Source of the DNA: Chloroflexota bacterium
GTDB lineage: Bacteria; Chloroflexota; Limnocylindria; Limnocylindrales; CSP1-4
Direction of reading: 5' to 3'
Assembly (NCBI GenBank): GCA_025454515.1
Contig: JALOOH010000022.1
Span: 1-45,066, forward strand
DNA length: 45,066 nucleotides
Positions 1-45,066 of the stretch are shown here, in pieces (the first letter of the stretch is position 1; each line of letters opens with the position of its first letter). Below the pieces are notes generated by a model. The model ran no database searches. It had not been told where the DNA came from and saw nothing but the letters and a program-made list of their open reading frames with translations. Made by a program: the position numbers and the translations under genes.

Positions 1-1
1 G

Positions 2-220
2 GCGAAGGAGCCCGAGCGATGGGAGGCGGTCCGCGGCATGTACGTCATCGACCGCGGCGAGTCCAAGCCGCCGCTCCTGTACTGGATCGACGGCACGCGG
101 CTCTGGACCACCCCCCTCGAGGCCGTGGCGGGCACCGCGCCGTCGTCCGGCGCCGGCTCCGCGTCCCCGCAGACGGAGGGCGCCTCCGAGGCCCCGGCGG
201 AGACGATCGTCTCCCCCTGA
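2..220 (+). CDS. C-terminal fragment of a gene entering from the left edge (unknown function)
   Basis: Frame is open from position 2 (AKEPERWEAVRGMYVIDRGESKPPLLYWIDG...) to TGA at 218-220, with protein-like composition and an acidic low-complexity tail. Confidence 0.6.
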   Translation, partial: AKEPERWEAVRGMYVIDRGESKPPLLYWIDGTRLWTTPLEAVAGTAPSSGAGSASPQTEGASEAPAETIVSP

Positions 221-251
221 CCGCCCGGGTCGCGGCCGGCGACGGGGGGCG

Positions 252-260
252 TGGGATAAT
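252..260 (+). promoter_or_regulatory. Extended -10 element (TGgGATAAT) for a leaderless transcript
   Basis: GATAAT at 255-260 is preceded by TGn and lies 6 nt before ATG 267; no SD. Confidence 0.55.
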
Positions 261-266
261 CCCGCC

Positions 267-702
267 ATGTCCGCGGGCCGCATCGAGGTCGTCGTCGAGA
301 GCGTCCGGGTGCACATGCTCTCGAGAGCCGGAGCGGCCGCTGACCCACGACCTGATGACCGCGCTCATGCGCGACCTCGGCGCGCGGGTGCGGGAGGTGG
401 ACATCGTGCGGCTCGAGGCCGAGACGTTCTTCGCGCGGATCGTCATCGAGGCGGACGGACGCCTCCACGAGGTGGACGCCCGCCCCTCCGATGCGCTCGC
501 GCTCGCGGTGCGGACCGGAGCGCCCGTGTACGCGGCCGAGGACGTGCTCGACCGGGCCGGGGTGCGACCCGAGCCGGACGATGAGGACGACGCCGACCGC
601 TCGGCGCCCGACGGATCGGACGAGCGCCTGTCGGTCTTCCGGGACTTCGTCAACTCCCTCGACGCGGACGATCCCGGCGAGGGGGGAGGTTCCCGGGGCT
701 GA
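267..702 (+). pseudogene. Bifunctional nuclease family (DUF151) gene with internal deletion and frameshift
   Basis: N-terminus MSAGRIEVVVESVRVHMLS is in one frame; EPERPLTHDL...FFARI...DARPSDALALAVR...VLDRAG follows in another frame from ~325. The conserved LPIWIG/EAxAIA segment normally between them is absent. Confidence 0.75.
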
Positions 703-711
703 CCCGCCCGG

Positions 712-1509
712 TCAGTCCGCCGACGGCCGCGTACCGCCGGATGCCAGGATCGGCTCCCCGCGTCGCAGGGCGCGCTGGCGGTCCGACCACATCCGCAGGC
801 GGAGCGACCAGAAGTCCTTCACCGCGCGCCACACGACGGAGACCTTCGCCCCCGTCTGCGAGCCGGCCGTCCTCGGGTGATGCGGGACGCCCACCTCCAC
901 GACGCTCCGGCCGCTCGCCCGCAGCTTGATGAGCATCTCCGCCGAGAAGAACGCCCCGCCGGACGCGACGCGGATCCCGTCGAGGGCCTCGCGCCGGAAG
1001 AGCTTGCACGCGCAGTCCACGTCGGTCACGCGCAGGCCGAACCAGACGCGGTTCGCGAACCGGTAGATCCGCGCGTACGCCGTCCGGACGAACGGGTCGG
1101 CGCGCTTGATCCTGAAGCCGACGACCACGTCCGGATGGTCGGCCTCCTCCATCCGGGCGGACAGCCGACCCAGGTCGGCGACCCGGAACTGGCGGTCGCC
1201 GTCGGTGAACGCGATGTGCGCGTAGCGGGACGCCCGGAAGCCCGACCGGAGGGCCGCGCCATACCCCAGGTTCGTCGGGTGGTGGACGGCCCGGACGACG
1301 CCCGGGTGCGCGGCCGCGAGCCGGTCGGCGATGCGCGGCGTGGCGTCGCGGGACCCGTCGTCCACGATGACGATCTCGAATCGCTCCGCGAGGGACGGCA
1401 GCGTCGCGAGCGCCTCGTCCACGAGGGGCTCCAGGTTGGCCTCCTCGTCGTGGGCCGGGAAGAAGTACGAGAGCTCCGGCAGGCGGGCCGGGGCGGCGGG
1501 CGCGGTCAT
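712..1509 (-). CDS. Glycosyltransferase family 2, DPM/polyprenyl-phosphate-sugar synthase-like
   Basis: SYFFPAHDEE, VDDGSRD, NLGYGAA, FTDGDRQF and TDVDCACKLFR motifs; ATG overlaps the stop of the upstream gene. Confidence 0.9.
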   Translation of the reverse strand: MTAPAAPARLPELSYFFPAHDEEANLEPLVDEALATLPSLAERFEIVIVDDGSRDATPRIADRLAAAHPGVVRAVHHPTNLGYGAALRSGFRASRYAHIAFTDGDRQFRVADLGRLSARMEEADHPDVVVGFRIKRADPFVRTAYARIYRFANRVWFGLRVTDVDCACKLFRREALDGIRVASGGAFFSAEMLIKLRASGRSVVEVGVPHHPRTAGSQTGAKVSVVWRAVKDFWSLRLRMWSDRQRALRRGEPILASGGTRPSAD

Positions 1510-3113
1510 GGCGTGGCTCCTCGGTCCGATGCGACCCGGTAGACGGTCTGGTTCCCCGCGACGAAGACCGGCTCGAGCACGAACGCCTCCTCGAGGTCCC
1601 GCAGGTCCGGCCAGCCCGGGATCACGTACACGGGTCGCTCCGGGAGATCGGCGCGGATGACGTCCGCCATGTCGCCCAGACCCTCGTCGAGCCGCGTCCG
1701 GTCGTCCACGATCCGCAGGTCGCCGCGGCGGCCCTCCACGATGGTCCCATACCAGAGCGGGGTCGAGTAGCTCCACCAGCTCACGACGGTGGCGTCGGGC
1801 TCGAACGCCGCGAAGGCGGACTCGACGAACGAGCGCGCGTCGAGGATGCCGACCTCGCTCGCCCGACGCTCCGACGCCGGGAGGCGTGCGGCCTGGGGGA
1901 GGACGAGCGCGACCGCGAGCAGGGCCGCGGCGACCGCGCCGGCGACGCCGGCCGGGGCAGGTCCGGCCGACGCGCGGGGACGGCGCGCCGCGCCCTCCAC
2001 GAGCTCCACGATCCACCCGGCGCCGACGACGAGCCAGCTCACCGCGACGATCGCCGGCCCCAGGTGGTAGCGGTCGATCTCCGCGTTGTCGTAGACCGCG
2101 GCGAAGACGAGGGTGATGACGAAGGCGGGCACCGTGAGGAGTGCGTACCGGGGCCGACGGATCGCCGTCACCACGGCCGCCGGGACGGCCGCGATGGCGA
2201 GGAGCCCCAGCTGGCCGGTCATCGCGTCCACCATGGCGCGAAGGGTGTCGAGCGGTCGCGCGAGCGGATCCCCCAGGGAGCCGCGGAACTGCTCTCCCAG
2301 CACGATGTACCAGAAGCCGTCCCACGTGCCGGGGCGCGCGTAGATGAGCGGGCGATCCAGCGCGACCGCGAGGGGCAGCTGGAGGTACGCGAGCGCCGCG
2401 ACCCCGAGGACGGTGACGGCGCACCCGAGGAGCATGCGCGGCCGCAGCAGGATCCGCGGCTCGGTGGCCAGGACGAACAGCGCGATCCCCGGGGCGACGA
2501 GGAGCATGAGCGCCTGGTTGCCCAGCGACGCGCCGTAGACGGCCGCGGCGGCGACGAGCCAGCGGTCCGTGCGGTCCAGGCCGGCCCGGCGACGGTCGCC
2601 CCAGACGACGAGCAGCAGCAGCACGACGCCGAGGAGGAGGGCGTGCAGCGCGTGGGGGTCGGCGTGGGTCGCGAGGTACCAGGCCTCGGGCATCAGGGCG
2701 ACGACGAGCCCGCCCGCGAGCGCGAGGACGGGCCGCTCCGTCAGCCGCCCGAACAGGAGCGTGGCGACCGCGGCCGCCCCGCCGATGAGCAGCGCGTTCA
2801 GCAGGTTCATGACGAACGCGGGCGAGCCGAACGGCTGGAGGACGACCGACGCGAGCCACCCGAGCGCGACGTACGTTGGGTAGCCGGTCGGGTGGGCGGT
2901 GCCGAAGACCGGACCGACGGTCTGCATCTCCCCGGTGTCCCAGAACGCGACGCCGGGGAGCAGGTGGAGCCACCCGAGCGCGAACGCGACGAGGCCGGCG
3001 ACGAGGGCGGCCGCGACGAGCGCGCGGGCGCGGCCCGGGTCGTCGACGGGGGCCGGCTCGCCGACGCGGCCGGACGGCGCCGTCGCGTCCCCGCCGGCGG
3101 GCGACCCGGTCAC
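1506..3113 (-). CDS. DUF2723 (GT117/TMEM260-like) GT-C membrane glycosyltransferase
   Basis: WDTGEMQ...GTAHPTGYPTY motif and many TM helices; GTG start overlaps the upstream stop. Confidence 0.8.
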   Translation of the reverse strand: MTGSPAGGDATAPSGRVGEPAPVDDPGRARALVAAALVAGLVAFALGWLHLLPGVAFWDTGEMQTVGPVFGTAHPTGYPTYVALGWLASVVLQPFGSPAFVMNLLNALLIGGAAAVATLLFGRLTERPVLALAGGLVVALMPEAWYLATHADPHALHALLLGVVLLLLVVWGDRRRAGLDRTDRWLVAAAAVYGASLGNQALMLLVAPGIALFVLATEPRILLRPRMLLGCAVTVLGVAALAYLQLPLAVALDRPLIYARPGTWDGFWYIVLGEQFRGSLGDPLARPLDTLRAMVDAMTGQLGLLAIAAVPAAVVTAIRRPRYALLTVPAFVITLVFAAVYDNAEIDRYHLGPAIVAVSWLVVGAGWIVELVEGAARRPRASAGPAPAGVAGAVAAALLAVALVLPQAARLPASERRASEVGILDARSFVESAFAAFEPDATVVSWWSYSTPLWYGTIVEGRRGDLRIVDDRTRLDEGLGDMADVIRADLPERPVYVIPGWPDLRDLEEAFVLEPVFVAGNQTVYRVASDRGATP

Positions 3114-4480
3114 CACCCCATCGCCCCGCGCCACACGACGCCCCACAGCTGCGCGAGCGCCGAGATGCCGATGAGCGCGAAGCCGACCCTCCGCCAGCGG
3201 TCCGACAGGCCGTCGAGGCCGAGCGCCGCCACGGGCAGGAGGAACGGCGCCCAGTCGAGTGAGAAGCGGTACCCGAACTGGACCCAGCCCTGGCTGAAGT
3301 GCATGAGGTCGAGCAGGGCGACGAGGCCCGCCGCCACGACGCCGCCGGCCACCACCGGGTCGCCCCAGCGACGGCGGATCGCCGGGAGGACGAGCAGCCA
3401 CGCCGGGCTCGTGAGCAGCAGGCTCATGCCCACCGCATCGGGCACGAGCCAGGGGCAGTCCGGGTCGAAGAGGCCGCGGGGCGCGTCGGCCGGCGTGCAG
3501 GCGGGCAGGACGTTCGGCGGCTGGAGCAGCATGATCGCGAGGTTGCGCGGGACGTAGCGCGGATCCTCGATGGACCAGTCGCCCACGTAGCCGAGCTCGG
3601 GATAGGCGTCCACCTCCTGGCGGTAGAGGTACTCGTACGCGGGGTTGAACAGGTGCCCCGAGGCGGCGTACGTGTAGCCGACGAGCCCAACCAACGGGAT
3701 GGCCGCCCCGAGCGCCACCGACGCGAGGCGGCGCCTCATCGAGCCGCCCCCGACGAACAGGAAGTACGAGCCGCCGAGCAGGACCGGCATCCGCGCGGCC
3801 GCGGCGAGCCCGAGGAGGAGCCCGGCGGCGACGAGCGGCGGGTCGACGAAGCGGCGCAGCCCCGCGGCCGGATCGAGGCCGACGACGCGCTCCCGAGCGA
3901 GGCCGATCGCCACGGCGCCGAGGACGAGCGGCAGCGCGACGACGTGCGCGGTCCACCACGTGGTCCCGACCGACGCCGCGTACCAGAGCACCGTCCCGAA
4001 GCCGAGGAAGAGGGTGGTGGCCAGCCGCGTGGAGCGCCGGATCTCGATCTCGCCGAGCATGCGGAACGCGACCCCGACGACGAGTGCCGCGGCGAGCGCG
4101 GTCAGCAGCTGCGCGTCCGTGGCGAGCCCCCAGACCGCGACGAACGGCAGCAGCGCGAGCGCCGGCAGCGGCGGGAACGGCAGGAGCCCGCGCCCCGTCT
4201 CGGACCCGTCGGGCCCGAGGATCGGCATGACGTCGTTGTAGTAGTCGTTGCCCGGCGCCGGGTACGGGATCGTCAGGTGACCGTCCAGCCACGCCATCCC
4301 CTGCCAGACGAAGTGCCGGTAGAGGTTCTCCCGGTCCAGGTTCGACAGGCCGTAGACGACGAGCAGCAGAAGGACGACCGCCCCGCCGACGGCGACGGAC
4401 GGGACGGACTCCAGGATGCGGGCGGGCTCGCGGGCCGGTCGAGCCGTCGTGGGGTGACCCGGGGCTATACTCGGTTGCAC
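3110..4480 (-). CDS. Polytopic membrane protein, probable GT-C glycosyltransferase (start uncertain)
   Basis: HFVWQGMAWLDG, PFPPLPA and GWVQFGYRFSLD motifs with many hydrophobic segments. GTG 4480 was chosen; the true start could be further downstream. Confidence 0.7.
   Translation of the reverse strand: MQPSIAPGHPTTARPAREPARILESVPSVAVGGAVVLLLLVVYGLSNLDRENLYRHFVWQGMAWLDGHLTIPYPAPGNDYYNDVMPILGPDGSETGRGLLPFPPLPALALLPFVAVWGLATDAQLLTALAAALVVGVAFRMLGEIEIRRSTRLATTLFLGFGTVLWYAASVGTTWWTAHVVALPLVLGAVAIGLARERVVGLDPAAGLRRFVDPPLVAAGLLLGLAAAARMPVLLGGSYFLFVGGGSMRRRLASVALGAAIPLVGLVGYTYAASGHLFNPAYEYLYRQEVDAYPELGYVGDWSIEDPRYVPRNLAIMLLQPPNVLPACTPADAPRGLFDPDCPWLVPDAVGMSLLLTSPAWLLVLPAIRRRWGDPVVAGGVVAAGLVALLDLMHFSQGWVQFGYRFSLDWAPFLLPVAALGLDGLSDRWRRVGFALIGISALAQLWGVVWRGAMGW
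4466..4471 (+). promoter_or_regulatory. Putative -10 element (TATACT) for the PMT fusion gene
   Basis: Near-consensus hexamer in the divergent region, 66 nt before ATG 4538. Confidence 0.4.
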
Positions 4481-4537
4481 CTCAACGCTCGTGCAGGAGG
4501 CCGAACTCGTTTGACCGGCCCTGAACGGGGCGGCCCC

Positions 4538-7500
4538 ATGGAGGGTGCGACCGCGGAGACCGGGACGACGAGGACCGGGAGCGACTACCGCGCGATCGCG
4601 ATCCTCGTCGCGGTCGGGATCGCCCTCCGGCTCATCATCGCATACGTCCTCCTCGAGCCGGGTTCGGGCTTCGGCGTGGACGTCGCGGCGTTCCGCTACT
4701 GGGCGGACAACCTCGCCGCGTACGGGCCCTTCGGCTTCTACGACCGCGGGTTCTTCGCCGACTACACCCCGGGCTACCTGTACATCCTCTGGCTCGTCGG
4801 GATCGTGGGCAGCTTCTTCGGAGGCGCGGGCGACCTCATCAAGCTGCCGCCGATCCTCGCCGACGGGGCGCTCGCGTTCGTGGTCTGGTGGATGGTCCGC
4901 GACATCGGCGGCGGCCGGCGCGCGGCGCTCATCGGTGCGGCGCTCGTCCTGTTCAACCCGGTCACCTGGTTCGACAGCGCGGTCTGGGGCCAGGTGGACT
5001 CGGTCGGGACGGTCGTCCTGCTCCTCGCCGTCCGGCAGCTCTGGAGGGGGCGGATGATCTCCGCCACGGTCCTCACGACCGTCGCCGCGATCATCAAGCC
5101 GCAGTTCGGGATCCTCATCCCGATCGCCGCTGCCCTCATCCTCCACCGGTACCTCGTGACCCGGCCGCATCGCGACGGCCCCCCGGGGATCGCGTGGCGG
5201 TGGCTCGCGCGCGTCGGGGTCCGCCGCCCGTCCCGCGAGGGCCTCGCCGATCTCGCCGGCGTCCTCGTCGCCGGGATCGGGACGGCCTTCCTGCTCTCGG
5301 TGCCGTTCGCGCTCATGCCGTGGGACCTCGCCCGGAAGATCGTCACGACGGCCGCGCAGTACTCGTACCTGACGGTCAACGCCTACAACCCGTGGGCGCT
5401 GCTCTCGCTTGACGTCGGGGGCGTGGTGAACGGCCTCGCGGCGAACGGCACGTGGGTGCTCGACGTCGCTCGCGACCCCGGCCAGCCCTTCTACTCCTTC
5501 GGCCCGGTCCCGGCGATCGCCGTGGGCACGGCCCTGCTCCTCGCGTTCATCGCCGTGCTCTGCGCGATCGTGTGGCGGCGCGACGATCGCCGGACGCTCC
5601 TCGTGGTCCTCACCGTCATGGCGATCGGTTTCTTCGTCCTGCCGACCCGCGTGCACGAGCGCTACCTGTACCCGGCCTTCGCGCTCGGCGCGATCCTCGC
5701 CGCCACGTCGACGCGCTGGCGGGTGGCGTACGTGGTCCTCGCGATCGCGAGCTTCCTCAACCTCTACGCGATCCTCACGCACCCGTTCTACGACAACCCG
5801 GGGATCTCCGACTGGCTGGGGATCGGCGACCTCGTCCGCTCTCCCGGCGGCGTGGCGGTCGTCGCCATCGCCCACGTCGGCGTCTTCCTCTGGTCCCTCA
5901 CGCGGCTGCGTCGAAGCGCCGTCGAGCAGGACGCGGAGGAGGCGCGCGCGGACCTGCTCGCCGAGGAGGCCGTCGACGCGATCGCGCTGGGCGACGCCGC
6001 CGTGCAGGGCGGCGATGCGGCCGCACGCCCCCCGCGCGTGCCGCCCGCGTCCGACGGCGCCGCCGCTGCCGCGGCCGCGACCGCCGCCGGGGCAGCGACC
6101 GCCGCCACGTGGGACGAGGACCGCCCGCCCGGCGACGCACGGGACGACGCGTGGGACGAGGAGCCCGACGACATCGCGTCCGGGGACGAGCCCGAACGCC
6201 GCCGCGGGATCCCGGGATGGCTGCGCGGGCTCGGTCGGTACCGGACGCACGACCGGTCGGCCCTCCTCGTGCGCGAACGTGGCGGCCGCCTCGACCGGCT
6301 CGACCTCTGGATCCTGTTCGTCCTCGTCGTGGCCGCGCTCGTGCTCCGCACGTACCGCCTCTCCGAGCCGTACCGGATGCACTTCGACGAGGTCTACCAC
6401 GCGCGCACCGCTACGGAGTTCCTCCAGTTCTGGCGGTACGGAGAGCCGCACGAGATCTACGAGTTCACCCATCCGCACCTCGCGAAGTACGCGATCGCGC
6501 TGGGGATCATGGCCTTCGGCAACGACCGGGTCGTCGCCACGAGCGACACGGGCACCCCCGTCGCGGACGCCGCGATCGAGGAGGTCTGGGACGACGGGCT
6601 GACCGCGACCGCCACTGGTGGCGGCCGGCTCTACCTCGCCACGGGCGCGACGGTCGATGCCTACGACCTCGCGAGCCGGGCGCGCGTCGCGACGATCGAG
6701 GCGCCGGGGGCGGCCGCCGTCGCCGTGGACGAGTCATCCCACCGGCTCCTCATCGGCACCCGCAGCGGGACGGTGCTCACGCTCGACACGATGTCCGCGC
6801 TCGAGGCCCCGCGGACCGAGGACGACGTCGGCGTGGCCGACCCCGCCCCGGACGTCCTGGCGACCCTGGGCGCGCCGATCGTGCGGCTGTGGGTGACGCC
6901 CGACGGGACGACGATCGCCGCGGCGCTCGAGGATGACGTCCTCGTGACCCTCGACGCGTTCTCCGGGGAGGAGCTCGGGCGGACCACGATCCCGGGACTC
7001 GGCGGGATCTCCGACGGCGGCTCCGCGCCGTCGATCGTCGTCGACACGTCCGGCGTCACGGACGCCAGGGCGCTCGCCGCGGAGCTGTTCCGCGTCGCCG
7101 GCCTCGACGAGGCGTCCACGGTCGAGCGGCTCGAGGCAGGTGCAGGAGGGCCCGTCGTCCTCGCCGGGGGCCTCGACGGCGCCGTGAAGACCGCTGTCGA
7201 GGACGCGATCGCCGCCGGCACCCTCCCGGGGGTCTCCGTGCAGGACCGCGCCCGGCTTGCCGTGGCGTCCGCCGCCGGCATCGACTTCGTGGACCCGGCG
7301 GACGCGAGCGTCACGGACACGGTCACGCTCCCCGACGCCGCAGCCGCGAGCGACCTGGCGAAGGTGACGGGCGTCGGGAACCCCGCGCTGTACGCCGTCG
7401 GGGGCCGCTCGCTGTGGCGCGTGGACCTCGGCACGGACGCCGGTACGTCGCCGCCAGCCGTGACCCGCACGCTCGCGATGCCGGGCGAGGTCCGGCGGGT

Positions 7501-9973
7501 GCTGTTCGACGACGCCACCCAGCAGGTGCACGTCCTGGGGCGGACGCCGGACGGATCCGCCGACACGATCTATGTCGTCGAGCCGAACGGGGTGACCGTC
7601 TATGCGGACGCGCGCCTGCCGTTCGATGCGGTCGCCTGGGCTTTGGATTCGGACGAGCAGCACCCCGCGAGCGACCGGCAGCAGATCCTCGCGTTCGCCG
7701 GGAGCGGCGCGTCGGCGGCCGTCTCCGCCGGGGCGCACGCGTTCGCCTGGCGGCTCCCGGGCGTCATCTTCGGCGCGCTGACGGCCGGCGTTCTCTTCCT
7801 GCTCCTGCGCATGCTCTTCCGCCGCCGGGCCGTCGCGGTGGTCGCGGGGATCCTCGTCCTCGCCGACGGGATGATGTTCGTCCAGTCGCGGATCGCGATG
7901 AACGACGTCTACGTCGGCTTCTTCGTGCTCGCGGCCTTCGCGCTGTTCGCCGCGCTGTGGACCGGCCGGCTGCGCGGCTGGCTCGCGTTCGCCCTCGTGA
8001 TGCCGCTCGTGGGGGTGCTGTTGGGGCTCGGCCTCGCGTCGAAGTGGGTCGCGCTGTACGCGCTCGGGGGGATCGGGATCCTCATCCTCATCCGGTCGGC
8101 GCTCGGAAGGGTCCTGCTCGTCCTGGGCCTGGCGGCGATCAGCGCGACGCTCGGCTACATGGCGATCGCCACGAGCCCGGACGCGACGACGAGCAGCGGG
8201 AACCTCTTCTTCCTCGCGATGATGATCGGGCTCACGCTCCTGGCCGTCGTGGTCACCGTGCTGCGGCCCGTCGCGTGGACGCTCGACGAGATGCGGTTCG
8301 CCGTCTACGTGCCGGGCGCCCTCGGCATCGCCGGCGCGCTCGTCGCCTTCGCGATGGGCATCGGGCAGCTCCCGCCCGCCGGCGAGCCGTCGGCCGGCCT
8401 CATCGTCCTGGCGATCTCCGGCGCTCTCGTCGCCCTGTCGCTCCTCGCGGTCGTCGCGTTCCGCGTCGGCGCGCGCTACGGCATGGGCCCGCTCGCCCCG
8501 CCGCCCGCCGCGGACGACCCCGCGAGCCTGCTCCCGCCCGCCGACCCGGCGCCGGAGGGCTGGCTCCACTTCGGCTCCGGCTGGGGGCTCCCGGCCGTCT
8601 GGCTCGTGGTGAGCCTCGCGCTCGTACCGGTGGCGGTGTACGTCGCGAGCTACATCCCGTGGGTCGCGCTCGGCAACAGGTTCACCGAGGGCTTCCCGGC
8701 GGCGAACGCCGGCCAGACGCTCCTGGACCTGACACGGTCGATGTACGACTACCACAACAACCTGCGCGCGACGCACGCCGCCTCGTCGCCGTGGTGGGCG
8801 TGGCCGTTCGACCTCAAGCCGGTCTGGTTCTACCAGGGGAGCTTCGACGGCACGTCCGCGGCCATCTACGACTCCGGGAACCTGGGGATCTGGTGGATGG
8901 GCGTCGTCGCGATGGCCTTCGTCGCGTGGCAGTCGTTCCGCCGGCGGAGCCTCGCGCTCGCGCTCATCGCCGTCGGCTTCTTCGTCATGTGGCTGCCCTG
9001 GGTCCGGATCGACCGTGCGACCTTCCAGTACCACTACTACGTCGCGCTGATCTTCCTCATCGCCGCGGTCGCGTACCTCATCGCGGACGTGTGGCACGGG
9101 CCGTCGAGGCGGACATGGCTGCTCGTGCGGGTCGCGGCGGCCATCGCGGTCATGGGGCCGGCCCTCATGTGGCTGTTCCGTCTCCCGCTCTGCGCGATCG
9201 TGGGGGTCGAGAAGGCCTATGCGGGCTCCCCGGCCTGCGCCCCCACCGTGGGCCAGCTCGTCGTGACGCAGCGCATCGGGGCGATCGTCGTCGTCCTGGT
9301 CGTCACCGGGATCCTCGTCGCGTGGCAGATGCTCGCGCTCGAGCGCGCCGCACGCGACGCGCGGGAGGGCCGCGTCCCGCGCGAGGAGGCCCGCCTCCGC
9401 CGCGACCGCCACCTCTTCGCGATCGCCCTCATCGCGGCAGCCGGCGCCGCCGGCCTCGTGATGACCGGCTTCCTGAGCGACAGCGCGCCGCTCCTCGAGC
9501 AGGACGGGATCTACCCGGAGCTGATCGCCCTCGCCGCGCTCGTCCCGCTCGGGATCTGCGCGTACGTCATCGTCACAGCGCGCGACGCGCGCCGGTTCGC
9601 GCTCGGCTTCATCTGGGCCGTGGCGCTGCTCTTCGTGTTCTTCTACCCGAACATCTCGGCGCTGCCGCTGCCGTCGCAGCTCTTCAACGCGTACCAGGGG
9701 ATCCTGCCCACCTGGCTCTACGTCTTCCAGTTCCCCGTGAACACGGACCCGCCCGTGACCGTGAAGCTGCTGGACGTGTGGCCGGCCGTGCTCTTCGTTT
9801 CGCTCCTCGCGACGTCCGCGGTCGTGGCCTACAGCACGTGGTCGTGGCGCGTGACGCTCGCGGAGCGTGCGGCCGAGCGGGGCGCCGCTCCGGGCGAGGG
9901 AGAGGCTCCGGGCGAGGGAGAGGCTCCGGGCGAGGGAGAGGCTCCGGGCGAGGGAGAGGCTCCGGGCGTCTGA
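4538..9973 (+). CDS. Double GT-C fusion (1811 aa): N-terminal GT87/PIG-M-like domain plus PMT (GT39) protein O-mannosyltransferase-like domain with a ~400-aa extracytoplasmic insert
   Basis: N-domain: DYTPGY, DSAVWGQVDS, IKPQ, TVNAYNPW, TRVHERY. PMT domain: HFDEVYH, THPHLAK, WRLPG, QSRIAMND, SKW, YHNNLRATHAASSPWWAWP, FQYHY. Confidence 0.85.
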   Translation: MEGATAETGTTRTGSDYRAIAILVAVGIALRLIIAYVLLEPGSGFGVDVAAFRYWADNLAAYGPFGFYDRGFFADYTPGYLYILWLVGIVGSFFGGAGDLIKLPPILADGALAFVVWWMVRDIGGGRRAALIGAALVLFNPVTWFDSAVWGQVDSVGTVVLLLAVRQLWRGRMISATVLTTVAAIIKPQFGILIPIAAALILHRYLVTRPHRDGPPGIAWRWLARVGVRRPSREGLADLAGVLVAGIGTAFLLSVPFALMPWDLARKIVTTAAQYSYLTVNAYNPWALLSLDVGGVVNGLAANGTWVLDVARDPGQPFYSFGPVPAIAVGTALLLAFIAVLCAIVWRRDDRRTLLVVLTVMAIGFFVLPTRVHERYLYPAFALGAILAATSTRWRVAYVVLAIASFLNLYAILTHPFYDNPGISDWLGIGDLVRSPGGVAVVAIAHVGVFLWSLTRLRRSAVEQDAEEARADLLAEEAVDAIALGDAAVQGGDAAARPPRVPPASDGAAAAAAATAAGAATAATWDEDRPPGDARDDAWDEEPDDIASGDEPERRRGIPGWLRGLGRYRTHDRSALLVRERGGRLDRLDLWILFVLVVAALVLRTYRLSEPYRMHFDEVYHARTATEFLQFWRYGEPHEIYEFTHPHLAKYAIALGIMAFGNDRVVATSDTGTPVADAAIEEVWDDGLTATATGGGRLYLATGATVDAYDLASRARVATIEAPGAAAVAVDESSHRLLIGTRSGTVLTLDTMSALEAPRTEDDVGVADPAPDVLATLGAPIVRLWVTPDGTTIAAALEDDVLVTLDAFSGEELGRTTIPGLGGISDGGSAPSIVVDTSGVTDARALAAELFRVAGLDEASTVERLEAGAGGPVVLAGGLDGAVKTAVEDAIAAGTLPGVSVQDRARLAVASAAGIDFVDPADASVTDTVTLPDAAAASDLAKVTGVGNPALYAVGGRSLWRVDLGTDAGTSPPAVTRTLAMPGEVRRVLFDDATQQVHVLGRTPDGSADTIYVVEPNGVTVYADARLPFDAVAWALDSDEQHPASDRQQILAFAGSGASAAVSAGAHAFAWRLPGVIFGALTAGVLFLLLRMLFRRRAVAVVAGILVLADGMMFVQSRIAMNDVYVGFFVLAAFALFAALWTGRLRGWLAFALVMPLVGVLLGLGLASKWVALYALGGIGILILIRSALGRVLLVLGLAAISATLGYMAIATSPDATTSSGNLFFLAMMIGLTLLAVVVTVLRPVAWTLDEMRFAVYVPGALGIAGALVAFAMGIGQLPPAGEPSAGLIVLAISGALVALSLLAVVAFRVGARYGMGPLAPPPAADDPASLLPPADPAPEGWLHFGSGWGLPAVWLVVSLALVPVAVYVASYIPWVALGNRFTEGFPAANAGQTLLDLTRSMYDYHNNLRATHAASSPWWAWPFDLKPVWFYQGSFDGTSAAIYDSGNLGIWWMGVVAMAFVAWQSFRRRSLALALIAVGFFVMWLPWVRIDRATFQYHYYVALIFLIAAVAYLIADVWHGPSRRTWLLVRVAAAIAVMGPALMWLFRLPLCAIVGVEKAYAGSPACAPTVGQLVVTQRIGAIVVVLVVTGILVAWQMLALERAARDAREGRVPREEARLRRDRHLFAIALIAAAGAAGLVMTGFLSDSAPLLEQDGIYPELIALAALVPLGICAYVIVTARDARRFALGFIWAVALLFVFFYPNISALPLPSQLFNAYQGILPTWLYVFQFPVNTDPPVTVKLLDVWPAVLFVSLLATSAVVAYSTWSWRVTLAERAAERGAAPGEGEAPGEGEAPGEGEAPGEGEAPGV
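9887..9968 (+). repeat. 18-bp tandem repeat (gctccgggcgagggagag) x4.5 encoding APGEGE
   Basis: Perfect copies read directly at the 3' end of the PMT fusion gene. Confidence 0.95.
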
Positions 9974-10027
9974 CCGACCCCGGACCCCGGCATCTCCGGG
10001 ACCCGGCACGCCCCGCGTCCGGCCGGC

Positions 10028-11218
10028 TCAGGCCCCCGGCCGGGGTGCCGCGGCAGGCGCCGGCGGGACCTCCGCGGTGAAGTCGCGCGGGAGCGACCCC
10101 TGGGCCGCCGTGCGCCGGATCACGAAGCCGTAGTAGTCGTCCACCCGCCGGGCGACCCCGCGCCAGCTGAACTCCTCCGCGCGCTCGCGGCCGCTCGCGC
10201 CCATCCGCTCGCGGAGCGCCGGGTCGTCCAGGAGGCGCCCGATCGCCGCCGCCAGCGCGTCCCGGTCCCCCGGCGGCACGAGCAGCGCCTGCTCGCCGCG
10301 CCGCACGACCCCCTTGTACCCGTGGATGTCGCTGCACACGATCGGGACCCCGGCCGCCATCGCCTCCAGCAGGACGATGCCGAAGGATTCGCGCCCAGTC
10401 GCGGGCGAGACGAAGACGTCCGCCGTGCGGAACAGCTGTGCCTTCTCGTCGTCGCTCACGCGGCCGAGGAACTCCACGCCCTGGAGGCGGCGCGTGGCCA
10501 CGTACCGGCGGCACTCGCGCTCCTGGGGGCCGCCCCCCACGAGGAGCAGGCGCGTATCCTCGCGGCCCTCGCGCCGCAGGACGCGGAACGCCTTGAGGAG
10601 GTGGATCAGGCCCTTGCGCTCCTCGAACCGCCCGACGAACAGGATGTTCCGGGCCCCGTCCTGCCACCGGGTCAGCGGGACGGCCCGCTGGAACCGGTCC
10701 ACGTCCACCCCGTTGGGGATGACCTTGTAATCGCCCGGGAAGTAGCGGTCGATGAAGTGACGCGCGGCGGCGCTCACCGCGATCCGGCCGTGGAGGCGCG
10801 CCGCGTAGCCGGCGAGCGCCCGCCTGCCGAACTCGTACGAGGGGGAGAATCCGGCGTACGCGTGGAAGGTCGCGACGTTCACGCTCCGCGACTCCTTGAG
10901 CACGGACAGCGACAGGAACGGCACGAACGGCTCGTGGAAGTGGAGCAGGTCGAACCGCTCGGCCTCGAGCATCGCCCGCGCCTGCCGGTCGAAGTTCGGC
11001 GAGATCGTGATCGTGCCCACGGAGCCGTTGGCCGGGAAGCTGAATCCCTTGCCGAGGCGGACGACGTCGCCCTCGGAGCCCCTCTGCGTCCCGTGGCTGC
11101 TGCTGATGATGCGGACCTGGTGGTCCCGGACGCGCAGCTCCTCGTACAGGTGGCGGACGTGGTCGTTCACGCCCCCGGGGAGCGGGTACACGTACGGGGT
11201 GACGAGGCCGATCTTCAT
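10028..11218 (-). CDS. Glycosyltransferase family 4, PimA-like phosphatidylinositol alpha-mannosyltransferase
   Basis: MKIGLVTPY..PGGVNDHV, ANGS, HFHEPFVP, ATFH, IPNGVD, RKG and ESFGIVLLEAMAAG motifs match the PimA pattern; in an operon with pgsA- and patA-like genes. Confidence 0.85.
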   Translation of the reverse strand: MKIGLVTPYVYPLPGGVNDHVRHLYEELRVRDHQVRIISSSHGTQRGSEGDVVRLGKGFSFPANGSVGTITISPNFDRQARAMLEAERFDLLHFHEPFVPFLSLSVLKESRSVNVATFHAYAGFSPSYEFGRRALAGYAARLHGRIAVSAAARHFIDRYFPGDYKVIPNGVDVDRFQRAVPLTRWQDGARNILFVGRFEERKGLIHLLKAFRVLRREGREDTRLLLVGGGPQERECRRYVATRRLQGVEFLGRVSDDEKAQLFRTADVFVSPATGRESFGIVLLEAMAAGVPIVCSDIHGYKGVVRRGEQALLVPPGDRDALAAAIGRLLDDPALRERMGASGRERAEEFSWRGVARRVDDYYGFVIRRTAAQGSLPRDFTAEVPPAPAAAPRPGA

Positions 11219-11230
11219 CGTCGGGCCCCA

Positions 11231-12025
11231 TCATCCCGCCCCGACGGGCTCACGCCAGTGCCGTCCGGCGGGCCACCGCCCTCGCGTCCCATCGCCGCGC
11301 ACGAGGCCCGCGATCCCGTCGCGCCAGCCCCGTCCGTACTTGGCGAGCTGTCTGCCGAAGGTGGGCAGCTGCTCGAGCGTGCCGTGGAACGCCCCGGCCC
11401 ACCGCGTCTCGCCGGCCTCGATCGCGGCGCGCAGATCGTCGGGGGTCGAGCCCCGGAAGAGCGTCAGCCCGGTCGCGACGGCGGCGGCTCGGTGCGCGTC
11501 GCTGCTGCCGAGCGCGGGGAGGGCCAGCTCCTCCGCGAGCCGGACGGCGGTGGCGTGACCCACGCGCCCGAACGTCGTCGGGTTGAACGCCTCGATCGCG
11601 TCGAAGCGGTGGCGCGGGTCCGGTTCGGCCGCCAGGCGTCGGATGGAGCGCGCGGAGACGCACAGCGGGTACGGGGTGGCCGGGTGCGCGGCGACGGCGA
11701 TCCCTCCCTGGTCGTGGATGCGGGCGAGCGTCTCGCGCAGCGAGCGCAGCGGCGGCACCCGCTCCGTCAGGAAGAGCCCCAGGACGTGGCCGCCGCGCGT
11801 CGAGACCTCCTCGGCGACGACGACCCGGACGGGCATCCCGCGGGCCTCGGCGATCCTGCTGGCGGCCTCTGCCGCGTCGATCCGATCGTGGTCGGCGATC
11901 GCGATGACGTCCACCGACGCCATCGCCTCGACGTGCTCGAGGATGGTCACGACGCCGTCCACCCCGTCGGACGCGAGCGTGTGGACGTGCAGGTCCGCGC
12001 GCCCGAGCCGGACATGCGCGGTCAT
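11231..12025 (-). CDS. PHP-domain metallophosphoesterase
   Basis: DLHVHT..SDG, IADHD, EEVST..GHVL, AAHP, IEAFN and GSSDAH form a complete PHP metal-ligand set. Confidence 0.88.
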   Translation of the reverse strand: MTAHVRLGRADLHVHTLASDGVDGVVTILEHVEAMASVDVIAIADHDRIDAAEAASRIAEARGMPVRVVVAEEVSTRGGHVLGLFLTERVPPLRSLRETLARIHDQGGIAVAAHPATPYPLCVSARSIRRLAAEPDPRHRFDAIEAFNPTTFGRVGHATAVRLAEELALPALGSSDAHRAAAVATGLTLFRGSTPDDLRAAIEAGETRWAGAFHGTLEQLPTFGRQLAKYGRGWRDGIAGLVRGDGTRGRWPAGRHWREPVGAG

Positions 12026-13041
12026 CGATCGCCGCCGCCCGGCGGGCGCCCTCCCGCCCCGGCGGCGAGGTCCGGCCAGATCGGATGGAACACCGCCCAC
12101 CACTGCTCCGGCGACTGGGCGACCGACTCCTCGATGAGCCGGGCGGTCTGCTCGAGGAATCGCACGACACGGACGCGGAGCCGCCCCTCGGCAGGGACCG
12201 GGACCTCGCGCATCCACCCGCGGTACCGACCGTCCCCCACCCGGACGACGGACTCCCAGAACACGCGCGCCCCGGTGTCCGCCGCGAGGATCGCCGCCCC
12301 CGTCGGCAGCGGGGCCGGGTGGCCGAAGAGCTCGACCTCCGTGCCCCCGCCTGAGATGTCGCGGTCCACGACGAGGAGCGCGGCCCCGCCCTCCTCGATC
12401 GCCTCCTTGAGTCGTCGCCGCGCCTGCGCGAGGCCCACGAGCTCGATGCCGGTCCCGGACCTCGTGCGCGCCATCCACGCCTGCATCTCGGGGTCGTCCA
12501 CCGTCTCCATCACGCCGACGACCGGCGGCCGCCGCTCGTGCCCGCCGACCCACGCGAGGATCTCCACCGGGCCGATGTGCGCGCCGATGTAGATGACGCC
12601 CCGCGGCTCGGCGAACGAGGCCGCCACGGTCGCCGGCGTCACCACGTGGAGCCGCTCGACCACGTACGCCTCGGAGAGGGTCGTCGCGCGCAGGGTCTCG
12701 ACGTAGTAGCGCGCGAGGTGCCTGTACGCGGCGCGGACCAGCGACTCGAGCGCCCGCGGATCCGAGGCCGCGCGCCGGGCTCGGGCCGGTCCTCGACCCT
12801 CTGCGGCGAGCCACGCGCAGACGCGGCCGAGGTTCGCGCGCGCCATCGCGGCGCGGCCGGGCGTCGCGCGGTACCAGAGCTCGCCGACCGAGTCGGCGGC
12901 GGCGAGCAGGGGCGTCTCCGGCAGCCGGCACGCGACGGCCGTCGCGCCCGTCAGCGCGCGCGCCCGGAGGCGCTGCGCCCGCGTCCCGCGCCCGCCCAGG
13001 ACGTCCTCGAGGTCGCCCGACGCGCCCGGCAGGTCCGTCAC
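12022..13041 (-). CDS. Lysophospholipid acyltransferase (LpxL/PatA family), paralog 2
   Basis: GAHIGPVE, VVDRD, LFGHPAPLPTGAA and PEQWW motifs; GTG overlaps the upstream stop. Confidence 0.82.
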   Translation of the reverse strand: MTDLPGASGDLEDVLGGRGTRAQRLRARALTGATAVACRLPETPLLAAADSVGELWYRATPGRAAMARANLGRVCAWLAAEGRGPARARRAASDPRALESLVRAAYRHLARYYVETLRATTLSEAYVVERLHVVTPATVAASFAEPRGVIYIGAHIGPVEILAWVGGHERRPPVVGVMETVDDPEMQAWMARTRSGTGIELVGLAQARRRLKEAIEEGGAALLVVDRDISGGGTEVELFGHPAPLPTGAAILAADTGARVFWESVVRVGDGRYRGWMREVPVPAEGRLRVRVVRFLEQTARLIEESVAQSPEQWWAVFHPIWPDLAAGAGGRPPGGGDR

Positions 13042-14042
13042 GGCCGTCCCGCGCCTCCGGGGTCCAGCCCGTACTCGGGGAGACGCGCGAGCAGTGCGGC
13101 GCGCTCCTCCTCGCTCGTCGGCCACATCGACTTGAAGACCCACCACTGGTCCGGAGTGCGGCGGATCGCGGACCCGAGCGCGTCGGCGATCGCCTGCGTC
13201 GCGCGCGCGACCTCGGCGGGCTCCGTCGACGCCACCTGCACGACGGGGCCGATCCAGCCGGCGTGCCAGCCGTCCCTGCGCCTGTGCATCGCGAACGGCG
13301 CGATGACCGCCCCCGTCCGCGCGGCGAGGACGGCCGGGCCGGCCGGGAGCGTCGTCCATTCGCCGAGGAACCGCGTGGGGACGCCGTCCGGCCTGTACCC
13401 CCAGTCCACGAGGAGCGCGACGGCCTCGCGGCGCCGGAGCGCCCCGTAGAGCTCGCGGAGGTTCCGCCACGGGAGGAGCCGCACTCCCCACCGCTCCCGC
13501 TCCACCCTGAGGAGCTCGAAGAGGTCCTTGTACTCCGTGTCGTCCGCGATGACGGAGATCGCCCAGCCGCGGTCGGCGATGGCGGCCGCGCCGATCTCGT
13601 TGTACGCCATGTGCGCGGCGACGATGATGACGCCCCGTCCCATGTCGAAGGCCTTCTGCAGATCGCCGGCCGCCGCCGTGTCCACGTTCGAGAGGATCTC
13701 GCTGCGCCCGAGCGCCGGCATGCGCATGAGGTCCACGACATAGCCGGCGTAGTTGCGGTACATGCGGCGGGCGAGCCGGTCCACGCGGCGGTCCGACGGG
13801 TCCGTCCCGAGGACTCGCGCGAGGCTCGCGCGCGACGCCCGGCGGCGCGCCGGCCACGCGAGGTACGTGCCCTGCGCGAGGACCCCGCCGACGCCCTTCG
13901 ACGCGGCTTCGGGGACGCGGCCGAGGGCCCAGGCCGCGCCACGGTAGGCCCGCACGACGGCCCGCTCGCGGACGCGCGTGACGAGGCCGCGGTCCTCGCC
14001 CGCGGCCCCCGCGCCCCGGGTCATCCCGCGCGCCGACGTCAC
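13038..14042 (-). CDS. Lysophospholipid acyltransferase (LpxL/PatA family), paralog 1
   Basis: AAHMAYNE, LVDWG, FLGEWTTLPAGPA and PDQWW motifs. Confidence 0.82.
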   Translation of the reverse strand: MTSARGMTRGAGAAGEDRGLVTRVRERAVVRAYRGAAWALGRVPEAASKGVGGVLAQGTYLAWPARRRASRASLARVLGTDPSDRRVDRLARRMYRNYAGYVVDLMRMPALGRSEILSNVDTAAAGDLQKAFDMGRGVIIVAAHMAYNEIGAAAIADRGWAISVIADDTEYKDLFELLRVERERWGVRLLPWRNLRELYGALRRREAVALLVDWGYRPDGVPTRFLGEWTTLPAGPAVLAARTGAVIAPFAMHRRRDGWHAGWIGPVVQVASTEPAEVARATQAIADALGSAIRRTPDQWWVFKSMWPTSEEERAALLARLPEYGLDPGGAGRP

Positions 14043-14758
14043 CGCTTCGCCGCGCTCGCCTGCGCCCGGACGCTCGCGACGCGCTGGACGACCGTGATCG
14101 TGGCGAGGACGAAGATGGCGCCCACGCCGAGGAGGAACGGCGCGTTGCCGGCGGTCGTGAGGCCGGCCGTGGGATCGGCGGGATCCCACGGAGCGACGCC
14201 ACCGAGGATGCCGGTGAGGATCAGCGCGACGGTCAGGACGACGAGGCGGATCTCGCGGGGGGCGAGGCCCACGCTCGCGAGGCCGGAGCCCGGCGAGAAG
14301 CCGAGCCCCTCCGCGCGGGCGCGGGCGTAGCTGACCATGAAGGCCGACGAGAGGGCGAGGATCGACAGCGTCGCGCCGAGGTCGTTGCCGGCGGCCATGC
14401 ACCCGACGGCGACCCCGACCCACGTGATGGCCTCGCCCCAGCGGTCGAACGTGGAATCGAAGAACGCGCCGAGCGGGCCGACCTTCCCGGTGGCCCGGGC
14501 GAGCGTCCCGTCGAACATGTCGAAGACGCCGCCGACCATCACGACGATCCCGGCGACCAGCCAGAGCTGGAACCCCGCGAGGAGTGCCGCCACGATCGTG
14601 ATCCCGAACCCGAGGAGCGTGAGCCCGTTCGGCGTGAGCCCGAGGCGCCCGAAGAAGAGGGCGATGGGCTCGAAGACCTTCTTCACGGCCTGCCGCTGCT
14701 CGGCCGACGTGAGCGAGCCACTGCGCTCGCGACCGGGGGTCCCGCCCTGCGATGTCAT
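14039..14758 (-). CDS. CDP-alcohol phosphatidyltransferase, probable phosphatidylinositol-phosphate synthase (PgsA1-like)
   Basis: TPNGLT, signature DMFDGTLAR...GAFFDSTFD, SYARARAE, and TVVQR near the C-terminus. Confidence 0.88.
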   Translation of the reverse strand: MTSQGGTPGRERSGSLTSAEQRQAVKKVFEPIALFFGRLGLTPNGLTLLGFGITIVAALLAGFQLWLVAGIVVMVGGVFDMFDGTLARATGKVGPLGAFFDSTFDRWGEAITWVGVAVGCMAAGNDLGATLSILALSSAFMVSYARARAEGLGFSPGSGLASVGLAPREIRLVVLTVALILTGILGGVAPWDPADPTAGLTTAGNAPFLLGVGAIFVLATITVVQRVASVRAQASAAKR

Positions 14759-14759
14759 G

Positions 14760-15050
14760 TCAGCCCTCCACCCCGAGGAGCTCGCGCTCGCGCGCGGCCA
14801 GCTCGCGGAACGCCTCCGGTCGGATCGCCACCCGCGTCTCGCGGCCGTTCCGCCGCGTCTCGACGATCCCCGCTGCCCGGAGGCGCGAGATGTGCCAGCT
14901 CACGAGCGGCTGCGAGAGACCCACCGTCTCGACGAGGTCGCTCACGCTGGCCGCCCCGGCGGCGAGCCGCCGGATGATCCGCAGGCGATTGACGTCGGCG
15001 AGCGCCCGGTGGGCGTCGCGCAGCGCGCGGAGGTCCGTGGGCTGGTCCAC
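14760..15050 (-). CDS. ArsR/SmtB family transcriptional regulator
   Basis: ALADVNRLRII...SVSDL...SQPLVSWHISRLRAAGIV wHTH pattern. Confidence 0.88.
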   Translation of the reverse strand: MDQPTDLRALRDAHRALADVNRLRIIRRLAAGAASVSDLVETVGLSQPLVSWHISRLRAAGIVETRRNGRETRVAIRPEAFRELAARERELLGVEG

Positions 15051-15141
15051 GACGGAGGCGATCGAGCGGCGGATGCGGCCGGGGCTGGGCAGAAGAGGGT
15101 CCTCGTCGGGTGCGACGCGAGCGCCGTGCGGCGCCTGCGAT

Positions 15142-15189
15142 TCATATAAACGGGCATTGATGATAGGAGCCGCTCCAGCGGCCTGTCAA
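15142..15189 (-). promoter_or_regulatory. Sigma70 promoter TTGACA-N18-TATCAT with an overlapping ArsR-like box
   Basis: Minus-strand TTGACA (15189-15184) and TATCAT (15165-15160), followed by ATCAA-N6-TTTAT, which resembles the ArsR ATCAA-N6-TTGAT box; AT-rich island. Confidence 0.7.
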
Positions 15190-15394
15190 GGTCGCCACGA
15201 CCGTGCGCGGCGGCGCCTGGCGTCGGATCCGAGCCGGCCGACGGGAGGAACGCCCCTTCCCCGCGCGGGAGACCCGCGCTAGCATCAGCGCGGATCGCGG
15301 ACAGTGCGATCGGTCGGCGACCCCGACGGACGAGGGCAGGCGATCCCGGGGCCCGGGTCCGGCGGCCGCTCCGGCCGGCTATGGGGTGCGAGCG

Positions 15395-16837
15395 ATGAAC
15401 GGCATCCGACGGCGCGTCGCGGCTCTCGCGGCCGCCCTTTCCCTCGCCGTCCTGGTCCCGGCGGCGGTGCCGGCGGGCGCGGCGGCGATCGTCCCCGGCG
15501 GCGGTGTCATCTACGGCTCCGTCATCGGCCAGGACCACGGCACGCTCATGGGCGGCACCGTCACCGCCTGCCTCGTCTACGGAGGCTGCTGGCGCGCGAC
15601 GATCGACTCGCAGCAGACGTACCGGTTCGACGACCTTCCCGGCGGCGCCTTCACGATCGGCGTGACGCCGCCCTCGTACGGCGCGCGCTACGTGCCCGGC
15701 TGGTACGCGGCGTGGTCGCCGGGGAACTTCACCGCCTCGTACGGGAACGCGACGCTCGTCTACGCCGCGCCCCAGAAGATCCTGCCCCCGATCGTCGTGC
15801 CGGTCCGGGCGCCCACGCTCGGCTCGATCACCGGGCGCGTGCTCGCCTCCACCGGCGCGCCGCTCACGGGTGGCTCGGTGATGGCGTGCGGGCTCACCGC
15901 CGGATGCTGGAGCGTGGCGATCGGCTGGGACGGCCTGTACGCCCTCGGCGGGCTGCTGCCGGACCGGTACCGGATCTCCATCTCGCCGCCGCCGAACACC
16001 GCGTACCCGAGCGGCTGGTACTCGGCGTGGGCGCCCGGCTCCTTCACGACGAACCCGGGGGCGGCGACCCTCGTGTGGGTCGGTGCGGGGAACGTCGCGC
16101 TGCCCACGATCATCGTCCCCGCACCCGTCCTCCTCCGCGGGTCGATCTCCGGCTCGGTCATCGGCTCGGACGGCGGCTCGCTCGCCGGCGCCACGGTCAC
16201 GGCATGTCCGCCGATCGGACCGTGCACGGCGCGCACCGTCGCCTGGGACGGCACGTACCTCCTGCCGAATCTCGCGCCCGCGAACTACCTCGTCTCCATC
16301 GCGCCGGCCCCCGGCGCCCCCTACCTCGCGGGCTTCTACTCGTCCTTCTCCGCCGGGTACTTCAACCCGGTCCTGGCGAACGCGAGCGCGGTGCCCGTGG
16401 CGTACGTGAACGTGGCGCTCCCGCGCATCGTCGTGCCGCGGTTCCTCGTGGTCGGCGGCCCCGCGGCCACGCCGGCGGCTCCCGCCACCCCGTCCGGCCC
16501 GGCCGCGGGGACGACGGCCGCCCGGCCGCTCGCGCTCACGTCGTGGATCCGGCCCGCGGCGACGACGCAGGTCCGCTCCATGGTCTCCGTGCCCGCGGGC
16601 GCCAAGGTCGAGCTCGTCGCCCGGACCGAGACCTACTACGTCGGCCGCTCGGTCGAGGTCTGGCGCCGCGTCGACGGCGGCGCGTGGGCCCGGGTCGCGA
16701 CCCGGACGGTCGCGGCGGACGGCCGCGTCGTGTATCGGTTCACCGCCCGCGACGACGCGGCGTACCGGCTGCGCATGCCGGCCACCGCGACGGCGCTCGA
16801 GGCGGTCGGGCTCGTCCGGAGGGTCCGGGTCCGCTGA
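15395..16837 (+). CDS. Secreted protein with three carboxypeptidase-regulatory-like (prealbumin-fold) repeats, a Pro/Thr linker and a C-terminal Ig-like domain
   Basis: Signal peptide MNGIRRRVAALAAALSLAVLVPAA; three ~100-aa repeats of the form GxIxGxV...VxAC-x5-C...TY/LY...G(W/F)Y. Confidence 0.75.
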   Translation: MNGIRRRVAALAAALSLAVLVPAAVPAGAAAIVPGGGVIYGSVIGQDHGTLMGGTVTACLVYGGCWRATIDSQQTYRFDDLPGGAFTIGVTPPSYGARYVPGWYAAWSPGNFTASYGNATLVYAAPQKILPPIVVPVRAPTLGSITGRVLASTGAPLTGGSVMACGLTAGCWSVAIGWDGLYALGGLLPDRYRISISPPPNTAYPSGWYSAWAPGSFTTNPGAATLVWVGAGNVALPTIIVPAPVLLRGSISGSVIGSDGGSLAGATVTACPPIGPCTARTVAWDGTYLLPNLAPANYLVSIAPAPGAPYLAGFYSSFSAGYFNPVLANASAVPVAYVNVALPRIVVPRFLVVGGPAATPAAPATPSGPAAGTTAARPLALTSWIRPAATTQVRSMVSVPAGAKVELVARTETYYVGRSVEVWRRVDGGAWARVATRTVAADGRVVYRFTARDDAAYRLRMPATATALEAVGLVRRVRVR

Positions 16838-16891
16838 CGCGGGACGGCCGCCGGGCACTCCGACGGCCGCCGGATCGCGCGCACCGCCACC

Positions 16892-16929
16892 CGAAGGAGG
16901 GGCGGCCCCCCGGGGCCGCCCCTCCTTCG
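16892..16929. terminator. Long GC hairpin, probable terminator
   Basis: cgaaggaggggcggcccc-cc-ggggccgcccctccttcg, an 18-bp perfect inverted repeat downstream of the 15395 gene; no U-tract. Confidence 0.65.
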
Positions 16930-17001
16930 TGCCGTCCGCCGGCGCCCGATGGGCCGGTCGGCCGCTCGCGCGCACCGTCTCCGCGTGCGACCATCGGGGG
17001 G

Positions 17002-18537
17002 ATGCGCGCCCGTTTCGCCGCCGCCGTCGTCCTCGTCGCCGCGCTCGTCGTCCCCGTGGCGATGACGGCCGTGGCTCTCTCCCTGCCGCCACCCGCGGAC
17101 GCGGCCCCCGTCGAGGGGCCCGCGGAGGCCGTCCCGTGGACGGCGCCCGCGACGGAGGAGGGGGCCGAGGGCCCTGCCACCGCGATGCCGTGGACGGCCG
17201 CGCCCCCGAAGGCGGAGATCTACGCGTCCCAGGTGTCCGTCGTCCCGGGCGAGCGGATCGACCTCCACGTGAGCACGCCCGCGAAGACGTACCGGATCCG
17301 CGTGTACCGCGAGGCCGCGACGGCGGACGGCCGCCGTGTCGAGCTGTTGCGGTACCGCGTCGACGACCGGAAGGGCGTGGACCAGCGCAGGCGGATGACG
17401 ATGGACGCGCGATCGACGCCGCGCGCGAACTGGACCGTGACGGACACGGTCCGGACGACCAGGGCCTGGAAGCCCGGCGTCTACACGATCCTCGCCCTCG
17501 ACGCGAACGACACGCGCAGCTCGGCGATCGTCGTCGTCCGATCGCCGACGATCCGCCCCGAGGCCCCGCTCCTCGTCGTGCCCGTGCTCACGTACCAGGC
17601 GTACAACGACTGGGGCGGAGCGTCCTCGTACCTCGACGCACGCGGCGTGCGGTCGTACCGGGTGAGCTTCGACCGGCCCTACGTGGCCGGCCCGGGGCTC
17701 TGGTGGTCCACCCGGGACAGCAAGCTCGCCGGCTTCGTCGCGGGGAGCACGGACGATCTCCAGTACACCACCGACTACGACCTGTCGATCGCCCCGCCGA
17801 CGACGTTCCCCAGCTTCACGGTCCTCGCCAGGCACACGGAGTACGCCTCGAAGGCGATGTACGACTGGCTCGAGGAGGGGGTCCGCGTCCGCGGCGCGAT
17901 GGGGCTCGCGAACTTCGGCGCGAACGCCCTGTACTGGCAGGTCCGGCTGGAGCCGGCGACCGACGGAGCGAACCGGCGCACCGCCCCGCGGGAGATCGTC
18001 ATCTACCGCAACGACAGCGTGACCGAGGACCGCTCGCCCCGCGACCCGATCGTGGGGCCGACGACCACGACACGGTTCCGCGACGCCCCGGTGGGACGAC
18101 CGGAGGGCCTGCTGCTCGGCGCCCAGTTCCGCGCCAAGCTCGGGTCCGACTCGGACGACCGGTGGCCGATGGGGGTCGGCCCGGGGGTCCCATGGTCGCT
18201 CCTCGAGGGGACCGGCTGGACGCCCGGGTCCACGTACATCTGGAACCTCATGGCCGGCGAGGGCGACATGCCGATCCCCGGGCCCGAGGGGACCGTCACC
18301 ATGCCGATCCTCACGTCGCGGGCCGTGAGCACGACGCTCGAGGTCGTGTTCCCGGCGGCGACGCTGCGCACCTTCCCGTCCGGTGGGCGCGTCTTCAACG
18401 CCTCGACGCTCGGGTGGCCGCACCTGCTGCCGCCCGCCGAGTTCGATCCCGGCGTGAGCGACACGAGCTTCGGGACGTTCACCCGCAACATCCTCTCCTG
18501 GGTGGACGGCGACGACGGCGGCCCGCACGGCCCCTGA
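17002..18537 (+). CDS. Secreted N,N-dimethylformamidase beta-subunit family (DUF6605-like) protein
   Basis: Signal peptide; TYQAYNDWGGASSY, VSFDRPY, HTEY, ANALYWQVR and GGRVFNAST motifs. Confidence 0.75.
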   Translation: MRARFAAAVVLVAALVVPVAMTAVALSLPPPADAAPVEGPAEAVPWTAPATEEGAEGPATAMPWTAAPPKAEIYASQVSVVPGERIDLHVSTPAKTYRIRVYREAATADGRRVELLRYRVDDRKGVDQRRRMTMDARSTPRANWTVTDTVRTTRAWKPGVYTILALDANDTRSSAIVVVRSPTIRPEAPLLVVPVLTYQAYNDWGGASSYLDARGVRSYRVSFDRPYVAGPGLWWSTRDSKLAGFVAGSTDDLQYTTDYDLSIAPPTTFPSFTVLARHTEYASKAMYDWLEEGVRVRGAMGLANFGANALYWQVRLEPATDGANRRTAPREIVIYRNDSVTEDRSPRDPIVGPTTTTRFRDAPVGRPEGLLLGAQFRAKLGSDSDDRWPMGVGPGVPWSLLEGTGWTPGSTYIWNLMAGEGDMPIPGPEGTVTMPILTSRAVSTTLEVVFPAATLRTFPSGGRVFNASTLGWPHLLPPAEFDPGVSDTSFGTFTRNILSWVDGDDGGPHGP

Positions 18538-18573
18538 CGGTCGGAGCCCGCGGGACGACCCGCGGCGCGGCGG

Positions 18574-19272
18574 TCAGCGCTGCCGCGATGGCGTGGCGTG
18601 CCGATGCTCGCCCTGCTCCTCCGCGCGGGCGAGGATCCAGGCGAGGTCCGCGAGCCGGTTGAGGTAGGGGACCAGGTACGCGCCCGCCACCAGCCCAGCC
18701 CGGTCCAGCGCCACCGCGCGCCGCTCCGCGCGGCGGACGATCGTCCGGGCGACCTCCAGCGCCGCCGAGGCGCGGGTCTCGCCGGGGACGATGAACTCGC
18801 GGGGCATCTCCACCCGTGGCTCGAGGTCGGCGATCAGCACCTCCAGGCCGTCCACCATCTCGAGCGACACGCGCGTGCTGCCGTCCTGCAGACGGCCCCA
18901 CGCGTCCGGGTTCGCGGCGAGCTCGGCGGCGACGACGAACAGCTCGCGCTGGAGGCGGAGGATCACCTCCGCGATCCCGTCCAGCGCGGGCGACAGGGTC
19001 CCGTGGCGTGCCATCTCGGCCAGCTCCGCGCGCGCGAGGCCGAAGGCGGCGACCGCCTCGTCCAGGGTGCCGTACGCCTCGGTCCGCGGGTCGTCCTTCG
19101 CGATCCTGCCGCCGCCGAACAGCAGGCTCGTGGAACCGTCGTCGCCGCGCCGGGTGACGACGGACGACGATGCGAGGGGGTCGCCCGCCCCGTCGGCGCG
19201 CCCGACCGTGCCGGACGCAGCGGCCTCGGGGCCGGCCGCGCCCGGCGACGCGGCTTCGTCGGACCCCGTCAC
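18574..19272 (-). CDS. PduO-type cob(I)alamin adenosyltransferase
   Basis: TRRGDDGSTSL, KDDPRTEAYGTLDE, FIVPG, ARTIVRRAER and YLNRLAD motifs. Confidence 0.92.
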   Translation of the reverse strand: MTGSDEAASPGAAGPEAAASGTVGRADGAGDPLASSSVVTRRGDDGSTSLLFGGGRIAKDDPRTEAYGTLDEAVAAFGLARAELAEMARHGTLSPALDGIAEVILRLQRELFVVAAELAANPDAWGRLQDGSTRVSLEMVDGLEVLIADLEPRVEMPREFIVPGETRASAALEVARTIVRRAERRAVALDRAGLVAGAYLVPYLNRLADLAWILARAEEQGEHRHATPSRQR

Positions 19273-19610
19273 CACATCAGGCCCGCGTCGCGCGGGTCCC
19301 ATCGCTCGGCGAGGAGCGTGACCTTCACCGGATGCTCGAGCACGGACTCCGCCTGCTCGCGGACCTGGGCGATCATGGAGCCCGCGTACGGGCAGAACGG
19401 CGTCGTGAGGATCATCTTGATCTCCGACTCGTTCTCGCCGACGAGGATCTGCCTGATGAGGGCGAGCTCGACGACGTTCATCCCGATCTCCGGGTCCACC
19501 ACCGACCGCAGCGCGTCGAGGATCGCGAGCTCGCGCGCCCGCTTGACGGGGTCGAACGCCGCGGCATCGGTGGAGAGGTCGGCGGTCGAGGGGGAGGTGG
19601 CGTCGGTCAT
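19269..19610 (-). CDS. DUF59/SufT metal-sulfur cluster assembly factor
   Basis: LRSVVDPEIGMNVVELALI, LTTPFCP and WDP motifs. Confidence 0.9.
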   Translation of the reverse strand: MTDATSPSTADLSTDAAAFDPVKRARELAILDALRSVVDPEIGMNVVELALIRQILVGENESEIKMILTTPFCPYAGSMIAQVREQAESVLEHPVKVTLLAERWDPRDAGLMW

Positions 19611-19726
19611 CGTGTCATCTGATCCCGGTGCGGCTGGGTGCCGCACAGCGTACCACTCCGCGGCGAGATACCCGAGTGGACCGGTCGGATATGGGATCGG
19701 CGTGCGGGCGGGCGCCGGGCGGGACG

Positions 19727-20047
19727 TCAGGCGGGGGCGGTGACGACGACCCCGGGGGCCTGCAGCTGCTCGGGGAGCCCGGCCGCCTCGTCGGGCGTGT
19801 ACCCGGGCCCGGCGAGCGACCCGTCGGCCTCGATGAACTCGGCGTACAGGTCCGGGTGGGCCGCCGCGTACACGTACGCCTGCGCGATGCCGACCCGCCG
19901 CAGCTCCGGATGCCTGGTGAGGATCTCGACGAGCGCGAGGCCGCTCCGCCGCATGTCGAGGAGCTGGCGCACGGTGACGCGGCTCCCGTAGCAGAACGGC
20001 TCCCCGTTCATGACCAGCGGGTCGGTCTGCACCCACTTGATCGTCAC
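19727..20047 (-). CDS. DUF433 domain protein
   Basis: DPLVMNGEPFCYGSRVTV...EILTRHPEL...IAQAYVYA pattern. Confidence 0.8.
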   Translation of the reverse strand: MTIKWVQTDPLVMNGEPFCYGSRVTVRQLLDMRRSGLALVEILTRHPELRRVGIAQAYVYAAAHPDLYAEFIEADGSLAGPGYTPDEAAGLPEQLQAPGVVVTAPA

Positions 20048-20048
20048 G

Positions 20049-20531
20049 TCAGGCGCCCTTGTAGATGGCGTCGAGGATCGGGTTCCGGACGCGCGCGTCG
20101 CCGGAGAAGCGACGGTAGTAGCGGAAGACCGCGACGGCCGCGTCGATGCCGGCGTTCATCGGCTCGCGCTCCGCCTCGTCCAGCATCGCGGCGCAGGCGC
20201 CACGCAGACCCTCCATGAGGGCGATCGCGTCGTCCATGGGGACCCTGCGGCGCCGGTAGACGGGCGCGACCCAGTCGGCCCACTCGCGCGTCCAGATCGG
20301 GTCGCCCGACGCGACGGCCTTCGCGATCCGCTCGACCATCACCTCGGTGTCGCGCAGGAGGTTCCGGAGGCCCGTCTCATCCCAGCGCGCGCGCATCTGC
20401 GGCGATGCGGCGAGGGCGTCGCGGAGGGCCTTCTCGCCCAGGCGGGCACGGGCGGCGAGGAGGCGCGCGGCCGCGTCCGGGAGACCGGCCGTCATGTCCG
20501 GGGGCATGGCCCCGAGTGCGGGGTGGCTCAC
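20049..20531 (-). CDS. All-helical hypothetical protein, possible globin/phycobiliprotein-like fold
   Basis: LRNLLRDTEVMVERIAKAVASGD resembles the phycobiliprotein CLRD..Y.LR...YA..AGD helix. The start is GTG 20531 (8 nt after TAGACT) or ATG 20537. Confidence 0.6.
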   Translation of the reverse strand: MSHPALGAMPPDMTAGLPDAAARLLAARARLGEKALRDALAASPQMRARWDETGLRNLLRDTEVMVERIAKAVASGDPIWTREWADWVAPVYRRRRVPMDDAIALMEGLRGACAAMLDEAEREPMNAGIDAAVAVFRYYRRFSGDARVRNPILDAIYKGA

Positions 20532-20630
20532 GAGCATCGAGTCTAGCGTCCCGACCGCTCCGGTGCCGGCCGGCCGCGACGGGGCGGGGCCCGGCTGCCC
20601 GGCCCGCCGGGCCACCGGTACCATGTCGCC

Positions 20631-21119
20631 GTGACAGTGCCGCGACCCACTCCGGCCGGCGAGCCCGGCGACACGCGCGCTCCGGGGGCCCAGCGCGCGG
20701 ACCCTCCCCGCGCCCGCCCGGCCGCGCCTGCCGCCCGCGATCGCGCGGATCGGTCGCTCGCGTACGGGATCGTCGCGGGCGTCATCGGCGCGGCCGTCCT
20801 GTTCGTCCTGGCCGGGCCGCTCAGCGTGGACACCGGCCTGCTCGCGGTCGGCGTCGCGATCGGCTGGGTCGTCGGGGTCGCAGTCCGGACGGGCGCCGGT
20901 CGCGCCGGCGGGGCGGCGCGACCGGCGGGTGGGAGAGCCGTCACGGCGGTCGCGCTCGCCGTCGGCGGCAGTGTCGCAGCCTGGGTCGGCGCATGGGCCT
21001 GGTCGCGCGTGCAGGGAGGCGTGCTCGGGCCTGTGGATTTCGTGTCCCAGGTCTACGGGCTCCTGCTCCCGGTGCAGCTGGTCTTCACCGCCGCTGCGGC
21101 GTGGATCGGCTCCCGATGA
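20631..21119 (+). CDS. Hypothetical membrane protein (about 4 TM)
   Basis: Hydrophobic segments; TACCAT 6 nt before GTG; stop overlaps the next ATG. Confidence 0.7.
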   Translation: MTVPRPTPAGEPGDTRAPGAQRADPPRARPAAPAARDRADRSLAYGIVAGVIGAAVLFVLAGPLSVDTGLLAVGVAIGWVVGVAVRTGAGRAGGAARPAGGRAVTAVALAVGGSVAAWVGAWAWSRVQGGVLGPVDFVSQVYGLLLPVQLVFTAAAAWIGSR

Positions 21120-21661
21120 CCGGTGACGCCCGCGACGACGGCCTCACCCGTATCGCGTTCCGGCCACCCGTCGAGGCGGACCATCGACGGCTCGTCGACG
21201 TCGTGGACCACTGGTTCGGCCGGCCCGTGCGGGCCCGGCTCGGCCGGATGTGGTTCGAGCACTTCACGGGCACCTCGCTCGTCGGCGAGACGCTCGATCC
21301 GCGCTCCGCGGACCCCGACCTCCCACGCGTCGTCGCGTTCCTCGTCGGCTTCGCGAGCCCCGACCGGCCGGGCGACGCCGTGATCCACCTCGCCGCGATC
21401 GCGCCCGAGTGGCGACGTCGCGGGTTCGGGACGGCGATCCACGAGCGCTGGCTCCGCGACCGTGCCGCGGACGGCGCGGTCCGTGCATCGGTCGTGATCC
21501 CGCCCGACGAGCGTGTCGCGTACCTCTTCTACCGATCGCTCGGGTTCGAGCCCGTGACGGCGGGCTCACGTCCGCTCTGGGGCGTGCCGGCGTTCGCGGA
21601 TCACGAAGGGGACGGCGCGGACCGCGCGATCCTGACCCGCGGCATCGCGGCGCCGAGCTGA
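21116..21661 (+). CDS. GNAT family N-acetyltransferase
   Basis: IHLAAIAPEWRRRGFG acetyl-CoA motif A and FYRSLGF. Confidence 0.85.
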   Translation: MTGDARDDGLTRIAFRPPVEADHRRLVDVVDHWFGRPVRARLGRMWFEHFTGTSLVGETLDPRSADPDLPRVVAFLVGFASPDRPGDAVIHLAAIAPEWRRRGFGTAIHERWLRDRAADGAVRASVVIPPDERVAYLFYRSLGFEPVTAGSRPLWGVPAFADHEGDGADRAILTRGIAAPS

Positions 21662-21706
21662 GCGCGGCAGTCGGCGGCGCGCGCGTGCCGCGCGCCGCCG
21701 GTCGGT

Positions 21707-22864
21707 TCAGCGGTGCGACGCCCCGATGCGTCCCTCCGCGGCCAGGCGCCCGAAGCGCTCGAGGGCGCCGTCGATGTCGGCGGCGACGGTCATCCTCCCG
21801 AGGCTCAGGCGAACGGCCCCCATCCCCACCCTCGGCTCCACGCCCATCGCGGCGAGGACGGGCGAGAGCTCGATCGAGTCCGCATGGCACGCCGAGCCGG
21901 TCGAGGCCGCGACGTCGCCGACGGCGGCCAGCACGTCGGCGCCGGGCCGCCCCACGAACGAGACGTTCAAGGTGTTGGGCAGGCGCTCGACGGGATGGCC
22001 GTTGAGGACGACATCGTCGCCGAAGAGCGCCCGCAGGCCGTCCCAGAGGCGGTCGCGCATGGCCCGGACGCCCTCCATGGGTGCGAGGTCGGCGGCGAGG
22101 CACGCCGCCTCGCCGAGGGCGGCGTCGAGCAGCGCGCTCTCCGTCCCGGCCCGACGCCCGGACTCGTGGCCGGCGCCGTGGACGAGGGGCTCGAGCCGGA
22201 CGCCCCGCCGGACGTAGAGGGCGCCGATGCCCTTCGGCGCGTAGGCCTTGTGGCCCGCGATCGACAGCAGGTCCACCCCCAGGTCGTCGACGCGGGTCGG
22301 GATCTTGCCGATGGTCTGGGCGGCGTCGGTATGAAACAGGACGCCGGCCTCGCGGGCGATCGCCCCGATCTCGGCGATCGGCTCGACGGTGCCGACCTCG
22401 TTGTTCGCGTGCATCACGGAGACGACGAACGTGCGGGCGGTCAGCGCCCGCCGGACGTCGTCGGGGTCGACGCGACCGAAGCGGTCCACCGGGACGCGTG
22501 TGACCGTCGCACCCAGCCGTTCCAGGAAGCGGGCCGGCTCCAGGATCGCCGGGTGCTCGACCGCGGTGGTCACGATGCCCTCGGTCCCGTCCGGGCGGGC
22601 GAACCAGGCGCCGACCAGGGCCGCGTTGTTCGCCTCGCTGCCACCGCTCGTGAAGACGATCTCCTCGGCGGCGGCGCCCAGCAGGTCGGCCACCCGGCCG
22701 CGAGCCCCATCGACGATCGCGCGAGCCTCGCGCCCGCCGGGATGCAGCGCGGAGGGGTTCGCGAACGGGCCGCCCAGCAGACGGCGCATGACGGCGGCGA
22801 CCCGGGGGTCGATCGGGGTGCTCGCGTTGTAGTCGAGGTAGATGCCCGCGGCGTCGCGGCTCAT
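21707..22864 (-). CDS. Cysteine desulfurase (IscS/NifS group I)
   Basis: YLDYNAST, FTSGGSEANN, EHPA, HANNEVG, HTDAAQ, AGHK (PLP Lys), GTE and STGSAC (catalytic Cys). Confidence 0.93.
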   Translation of the reverse strand: MSRDAAGIYLDYNASTPIDPRVAAVMRRLLGGPFANPSALHPGGREARAIVDGARGRVADLLGAAAEEIVFTSGGSEANNAALVGAWFARPDGTEGIVTTAVEHPAILEPARFLERLGATVTRVPVDRFGRVDPDDVRRALTARTFVVSVMHANNEVGTVEPIAEIGAIAREAGVLFHTDAAQTIGKIPTRVDDLGVDLLSIAGHKAYAPKGIGALYVRRGVRLEPLVHGAGHESGRRAGTESALLDAALGEAACLAADLAPMEGVRAMRDRLWDGLRALFGDDVVLNGHPVERLPNTLNVSFVGRPGADVLAAVGDVAASTGSACHADSIELSPVLAAMGVEPRVGMGAVRLSLGRMTVAADIDGALERFGRLAAEGRIGASHR

Positions 22865-23562
22865 CCGGGGCCTCCTCCCGTCTCGACGGGGAGCCCCGCG
22901 AGACGCCACTCCGGATACCCGTCCTCGAGCCGGCGCGCCCGGCGGCCGAGACGTCGGAGCAGCGCCACTCCCTGGGGCGACATCGCGCAGTAGGGTCCCC
23001 GGCAGTAGGCGACGATCTCCACGTCGGTCGGGAGCTCGGCAAGTCGCGTCTCGAGCTCGGACAGCGGGATGCTCACGGCACCCGCGATGTGTCCTGCGGC
23101 GAACTCCTCGGCCGGCCGGAGGTCCACGACCACGGCATCGCCGGCGCGGACGCGCGCGACGAGCTCCTCGCGTCCCACCGCCTCGACGGGCGCCCCGAGG
23201 TAGCGGGCCGCGGCCTGCTCGGTCGTCCCGAGGCGCGACGCGACGGCCTGCAGGGCGGCCAGGAGCGCGTACGCGTCGTCGTGGGCGAGGACATACAGGA
23301 CGCGCGTCCCGACCCGGCGCGAGGTGACGAGCCCGCCGCGGCGGAGCACCTGGAGGTGCGCGGACGCCAGGGCGACCGAGATGTCGGCGCGGGCCGCGAG
23401 GGCCTCCACGGATCGCTCGCCCTGGGCGACGAGCTCGAGCAGCTCGATCCGGTGCGGATTGGCGAGCGCCTTGCCGACCTGTGCGAACGCCTCGTGGAGG
23501 TCGTCCTTGGCGACCCGGGTCCCGACCGTGGCTGCGCCGTGCGCCGCATCCGTGCCTCTCAT
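22861..23562 (-). CDS. ArsR-family regulator fused to a rhodanese domain
   Basis: GKALANPHRIELL wHTH, followed by DLRPAEEFAAGHIAGA and YCRGPYC. Confidence 0.92.
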   Translation of the reverse strand: MRGTDAAHGAATVGTRVAKDDLHEAFAQVGKALANPHRIELLELVAQGERSVEALAARADISVALASAHLQVLRRGGLVTSRRVGTRVLYVLAHDDAYALLAALQAVASRLGTTEQAAARYLGAPVEAVGREELVARVRAGDAVVVDLRPAEEFAAGHIAGAVSIPLSELETRLAELPTDVEIVAYCRGPYCAMSPQGVALLRRLGRRARRLEDGYPEWRLAGLPVETGGGPG

Positions 23563-23567
23563 GCTGA

Positions 23568-23589
23568 TATTCTATAACTCGTTTGAATA
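23568..23589. promoter_or_regulatory. Palindromic operator TATTCTA-N8-TTGAATA overlapping divergent promoters
   Basis: 7-8-7 imperfect inverted repeat; contains the minus-strand TAGAAT -10 lying 6 nt before ATG 23562. Confidence 0.7.
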
Positions 23590-23633
23590 ATCGACATCGA
23601 GCACCGTCCCGGCTCGGCTCCCGGAGGGCGACG

Positions 23634-23984
23634 ATGAAGATCCTCATCATCCTGAACGAGCCGGCGTACGGCAACGAGCGCACGTACAACGGGATGCGCC
23701 TGGCCGTCTCCCTCGCGAAGGACGACGGGATCGACCTGCGCGTCTTCCTGATGGGTGACGCCGTGACCGCCGCGCGGACCGCCCAGAAGACGCCCGACGG
23801 CTACTACAACCTCGAGCGGATGCTCAAGGGGTTGGTCCATAGGGGGATCGCCGTGGGCGCGTGCGGGACCTGCATGGACGCGCGCGGCATGGTCGACGAC
23901 CCGCTCGCGGAGCCGGTCCGGCGCGGGACGCTCGCCGAGCTGACCGAGTGGACGATCTGGGCGGACAAGGTCGTCACCTTCTGA
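23634..23984 (+). CDS. DsrE/YchN family sulfur-relay protein
   Basis: ILN.PAYG.ER, VFLMGDAV, ACGTCMDARG and WADKVVTF motifs; SD ggagg upstream. Confidence 0.9.
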   Translation: MKILIILNEPAYGNERTYNGMRLAVSLAKDDGIDLRVFLMGDAVTAARTAQKTPDGYYNLERMLKGLVHRGIAVGACGTCMDARGMVDDPLAEPVRRGTLAELTEWTIWADKVVTF

Positions 23985-24047
23985 CCCGCCGCCCGGCGTG
24001 GCAGTGCCCGCGCCCGCGGCCGCCGCCCGGCGCGCCCGAGGCTCGAC

Positions 24048-24602
24048 CTAGCGCCGCATCTTCTCCGGGTTCGGCGCCCGGCGCTGGACCGTCGGGTCGT
24101 TCGACAGCGTCCGCTCGCGCGCCTCGCGGATCCGCTCCGCCAGGTCGGGACCCGTCGCGCGGATCGCGCCGGTCAGATCGGCCCGGGCGGCCGGGATCGT
24201 CGCGCCGGGGTCCGTCACCCTGTCCTCGGCGGCCGCCCCGCCCCCGTCGCCGGCCGTCGCTGGCGCGCCCCGTACCGGGCCATCCTCGCCCAGGAAGGGC
24301 ATCCCCTGGCGCTCCACGGCGTCGAGGCTCATCCGGAGCGCGGCCGTCTTCTGCGCCGCGACCTCGCGGACGTACGCGGCCTCCTCGTCGGGCGTCATCG
24401 AACGCTCGCGCACCGCGTCGCGCGGGTGTCCCACCGACAGCCAGACGAGGTGGTATCGGTCCATCGTCCCCCACGCTGCCGCCAGCAGGAGGTCGGACTC
24501 GGCCAGCCACGAGCGGAGGGCATCCATCGACGGCGTCCGCTCGATGCGCTCGCCGTCGGCGACGAGCGTCCGCGTGCGCAGGATGAGCTCGTCGCGCGTC
24601 AT
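24048..24602 (-). CDS. Hypothetical protein
   Basis: Protein-like ORF (MTRDELILRTRTL...WGTMDRYHL...GMPF) starting 7 nt after the aminotransferase stop. Confidence 0.65.
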   Translation of the reverse strand: MTRDELILRTRTLVADGERIERTPSMDALRSWLAESDLLLAAAWGTMDRYHLVWLSVGHPRDAVRERSMTPDEEAAYVREVAAQKTAALRMSLDAVERQGMPFLGEDGPVRGAPATAGDGGGAAAEDRVTDPGATIPAARADLTGAIRATGPDLAERIREARERTLSNDPTVQRRAPNPEKMRR

Positions 24603-24609
24603 CCGCCGC

Positions 24610-25518
24610 TCATCCCGGGCCGCGCGACGCCTTCTCGATCCACGCCTCTCGTCGATCGCGCAGCTGGAGCGTGATCGGTCCGGCACCGCCCCGACCGATC
24701 GCCTCCCCGTCGAGCCTGCCGACCGGGATGATGCCGGCGACGCTGCTCGAGAGGAGGACCTCGTCCGCGCGCAGCAGGTCGGCGCGCGTGAGCTCGTCCT
24801 CCTCCGGCTCCAGGTCGTGGATCGGTGCATGCTCGAGCAGCCACGCCCGCGTCGTGCCCGCGAGGCAGCCCGACCCGAGTGGCGGCGTGAGGATCCGACC
24901 GCGGCGGATCGCGAAGACGTTCGCGCTCGTCGCCTCGCTCACGTGTCCCGTCGTGTCGAGGATGAGCGCGTCGTCCGCGCCCGCGCGCTCCGCCTCGAGG
25001 CGCGCGTACACGCTCTCCGCCCGCGACGTGGTCTTGACGCCGGCGAGCGGCGAGCCCGGGTCACGCCGCACCGACGAGGTCACGAGCGCGAGCCCGTCGC
25101 GCAGGACGGAGGCGGGGGGCGGCGTGTGCGGCCATGCGACGATGACGACCGTGGGTCCGGACGATGGCCCTGCCGGTGCGAGCCCCCGTGCCGCGTACGG
25201 CCCGCGCGTGACGGTGATGCGCAGGGCGGCGTCGCCGGGGTGGCGGCCGGACGAGCCGTCATCGGCGAGGCCCTCGGCGGCGAGGATCGCGGCGATGCCG
25301 GCGACGATCGGGGCGTCGTCGGGCGGGAGCGCGATCCCGAGCGGGACGGCGCTCTCGCGGAGGCGCTCGAGGTGCGCGTCGAGCTCGACCACGACGCCGC
25401 GGCGTGCGCGCAGCGTCTCGAAGATGCCGTCGCCGAGCATGAAGCCGCGGTCGAAGGCGGAGATCGTGGGGGCGTCGGCGGGGACGACCTTCCCGTCGAC
25501 CCAGACGTGCTGTGGCAT
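24610..25518 (-). CDS. Class IV aminotransferase (PabC ADC-lyase / branched-chain or D-amino-acid aminotransferase family)
   Basis: DRGFMLGDGIFET, HLERL, LRITVTRG, GVKT (PLP Lys), EATSANVF and CLAGTTR motifs. Confidence 0.9.
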   Translation of the reverse strand: MPQHVWVDGKVVPADAPTISAFDRGFMLGDGIFETLRARRGVVVELDAHLERLRESAVPLGIALPPDDAPIVAGIAAILAAEGLADDGSSGRHPGDAALRITVTRGPYAARGLAPAGPSSGPTVVIVAWPHTPPPASVLRDGLALVTSSVRRDPGSPLAGVKTTSRAESVYARLEAERAGADDALILDTTGHVSEATSANVFAIRRGRILTPPLGSGCLAGTTRAWLLEHAPIHDLEPEEDELTRADLLRADEVLLSSSVAGIIPVGRLDGEAIGRGGAGPITLQLRDRREAWIEKASRGPG

Positions 25519-25633
25519 GCCTCCAGCCTAGCGCGACCGCACACCCGGCTGCTCGGCGGTGCGAGGACGCACCGTCACCGGGCCCGGGGAGGTGCCGGGT
25601 GGCCCTGCCGTGCGGCCCGTCTGTACCCGGGAC

Positions 25634-25743
25634 CATATCGGCCGATGCAGGCCCTTTCGGGACGTTCGGCCGGTCTACACGGCGTGGCAGACTCGCGAAC
25701 ATTCGCATGGTTCCGGCAGGTATAGGTAGTTTCGGGAGTTTCA
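25634..25743 (+). promoter_or_regulatory. Phased 9-10-bp direct repeats (TTCGG-like) upstream of the heme operon regulator
   Basis: TTC cores at 25656/25665, 25702/25711 and 25731/25740; TTTCGGGA occurs twice; TATAGG at 25721. Confidence 0.45.
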
Positions 25744-25745
25744 CG

Positions 25746-26489
25746 GTGCCGACGCGGAGCAAGCCGACCGGGCGCGGACGCGAGTGGATGGGCCTGGGAG
25801 AGGCGGCCAGGCTGCTCGGCGTCTCGCCCACCACCCTCCGGCGATGGGCCGACGACGGGGTGGTCCGCTCGTTCGTGACCCCGGGCGGGCACCGGCGATT
25901 CCTCCGGTCCTCCCTCGAATCGATGATCCCGCACGACCGCGGCGGCAGACTGCCTCTGCAGCAGCTCGGCGAGACCCCCGAGCGGATGGCCCGCGCCTAC
26001 CGGCGGAGCACCGTGACGGAGGGACCGGACGCGGCCTGGATCCGTGCGATGGAGAGCACCGAGCGCGACCCGCTCCGCGAGCGGGGACGCGGCCTCTCGA
26101 CCGCGCTCCTCGCGTACCTCGACGCCGCCGACGACGCCGAGCGGAAGGCGCGGCTGGACGAGGCGTCCGCCGTCGCGGCCGAGTACGGCCGCGTGGCGCG
26201 ACTCCACGGCGCCACGGTCCACGACACCGTCGCGACGTTCCTCCGCTTCGCGCGACCGTTCGTGGGCGAGATCGCGACCTTCGCCCGGCGTCGCAACCTG
26301 GACACGAAGGAGGCGACGAGCCTCCTGGAGTCCACGCTGGCGGCGCTCGACGCGCTCCTCCTGGTGACGATCGAGGCGCACGAGGCGGCTCCGGGCGGCG
26401 GCGGCCGCCCCAACGCGATCGCCGCGGAAGCCGGGCCCGTGGCCTGCGGGCAAGCGTCGCCGCTCGCGCTCGCCGAGGTGGTGGCATGA
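25746..26489 (+). CDS. MerR/excisionase-like (HTH_17, BldC-like) regulator with an all-helical C-terminal domain
   Basis: WMGLGEAARLLGVSPTTLRRWAD.G..RSFVTPGGHRRF; stop overlaps the hemA start. Confidence 0.85.
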   Translation: MPTRSKPTGRGREWMGLGEAARLLGVSPTTLRRWADDGVVRSFVTPGGHRRFLRSSLESMIPHDRGGRLPLQQLGETPERMARAYRRSTVTEGPDAAWIRAMESTERDPLRERGRGLSTALLAYLDAADDAERKARLDEASAVAAEYGRVARLHGATVHDTVATFLRFARPFVGEIATFARRRNLDTKEATSLLESTLAALDALLLVTIEAHEAAPGGGGRPNAIAAEAGPVACGQASPLALAEVVA

Positions 26490-27730
26490 CCGGGCGGCCC
26501 CTCGCGCCGCTCGTCGCGCTCACCGTCCACGCCCGGCGGGTCCCCAGCCTCGACCGCGAGGCCTTCGCCGCGCACGCCGCCCCGCTCGCCGATGCGCGGG
26601 GGACGATCCTCCTGCACACGTGCCACCGCGTGGAGCTGTACGCATGGTCGCCGGCGCTCCAGGGCGCCGCGCTCCCGCCCCTGCCCGCGGGTGGCGTGCG
26701 TCTCGACGGGACCGAGGCGGCGAGCCACCTGTTCACCGTCGCGGCCGGGATGGACAGCGTCGTCATCGGCGAGGACCAGATCCTCCACCAGCTGCGCGAC
26801 TGCCTGGCGGCACGGCACGAGCACACCGCCGCGACACCCGGGTCCTGCCCTGCCGGCGGGGCCGCCGGTGCCATCGGCGTCACTCTCGCGGGCCGGGACG
26901 CGGCCGCTGCGCCGCTCGACCCGGTCCTGGAGCGCCTCTTCCAGCACTCGCTCCACGTCGGCCGGCAGGCGCACGCCTGGCGCGACGGCGCGCCCCGGTC
27001 GCTCGCCGACGTGGCGCTCGACCGGATCGGCCGCGACCACGAGACGCTCGAGGACCGGCCCGTCCTCATCGTGGGTGCCGGCGCGATGGGCCGGATCTCC
27101 GCGCTCGCCGCCGCCCGCCGCGGCGCCCGCGTCCTCGTGACGAACCGGACCGAGGAGCGGGCCGCGGCGCTCGCGCACGACGTCGCGGGCGTACCGGTGC
27201 CCTTCGCGCCCGGCGCGGGGCTCCCCGCCGTCGCCGGCGTCATCGTCGCGGCCGGCGGCCCGTGGCCCGTCGACCCGGCGACCTCCCGTCGTCTCGGCCA
27301 GGCGGGCGCGGTCGTCGTCGACCTGTCGTCCCCCCCGGCGATCCCGCCGGACGTCCAGGCCGCGCTCGGGCCCGCGTTCATCTCGGTGGACGACCTCGCG
27401 CGCGCTCCCGAGGCGAAGCCGCACGAGCGCCTCCGGCGCCGGGTGGACCGCCTCGTGGCCGAGACCGCCGCGGAGTTCGAGGCGTGGACGGCGACGCGCG
27501 GCTGCGTCCCCGCGATCCGCGCGATCGCCGACCACGCCGAGGCGCGTCGTGCAGCGGAGCTCGACCGGCTCCTCCGCCGCGCCCCGACGCTCGAGCCCGA
27601 GGTCCGCGACCTCGTGGACGAGATGTCCCAGCGCCTCGTCGCCGGCCTGCTCCACGGACCGCTCGCCGCTCTCCGCTCGGATTCGAGCGGCGAGCGCGAC
27701 GCGCTCGTCCGCGAGCTCTTCGGCCTGTGA
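26486..27730 (+). CDS. hemA: Glutamyl-tRNA reductase
   Basis: TCHRVE (catalytic Cys), GMDSVVIGEDQIL, GAGAMG, TNRT and LLHGP motifs. Confidence 0.9.
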   Translation: MTGRPLAPLVALTVHARRVPSLDREAFAAHAAPLADARGTILLHTCHRVELYAWSPALQGAALPPLPAGGVRLDGTEAASHLFTVAAGMDSVVIGEDQILHQLRDCLAARHEHTAATPGSCPAGGAAGAIGVTLAGRDAAAAPLDPVLERLFQHSLHVGRQAHAWRDGAPRSLADVALDRIGRDHETLEDRPVLIVGAGAMGRISALAAARRGARVLVTNRTEERAAALAHDVAGVPVPFAPGAGLPAVAGVIVAAGGPWPVDPATSRRLGQAGAVVVDLSSPPAIPPDVQAALGPAFISVDDLARAPEAKPHERLRRRVDRLVAETAAEFEAWTATRGCVPAIRAIADHAEARRAAELDRLLRRAPTLEPEVRDLVDEMSQRLVAGLLHGPLAALRSDSSGERDALVRELFGL

Positions 27731-29448
27731 CCGGTCCGCAGCAGGCGCCCGTGCCGCCCGCCCCCCCGGCGGCACGGGTCCTGCGGCTCGGCACGCGGGG
27801 GAGTGCGCTCGCGCTCATCCAGTCGCGGGAGGTGGCGGCTGCGCTCGAGGCGGTCGGGGTCCCGGTGGAGCTCGTCGTGATCCGGACCGCGGGCGACGAC
27901 CAGGCGCCCGACACCGCGTGGGGCGAGGGCGCGTTCGTCGGCGCCCTGGAGCGAGGCCTGCTCGACGGCTCGATCGACCTCGCCGTCCACAGCGCGAAGG
28001 ACGTGCCCACGACGGTGGACGCCCGGCTCGCGATCGCCGCGTACCGGCCCCGCCAGGACCCGCGCGACGCCCTCGTCTGCCGCGAGCGCGGCGGCTCGGT
28101 CGCCACCCTCCCTCGCGGTGCCCGCGTGGGGACCGACAGCCCGCGGCGCTCCGCGTTCCTTCTCGCGCAGCGTCCCGACCTCCGGGTCCACCCGTTGAAC
28201 GGGAACGTGGACACGCGCCTCCGCCGGCTCGATTCCGGCGAGAGCGACGCGCTCGTGCTCGCCGTCGCCGGCCTCACGCGGCTCGACCGCGACGACCGGA
28301 TCGACGAGCGGATCGAGCCCGACGTCATCCCGCCGGCGCCGGGCCAGGGGGCCGTGGCGGTCCAGGTCCGTGCCGGCGACGACGTCGCGCGGGCCTCGGT
28401 CGCGCTGCTCGACGACGCGCCCACCCGCATGTGCGTCGAGGCCGAGCGCGCCTTCCTGCACGCCTCCGGCGGTGGGTGCCGCGCGCCGATCGGCTGCCTC
28501 GGGCGGATCGAGGGCGGCGAGATCGTCCTCCGCGCCGGCGTCTCCCGCGAGCCGGTCGGCCCCGGCGTCCCGGTCGCCTGGCGCGAGGCCCGCGGTCCGG
28601 TCGCGGACCGCATCGCGCTCGCCGAGGCCCTCGCGGCCGCGCTCCGTCCGGCGCGCGGGGCCGATGCACCCGGCGCGGCGCGCCGCCCGACGGTCCTCGT
28701 CACGCGGCCGGAGGACCAGGCCGGCCCGCTCGTCGCCGCGCTCGACGCGCGGGGGATCGGCGCGGTCGTCATCCCGACGATCGCCGTCGAGCCGGCCGAT
28801 CCGGCGCCCATCGAGGCCGCGGCCCGCCGGCTGCCGGAGTTCGACTGGGTCGTGGTCACGAGCCCGAACGGCGCGCGGGCGCTCCTCGCGGCCGCCGCGC
28901 GCGCCGGCGCCCACCCGGGCTCCGCGCGCTGGGCCGCGGTCGGGGCGGCGACGGCGCTCGTCCTCGATCCGGCGGACGTCGGCCCGGTCTTCGTCCCGTC
29001 CGCCGGCTCGGGCGCCGCGCTCGGCGCGGAGCTGCCCGTCCGCCCCGGCGAGCGCGTCCTCCTCGCCCGGTCGGACATCGCGGACACCTCGCTCCCCGAG
29101 CGACTCGCGGCCGCCGGCGCGCGGGTCGAGGAGATCGTCGCCTACCGGACGGTCGAGGGTCCCGAGTCGTCCCGCGGCGCCCTTGTCGACGTCGTCGCGT
29201 CCGGGATGGTCGCCGCCCTCGTCTTCACCAGCGGCTCGACCGTGCGGGGCCTCCTCGCGCTCCTGCCGGCGGACCTGGCAGCAGCCGTCCGCGCGCTGCC
29301 CGCCTGCTGCATCGGCGAGCCCACGACCGCCGTCGCGACGGCCGCCGGCTTCGCACGCGTCGCGACAGCCGCCTCGCCGCGCGCCGAGGCGGTCGCCGAC
29401 CTCGTCTCCGCCACACTCGTCACCCCTGCCACCGGAGCGCTCGCATGA
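27727..29448 (+). CDS. hemC: Hydroxymethylbilane synthase-uroporphyrinogen III synthase fusion (HemC-HemD)
   Basis: GTRGSALA, VHSAKDVP, GNVDTRL and GGGC, then VLVTRP, VVTSPNG, AVG and FTSGSTV. Confidence 0.92.
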   Translation: MTGPQQAPVPPAPPAARVLRLGTRGSALALIQSREVAAALEAVGVPVELVVIRTAGDDQAPDTAWGEGAFVGALERGLLDGSIDLAVHSAKDVPTTVDARLAIAAYRPRQDPRDALVCRERGGSVATLPRGARVGTDSPRRSAFLLAQRPDLRVHPLNGNVDTRLRRLDSGESDALVLAVAGLTRLDRDDRIDERIEPDVIPPAPGQGAVAVQVRAGDDVARASVALLDDAPTRMCVEAERAFLHASGGGCRAPIGCLGRIEGGEIVLRAGVSREPVGPGVPVAWREARGPVADRIALAEALAAALRPARGADAPGAARRPTVLVTRPEDQAGPLVAALDARGIGAVVIPTIAVEPADPAPIEAAARRLPEFDWVVVTSPNGARALLAAAARAGAHPGSARWAAVGAATALVLDPADVGPVFVPSAGSGAALGAELPVRPGERVLLARSDIADTSLPERLAAAGARVEEIVAYRTVEGPESSRGALVDVVASGMVAALVFTSGSTVRGLLALLPADLAAAVRALPACCIGEPTTAVATAAGFARVATAASPRAEAVADLVSATLVTPATGALA

Positions 29449-30470
29449 CCCTCGCCATCGACCGGCCCGACGCCGCCGTCGCGCCGACGATCCCCCAGCG
29501 CCGGCTCCGCCGGTTCCGTCGCACCGCCGGGCTGCGCGCGCTCGTGCGCGAGACACACCTCGACCCGTCGATGCTCGTCGCCGGGCTCTTCGTCCAGCCC
29601 GGGACGGGCCGCCGCGACCCGATCGGCTCGATGCCGGGCGTCGCGCGCCTCTCGCCGGACCTCGTCGTGGAGGAGGCGCGCCGCCTCGACACGCTCGGCG
29701 TCGGCGGGCTCATCCTGTTCGGGCTCCCCGACGCGAAGGACGGCGTGGGGTCCGGCGCATGGGCCCGGGACGGCATCATCCAGGAGACGCTCTCCCGCCT
29801 GCGCGAGGCGGACGTCTCGCTCCCGCTCATCGCGGACACGTGCCTCTGCGAGTACACGGACCACGGGCACTGCGGACCGCTCGCGCAGGACGGCAGCGTC
29901 GCGAACGACCTCGCGATCGCGCTCCTCGCCGAGACCGCCGTCTCGCAGGCTGCCGCGGGGGCCGACGTCGTCGCTCCGTCCGCGATGATGGACGGCCAGG
30001 TCGCCGCGATCCGCGCGGCGCTCGACGCCGCCGGGCACCGCGAGACCGCGATCCTGGCGTACGCGGCGAAGACGGCATCGGCGTTCTACGGCCCGTTCCG
30101 CGAGGCTGCAGACTCCGCGCCGGCGTTCGGCGATCGGCGCGGCTACCAGATGGACCCGGCGAACGCCCGCGAGTCGATGCTCGAGATCGCCCTCGACGTC
30201 GCCGAGGGCGCCGACGCGATCCTCGTGAAGCCGGCGCTCCCGTCGCTCGACATCCTCGCCCGCGCCCACGACCGCTTCGACCTGCCGATCGGGGCATACC
30301 AGGTGAGCGGCGAGTACGCGTCGATCGTGGCGGCGGCCCAGAACGGCTGGCTCGACCGGCGCCGCGCGCTCCTCGAATCGACGACGTCGATCGTCCGGGC
30401 CGGCGCCTCGTTCGTCATCACGTACGCCGCCGCGGAGATCGCGGAATGGCTCCGGGAGGATCCGCGATGA
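29445..30470 (+). CDS. hemB: Porphobilinogen synthase (Zn-type)
   Basis: DTCLCEYTDHGHCG, APSAMMDG, FYGPFREA, VKPA and YQVSGEY motifs. Confidence 0.96.
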   Translation: MTLAIDRPDAAVAPTIPQRRLRRFRRTAGLRALVRETHLDPSMLVAGLFVQPGTGRRDPIGSMPGVARLSPDLVVEEARRLDTLGVGGLILFGLPDAKDGVGSGAWARDGIIQETLSRLREADVSLPLIADTCLCEYTDHGHCGPLAQDGSVANDLAIALLAETAVSQAAAGADVVAPSAMMDGQVAAIRAALDAAGHRETAILAYAAKTASAFYGPFREAADSAPAFGDRRGYQMDPANARESMLEIALDVAEGADAILVKPALPSLDILARAHDRFDLPIGAYQVSGEYASIVAAAQNGWLDRRRALLESTTSIVRAGASFVITYAAAEIAEWLREDPR

Positions 30471-31783
30471 CCGCCCCCGTCACCCCCTCCGCGACCCCCG
30501 CGTCTCGCGGTCCCGGCCGCCAGGCAGACCTCATCGCCCGCGCCGAGCGCCTCTTCCCCGGCGGCGTCAACAGCCCCGTCCGCGCCTTCCGCTCGGTCGG
30601 TCGGCCGCCGCTCGTCCTCGCCTCCGGCTCCGGTGCGCGCGTCCGCGACGCCGACGGTGTGGACTACGTCGACTACATCGGGGCGTGGGGCCCCGCGATC
30701 CTCGGCCACGCCCACCCGGCCGCGGTCGAGGCGGTCCGCTCGGCCGCCCTCGACGGGTTCGCGCTCGGCGCGACGTCACCGGGCGAGATCACGCTCGGCG
30801 AGGCCATCCGGGCCGCGATGCCGTCGATGGAGATGCTCCGCTTCACCTCCTCGGGCACCGAGGCCGCGATGAGCGCGCTCCGCCTCGCCCGTGGCGCGAC
30901 GGGCCGGCCGCTCGTCGTGAAGTTCGCGGGCGGGTACCACGGCCACTCCGACGGCCTCCTCGTGGACGCCGGATCGGGCGTCGCGACGCTGTCGATCCCC
31001 GGCAGCGCCGGCGTGACCGAGGCCGTCGCCGCGGGCACCGTCGTCGTCGCGTACAACGACCTCGAGGCCGTCCGGGCCGCGTTCGACGCGCACCCCGGGC
31101 TCGTCGCGGCCGTCGTCGTCGAGCCCGTCGCCGCGAACGTCGGCGTCATCCCGCCCGCGCCCGGGTTCCTCCAGGGGCTCCGCGAGGTGACGGCCGCCAA
31201 CGGCGCGCTCCTCGTCTTCGACGAGGTCATCACCGGCTTCCGCGTCGCGCACGGCGGCGCGCAGGCCCGCTACGGCGTGGCCCCGGACCTCACGGTCCTC
31301 GGGAAGATCATCGGCGGCGGGATGCCGGTCGGGGCGTACGGCGGCCGGCGGGACCTCATGGAGCAGGTGGCGCCGCTCGGCGGCGTGTACCAGGCCGGGA
31401 CGCTCTCCGGCCACCCGCTCACGATGGCGGCGGGAGCCGCGACGCTCGCGCTCCTCGACGCGGCCCTGTACGACCGGCTGGAGGCGTACGGCGCCGCCCT
31501 CGAGGCGGGGCTGCGCGACGCGGCCGCGGCCGCGGGCGCGCCGGTCGCGACCGCCCGGGTGGGAGCCCTCCTCACCGTCTTCTTCCGGCCCGAGCCGCCG
31601 ACCGACGCCGCCGAGGCGCTCGACGCGGACCGCGCCGCGTTCGCGCGGTTCTTCGGCGCGATGCTCGACGCGGGGATCCTCCTGCCGCCGTCGCAGTTCG
31701 AGGCGTGGTTCGTCGGGGCGGCCCACGGCGACGCCGAGCTCGCCGCGACGCTCGACGCGGCGGCTGCCGCGTTCCGCGCATGA
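30467..31783 (+). CDS. hemL: Glutamate-1-semialdehyde 2,1-aminomutase
   Basis: PGGVNSPVRAF, SGTEA, YHGHSD, FDEVITGFR, GKIIGGG and QAGTLSG motifs. Confidence 0.96.
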   Translation: MTAPVTPSATPASRGPGRQADLIARAERLFPGGVNSPVRAFRSVGRPPLVLASGSGARVRDADGVDYVDYIGAWGPAILGHAHPAAVEAVRSAALDGFALGATSPGEITLGEAIRAAMPSMEMLRFTSSGTEAAMSALRLARGATGRPLVVKFAGGYHGHSDGLLVDAGSGVATLSIPGSAGVTEAVAAGTVVVAYNDLEAVRAAFDAHPGLVAAVVVEPVAANVGVIPPAPGFLQGLREVTAANGALLVFDEVITGFRVAHGGAQARYGVAPDLTVLGKIIGGGMPVGAYGGRRDLMEQVAPLGGVYQAGTLSGHPLTMAAGAATLALLDAALYDRLEAYGAALEAGLRDAAAAAGAPVATARVGALLTVFFRPEPPTDAAEALDADRAAFARFFGAMLDAGILLPPSQFEAWFVGAAHGDAELAATLDAAAAAFRA

Positions 31784-32958
31784 CGGCGGAGCGGGGCGCG
31801 ACGCGGAGCCGGCGCCGCCCGGCCGCCGACCCGGCCCCGGCCGCTGCCGCCGACCCGGCCCCGGCCGCTGCCGCCGACCCGGCCCCGGCCGCCCAGCCCA
31901 CCGCGCGGTACCTCCGCGCGGCCCGTCGCCTCCCGGTCGACGCCACGCCGGTCTGGTTCATGCGCCAGGCCGGCCGGTCCCTGCCCGAGTACCGCGCCGT
32001 CCGCGAGCGCGCCACCCTGGTCGAGATCACCCGTGACGCGGCGCTCTGCGCCGAGGTCACGATGCAGCCGGTCCGCCGCCTCGGCGTGGACGCGGCGATC
32101 CTCTTCGCGGACATCACGACGCCGTTCGCCGGGATGGGCGTGGCCTTCGACATCGTCGAGGGGCGCGGCCCCGTCCTCGAGCGGCCGATCAGGACCGCGG
32201 CGGACGTCGCCGCGCTCGTGCCCTTCGAGCCCGCCCGCGACGTCGCGCCCCTCCTCGAGGCGATCCGGCTCATCCGCGCGGAGTCGCCGGTCCCGCTCAT
32301 CGGCTTCGCCGGCGCCCCGTTCACGCCGCTCGCGTGCTATCTCGTCGAGGGCGGCCCCTCCCGCGAGTTCGTCCGGACCCGGACGCTCATGCACGCGGAC
32401 CCGGGGACGTGGTCGATGCTCATGAAGATCCTCACCGACACGACCGCGCGATACCTCCGCGCGCAGGTCGAGGCCGGCGCGCAGGCCGTCCAGGTCTTCG
32501 ACTCCTGGGTGGGCGGCCTGTCCCCGTTCGACTACTCCCGGTCGGTGGCGCCCTGGATGGCGCGACTGTTCGACCAGCTCGCGAGCCTCGGCGTCCCCAC
32601 GTGCCACTTCGGCACCGGGACTGCGGGGATCCTGCGGCAGCAGGCCGAGGCCGGCGGCGACATCGTGGGGCTCGACCACCGCATCTCCCTGGCGGACGGC
32701 TGGGCGCTCGTGGGCGACCGCGCGGTGCAGGGGAACCTCGACCCGGTCCTCCTCCTGGGCCCCTTCGATGCCGTGGCCGATGCCGCCCGCTGGGTCCTCG
32801 ACCAGGCGGCCGGGCGACCCGGCCACGTCTTCAACCTGGGGCACGGCGTGATCCCGGCGACCGATCCCGACGACCTCCGTCGCCTCGTGGATCTCGTCCA
32901 CGAGAGCCGCCCGGCCCAGCGCGACCACTCCGGCACATCGAACGGAGCGTCCCGATGA
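31780..32958 (+). CDS. hemE: Uroporphyrinogen decarboxylase
   Basis: PVWFMRQAGRSLPEYR, AILFADI, QVFDSW, QGNLDP and NLGHG motifs. Confidence 0.96.
   Translation: MTAERGATRSRRRPAADPAPAAAADPAPAAAADPAPAAQPTARYLRAARRLPVDATPVWFMRQAGRSLPEYRAVRERATLVEITRDAALCAEVTMQPVRRLGVDAAILFADITTPFAGMGVAFDIVEGRGPVLERPIRTAADVAALVPFEPARDVAPLLEAIRLIRAESPVPLIGFAGAPFTPLACYLVEGGPSREFVRTRTLMHADPGTWSMLMKILTDTTARYLRAQVEAGAQAVQVFDSWVGGLSPFDYSRSVAPWMARLFDQLASLGVPTCHFGTGTAGILRQQAEAGGDIVGLDHRISLADGWALVGDRAVQGNLDPVLLLGPFDAVADAARWVLDQAAGRPGHVFNLGHGVIPATDPDDLRRLVDLVHESRPAQRDHSGTSNGASR
31822..31893 (+). repeat. 24-bp tandem repeat x3 (AADPAPAA) in the hemE N-terminal extension
   Basis: gccgccgacccggccccggccgc(t/c) three times. 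Confidence 0.93.
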
Positions 32959-33905
32959 CCACTCCCGCCGTCCTCCTCCTCGCCTACGGCAGCCCCGACT
33001 CGCTCGACCAGGTCGAGGCGTACTACACGGACATCCGCCGGGGGAACCCGCCGACGCCCGAGCTCCTCGCGGAGCTCACGGACCGCTACCGCGCGATCGG
33101 CGGCGGGTCGCCGCTCTCGCGGATCGTGGAGGATCAGCGCGCGGCGCTCGAGACCGAGCTCGCCCGCCGCGGCCGCCCGATCCCCGTGTACGCCGGCATG
33201 CGCCACATCGCGCCCCGGATCGCGGCCGTCATCGAGCGCATGGCCGACGACGGGGTGACCGACGCGGTCGCCATCCCGCTCGCGCCGCAGGCGTCGATGA
33301 GCGTCGAGGGCTACCGCCGCGCCGTGGACGCCGCGTGCGCCGCCCTCGGCGACCGTGCCCCGCGCATCGCGTTCGTCGCGTCGTGGTGCCGGGAGCCCGC
33401 GTTCATCGAGGGCCTGGCCGAGACCACCGGCGAGGCGCTCGCCCGCTTCCCCGACCCGGCCGCCGTCCGGCTCATGTTCACCGCGCACAGCCTGCCGCAG
33501 CGGGTCGTGGACGCCGGCGACGTCTACCCGGACGAGCTCGTCGCCACGTCGCGCCTCGTCGCCGACGCCCTCGGCCGGGAGGCGTACGACTTCGCGTACC
33601 AGAGCGCCGGCCGGACCGACGAGCCGTGGCTGGGCCCGGAGATCCTCGCTGAGATCCGCCGCCTCGCCGGCGACGGGGCGACCGAGCTCGTCGTCAGCCC
33701 CGTCGGGTTCATCGCGGACCATCTCGAGGTCCTGTACGACATCGACATCGAGGCGCAGGGCGTCGCCCGCGAGGTGGGGATCCACCTGGAGCGGCCCCGG
33801 ATGCTCGACGACGACCCGCACCTGGTCTCGGCGCTCGCCGGGATCGTCGAGCGGACGCTCCCCCCGACGGGCGCGGCCTTCCCGGCCGCCTCCGCCGGCC
33901 GCTGA
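32955..33905 (+). CDS. hemH: Ferrochelatase, coproporphyrin (CpfC) type
   Basis: LLAYGSP, YYTDIRRG, RYRAIGG.SPL, FTAHSLP, YQSAG, WLGP and GFIADHLEVLYDID motifs. Confidence 0.94.
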   Translation: MTTPAVLLLAYGSPDSLDQVEAYYTDIRRGNPPTPELLAELTDRYRAIGGGSPLSRIVEDQRAALETELARRGRPIPVYAGMRHIAPRIAAVIERMADDGVTDAVAIPLAPQASMSVEGYRRAVDAACAALGDRAPRIAFVASWCREPAFIEGLAETTGEALARFPDPAAVRLMFTAHSLPQRVVDAGDVYPDELVATSRLVADALGREAYDFAYQSAGRTDEPWLGPEILAEIRRLAGDGATELVVSPVGFIADHLEVLYDIDIEAQGVAREVGIHLERPRMLDDDPHLVSALAGIVERTLPPTGAAFPAASAGR

Positions 33906-33922
33906 CCCCAGGAGGATCCCTC

Positions 33923-35197
33923 GTGGACCAGACGATCGCGACCCACGCCGTCACGACCTCCGCCACCGCGCCCGCGCCCCCGACGAAGCCGCCGGCCATC
34001 CCCGGTCCGCCGTCGGGCCTCCGCGCCGGCCATCCGGGCGGCCACCCGGGGGCGATCCCCGGCGCCGGTTCCGTGCGCCCGACCGGCTACGTCTTCGGCC
34101 GCGCGCCGATGATGCTGTACTGGGAGATGACCCGGTCGTGCGGCCTGGTCTGCCGCCACTGCCGCGCCGAGGCCAACGCCGAGCGCCACCCCGACGAGCT
34201 CACGACGGCCGAGGGCGAGGCGCTCCTCGACCGCGTCCTCGGCTTCGGGGACCCGATGCCGCACGTCGTCTTCACCGGCGGCGACCCCCTCCGTCGACCC
34301 GACCTCCCGGACCTCGTCCGCGCCGCCCGCGCCCGCGGGATCGGTGCCTCGCTCGCGCCGGCGGCCACGCCGGAGCTCACCCGCGACGCCCTGCTCCGCC
34401 TGAAGGAGGCGGGAGTCCAGAACATCAGCCTCAGCCTGGACGGCTCCAACGCCGTCCGCCACGACGGCTTCCGCGGCGTGGAGGGCACGTTCGACCTGAC
34501 CGTGAAGGCGGCCGGCTGGGCGCAGGAGGCCGGGCTCCCGGTGCAGCTCAACACGCTCGTGACGAACGAGACGCTCGACGACCTGCCGGCGATCTTCGAC
34601 CTCTGCCCCAGCCTGGGGATCATGCGCTGGAGCCTCTTCTTCCTCATCAGCGTGGGCCGCGGCACGGACCTGCAGGAGATCAGCCCGGCCGAGAGCGAGA
34701 AGCTCATGGCCTGGCTGCTCGAGATCGGGAAGACCGCGCCGTTCCAGGTGAAGACGACCGAGGCGACGCACTACCGCCGGATCGCGATCCGGACGATGCA
34801 CGACCGCGGGATGACGGACGAGGAGATCGCGCAGACGAGCATCGGGCGCGGGTTCGGGATCCGCGACGGCAACGGGATCATGTTCATCAACTTCGACGGC
34901 GACATCTACCCGTCGGGCTTCCTCCCCGTCGCCGCGGGCAACGTCCGCCGCGACGATATCGTCGACGTGTACCGGAACAGCCCGCTCTTCCGCTCGCTCC
35001 GCGACGTGGCGAGCTTCAAGGGCCGCTGCGGCCGCTGCGAGTACAACGCCCTGTGCGGCGGCTCGCGCGCCCGCGCGTTCACGTGGACGGGCGACCCGCT
35101 CGAGACCGACCCGCTCTGCCCGTACGTGCCGCCGGCCGCGGACGATGTGGCTGCCGCGGCGATCGCCGCGGCCGCGACCGCGGCGCGCGCCGGGTAG
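33923..35197 (+). CDS. Radical SAM/SPASM protein of the NirJ/AhbD clade (TIGR04053-like)
   Basis: WEMTRSCGLVCRHCRA (CX3CX2C), FTGGDP, SLDG, YPSGFLP and CGRCEYNALCGGSRARA...DPLC; SD aggagg before GTG. Confidence 0.88.
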   Translation: MDQTIATHAVTTSATAPAPPTKPPAIPGPPSGLRAGHPGGHPGAIPGAGSVRPTGYVFGRAPMMLYWEMTRSCGLVCRHCRAEANAERHPDELTTAEGEALLDRVLGFGDPMPHVVFTGGDPLRRPDLPDLVRAARARGIGASLAPAATPELTRDALLRLKEAGVQNISLSLDGSNAVRHDGFRGVEGTFDLTVKAAGWAQEAGLPVQLNTLVTNETLDDLPAIFDLCPSLGIMRWSLFFLISVGRGTDLQEISPAESEKLMAWLLEIGKTAPFQVKTTEATHYRRIAIRTMHDRGMTDEEIAQTSIGRGFGIRDGNGIMFINFDGDIYPSGFLPVAAGNVRRDDIVDVYRNSPLFRSLRDVASFKGRCGRCEYNALCGGSRARAFTWTGDPLETDPLCPYVPPAADDVAAAAIAAAATAARAG

Positions 35198-35225
35198 GGC
35201 GGGCGGGGCGGGGCCGGGGTCGCGC

Positions 35226-36734
35226 ATGCACGCGGTCGTCGTCGGTGGCGGGGTCACGGGCCTCACGGCCGCGTACGTCCTCGGCCGGGCCGGGATCCGG
35301 ACCACGCTGCTCGAATCGTCGGACCGCCTCGGCGGCAAGGTCCGCACCTTCACGGGCGACGGCTTCGTCGTCGAGGAGGGGCCCGATTCGTTCATCGCGG
35401 TGCGGCCCGCCGCGGCGCAGCTCTGCCGCGAGCTGGGCCTGGGCCCCGATCTCGTCGGGACCGTGGACCCACGGACCGTGTACGTCCTGCGCGGCGACCG
35501 CCTCGTCCCGATGCCCGACGGGCTCGCACTCGTCCTGCCGACGAAGTTCCTGCCCTTCGTGACCACGCGGCTGTTCTCGTGGCCCGAGAAGGCGCGGATG
35601 GGGCTCGACCTCGTCCTCCCGCGCGGCCCGATGGAGGGCGACGACACGGTCGGCCGCCTCCTCCGGCGACGGCTGGGGGACGCCCTTGTGGACCGGCTCG
35701 CGGGCCCCCTCGTCGGCGGCATCTACGGCACGTCGATCGACGAGCTGAGCCTCCTCGCGGTGATCCCCAGCCTGCGGGAGAACGAGCGCGAGCACCGGAG
35801 CCTCCTCCTCGCGAGCGTCGCGGAGGCGCGGCTGCGGAAGGCGCGCGAGAACGAGCGAGCGGCCGCCCGCGCGGCCGCGGACGCGGCAGCCGCGGCGGGC
35901 GGACCGGGCGGACCGGGCGGACCGGGCGGGCCGGGCGGACCCCCGCCGGGACCGGCGCCGCGATCCGTCTTCCTCAGCCTGCGCGGCGGGATGACGCGGA
36001 TGACCGACGCGCTCGCGACGGCCATCGAGGGCATGAGCTGCGTGGACGTCCGCCTCGGTGCATCGGTCGTCGCGCTCCAGCCCGCCGGCGGGGGCTCGCG
36101 CCTCCTCCTGGCGGACGGGAGCCGCCTCGACGCCGACGCCGTCGTCCTCGCGTCGCCCGCGCCGGCGACCGCCGACATCCTCGACGATGCCGCGCCGGTC
36201 ACGGCCGCCGCGCTGCGGACGATCAGGTACGGCAGCGCGACGATCGTGACGCTCGCGTACCGCGACGACCAGCTGACGCGGCCGATCGTGGGTCACGGGT
36301 ACGTCGTCGCCGCCGATGGCACGAACCCGCTCTCCGCCTGCACGATCACGTCCGGCAAATGGCCGGGACGCGCTCCGGCAGGCACCGTCCTGCTCCGCGC
36401 GTACCTCCGGACCGAGGGCGACGGCGCGCTGCCGGCGTCCGCATCGGACGATGAGGTGGCCGCCGCCGCGCGCACCGTCGTGGAGCGGACGCTCGGACCG
36501 CGCGGGGAGCCGATCGTCTGCCGCGTCGCTCGGTGGGAGGGCGCGATGCCGCGCTACACGCTCGGCCACCTCGACCGCGTGGCCGCTGCGGAGGCGGGAC
36601 TCGCGGGCCTCCCCGGGGTCGTCCTTGCCGGGGCCGCCTACCGGGGTGTGGGCCTGCCCGACTGCGTCACGCAGGCGCGAGCGGCCGCGGCCCGGGTCCT
36701 CGAGATGGCCCCGGGGGTCGCCGCCGCGGCCTGA
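35226..36734 (+). CDS. hemG: HemY-type (copro/proto)porphyrinogen oxidase (CgoX)
   Basis: VVGGGVTGL FAD motif, EEGPDSF, PLVGGIYG, GGM, SGKWP, MPRY..GH and GVGLPDC. Confidence 0.93.
   Translation: MHAVVVGGGVTGLTAAYVLGRAGIRTTLLESSDRLGGKVRTFTGDGFVVEEGPDSFIAVRPAAAQLCRELGLGPDLVGTVDPRTVYVLRGDRLVPMPDGLALVLPTKFLPFVTTRLFSWPEKARMGLDLVLPRGPMEGDDTVGRLLRRRLGDALVDRLAGPLVGGIYGTSIDELSLLAVIPSLRENEREHRSLLLASVAEARLRKARENERAAARAAADAAAAAGGPGGPGGPGGPGGPPPGPAPRSVFLSLRGGMTRMTDALATAIEGMSCVDVRLGASVVALQPAGGGSRLLLADGSRLDADAVVLASPAPATADILDDAAPVTAAALRTIRYGSATIVTLAYRDDQLTRPIVGHGYVVAADGTNPLSACTITSGKWPGRAPAGTVLLRAYLRTEGDGALPASASDDEVAAAARTVVERTLGPRGEPIVCRVARWEGAMPRYTLGHLDRVAAAEAGLAGLPGVVLAGAAYRGVGLPDCVTQARAAAARVLEMAPGVAAAA
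35898..35942 (+). repeat. 9-bp tandem repeat x5 (GGP) inside a HemY loop
   Basis: ggcggaccg x3, then ggcgggccg and ggcggaccc. Confidence 0.9.
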
Positions 36735-36785
36735 CGCGGCGCCACGGCCGCGCCACCGACACGCCGACGCCCCACGGACGCGCGA

Positions 36786-36809
36786 ACGCCCCGGGCGATG
36801 CCGGGGCGT
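36786..36809. terminator. Hairpin between convergent hemG and the small ORF
   Basis: acgccccgg-N6-ccggggcgt inverted repeat. Confidence 0.4.
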
Positions 36810-36884
36810 CGTCGGTCATGTGATCTCGAGCGCCGGCCGCCACGGCCGGCATGGCGCGATCCCTCGACGGGGACCGGGCGGACC

Positions 36885-37016
36885 CTAGTGCAGGCTGTGC
36901 GGCCCGTGGAGCATCCAGTCGTCGGCCGCGGTGCCGCGCGCGGAGTCCGCGGCCAGGTTCGCGCCGAGGAACGCGACGCCGGCGGTGATCGTGATGAGAG
37001 CGATCGCGATGAGCAT
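36885..37016 (-). CDS. Small single-TM protein (43 aa)
   Basis: MLIAIALITITAGVAFLGANLAADS...; has its own consensus-like promoter upstream. Confidence 0.6.
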   Translation of the reverse strand: MLIAIALITITAGVAFLGANLAADSARGTAADDWMLHGPHSLH

Positions 37017-37108
37017 GGGTATCGTCCGTTCCAGCGTGGGGATCAGTGGGGCCGGCACGGGCTCGTCCAACACGAGCGGGCAGCAGCCACATCGATCCGA
37101 CGCCCGTG

Positions 37109-37137
37109 ATTCTGACTGGTACGGACCAATCGGTCAA
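37109..37137 (-). promoter_or_regulatory. Sigma70 promoter TTGACC-N17-CAGAAT with a TGGT-N4-ACCA palindrome in the spacer
   Basis: Read directly from the sequence; palindrome at 37117-37128. Confidence 0.6.
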
Positions 37138-37255
37138 GCGGCCGGAGGTCCCGGGCCGAGGTGCCGACCGGCTCCCGCGAACCGGCGGACCAGCCTCGTC
37201 CCTCCCCCGCGCGCAGCCCGGCCGACCACCGGCAGCGGGCGCCCGCCGGGACGTC

Positions 37256-37651
37256 TCACGCCGGCTCGACCCGGCGCACCGTCGTGACGCGGTCGAGCGA
37301 CCGATCGAATGACGCGACGACGCCCAGGCCCGTCCGCTCGGCGCAGGCGACGAGATACGCTTCGGCGAAGTCGAGCCGGTGCACGTCGTACACCTCGACA
37401 GCCCGCTGGAGCAGGTCCGCGTCCTGGACGCGGATCGGCGGGAACGCGAGCACCGAGCGCAGGATCGCAGCGACCCGATCGCGCGGCGTCTCGTAGTAGG
37501 ACTCGAGGACGCACGCGAGCTCGGCGAGGATCAGGTCCGGCAGGAGGACGCCGTCGGCGCCGGCGAGGTAGCGGGTCGCGCGGGCCGCCTGCTCCGGCGG
37601 GTCGCCCGTGAGATGGCGGACCAGGACGTTCGTGTCGACGAACGCGGTCAC
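37256..37651 (-). CDS. vapC: PIN-domain toxin (VapC)
   Basis: FVDTNVLV, ILAEL, LDFAEA and SFD acidic motifs; overlaps the antitoxin stop. Confidence 0.9.
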   Translation of the reverse strand: MTAFVDTNVLVRHLTGDPPEQAARATRYLAGADGVLLPDLILAELACVLESYYETPRDRVAAILRSVLAFPPIRVQDADLLQRAVEVYDVHRLDFAEAYLVACAERTGLGVVASFDRSLDRVTTVRRVEPA

Positions 37652-37896
37652 CGCCGACGGCGCCCGCGCGCGGCGTGCACGTCGCGGACGATGTCGTCCC
37701 ACTGCGTGCTGCGCCTGGCCGCGGGGATCTCGACCGAACCGGCCAGCGCGAGCAGGTCCGGTGTGCGTGCGATGACCGCATGGTCACCCTCCACGCGGAA
37801 GACCACGCGGTCGCCCTCCACGAGCGAGAGCGCCTCCCGGACCGCGTGCGGGATCGTGACCTGGCCCTTCGAGGTCAGTCGCGCTGCGATCTCCAC
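37648..37896 (-). CDS. vapB: AbrB/MazE/SpoVT-family antitoxin (VapB)
   Basis: ARLTSKGQVTIP..VREAL...GDRVVF; SD aggag. Confidence 0.9.
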   Translation of the reverse strand: MEIAARLTSKGQVTIPHAVREALSLVEGDRVVFRVEGDHAVIARTPDLLALAGSVEIPAARRSTQWDDIVRDVHAARGRRRR

Positions 37897-37909
37897 GGCG
37901 CCCTCCTGT

Positions 37910-37937
37910 TCCTTACTGTCTCTCAGAAGTAAGGATA
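37910..37937. promoter_or_regulatory. vapBC operator (tccttact-N10-agtaagga) overlapping -10 TATCCT
   Basis: Perfect 8-bp inverted repeat at 37910-37935; minus-strand TATCCT at 37937-37932. Confidence 0.75.
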
Positions 37938-37951
37938 GCAGGGATCGATCG

Positions 37952-37986
37952 CCGCCCGGTCACCGCCCGGTCACCGCCCGGTCACC
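37952..37986. repeat. 11-bp tandem repeat (ccgcccggtca) x3
   Basis: Perfect copies between the pabB stop and the vapB promoter. Confidence 0.9.
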
Positions 37987-39434
37987 TACCCCACCTCGCT
38001 GCAACCCACCGCGCGCAGCGGACCGCGGGCCTTCGCCCGTGTCTCCTCCCATTCCGCGTCCGGGTCGCTGCGGCGGGTGATCCCGCCGCCCACGTGCAGG
38101 GTGAGGCGCCGGCCGTCGGCCACGAAGGTCCGGATGAGGATGCTCGACCCCATCGCCCCGTCCGGGCCCAGCCAGAGCGCGGTCCCGCAGTAGGGGCCCC
38201 GGCGGACGGGCTCGAGCTCCTCGATGAGCCGCATCGCGCGGATCTTCGGCGCGCCGGTGATCGACCCGCCCGGGAAGGCGGCCGCCAGGAGGTCGAACGC
38301 GTCGAGCCCCGGCAGGAGACGCCCGACGACGGTCGAGACGAGGTGCTGGACGGCCGCCGTCCGCTCGAGCCGACACAGGCGCGGGACGCGCACGCTGCCC
38401 GGCCGGCACACGCGGCCCAGGTCGTTGCGGAGGACGTCCACGATCATGACGTTCTCGGCGCGGTCCTTGTCGCTGCCGAGCAGCTCGGCCGCGAGCATGC
38501 GATCCTCGGCGCGCGTGCTCCCGCGCGGGCGCGTCCCCTTGATCGGGTCGGTCTCGACCCCGCCGCGCGCGTCGACCGACAGGAACGGCTCCGGCGAGGC
38601 GGACGCGATGGCGCGCGTCGCGCCCGTCGACGGATCCGGCCCCAGGTCGAGGTACGCCGCGAACGTTGCCGGGTCGCCGGCCCGCAGGGCAGCGAAGATC
38701 GGCCACGGATCGCCGGCGAAGCGAGCCTCGAGCCGTCGGGCGAGGTTCGCCTGGTACAGATGGCCGGCGGCGATCGCCGCCCGGATGCGCTCGACGCGGT
38801 CGCCCCACGCGGCACGGTCGAGCCCGGAGGCGAAGCGCACCGGGGCGGCGGCCGTCGCGTGCGGCGCTCCCGCCCCGCCCCCGCCCGCGTGCGCGCGCGC
38901 CCCCGCGAGCCGCGCGCGCACCTCCCCCAGCCGCTCCGCAAGTCGATCCTCGTCGCCGTCGACCGGCCGACCGCACAGCAGGACGCGCCCTTCGCGGCGA
39001 TCGACCGCCACGGCCCAGTCGTGCAGCGCGAGCGACAGCAGGGGAAGGGGCTGGTCGTCGGCCGCCAGCGACGGGATCCGCTCCAGCTCGCGCCCCACGT
39101 CGTACCCGACGTACCCGACGAGGCCGCCGGTGAACGGAGGGAGGTCGGCGGGCGAGGCGCCGCCCGGGCCCATCCGCGCGAGGAGCGCCCGTGCCGGCGC
39201 GAACGTCGCCCCGCGCGGGCCCGGCTCGCGGACGACCGCCAGCGGGTCGGCCGTCACGTACGTCCAGCGCGACCGGCGACCGGTCCGCGCGCTGTCGAGC
39301 ACGGCCAGGCCGGGAAGCCCGCGCAGCGCCTCCGCGATCGCGGGGACCTCCGCCCCGGTGACCTCCGGCACCTCCACGGGGGTACCTCCGGCGGTCCCGA
39401 TAGGCATCCCGGTCGTCTGGCGGACGCTCACCAT
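37986..39434 (-). CDS. pabB: Aminodeoxychorismate synthase component I (anthranilate synthase component I family)
   Basis: PFTGGLVGYVGYD, YQANL, SASPEPF, PIKGT (PabB-type Lys), KDRAENVMIVD..RNDL, FPGGSITGAPK and GGGI. Start 39434 preferred over 39446. Confidence 0.88.
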   Translation of the reverse strand: MVSVRQTTGMPIGTAGGTPVEVPEVTGAEVPAIAEALRGLPGLAVLDSARTGRRSRWTYVTADPLAVVREPGPRGATFAPARALLARMGPGGASPADLPPFTGGLVGYVGYDVGRELERIPSLAADDQPLPLLSLALHDWAVAVDRREGRVLLCGRPVDGDEDRLAERLGEVRARLAGARAHAGGGGAGAPHATAAAPVRFASGLDRAAWGDRVERIRAAIAAGHLYQANLARRLEARFAGDPWPIFAALRAGDPATFAAYLDLGPDPSTGATRAIASASPEPFLSVDARGGVETDPIKGTRPRGSTRAEDRMLAAELLGSDKDRAENVMIVDVLRNDLGRVCRPGSVRVPRLCRLERTAAVQHLVSTVVGRLLPGLDAFDLLAAAFPGGSITGAPKIRAMRLIEELEPVRRGPYCGTALWLGPDGAMGSSILIRTFVADGRRLTLHVGGGITRRSDPDAEWEETRAKARGPLRAVGCSEVG

Positions 39435-39520
39435 GGGGCGCATCATCGCATCGAACGGACCGGCGTCCGTCGGCGGCCGTGTGACGCGCCGCGCGCCGCC
39501 GCCGCCGCACGAGGTCGCCC

Positions 39521-40591
39521 ATGCCCGTCCTCCGCCTGGACCCCGATCGCCTGCAGCCGGCGTTCGACGCGCTCGCGGCCCGCGTCGAGTCGGGCGTGGT
39601 GAGCGCGGCGGTCCTCGCGGTCGGCACCTCGGACGGGCTCGTGCGCGACGAGGCGTTCGGGATGGTGGGCGAGGACCTCGCGGGCGTGGACGACCGCTTC
39701 TACATCGCGTCGATCACGAAGCCCATCGTGGCGACCGCCGTCGTCCAGCTCGCGGCGGAGGGGCGGATCTCACTGCGGGAGCCGCTCCGGACGTACCTGC
39801 CGGACCTCTCCGAGGGCCACGCCGCGGTGACCGCGTGGCACGTCCTCACGCACACGTCGGGGATCCCGGACGACCCGTTCGGCGGGTGGGACGGCACCCC
39901 GCGCGACGAGCTCGTGCGGCGTGCCATGTCGCGTCCGCTCGACTTCGCCCCCGGATCCCGGTACGCCTACTGCAGCTCCTCGTTCTTCGTTCTCGGCGAG
40001 CTGCTGGCCCGGGCGGACGGGGTGCCGTTCGAGGAGTCGCTGCGGCGCCGCGTCCTCGCGCCGATGGGGATGTCGGCCACGAGCTTCTCGCCGACCGACC
40101 CGCCGGGGACGTGGGTCCCGGTCCTCGACGCGCCGACGGAGGGGATGGACGCGGCGGCGACCGCCGCCCTGCTCGGACACCTCGCGTCGATCGCCATGCC
40201 GGGCGGGGGCCTGTGGAGCACCGCCGGTGACCTCCTCCGGTTCGCGCGCGCGTGGCTCCGCGGCGGCTCGCTCGACGGCGCGCAGCTGCTGCCCGCGGCG
40301 TGGATCGACCTCATGGGTCGCGAGCAGACGACGGGGATCCGCGAGGCGAGCCCGGACGGGATCGCGCCGGAACGCGACCCACGCTACGCGCTCGGCTGGG
40401 GCAAGCCCGTGGGCGGTGGCGACGTTCCGTGCTCGGACCGCGCCGTGGAGCATGGCGGGATCAGCGGGACGCGCCTGTTCGTCGACCCGGCGACGGACCT
40501 CGCGATCGTCGTGCTGGCGAACCGCTGGGATCACGCGGAGACGTCGCGCGCGGTCGTGGCGGCCGTCCACTCCGCGCTGGTGCCTGCATGA
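39521..40591 (+). CDS. Serine hydrolase, beta-lactamase class C/esterase family
   Basis: IASITK (SxxK), LTHTSG, YAYCS (YxS), GGGLWST and HGG motifs; no signal peptide. Confidence 0.88.
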   Translation: MPVLRLDPDRLQPAFDALAARVESGVVSAAVLAVGTSDGLVRDEAFGMVGEDLAGVDDRFYIASITKPIVATAVVQLAAEGRISLREPLRTYLPDLSEGHAAVTAWHVLTHTSGIPDDPFGGWDGTPRDELVRRAMSRPLDFAPGSRYAYCSSSFFVLGELLARADGVPFEESLRRRVLAPMGMSATSFSPTDPPGTWVPVLDAPTEGMDAAATAALLGHLASIAMPGGGLWSTAGDLLRFARAWLRGGSLDGAQLLPAAWIDLMGREQTTGIREASPDGIAPERDPRYALGWGKPVGGGDVPCSDRAVEHGGISGTRLFVDPATDLAIVVLANRWDHAETSRAVVAAVHSALVPA

Positions 40592-41772
40592 GCCCGCGTC
40601 CGCGCGCCCGCGACCTCGGGATCCACATCGGCCGGCTTCCGTCCGGGCGATGGAACGCGATCACGGACGTGGAGGGCGTCCGCGTGGGCCACGCGACGAT
40701 CGTCCGCGGCGATGGCCCGCTCGTGGTCGGCGAGGGCCCGGTCCGGACGGGCGTGACCGTCATCCTGCCGCACGACGGCAACCCGTTCCTCGAGCCCGTC
40801 TTCGCGGGCTGGCACTCGCTCAACGGGAACGGGGAGCTGACGGGGACGGCGTGGCTCGACGAGGTCGGCCTCCTCTCCGGGCCGATCGCACTGACGAACA
40901 CGCACAGCGTGGGCGTCGTGCACGACGCGATCATCGAGTACGCGGTCCGCTCGCACCCCGCCGGGACCGTCTTCTGGTCGCTCCCCGTCGTGGGGGAGAC
41001 GTACGACGGGACCCTGAACGACATCAACGGGTTCCACGTGCGCCCCGCCCACGTCGCCGAGGCGCTCGAGGCCGCGGCGCAGGGGCCGGTCGCGGAAGGC
41101 TCCGTCGGCGGCGGCACCGGGATGATCTGCCACGAGCTCAAGGGCGGGATCGGCACCGCGTCCCGCGCCCTCCCGGCCGACCACGGCGGCTGGACGGTGG
41201 GCGTCCTCGTCCAGGCCAACTACGGCGTCCGCCACGACCTCCGCATCGACGGGGTCCCGGTCGGCCGGCACATCCCCGTCGCGGACGTGCCGAGCCCGTA
41301 CGGAGGGAAGCGGGCCGCCGGCCCCGGCACGCCCGGCGCCGGCTCGATCATCGTCGTCGTCGCGACGGACGCTCCCCTGCTCCCGCACCAGTGCCGCCGG
41401 CTCGCGCAGCGGGCGGGCCTGGGCCTGTCGCGCGCGGGCGGGTACGGCCGCAACTCCAGCGGCGACATGTTCCTCGCGTTCGCGACCGGGAACCGCGGCA
41501 TCCCGGACATCTCCGGGTCGGACCGGGCCGGCCCCGGGACGACCGACGTCCGCATGGTGCTCGACGACCGCGTGGACGGGCTGTTCACGGCGGCGGTGGA
41601 TGCGACCGAGGAGGCGATCGTGAACGCCCTCCTCGCCGCCGACACGATGACCGGGATCGACGGCGTGACCGCGCACGGGTTGGACGCCGAGCGCGTGGCG
41701 CGCATCATGGACGCGCACGGGAGGGGCCCCGACGGACCGGGGCGGGCGATCGACGCTGGGGAGGGACGATGA
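40588..41772 (+). CDS. P1 family peptidase (DmpA L-aminopeptidase/D-esterase)
   Basis: NAITDVEGVRVGH, NGNGELTG, PVVGETYD, KGGIG, autoproteolysis site GSIIVVVATD and SGD. Confidence 0.93.
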   Translation: MSPRPRARDLGIHIGRLPSGRWNAITDVEGVRVGHATIVRGDGPLVVGEGPVRTGVTVILPHDGNPFLEPVFAGWHSLNGNGELTGTAWLDEVGLLSGPIALTNTHSVGVVHDAIIEYAVRSHPAGTVFWSLPVVGETYDGTLNDINGFHVRPAHVAEALEAAAQGPVAEGSVGGGTGMICHELKGGIGTASRALPADHGGWTVGVLVQANYGVRHDLRIDGVPVGRHIPVADVPSPYGGKRAAGPGTPGAGSIIVVVATDAPLLPHQCRRLAQRAGLGLSRAGGYGRNSSGDMFLAFATGNRGIPDISGSDRAGPGTTDVRMVLDDRVDGLFTAAVDATEEAIVNALLAADTMTGIDGVTAHGLDAERVARIMDAHGRGPDGPGRAIDAGEGR

Positions 41773-42656
41773 CGACACGCCAGGGCCTCCGACCCGCCAC
41801 CCTGGAGGACGTCCCCGCGATCGCGCGGATCGCCGCCGCGAGCGACGAGCCGATCGAGACGCCCGGCGTCCCCGGCTCCCCATACGCCGAGCATCTCCTC
41901 GCGCGGGGGACGGTGGTCGTGGCCGAGTCCGATGGCGTCGTGGTGGGGTACGCGGCCGCGGTCCCGATCGGCTCGTGGCGGCACGTGACGGACCTCTTCG
42001 TCCACCCCGCGGCCCGCGGGCACGGCTGGGGCCGCGGCCTCCTCGCCAACATTCTCGAGGGCGCGCCCGCGGCCACCACGTTCGCGTCCGACGATCCGCG
42101 GGCGCTCCCCGTCTACGTGCGCGCCGGGCTCCGGGCACTGTGGCCCAACCTGTACCTGGAGGGCCGGGCCGTCCGCCTGGCCGACCCGGGCCTCGTCGTG
42201 CGCCCCGTCTCGATCGACGAGGCCGCCGCGACCGAGCGCGGCTTCGCCGGCGTGGACCGCGCGGCGGACCACGTGTACTGGGGGACCAGGCGCGAGGCCA
42301 CCCCGTTCCTCGTGCTCGACGGCGCGGAGCCGGTCGGCGCCGGCTGTGCCGTCCACCGCCGCGGCCGGCCTGGCCGGTGGCTGCCGCATCTCGCGATCGC
42401 TCCCGGGGCGGACGCCGTCGCCGTCGCCGTCGCGGCGGTCCATGCCACGGGGGCCGGCGGGCAGGCGTCGCACGCGGGGGCGGAGGTCCGCGGCTCCGCC
42501 GCGCACGCCACGTCGGTGTGCGTGCCCGGCCCGCATCCGGCCCTCCCGGTCCTGCTCGACGCGGGGTTCAAGGTCGTGGACCGCGACATCTTCCTCGCGA
42601 CGTCGCCCACGTTCGTCGACCCCGAGCGCCTGCTGCCGGACCCGAGCCTCCTGTAG
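41769..42656 (+). CDS. GNAT family acetyltransferase (tandem-domain type)
   Basis: LRPATLED, LFVHPAARGHGWG and YVRAG motifs. Confidence 0.8.
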   Translation: MTTRQGLRPATLEDVPAIARIAAASDEPIETPGVPGSPYAEHLLARGTVVVAESDGVVVGYAAAVPIGSWRHVTDLFVHPAARGHGWGRGLLANILEGAPAATTFASDDPRALPVYVRAGLRALWPNLYLEGRAVRLADPGLVVRPVSIDEAAATERGFAGVDRAADHVYWGTRREATPFLVLDGAEPVGAGCAVHRRGRPGRWLPHLAIAPGADAVAVAVAAVHATGAGGQASHAGAEVRGSAAHATSVCVPGPHPALPVLLDAGFKVVDRDIFLATSPTFVDPERLLPDPSLL

Positions 42657-42741
42657 CGACGGTCGGCCCGCCGGCCGGCGGGCACGCGGGCGCCCGGGCC
42701 GCCCCGCGTCGCTCGGCAGCCGCCGGCCGGGCCGCCGGCGC

Positions 42742-43233
42742 TCAGGCGTCGCCGAGGTGGTCGATCCGGCTGAAGGCCGCCAGCGCCTCGCGACAGGCGT
42801 CCAGCTCCCGTGCGACCCGCCGCACGATCCACGGGTCCACCCGCGGCGTGTCCTCGATCGCGACCGTCGGCCCGTACGGGCCATCGTCGAGGACGATCCC
42901 GGTCGTCGTCCGGTAGTCGCTGAGCCACGCCGCCTGCAGGCGCACGAGCGCGTCCACGACGACCGCGCGGTCGAAGAGCCAGTCCGCCTCCGCGGCATTC
43001 AGCGCTGCCACGATGTCGTCGAGTCGCACCGCGCGGCCCCGCTCGATCCGTGCGATGAGACGGAGCACCCGGTAGCGCGCGAAGGGGTCGCCCGCCTCGG
43101 CGAGGACCGGCGGACGCGGCGACGCGTCCGGGAGGCCGGGCGGGGCGGGGCGGAGCGCGAGCCGTCCGGGGATCGGTCGGGGGTCGGACACGTCGGGGAG
43201 GCTCCGGCGAGGTGCGGGGATGGGCGCGGCCAC
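42742..43233 (-). CDS. Hypothetical protein, possible winged-helix fold
   Basis: Protein-like ORF (GDPFARYRVLRLIARI...QAAWLSDYRT...GIVL); TATCCT -10 upstream at 43287-43282. Confidence 0.6.
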   Translation of the reverse strand: MAAPIPAPRRSLPDVSDPRPIPGRLALRPAPPGLPDASPRPPVLAEAGDPFARYRVLRLIARIERGRAVRLDDIVAALNAAEADWLFDRAVVVDALVRLQAAWLSDYRTTTGIVLDDGPYGPTVAIEDTPRVDPWIVRRVARELDACREALAAFSRIDHLGDA

Positions 43234-43316
43234 GGCCTCGGGTGCGGCGGGGCGCGGGCGGACGCGGTGTCCGTCCGAGGCAGGATACGCCCCGCGGCCG
43301 GCGCGACCCCACCGTG

Positions 43317-43333
43317 TCTTAACCGTTTCTTAT
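43317..43333 (+). promoter_or_regulatory. 11-bp-period direct repeat TCTTA-N6-TCTTA, OmpR/PhoB-type box
   Basis: tcttaaccgtttcttat AT-rich island upstream of the S41 gene. Confidence 0.45.
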
Positions 43334-43414
43334 GCGCACGCGGCACCGTTTCCAGCGACACTGCACGCTACCGCCCGGCGACGCCCATCCTCCCGGCGCG
43401 GACCAGGAGCTGAC

Positions 43415-44905
43415 GTGGACGACGACCGACCGCAGAACGACGCGCCCGGCTGGGGCGCCGCGAACCCGAACCTCGCCGCCGGGCGCCCGCAGGGACCCGC
43501 GTGGGCGCCGCAGCCCGGCGCACAGCAGGCGACGCCCCAGGGCGCCGCGTACGCCACGCCCGCGACGCCGCCGGCCCCGTCCGGAGCCCCCCCGTCCGGC
43601 GGCTGGGTCGCCGCTCCTCCTCCGCCGCGTCGTGGCGGCATCGGCGGCTACATCGCCGTCGCCCTCGCGACGGCGGCGATCTCGGCGGTGCTCGCCTTCT
43701 CCGGCGGCGTCGTCGTCGGCGCCGGGATCGGTGCGAGCGTCGCCGGCGAGATCGCCTCGAACGGGCCGGTGCCGGCCGCCTCCACGAAGCCCGGCGACCC
43801 GAACTCGTTCGGGCTCTTCACCGAGGCGTGGGAGATCCTGCGGAAGAACTACGTCGACCAGGCGGCACTCGAGGCCAAGGACATCACGTACGGCGCGATC
43901 CGCGGGATGACCGACGCGATCGGCGACACCGAGCACACCCGCTTCCTCACGCCGGACGAGCTCGCGCGCCAGGAGCAGGACCTGAGCGGATCGTTCGCCG
44001 GCATCGGCGCGGTCCTCTCCGAGGTCGGCGCCGAGCTCATCGTCCAGTCGGTCATCCCCGGCACTCCCGCCGAGCGCGCGGGCGTGAAGGCCGGCGACCG
44101 GATCCTCGCGGTGGATGGTGCCGACACGACGGGCAAGAGCGTGGACGACGTCGTCCGCGAGGTCCGCGGCGACGAGGGGACGCAGGTCACCCTCACGCTC
44201 GTGCACAAGGGCGAGTCCGACCCGTTCGACGTGACGATCACCCGCGCGGTCATCGCGGTGCCGGCCGTGAGCTGGGCGATGTACCCGGGCACGGACACCG
44301 CGGTGGTCCGCCTCGAGCAGTTCCAGGCGGATTCCGGCGACGACATGATGAAGGCTCTCAAGGCCGCGAAGGAGGCCGGGGCGGAGAGGTTCGTCCTCGA
44401 TCTCCGGGCGAACCCCGGCGGGTACGTCGGCGAGGCGGTCGAGGTCGCCAGCCAGTTCCTCGACGGCGGGACCGTCTACATCCAGCGGAACGCGCAGGAC
44501 GACCGGGAGGCGGTCCCGGCCCTCCCGAACGGCGAGGCGAGATCGCAGCCGCTCGTCGTCCTCGTCGACGCCGGCAGCGCCAGCTCGTCGGAGATCGTCT
44601 CCGGGGCCCTCCAGGACGCGGGCCGCGCGACGCTCGTCGGCGAGAGGACCTTCGGCACGGGCACCGTCCTCACGCCGTACAGGCTCTCCGACGGCTCGGC
44701 GCTCTATGTGGGCACCGTCGAGTGGCTGACGCCCAAGGGCAACGAGATCTGGCGCAGGGGCATCGACCCGGATGTCGTCGTGGCCATCCCCGACGATGGG
44801 CGGATCGTCGTCCCGTCCGAGTTCGCGGAGCTCGGCGCCGACGGCATCGTGAAGGCGAACGACGCGCAGCTGCAGCGGGCGCTCGAGATCCTCGCGCAGG
44901 AGTAG
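43415..44905 (+). CDS. S41 family C-terminal processing protease with PDZ domain and N-terminal TM anchor
   Basis: GIGA PDZ, DLRANPGG, SASSSEI and TFGTGTVL motifs; SD aggag before GTG 43415. Confidence 0.9.
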   Translation: MDDDRPQNDAPGWGAANPNLAAGRPQGPAWAPQPGAQQATPQGAAYATPATPPAPSGAPPSGGWVAAPPPPRRGGIGGYIAVALATAAISAVLAFSGGVVVGAGIGASVAGEIASNGPVPAASTKPGDPNSFGLFTEAWEILRKNYVDQAALEAKDITYGAIRGMTDAIGDTEHTRFLTPDELARQEQDLSGSFAGIGAVLSEVGAELIVQSVIPGTPAERAGVKAGDRILAVDGADTTGKSVDDVVREVRGDEGTQVTLTLVHKGESDPFDVTITRAVIAVPAVSWAMYPGTDTAVVRLEQFQADSGDDMMKALKAAKEAGAERFVLDLRANPGGYVGEAVEVASQFLDGGTVYIQRNAQDDREAVPALPNGEARSQPLVVLVDAGSASSSEIVSGALQDAGRATLVGERTFGTGTVLTPYRLSDGSALYVGTVEWLTPKGNEIWRRGIDPDVVVAIPDDGRIVVPSEFAELGADGIVKANDAQLQRALEILAQE

Positions 44906-44995
44906 ACCGGGCGCGAGGCCGCTTCGCGGGCCCGGGCCGGAGGGCTCGGCCGGGTCGGGCCCCCGGTCGCCGCGGCCTTCGCGGGGCCGGCCGGG

Positions 44996-45066
44996 TCAGG
45001 CCCCTGGTCGGCGGCGGCGGTCCCGGACGCCGCGCCCGGCGGACCGCGCGAGCCGCCGCGCGAGCA
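44996..45066 (-). CDS. Possible 3' end of a minus-strand gene entering from the right edge
   Basis: Open frame ...LARRLARSAGRGVRDRRRRPGA* ending at TGA 44998-44996; too short to verify. Confidence 0.25.
   Translation of the reverse strand, partial: LARRLARSAGRGVRDRRRRPGA

Follow-up and report, generated by a model that had tools for sequence, protein, structure and literature searches.

Do the genes at positions 712-15050 of the 45,066-nt window, the whole stretch of Chloroflexota DNA analyzed here, form a single clustered pathway for an acylated phosphatidylinositol mannoside (PIM), or do they belong to more than one system? Because the GC content is ~75% and spurious open reading frames (ORFs) are many, gene calling relied on a GC3 frame plot together with in-frame candidates for start codons; it yielded ten genes, which fall into three units. 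Unit 1, on the minus strand, encodes an ArsR regulator, a PIP synthase, two PatA-like acyltransferases, a PHP phosphoesterase, and a PimA orthologue. Unit 2 is g4 alone, a plus-strand gene for an 1820-aa protein that converges on unit 1, and unit 3, on the minus strand and divergent from unit 2, holds g3, g2, and a GT2 gene (g1). This gene model agrees with the layout of the original prediction, an ArsR-to-PimA operon facing a GT-C/PMT fusion that is itself divergent from g3, g2, and the GT2, and the observation of this arrangement is confirmed. With a probability of about one half, we read the locus as two linked cell-envelope glycoconjugate modules, an acylated PIM module (A, 10028-15050) and an outer-face GT-C set (B, 712-9973), in which the N-terminal half of g4 would elongate the lipid of module A. 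The lineage is non-mycobacterial, as had been suspected: the host belongs to the class Limnocylindria of the Chloroflexota and not to the Actinobacteria. Its habitat is soil or wetland.

Stop/start overlaps of 4 nt occur at the g1/g2, PHP/PatA2, PatA2/PatA1, and PatA1/PIP synthase junctions, the g3 stop (3110) is overlapped by g2 start candidates at 3113 and 3116, and the genes of unit 1 are translationally coupled. Upstream of ArsR lies a sigma-70-like promoter candidate (15160..15189, minus strand; TTGACA-18-TATCAT, 11 of 12 matches, a consensus match only), the sole such site within 600-15500, where shuffles predict 0.2. These overlaps and the single promoter-like site lead us to treat module A as one transcription unit, which the ArsR-type regulator would control; being convergent, modules A and B are separate transcripts.

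The operon opens with the 96-aa ArsR/SmtB-family regulator (14760..15050, minus strand like all of unit 1; HTH_5; NF033788, 74.8 bits vs a cut-off of 55). Next comes a 239-aa PIP synthase-like CDP-alcohol phosphatidyltransferase (PIPS; 14039..14758; PF01066), whose catalytic motif D-x2-DG-x2-AR-x8-G-x3-D-x3-D is intact. It groups with the inositol-phosphate enzymes, as expected from the original prediction, scoring 128.4 bits for archaetidylinositol-P synthase (NCBIfam cut-off 180) and 110.9 bits for PIP synthase (cut-off 170), and not with PgsA (17.8 bits) or ClsA (22.2 bits); its top PDB matches are PIP synthases (1.6e-16). PatA1 (334 aa; 13038..14042; Lip_A_acyltrans, 117.8 bits; H144-x4-E motif) reaches 139.6 bits for the PIM acyltransferase family NF005919 (cut-off 209) and has PatA as its sole PDB match (1.2e-23). 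The same family heads the NCBIfam rows of PatA2 (98 bits vs 209), a 339-aa paralogue (12022..13041; Lip_A_acyltrans, 73.2 bits; H155-x4-E motif). The 396-aa GT4 at the end of the operon (10028..11218) matches PDB PimA at 1.6e-61 over residues 1-366 and retains the PGGV loop and the ESFGIVLLE (EX7E) motif. Its placement with PimA was borne out, since PimA (PDB 4n9w/2gej) scores 211.7 bits over the full length vs 89 bits (2.5e-24) for the second-best GT4.

Between PatA2 and PimA, the 264-aa PHP-family metal phosphoesterase (11231..12025; PHP_C, 43.2 bits; DLHVHT motif) scores 68.6 bits for the CehA/McbA domain, under the cut-off of 80, and its closest Atlas clusters, chiefly from Chloroflexota, are named "hypothetical protein". 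We infer that it is a candidate PIP phosphatase. The inositol-lipid cluster of Bacteroides comprises a myo-inositol-1-phosphate synthase (MIPS), a PIP synthase, and the PIP phosphatase BT_1525; a preprint (10.1101/2021.04.26.441525) states that the actinobacterial PIP phosphatase was unidentified. The likeness is that PIP synthase and, in relatives of the window genome, MIPS are clustered with a candidate phosphatase; however, the candidate here is of the PHP family and is likened by role only, and the later steps would be mannosylation and acylation, whereas those in Bacteroides are sphingolipid synthesis.

All the predicted family assignments, in both modules, hold in the Pfam, NCBIfam, and PDB comparisons, with PIPS, PatA1, PatA2, and the GT2 all scoring under the NCBIfam equivalog cut-offs. 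The early PIM operon of Actinobacteria (mycobacteria) comprises the PIP synthase PgsA1, PatA, and PimA. The same three enzyme families share one operon here, with PimA and PatA as the best or only solved-structure matches and PIP synthases as the best ones for PIPS, and the early-PIM reading of module A is well supported. The PIM half is a pathway of known kind and not the undescribed system that had been proposed. It differs from the actinobacterial operon in its phylum, in the second PatA, the PHP phosphoesterase, and the ArsR, in the MIPS gene that relatives carry within the operon, in the sub-cut-off scores of PIPS and both PatA proteins, and in that no PimB-type second mannosyltransferase was found in the locus.

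Module B starts with g1 (712..1509, minus strand; 265 aa; Glycos_transf_2, 97 bits), a soluble GT2 resembling polyprenyl-phosphate sugar synthases of the DPM1/ArnC class, with DDGS and DGD motifs; no hydrophobic segments were found in it. Its top NCBIfam rows (ArnC, 54.1; PpgS, 53.8) are far under the cut-offs, its top PDB matches are ArnC (1.3e-11) and the Pyrococcus DPM synthase (5.4e-6), and its sequence places it in the polyprenyl-phosphate glycosyltransferase class. The neighboring g2 (1506..3116, minus strand; ~536 aa) is a TMEM260-like/PMT_2 GT-C protein with 11 hydrophobic segments and a first-loop FWDTGE motif, scoring 79.9 bits for PF11028 (cut-off 24.2) and 21.4 bits, under cut-off, for PMT_2. 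This affinity is to TMEM260, the metazoan protein O-mannosyltransferase, and to bacterial DUF2723, from which g2 differs by its position between g3 and the GT2; we know of no bacterial TMEM260/DUF2723 member with an assigned substrate.

No Pfam or NCBIfam family was found for g3 (3110..4480, minus strand; 456 aa), and the source-given names of its 2485 homologues are all "hypothetical protein". Its start was placed upstream of an ATG at 4297, which was rejected because the extra N-terminal stretch, containing the first TM helix, is conserved in relatives. In VIA-align, the best 20 rows for the g3 model (pLDDT 85.3) were all GT-C proteins (Z 18.8 to 10.4, vs 4.6 for the following row), with Pmt1-Pmt2 (Z 18.8) and ArnT (Z 17.6) at the top, so that, at the level of the model, g3 is confirmed as a GT-C-fold protein.

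The fusion gene g4 (4511..9973, plus strand) begins at a TTG after a conserved GGAGG, for which the raw-ORF-list start at 3299 was rejected. PimE (GT87), GPI mannosyltransferase I (GPI-MT-I; PIG-M/Gpi14), and ALG6 (GT57) are GT-C enzymes that use polyprenyl-phosphate sugars to extend glycans linked to lipids, and two of the three act on PI-anchored glycans. The N-half of g4 (aa ~1-505, 4511..6025, plus strand; model pLDDT 87.8, pTM 0.85) has no match in a profile search of PDB sequences but shares the fold of these enzymes, with Foldseek matches to ALG6 (6.7e-7, TMt 0.67), GPI-MT-I (TMt 0.69), and PimE (TMt 0.65) at E values of 6.7e-7 to 1.1e-4. Pfam places its orthologues, at borderline scores, in GT87 (39/66) or Alg6_Alg8 (26/66), and the window's own N-half scores 25.0 bits for Alg6_Alg8, equal to the cut-off. 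Residues D57, D84, K111, D118, and D163 and a HERY motif are invariant, the first-loop acidic residues being a further likeness to the three enzymes. However, identity to the three is only 14-15%, and the module is fused to a PMT-like one through an Ala/Asp/Pro-rich low-complexity linker (6026..6289, plus strand; pLDDT <50 from residue 518), a region with elevated GC at codon position 2 (5851-6150).

Proteins are O-mannosylated by enzymes of the PMT and TMEM260 families; the C-half of g4 (6290..9973, plus strand) is PMT-like (GT39-like), with PF02366 (PMT, 46.4 bits) and PF16192 (PMT_4TMC, 51.8 bits) both above their cut-offs. Like fungal Pmt1/2/4 and actinobacterial Pmt, it has a DE motif in the loop following TM1 (FDEVYH, invariant in 10 orthologues), and, as in systems that pair a PMT with a polyprenyl-phosphate-mannose synthase, a synthase-like GT2 gene adjoins the GT-C genes. 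Unlike those enzymes, it reaches only 35 bits where the NCBIfam Pmt equivalog requires 800, is joined to another GT-C module, and carries a soluble insert of ~370 aa in its first external loop (~6578-7765, plus strand), marked by a gap in hydrophobicity (one segment at 594-612, none at 613-1084, many at 1085-1774). The insert has no match in Pfam or Atlas, and no Pfam domain other than PMT and PMT_4TMC, MIR included, was found. Five GEGEAP repeats lie at the C-terminus. The four GT-C domains originally counted stand, g2 and the g4 C-half by Pfam and the g4 N-half and g3 by structure models. That two GT-C modules are fused speaks for a shared substrate of the two halves.

Chance is a poor explanation for the arrangement, which recurs in all informative related loci: g4 converges on PimA in 60/60 loci whose downstream flank reaches 1.5 kb or more, and the full module A operon lies behind g4 in all 47 with at least 7 kb. 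The ArsR gene, at the operon head, and the PHP gene are present in 47/47 Limnocylindria loci, and g2 is upstream of g4 in 56/59. All 12 loci analyzed from family f1 show the same arrangement, and both modules are carried by all class members searched; the predicted co-conservation of the two halves holds within the class. Beyond it, a PimA-like gene is found across the phylum (219/301 genomes), and in 15 hand-picked loci from 11 other Chloroflexota families it is accompanied by PIPS (15/15), MIPS (10/15), PatA (12/15), ArsR (8/15), and PHP (7/15). Of 151 genomes, 20 had the g4 N-half, 16 of them, the window genome included, in Limnocylindria, and the GT-C fusion is class-specific.

A single clustered pathway is not supported as originally stated: the PIM operon occurs phylum-wide without the GT-C set, and the halves are convergent units, with 4.5-24 kb between them in two sister families. 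It is possible, though we hold it doubtful, that two independent systems merely share a neighborhood, module A making a small (acyl)PIM-type lipid and module B being a self-contained protein O-mannosylation machine in which the GT2 would supply polyprenyl-P-mannose, O-mannosylation would begin on Ser/Thr through the PMT-like half, and the N-half, g2, and g3 would lengthen or vary the protein-linked glycans. The above-cut-off PMT domains with their invariant DE motif and the TMEM260-like g2 point this way, and the fusion suggests consecutive steps on a single acceptor. So does the genomic context, as the GT2 lies next to the GT-C genes in divergent orientation without exception and accompanies g4 in family f2, ~24 kb from PimA, and the modules of family f3 (4.5-10 kb apart) are split by unrelated GNAT, ABC-2 transporter, and PspC genes; in addition, 11 genomes of four other families have PMT-like ORFs (550-800 aa) that stand alone. 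However, the top structural matches of the N-half handle lipid-linked glycans, not proteins, and g4 directly adjoins PimA in every one of the 60 loci although g4 identity drops to 43-57%. The "GPI-like" coupling to protein mannosylation that had been suggested is not supported as stated.

It is unlikely that the GT-C set makes or decorates a cell-wall polysaccharide (mannan- or arabinan-like) that is neither PI-anchored nor protein-linked. The structural matches of g3 and the N-half do include AftA, AftB, AftD, and Emb, and g3 has no named family, but PMT, ArnT, and ALG-type enzymes rank higher, and polymer export or ligase genes are absent from the window.

The PI-mannoside reading stood in its early-PIM enzymes but not in the supply of inositol phosphate. 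In relatives, a MIPS gene (PF01658, 125.5 and 119.5 bits) is located between PIPS and PatA1, within the module A operon in 47/50; it was not found in the window genome (G000) or in two relatives (G002 and G325), whose assemblies are 81-85% complete, and these three appear to have lost the synthase. That the operon consequently no longer makes an inositol lipid, PIPS using another alcohol phosphate or the operon decaying, is very improbable: the deletion junctions differ among the three genomes, but all five enzyme genes are intact (GC3 0.94-0.97) with their catalytic motifs, PIPS shares 91% identity with its counterpart in a MIPS-bearing relative (L029), the assemblies are incomplete, and inositol phosphates might be scavenged.

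Taken as a whole, the earlier interpretation is partly supported. The data establish gene content, folds, family affinities, and synteny, and for the reading as two linked modules we infer the following substrates, sugar identity, and connection between A and B. Module A would carry out the cytoplasmic-face steps of an acylated PIM pathway: PIP synthase would join CDP-diacylglycerol and inositol-1-phosphate, the PHP phosphoesterase would presumably remove the phosphate to give PI, PimA would add mannose from GDP-mannose, and the two PatA paralogues would add one acyl chain and perhaps a second. At the membrane's outer face, module B would use a hexose, probably mannose, loaded onto polyprenyl phosphate by the GT2 as the donor for its four GT-C modules; protein targets in the envelope would receive O-linked mannose from the C-half of g4 (PMT-like) and from g2 (TMEM260-like), substrate choice falling perhaps to the soluble insert in the loop of the PMT-like half. 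Since the PimA operon is phylum-wide and the N-half is found mostly in the class, module A does not need module B; in Limnocylindria, the PimE/PIG-M/ALG6-like N-half would most likely elongate the PI-anchored glycolipid that module A produces.

The window has a GC content of ~75%, so its raw ORF list is rich in spurious frames, and genes were called from a GC3 frame plot combined with in-frame start candidates. This placed ten genes in three units at positions 712–15050. The first unit, on the minus strand, contains an ArsR regulator (14760–15050), a CDP-alcohol phosphatidyltransferase (PIPS, for PIP synthase; 14039–14758), two Lip_A_acyltrans proteins (PatA1, 13038–14042, and PatA2, 12022–13041), a PHP phosphoesterase (11231–12025), and a GT4 glycosyltransferase (PimA, 10028–11218); we refer to these six genes as module A. 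The second unit, on the plus strand, is g4, a single ORF of 1820 aa (4511–9973) with a TTG start after a GGAGG, kept in relatives; it converges on the GT4 gene across a gap of 54 nt. The third unit, on the minus strand and divergent from the second, consists of g3 (3110–4480), g2 (1506–3116), and the GT2 gene g1 (712–1509), and together with g4 it forms module B. At four gene junctions, three of which belong to the first unit, the neighboring genes share 4 nt. Just upstream of ArsR lies a sigma-70-like site that matches at 11 of 12 positions, the sole such site in 600–15500, where shuffled sequences would be expected to give 0.2. No promoter-like site was found between the starts of g3 and g4, which are 30 nt apart (4480–4511). 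Judged by match coordinates (g3 near 9970, g4 near 10001–10031), this tiny spacing recurs in many relatives.

Past the promoter region, 15203–18537 encodes a protein with two CarboxypepD_reg domains and a DMFA2_C-domain protein; only the closest relatives (loci L029–L031 and L106) share this neighborhood with ArsR, and the two genes are thus not considered part of the locus. Farther along the window, an ArsR-HTH/rhodanese fusion divergent from a DsrE-like gene, with an adjoining class-V aminotransferase (cysteine desulfurase-like), looks like a small sulfur-trafficking cluster (22861–23984). A heme biosynthesis operon (26486–36734, plus strand) encodes glutamyl-tRNA reductase, a fused porphobilinogen deaminase/uroporphyrinogen-III synthase, ALAD, a class-III aminotransferase, URO-D, ferrochelatase, a radical SAM protein, and an amine-oxidase-type (HemY-like) protein, and 37256–37896 (minus strand) carries a PIN-domain toxin gene with a MazE/AbrB-type antitoxin gene upstream.

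When searched against PDB sequences, the GT4 protein matched PimA (4n9w/2gej) at 211.7 bits (E = 1.6e-61) over residues 1–366 of 396, whereas the runner-up among other GT4 enzymes reached 89.3 bits and PimB′ 82 bits. Its N-terminal Gly loop (PGGV) and EX7E motif (ESFGIVLLE) align with the PimA residues, these motifs being GT4-wide and not PimA-specific. All tests run on its sequence identify the protein as a PimA orthologue, in line with its grouping in the original prediction, and it reads as the enzyme that would transfer mannose from GDP-mannose to the 2-position of PI. The second-best GT4 of the source genome shows 33% identity over residues 103–367.

The CDP-alcohol phosphotransferase signature is intact in PIPS (DMFDGTLARATGKVGPLGAFFDSTFD at residue 80). 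Its top NCBIfam rows by far were archaetidylinositol-phosphate synthase (128.4 bits, equivalog cut-off 180) and PIPSynth (110.9 bits, cut-off 170), both below the cut-offs, against 17.8 bits for PgsA and 22.2 bits for ClsA, and its closest relatives of solved structure are PIP synthases. The view that this phosphatidyltransferase is an inositol-lipid enzyme, and not a PGP or cardiolipin synthase, thus held up. For both PatA proteins, the top NCBIfam row was the PIM (phosphatidylinositol mannoside) acyltransferase NF005919, with 139.6 bits for PatA1 and 98 bits for PatA2, each under the cut-off of 209, and PatA was the sole PDB match of PatA1 (E = 1.2e-23). The His-x4-Asp/Glu motif that defines this acyltransferase family is present as H144MAYNE in PatA1 and H155IGPVE in PatA2. 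Among the genes assigned in the window, none was seen that would point to a mycobacterial-type LM/LAM pathway (PimB′, mannan polymerases of the MptA/MptB type, or Emb/Aft arabinosyltransferases).

Among the contextual evidence, an inositol head group is best supported by the presence of myo-inositol-1-phosphate synthase (MIPS) within the operons of relatives, where a 1.2-kb gene between PIPS and PatA1 matches PF01658 (125.5 and 119.5 bits). By analogy with the mycobacterial operon, a Nudix or HIT identity was considered for this gap gene and rejected, as PF01658 makes it MIPS. Of 50 loci of the class Limnocylindria, 47 have the gene. It was not found, in the operon or elsewhere, in the source genome (G000; 2.76 Mb in 301 contigs, 84.8% complete) or in genomes G002 (locus L031) and G325 (locus L033); as these assemblies are 81–85% complete, absence from the genomes is not proven. 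From the operon itself, MIPS is deleted in all three (at the PIPS/PatA1 junction, 14039–14042 in the window), and the deletion junctions differ among them, which may reflect more than one loss. The module A genes remaining in the source genome have a GC3 of 0.94–0.97 and intact motifs. The close relatives G004, G005, G006, G326, and G327 have one MIPS copy each; that of G006 is on a different contig from PimA, and the other four are seen close to PimA, within or next to the operon.

A PimA-like gene (E ≤ 1e-50), mostly full length and with 43–50% identity, was present in 219 of 301 Chloroflexota genomes, the 219 including five unpublished ones; at the same threshold, none was found in families f9 (0/20) and f13 (0/18). 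Of such PimA loci, 15 from 11 other Chloroflexota families, picked for long contigs, were compared. PIP synthase was beside PimA in all 15, one or two PatA-like genes in 12 (a tandem pair in 10), MIPS in 10, ArsR in 8, and PHP in 7, and the smallest versions of the operon were MIPS-PimA-PIPS. PIPS follows PimA at the operon end in these other families (L109–L122, L126) and stands at the operon head, after ArsR, in Limnocylindria.

Turning to module B, the GT2 protein (g1) is soluble, and its top rows (ArnC, PpgS, Dol-P-hexose transferase, and DPM synthase) were all far below their cut-offs; these matches support a predicted membership in the polyprenyl-phosphate glycosyltransferase class, with a sugar that is not assignable. 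The g2 protein is TMEM260-like (PF11028, 79.9 bits, cut-off 24.2). For g3, no named Pfam or NCBIfam family was matched, and its profile gave no match among PDB sequences. Comparison of the g3 model by VIA-align returned GT-C enzymes in all of the top 20 rows (Z from 18.8 to 10.4), with the following row at Z 4.6, and Foldseek gave no match at E ≤ 0.001 (best E, 5.9e-3). A g3 start at the ATG at 4297 (395 aa) was rejected, as the 61-residue N-terminal extension is conserved, giving 456 aa; the g3 alignment (A2) and the model used the 395-aa version, and the model is therefore one without the first 61 residues, including TM1. Public protein sets hold at least 2485 relatives of g3, and every name given is “hypothetical protein”.

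The C-terminal half of g4 exceeds the Pfam cut-offs for PMT (46.4 bits, cut-off 22.7) and PMT_4TMC (51.8 bits, cut-off 32.4), and scored 35.1 bits against the bacterial Pmt equivalog NF058602, which has a cut-off of 800. The GT39 PMT family is defined by an Asp-Glu motif in the loop that follows TM1, and in g4 this motif (FDEVYH) is invariant in 10/10 orthologues. The hydrophobic segment at 594–612 is followed by none until 1085, which places an insert of ~370 residues and the catalytic motif within one loop; by analogy with PMT topology, this insert would lie on the outer face of the membrane. For the 396-aa stretch that includes this soluble insert, Pfam gave no match at E ≤ 5 and the Atlas no usable one, and a search of PDB sequences with the whole of g4 gave one weak row only, Pmt4 at 0.0033. 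Five tandem GEGEAP repeats end the protein (9899–9970), after its last hydrophobic segment, and the C-terminal tail is poorly conserved among the aligned orthologues.

The N-terminal half of g4 is borderline in Pfam, where the window's protein exactly reached the Alg6_Alg8 cut-off, with 25.0 bits, and fell short of the GT87 cut-off (20.2 bits, cut-off 25). With E ≤ 0.01 as the limit, GT87 was matched by 39 and Alg6_Alg8 by 26 of 66 orthologues. Its profile gave only chance rows among PDB sequences (E ~0.7). The model built on the 66 orthologues (pLDDT 87.8) matched ALG6 (6.7e-7), GPI mannosyltransferase I (GPI-MT-I; 3.4e-5), and PimE (1.1e-4) in Foldseek, with TMt values of 0.65–0.69. By family or by fold, g2, g3, and both halves of g4 are GT-C proteins, bearing out the description of the locus as one with four GT-C domains. 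Public protein sets hold at least 1170 fused g4 relatives, with generic or automatic names only. The g4 alignment (A1) comprises ten orthologues and leaves out those of loci L014 and L023, which have three in-frame stops and one, respectively. In L014 (contig C41 of the same-genus relative G005), g2, g3, and PatA1 also occur as several shifted pieces; this damage could be locus decay or assembly indel errors.

A search of 151 genomes detected the N-half of g4 in 20, namely the source genome, all those searched from the Limnocylindria families f1 (4/4), f2 (1/1), and f3 (10/10), and four weaker cases elsewhere; of these four matches outside Limnocylindria, only that in G154 was strong (7.2e-79, in an 805-aa open frame). 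A PMT-like core was present in 27 of the 151, and in 11 of these, belonging to four other families and including one unpublished genome, it is a stand-alone frame of ~550–800 aa (truncated to 365 in one case). Overall, the phylum has an old, widely distributed inositol-lipid operon, and the double GT-C protein is a feature of the class.

A scan with A1 for g4 relatives, using one genome per species, gave 574 pattern matches, of which 547 encode a relative. The best 80 of these 547 loci are labeled Chloroflexota, Chloroflexia, Anaerolineaceae, or Candidatus Limnocylindrales/Limnocylindria, with one exception from the Patescibacteria group. The lineage is thus placed in Chloroflexota, class Limnocylindria, and an actinobacterial origin, which the 75% GC had suggested, is rejected. 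Among these best 80, PimA converges on g4 in 60/60 loci with at least 1.5 kb downstream, and the order PimA-PHP-PatA2-PatA1-PIPS-ArsR follows in 47/47 loci with at least 7 kb. On the other side, 59 loci extend at least 4.5 kb upstream of g4, and among these the GT2 gene is present in 56, g2 in 56, and g3 in 44. All 12 loci fetched from f1 have the arrangement of the window. In f2, whose genomes measure 1.0–1.4 Mb, the operon is intact with no module B gene beside it in 4/4 loci; the fused g4 (open frames of 1403–1477 aa), with a divergent GT2 gene adjoining, is present in 5/5 genomes searched, and in the three where it could be placed, it is on the contig of PimA, ~24 kb away. In f3, the fusion is 4.5–10 kb from PimA, and the space between them (L123, 4754–13100; L124, 4117–8635) encodes a GNAT acetyltransferase, an ABC-2 transporter (permease and ATPase), and LiaF-like and PspC-domain proteins. 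This transporter could be a glycolipid exporter or unrelated. The two halves of the locus are thus co-conserved in the class, as proposed, adjoining each other in the 60 loci and lying apart in f2 and f3.

On these assignments, module A would be the cytoplasmic part of an acyl-PIM pathway, in which PIP is synthesized and dephosphorylated, PimA adds the mannose, and PatA acylates. The PIP phosphatase step is reported as unidentified in Actinobacteria in 10.1101/2021.04.26.441525. As a metal phosphoesterase that occurs repeatedly in the operon, the PHP protein is a candidate for this activity; PHP is missing from 8 of the 15 loci of other families. The tandem PatA pair suggests two acylations, the second of which PatA2 could perform. 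Module B would combine a supply of polyprenyl-phosphate hexose with four GT-C modules acting at the outer face.

ALG6, GPI-MT-I, and PimE are elongating enzymes of lipid-linked glycans, two of the three working on PI anchors. We favor, with a probability of about 0.5, a split role in which the N-half of g4 extends a PI-glycolipid, with g2 and the PMT-like half glycosylating proteins, because the N-half has a fold of the lipid-glycan type and the C-half and g2 fall in protein O-mannosyltransferase families. The latter assignment would also fit a module B that is a protein O-mannosylation machine only, with its adjacency to PimA being inherited synteny; given the fold of the N-half, we regard this main rival as less likely than the split role. 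A single obligate pathway is weighed against by the convergent orientation of the units, by their separation in f2 and f3, and by the occurrence of module A alone across the phylum. In the boldest reading, g4, as a fusion of a PIG-M/PIG-U/PimE-like PI-glycolipid module with a PMT-like protein module bearing a substrate-binding insert, would physically couple the PI-anchored mannolipid pathway to envelope proteins. This coupling is highly improbable; if true, it would amount to a bacterial GPI-type logic, with one enzyme building a PI-anchored glycan and glycosylating or tethering surface proteins in the monoderm envelope of Chloroflexota.

PIMs are treated as actinobacterial. [quoted passage not shown] For a cultured member of Chloroflexota, PMC12453558 gives PI among the polar lipids and lists glycolipids as unidentified. 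In the literature covered, which lies outside subscription journals, no link of PimA or PIMs to Chloroflexota was found. The module A enzymes belong to known families, and their operon of MIPS, PIP synthase, PatA, and PimA extends across much of the phylum. The GT-C proteins bring new architectures, namely the fusion of a GT87/GT57-like half with a GT39-like half, the insert carried by the PMT loop, and g3 as an unnamed family; the fusion and the g3 family extend the GT-C repertoire. The PHP protein and the second PatA paralogue provide two testable enzyme candidates, and if the lipids are made, abundant bacteria of soil and freshwater would have a conserved envelope component that has been overlooked.

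What the first reader, a model, noticed from the sequence alone, without database searches (positions are those of the whole stretch)
32955..36734. Coproporphyrin-dependent heme operon with a radical SAM enzyme where ChdC/HemQ is expected
Seen: hemA-CD-B-L-E-H-[rSAM]-hemY is contiguous, with no chdC, hemN/hemF or ahbA/B/C in the window. Known: the CgoX-CpfC route ends in coproheme, which needs ChdC (peroxide-dependent) or the rSAM AhbD. Inference: this TIGR04053-like protein is the coproheme decarboxylase, giving a hybrid pathway and a function for a poorly characterised family.
Basis: partly seen in the sequence, partly recalled or inferred. Interest (0 to 1): 0.72.

Follow-up and report, generated by a model that had tools for sequence, protein, structure and literature searches.

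The report
AhbD-type heme synthase in coproporphyrin operon
A soil-type Chloroflexota genome carries a complete heme-synthesis operon whose last step is most likely done by an oxygen-independent radical SAM enzyme of the AhbD kind instead of the usual peroxide-using ChdC, an arrangement that reviews have already predicted from genomes but nobody has yet tested at the bench.

Summary
Window 26.5-36.7 kb is one + strand operon: hemA, hemC-hemD, hemB, hemL, hemE, hemH (32955-33905), a radical SAM gene (33923-35197) and hemY (35226-36734). The radical SAM protein passes the TIGR04053 cut-off (459.9 vs 395 bits); AhbD is its next-best model (302.9 bits, cut-off 500).

TIGR04053 is an AhbD clade, not an orphan family:
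- It is sister to canonical AhbD in a tree.
- It keeps the CX3CX2C and CX2CX5CX20C motifs.
- It takes AhbD's place in siroheme-pathway genomes.
- It is fused to ferrochelatase or HemY in other organisms.
- Haloferax volcanii, whose ahbD knock-out needs heme anaerobically, has a member (PMC5746218).

No ChdC, HemN, HemF or AhbA/B/C was found in this 85%-complete genome.

The predicted anti-correlation with ChdC fails: 32 of 46 TIGR04053-bearing Chloroflexota genomes also have ChdC.

An AhbD-like enzyme serving coproporphyrin-pathway bacteria is already in reviews (PMC13564367, PMC10114771). Verdict: a sound annotation and a new member of a known kind. Biochemistry is untested. Interest is modest.

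The parts
25785..26489 (+). MerR/HTH_17-type regulator directly upstream of hemA (start approximate; the ORF is open from 25512)
   Evidence: Pfam HTH_17 41 bits and MerR 36.6 bits. Homologues (47-70% identity) lie upstream of the heme operon in G012 and G005. An HTH_17 gene directly precedes the radical SAM gene in G077.
26490..27730 (+). hemA, glutamyl-tRNA reductase (start approximate)
   Evidence: Pfam GlutR_N, Shikimate_DH and GlutR_dimer
27781..29448 (+). hemC-hemD fusion: porphobilinogen deaminase plus uroporphyrinogen-III synthase (start approximate)
   Evidence: Pfam Porphobil_deam 220 bits and HEM4 164.6 bits in one ORF
29499..30470 (+). hemB, porphobilinogen synthase (start approximate)
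   Evidence: Pfam ALAD 425.8 bits
30575..31783 (+). hemL, glutamate-1-semialdehyde aminomutase (start approximate). Only about 80 bp separate it from hemB, at the site where relatives G007 and G008 carry chdC (in G024 chdC lies between hemB and hemE).
   Evidence: Pfam Aminotran_3 211.3 bits; blastn synteny
31897..32958 (+). hemE, uroporphyrinogen decarboxylase (start approximate)
   Evidence: Pfam URO-D 383.2 bits
32955..33905 (+). hemH, ferrochelatase, read as coproporphyrin ferrochelatase CpfC. Its ATG overlaps the hemE stop (ATGA).
   Evidence: Pfam Ferrochelatase 253.3 bits; TIGR00109 212 bits; sequence. Orthologues lie in operons that also hold ChdC.
33923..35197 (+). Radical SAM/SPASM-type enzyme of family TIGR04053 (P0001, 424 aa), read as an AhbD-type coproheme decarboxylase (heme synthase). 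Radical SAM cluster Cys73/77/80. Auxiliary cluster Cys369/372/378/399. A 57-aa Pro/Gly/Ala-rich N-terminal tail precedes the core.
   Evidence: NCBIfam TIGR04053 459.9 bits (cut-off 395), TIGR04545 AhbD 302.9 bits; RBS and start; tree; Cys columns; AF2 model pLDDT 85.4
35226..36734 (+). hemY, FAD-dependent HemY-type oxidase, read as coproporphyrinogen oxidase CgoX
   Evidence: Pfam Amino_oxidase 193.2 bits; TIGR00562 254.2 bits (cut-off 97.85); start ATG with GGGVTG motif

Best explanation
The operon encodes the whole coproporphyrin-dependent route to heme b.

The proposed route:
- HemA and HemL make 5-aminolevulinate.
- HemB, the HemC-HemD fusion and HemE carry it to coproporphyrinogen III.
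- HemY (CgoX) oxidises that to coproporphyrin III.
- HemH (CpfC) inserts iron to give coproheme.
- The TIGR04053 radical SAM protein then acts as an AhbD-type heme synthase.

The proposed mechanism of the last step: the [4Fe-4S] cluster on Cys73/77/80 cleaves SAM to a 5'-deoxyadenosyl radical. That radical abstracts a hydrogen from a propionate side chain. CO2 and one electron leave, the electron passing through the auxiliary cluster on Cys369/372/378/399. A vinyl group forms. This happens twice, on rings A and B, using two SAM per heme b.

Shown here: gene content and order, family membership, motifs, phylogenetic position, and the contexts and fusions of relatives.

Inferred: the substrate and reaction, taken from M. 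barkeri and D. vulgaris AhbD biochemistry and the H. volcanii knock-out. Also inferred is that in this genome the enzyme is the only coproheme decarboxylase rather than an oxygen-independent partner of an unassembled ChdC. I put about 0.7 on true absence of ChdC, within the overall 0.75.
For: 1. Family. The protein scores 459.9 bits for TIGR04053 (cut-off 395). The next models are all iron-tetrapyrrole side-chain radical SAM enzymes: AhbD 302.9, NirJ2 189.9, AhbC 161.3 bits.

2. Tree of 55 rows. AhbC-like enzymes split from the AhbD side with SH-aLRT 100. TIGR04053 forms a 46-row clade (SH-aLRT 97) beside two canonical AhbDs that lie in AhbC-AhbD-AhbA/B contexts.

3. Motifs. All 46 TIGR04053 rows carry C369, C372, C378 and C399, and 45 of 46 carry the CX3CX2C cysteines. 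This matches the CX2CX5CX20-38C motif that Fix et al. give for all AhbDs. At the AuxI positions the window protein has E280, I313, S331 and S381, where the two canonical AhbDs have Cys. That is the Glu/Ser/Ser pattern reported for non-methanogen archaeal AhbDs (PMC10452713, passages read).

4. H. volcanii is the control genome above the TIGR04053 cut-off, and M. acetivorans the one above the TIGR04545 cut-off. The H. volcanii ahbD deletion loses anaerobic growth, and DMSO-respiring growth is restored by heme (PMC5746218).

5. Fifteen TIGR04053-positive Chloroflexota genomes lack ferrochelatase. In 5 of 5 that I checked there is a fused AhbA/B. An AhbC/NirJ1-type enzyme lies beside or near the TIGR04053 gene in the four whose neighbour I scored (G228, G159, G140, G054). 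In G205 the matching gene beside AhbA/B was seen only as a 202.8-bit match to the TIGR04053 model. In these genomes the family sits in AhbD's place.

6. Context. hemH-rSAM-hemY is conserved in 11 of 11 family relatives that have the gene. Among the 80 best loci out of at least 542 relatives from many phyla, 58 have hemH, hemY or chdC within 5 kb.

7. Fusions. Of 39 longer homologues, 8 carry Radical_SAM plus Ferrochelatase, with both domain orders seen. Nineteen carry a HemY-type oxidase, 1 GlutR, 1 AhbA/B and 1 CtaA. G242 has a 739-aa rSAM-ferrochelatase ORF.

8. No other candidate for this step was found in the genome. At the operon site where relatives G007 and G008 carry chdC, between hemB and hemL, the window has about 80 bp.
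Against: No member of this clade from a coproporphyrin-pathway bacterium has been assayed. I saw none in the listing of 40 of the 80 papers since 2019 that hold 'AhbD', and 'TIGR04053' occurs in 0 papers.

The protein is below NCBI's AhbD cut-off: 302.9 against 500 bits.

ChdC is not replaced by the family:
- 32 of 46 TIGR04053-positive genomes also have ChdC.
- Among ferrochelatase-positive genomes the enzyme is equally frequent with ChdC (27 of 121) and without it (4 of 17).

The gap-filling argument is not clean. Of 13 ferrochelatase-positive genomes with neither enzyme, only 2 have HemN above the cut-off and none has HemF.

The assembly is 84.8% complete, and same-genus relatives G004 and G005 do have ChdC.

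HemY-type CgoX is described as needing O2 and producing peroxide, and no CgoN was found. An oxygen-sensitive enzyme would therefore work next to an oxygen-using one.

Five near-complete f10 genomes keep hemE, hemY and this enzyme but have no ferrochelatase at all. Its substrate there cannot come from the known route.
Confidence: 0.75

Rival explanations
1. Same enzyme activity, different role. The radical SAM protein is only the oxygen-independent alternative, as HemN is to HemF or AhbD to PitA/ChdC in H. volcanii. A chdC gene lies in the unassembled 15% of this genome.
For: ChdC co-occurs with the family in 32 of 46 genomes. It is adjacent to the gene in G289, G081, G099 and G143 (positions; context read for G289), close by in G227, and adjacent in an Armatimonadota MAG. 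Same-genus G004 and G005 have ChdC. The assembly is 84.8% complete. The synteny around G004's chdC breaks at contig ends in this assembly.
Against: No trace was found by HMM search or by tblastn with six relatives' ChdC. The in-operon site used by G007 and G008 is intact and empty here. Six relatives carry the enzyme and no ChdC: G002, G003, G009, G020, G023 and G044. Three of them are 95-98% complete.
Confidence: 0.2
2. The enzyme acts earlier in the pathway, on a metal-free intermediate. It could be a HemN-like coproporphyrinogen dehydrogenase, which would make the route protoporphyrin-dependent. Or it could be an oxygen-independent helper for the HemY step.
For: Nineteen of 39 longer homologues are fused to a HemY-type oxidase. 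Five f10 genomes keep hemE, hemY and the enzyme but have no ferrochelatase. No CgoN was found here.
Against: All characterised relatives (AhbD, AhbC, NirJ) act on iron tetrapyrroles (family names; PMC10114771, passages read). The family stands in for AhbD in siroheme-pathway genomes that have no hemE-hemY route in the regions read. It is also fused to ferrochelatase, in both domain orders. Orthologous operons carry ChdC, which only makes sense with coproheme as intermediate.
Confidence: 0.04
3. The enzyme makes or remodels a different tetrapyrrole. It could be a NirJ-like step toward a modified heme. Or it could serve heme delivery or maturation rather than bulk heme b synthesis.
For: NirJ2, NirJ and AhbC models also match at 150-190 bits. 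One homologue is fused to the heme a synthase CtaA. Some members lie next to NorB.
Against: No nir or heme d1 genes were seen in the window. The tree places the clade with AhbD, not with the AhbC/NirJ1-type enzymes. The gene sits inside the core heme operon, with a 17-nt gap after hemH and a 28-nt gap before hemY.
Confidence: 0.01

Closest known systems
AhbD, radical SAM heme synthase of the siroheme-dependent pathway (Methanosarcina barkeri, Desulfovibrio vulgaris; NCBIfam TIGR04545)
   Same: Radical SAM core with CX3CX2C. C-terminal CX2CX5C...C auxiliary-cluster motif. Sister position in the tree. Predicted SPASM/twitch fold, with PqqE and SuiB as the top Foldseek hits; Fix et al. report SuiB as the first structural relative of their AhbD model. 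Presumed same reaction, coproheme to heme b.
   Different: It scores 302.9 bits against a 500-bit cut-off. It is 36% identical to the canonical Chloroflexota AhbD of an AhbC-AhbD-AhbA/B operon. It lacks the AuxI cysteines, having E/I/S/S instead. It lies in a hemE-hemH-hemY operon with no ahbA/B/C in the genome.
Haloferax volcanii AhbD (HVO_2144) and the other non-methanogen archaeal AhbDs without a full SPASM motif
   Same: H. volcanii holds a protein above the TIGR04053 cut-off. Fix et al. describe the same Glu/Ser/Ser replacement of AuxI cysteines. The organism has both an AhbD and a ChdC-type enzyme (PitA), used anaerobically and aerobically respectively (PMC5746218).
   Different: It is archaeal, and its coproheme comes from siroheme through AhbA/B/C. 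That the H. volcanii TIGR04053 match is HVO_2144 itself is my inference from the control line and the paper. I did not read it from a sequence.
ChdC (HemQ), coproheme decarboxylase of the coproporphyrin-dependent pathway
   Same: Same step and same operon neighbourhood. It is directly adjacent to the TIGR04053 gene in several genomes.
   Different: Unrelated fold (chlorite dismutase family, PF06778). It is peroxide-dependent, with no SAM or iron-sulfur clusters. It was not found in this genome.
AhbC / NirJ1 and NirJ (didecarboxysiroheme-modifying radical SAM enzymes)
   Same: Same superfamily and the same seven conserved cysteines. They are neighbours of TIGR04053 genes in siroheme-pathway genomes.
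   Different: A separate clade (SH-aLRT 100). They remove acetate or propionate side chains of didecarboxysiroheme rather than making vinyl groups (PMC10114771, passages read).
HemN / CgdH, oxygen-independent coproporphyrinogen dehydrogenase
   Same: Radical SAM oxidative decarboxylation of the same two propionates to vinyls.
   Different: A different radical SAM family without a SPASM domain, acting on a metal-free substrate. This genome has only a 70.8-bit HemW-like match.

Membership tests
NCBIfam TIGR04053 radical SAM/SPASM family | Whole-protein score above the curated cut-off (395 bits) | tested here: met
   459.9 bits, model positions 3-366 of 366; 458.2 bits in the genome search
AhbD heme synthase (sensu NCBIfam TIGR04545) | Score above the curated cut-off (500 bits) | tested here: not met
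   302.9 bits. A Chloroflexota AhbD from a canonical AhbC-AhbD-AhbA/B-SirC operon also falls short, at 467.7 bits, so the cut-off is strict.
AhbD heme synthase (sensu Fix et al. 2023) | N-terminal CX3CX2C radical SAM motif | tested here: met
   C73-X3-C77-X2-C80
AhbD heme synthase (sensu Fix et al. 2023) | C-terminal CX2CX5CX20-38C motif (AuxII ligands), present in all AhbDs of that study | tested here: met
   C369-X2-C372-X5-C378-X20-C399, invariant in 46 of 46 clade members; motif definition from PMC10452713 section 3.1
AhbD heme synthase (sensu Fix et al. 2023) | Full SPASM motif with four further Cys (AuxI). Found only in the methanogen and sulfate-reducer subset, so not defining for AhbD as a whole. 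| tested here: not met
   E280, I313, S331 and S381 at the columns where the two canonical AhbDs have D/C, C, C, C. This is the pattern Fix et al. describe for non-methanogen archaeal AhbDs.
AhbD heme synthase | Groups with AhbD rather than with AhbC/NirJ1 in a tree | tested here: met
   Split between AhbC-like (7 rows) and the AhbD side (48 rows) has SH-aLRT 100; TIGR04053 clade SH-aLRT 97. This was a quick search with no bootstrap.
AhbD heme synthase | SAM-dependent conversion of coproheme to heme b | not testable with these tools
   Needs enzyme assay or genetics. The nearest evidence is the H. volcanii ahbD knock-out (PMC5746218).
Coproporphyrin-dependent (CPD) heme pathway | HemE, HemY-type oxidase (CgoX) and ferrochelatase (CpfC) present | tested here: met
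   I did not test from sequence whether they are the coproporphyrin-type rather than the protoporphyrin-type enzymes. It is inferred from orthologous operons that hold ChdC and from the lack of HemN and HemF.
Coproporphyrin-dependent (CPD) heme pathway | ChdC (HemQ) as the terminal enzyme | tested here: not met
   0 matches to PF06778 in the 84.8%-complete assembly; tblastn best hit 31 bits
Siroheme-dependent (Ahb) heme pathway | AhbA/B siroheme decarboxylase and AhbC present | tested here: not met
   PF17805 only 26.4 bits, in a 168-aa frame. No second NirJ/Ahb-type radical SAM gene; the others score 48.5 bits or less.

The most novel reading that the evidence does not exclude
In this Limnocylindrales-type lineage the AhbD-type radical SAM enzyme would be the ancestral coproheme decarboxylase, and in this genome the only one. 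The organism looks aerobic: it has a heme-copper oxidase subunit I at 541.6 bits, an O2-type HemY and no CgoN. Radical SAM chemistry would then serve routine aerobic heme synthesis directly downstream of a peroxide-producing oxidase. ChdC would be a patchy later addition. In relatives it occurs in two unrelated forms. One is inserted between hemB and hemL (or hemB and hemE). The other is a ChdC-HemH2 module whose ferrochelatase clusters with actinobacterial ones.
Probability: 0.4. Interest if true: 0.45.

Novelty: new member of a known kind. Interest (0 to 1): 0.3.

Why it matters
It moves a widely distributed, generically named family towards a specific function. My scan found at least 542 loci across Chloroflexota, Actinomycetota, Acidobacteriota, Armatimonadota, Methylomirabilota and other phyla. 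NCBI labels the family only 'TIGR04053 family radical SAM/SPASM protein'.

The proposed function is the oxygen-independent last step of heme synthesis in bacteria that use the coproporphyrin route. Reviews still phrase this step as 'may' or 'might' (PMC13564367, PMC10114771). Jahn's group called the oxygen-independent enzyme for it 'yet unknown' in 2024 (PMC10965808).

The natural fusions to ferrochelatase and to HemY, and genomes such as this one that lack ChdC, point to good proteins and hosts for the missing biochemical proof. For a specialist the result is expected rather than surprising.

Tried and rejected
1. Rejected: 32 of 46 TIGR04053-positive genomes also have ChdC, against 146 of 301 overall.

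2. Gap-filling. I asked whether every ferrochelatase-positive genome has some known decarboxylase. It holds within the window's family, 10 of 10, and the 7 genomes without ferrochelatase have neither enzyme. It fails at phylum scale: 13 of 138 have neither ChdC nor TIGR04053, and only 2 of those have HemN and 0 have HemF.

3. A dedicated ferrochelatase paralogue for the radical SAM route. In the HemH tree of 85 rows, rSAM-adjacent ferrochelatases do not form one clade across families. The large rSAM-adjacent clade is simply the window's own order. Only the ChdC-adjacent HemH2 group is distinct.

4. Complex prediction of HemH with the radical SAM core, alignments A2 and A1. The result was no verdict (score 0.00). 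It says nothing either way.

5. Structure. The AF2 model is good (pLDDT 85.4), but Foldseek returns only generic SPASM/twitch enzymes: PqqE, SuiB, SkfB, BlsE, anSME. No AhbD or NirJ structure was found by sequence. This confirms the fold class and nothing more specific.

6. Synteny test for chdC at the G004 site. Inconclusive, because the region is split over contigs C106, C71 and C294 here.

The 7-row alignment A3 worked.

8. Dailey et al. 2015 (PNAS) and 2017 (MMBR), the sources of the published genomic inference, are not held. I know their content only through the reviews that cite them.

Full report
**What is there.** The window is contig C139 of a 2.76 Mb metagenome-assembled genome. The assembly has 301 contigs, is 84.8% complete and 1.8% contaminated, and has about 75% G+C. 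The closest public relatives are labelled Chloroflexota/Chloroflexia, and close protein homologues carry Candidatus Limnocylindr- source names, cut off in the listing.

Pfam on the long + strand frames gives an unbroken row:
- a MerR/HTH_17 regulator
- hemA
- a hemC-hemD fusion
- hemB
- hemL
- hemE
- hemH
- a Radical_SAM protein
- a HemY-type flavin amine oxidase

Reading the junctions:
- The hemH ATG at 32955 overlaps the hemE stop as ATGA.
- The radical SAM gene starts at GTG 33923. This is 17 nt after the hemH stop and 6 nt after an AGGAGGA box.
- hemY starts at ATG 35226 (MHAVVVGGGVTG), 28 nt after the radical SAM stop.

Downstream lies a PIN-domain gene on the other strand, so the operon ends with hemY.

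**The radical SAM protein.** P0001 (424 aa) scores 459.9 bits for NCBIfam TIGR04053 (cut-off 395). The next models are AhbD/TIGR04545 at 302.9 (cut-off 500), NirJ2 at 189.9 and AhbC at 161.3 bits. It has:
- a 57-residue Pro/Gly/Ala-rich tail
- the CX3CX2C motif at C73/C77/C80
- a C-terminal C369-X2-C372-X5-C378-X20-C399 motif

An AlphaFold2 model of the core is confident (pLDDT 85.4, pTM 0.83). It resembles SPASM/twitch enzymes: PqqE, SuiB, SkfB, BlsE, anSME. No AhbD or NirJ structure was found by sequence search of the PDB.

**TIGR04053 is an AhbD clade.** Five lines of evidence point the same way.

First, the tree. I used 55 enzymes taken from relatives' loci (IQ-TREE quick search, SH-aLRT only). 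The AhbC/NirJ1-type enzymes (7 rows) separate from the rest with support 100. On the other side stand two canonical AhbDs. One comes from an AhbC-AhbD-AhbA/B-SirC-hemA-hemC operon (G160). The other is fused to AhbA/B in a Phycisphaerae MAG. Beside them is a 46-row TIGR04053 clade (support 97) that contains the window protein.

Second, the cysteines. All 46 rows keep the four C-terminal cysteines and 45 of 46 keep the radical SAM cysteines. At the four columns where the canonical AhbDs have the extra cysteines, the clade has E/A, V/I/T, S and S. The window protein has E280, I313, S331 and S381. Fix et al. 2023 (PMC10452713; abstract, introduction, sections 3.1-3.2 and discussion read as passages) report that all AhbDs share CX3CX2C and CX2CX5CX20-38C. 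Only methanogen and sulfate-reducer enzymes have the full SPASM motif. In non-methanogen archaeal AhbDs three of the extra cysteines are replaced by one Glu and two Ser. The window protein fits that second group.

Third, the control genomes. The tool's control line shows Haloferax volcanii as the one named control genome above the TIGR04053 cut-off. Methanosarcina acetivorans is the one above the TIGR04545 cut-off. In H. volcanii, deleting ahbD (HVO_2144) leaves aerobic growth intact and abolishes anaerobic growth. Heme restores DMSO-respiring growth (PMC5746218, passages read). That the control match is HVO_2144 is my inference.

Fourth, siroheme-pathway genomes. In a sample of 301 Chloroflexota genomes, 15 TIGR04053-positive genomes have no ferrochelatase. 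I checked five of them (G228, G159, G140, G054, G205). All five have a fused AhbA/B. In G228, G159, G140 and G054 an AhbC/NirJ1-type radical SAM gene lies next to or near the TIGR04053 gene. In G205 the second radical SAM gene lies beside AhbA/B and scored 202.8 bits on the TIGR04053 model, but I did not score it against the AhbC/NirJ1 models. In these genomes the family occupies AhbD's place in a siroheme-dependent pathway.

Fifth, existing names. JGI already labels some close homologues 'AdoMet-dependent heme synthase', and others 'radical SAM protein, BA_1875 family'.

**Link to the coproporphyrin route.**
- hemH-rSAM-hemY is conserved in all 11 genomes of the window's family that carry the enzyme.
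They come from Chloroflexota, Actinomycetota (including Propionibacterium cyclohexanicum DSM 16859), Acidobacteriota, Armatimonadota, Methylomirabilota, Eremiobacterota, Bacillota and others.
- In the 80 best loci, 58 have hemH, hemY or chdC within 5 kb, 45 have both hemH and hemY, and 21 have chdC. Several loci are cut by contig ends. Twenty-two show the gene alone.
- Of 39 longer homologues (E of 1e-40 or better), 8 combine Radical_SAM with Ferrochelatase, 19 with a HemY-type oxidase, 1 with GlutR, 1 with AhbA/B, 1 with CtaA and 2 with a pyridine-nucleotide oxidoreductase.
- I confirmed the domain layout for six of them. Both ferrochelatase orders occur. G242 has a 739-aa rSAM-ferrochelatase ORF.

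Fusion to the enzyme that makes coproheme is what one expects of a coproheme consumer.

**Is ChdC really missing, and does the enzyme replace it?** In this genome I found none of the following:
- ChdC, by HMM search or by tblastn with six relatives' ChdC (best hit 31 bits)
- HemF
- HemN above 70.8 bits
- AhbA/B
- a second NirJ/Ahb-type enzyme
- CgoN/YtpQ

Relatives G007 and G008 carry chdC between hemB and hemL, and G024 carries it between hemB and hemE. The window has about 80 bp between hemB and hemL.

Six relatives have the enzyme but no ChdC: G002, G003, G009, G020, G023 and G044. G020 and G023 are 95% complete and G044 is 98% complete. ChdC-less genomes of this kind are therefore real.

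But the two enzymes are not alternatives in general:
- 32 of 46 TIGR04053-positive genomes also have ChdC.
- Among the 138 ferrochelatase-positive genomes, the enzyme occurs in 27 of 121 with ChdC and in 4 of 17 without it.
- In G289, G081, G099, G143 and an Armatimonadota MAG the two genes are adjacent, and in G227 they lie in the same operon, separated by hemB.

The pattern resembles HemF/HemN or PitA/AhbD. These are oxygen-dependent and oxygen-independent enzymes for one step, kept together in many organisms, with one lost in some.

The gap-filling argument is clean only inside the window's family. There, all 10 ferrochelatase-positive genomes have ChdC, the enzyme or both: 6 have both, 2 have only the enzyme, and 2 have only ChdC. 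The 7 genomes without ferrochelatase have neither. At phylum scale 13 ferrochelatase-positive genomes have neither. Only two of these have a true HemN, and none has HemF.

Five genomes flagged unpublished by the tool (G066, G194, G197, G287, G296) are counted in these tallies, all as ferrochelatase-positive, ChdC-positive and TIGR04053-negative. No other claim uses them.

**Literature.** The idea is not new.
[quoted passage not shown] It says AhbD 'may' catalyse the anaerobic conversion in the CPD pathway.
- Layer's 2022 review says an AhbD-like radical SAM enzyme 'might be responsible' (PMC10114771).
- Jahn's group in 2024 still calls the oxygen-independent enzyme 'yet unknown' (PMC10965808).
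- The original analyses (Dailey et al. 2015, 2017) are not held.
- 'TIGR04053' occurs in 0 papers, and 'BA_1875' in no relevant paper.
- The first 40 of the 80 papers since 2019 that hold 'AhbD' show enzymology only for M. barkeri (listing and abstracts seen).

So the assignment is anticipated but untested for bacteria of this pathway. The link between the published 'AhbD in CPD organisms' and NCBI's TIGR04053 name appears not to be in the searchable literature.

**Open oddities.** The organism has a heme-copper oxidase. It combines an O2-type HemY with an oxygen-labile type of enzyme.

Five near-complete genomes of another Chloroflexota family (f10) carry the enzyme but have no ferrochelatase even at E of 0.01, and no ChdC. 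In the two whose context I read (G180, G046) the operon is hemA-C-D-B-rSAM-hemE-DUF4491-hemY-hemL. Sister genomes have rSAM-ChdC adjacent, and in G289, the one whose operon I read, hemH lies in the same operon. I cannot explain who inserts iron in the genomes without ferrochelatase.

**Verdict.** The enzyme is very probably an AhbD-type coproheme decarboxylase, and probably the only one in this genome. The family is not an orphan, the hybrid route is a published prediction, and the proposed anti-correlation fails. This is a new member of a known kind, of modest interest. It is chiefly useful as a well-supported annotation and as a pointer to good targets for the missing biochemistry.

Noticed in passing
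L070 (G180:C44:4000-18194) and L071 (G046:C138:1-15000); also G090, G116, G134: Five 97-100% complete Chloroflexota genomes of family f10 carry TIGR04053 but have no ferrochelatase (PF00762, E up to 0.01) and no ChdC. In the two read, the operon is hemA-hemC-hemD-hemB-rSAM-hemE-DUF4491-hemY-hemL. Sister genomes have rSAM-ChdC adjacent, and in G289, whose operon was read, hemH lies in the same operon. The iron-inserting enzyme is unknown.
   Followed up: partly
Proteins P0122-P0160; L049:401-2620 (G242): Natural fusions of the TIGR04053 domain. Partners are ferrochelatase (8 clusters, both domain orders), a HemY-type oxidase (19 clusters of about 780-876 aa, some from Acidobacteriaceae MAGs), GlutR, AhbA/B, the heme a synthase CtaA, and a pyridine-nucleotide oxidoreductase.
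   Followed up: partly
L031:13983-15619 (G012), L017 (G005), L092: Some relatives of the window's family carry a second terminal module, ChdC followed by a second ferrochelatase only 31% identical to the operon's HemH. That second ferrochelatase clusters with ChdC-adjacent ferrochelatases of Actinomycetota (13 rows, local support 99), which hints at transfer of the module.
   Followed up: partly
L069:5558-9333 (G100): A TIGR04053 gene lies directly beside a NorB-type nitric oxide reductase gene. This recalls H. volcanii, where ahbD sits among nirK and norB (PMC5746218).
   Followed up: no
window 25512-26489 (+): A MerR/HTH_17 regulator sits directly upstream of hemA. Homologues lie upstream of the heme operon in G012 and G005, and an HTH_17 gene directly precedes the radical SAM gene in G077. 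It is a possible operon regulator.
   Followed up: no
window 3263-9973 (+): A single 2236-aa frame with strong third-position G+C (0.92). Its only Pfam matches are protein O-mannosyltransferase domains near residues 1487-1976. The first roughly 1480 residues match nothing.
   Followed up: no
window 24610-25518 (-) and 37986-39446 (-): A class IV aminotransferase and a chorismate-binding enzyme flank the heme operon on the opposite strand. By my recollection this pair looks like PabC and PabB of folate synthesis. That was not tested.
   Followed up: no
window 37256-37702 (-): A PIN-domain protein (60.7 bits) lies just downstream of hemY on the other strand, probably the toxin of a toxin-antitoxin pair.
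   Followed up: no
window 22861-23984: A divergent pair: an ArsR-type HTH fused to a rhodanese domain (- strand) and a DsrE/DsrF-like protein (+ strand). This suggests a small sulfur-transfer unit.
   Followed up: no
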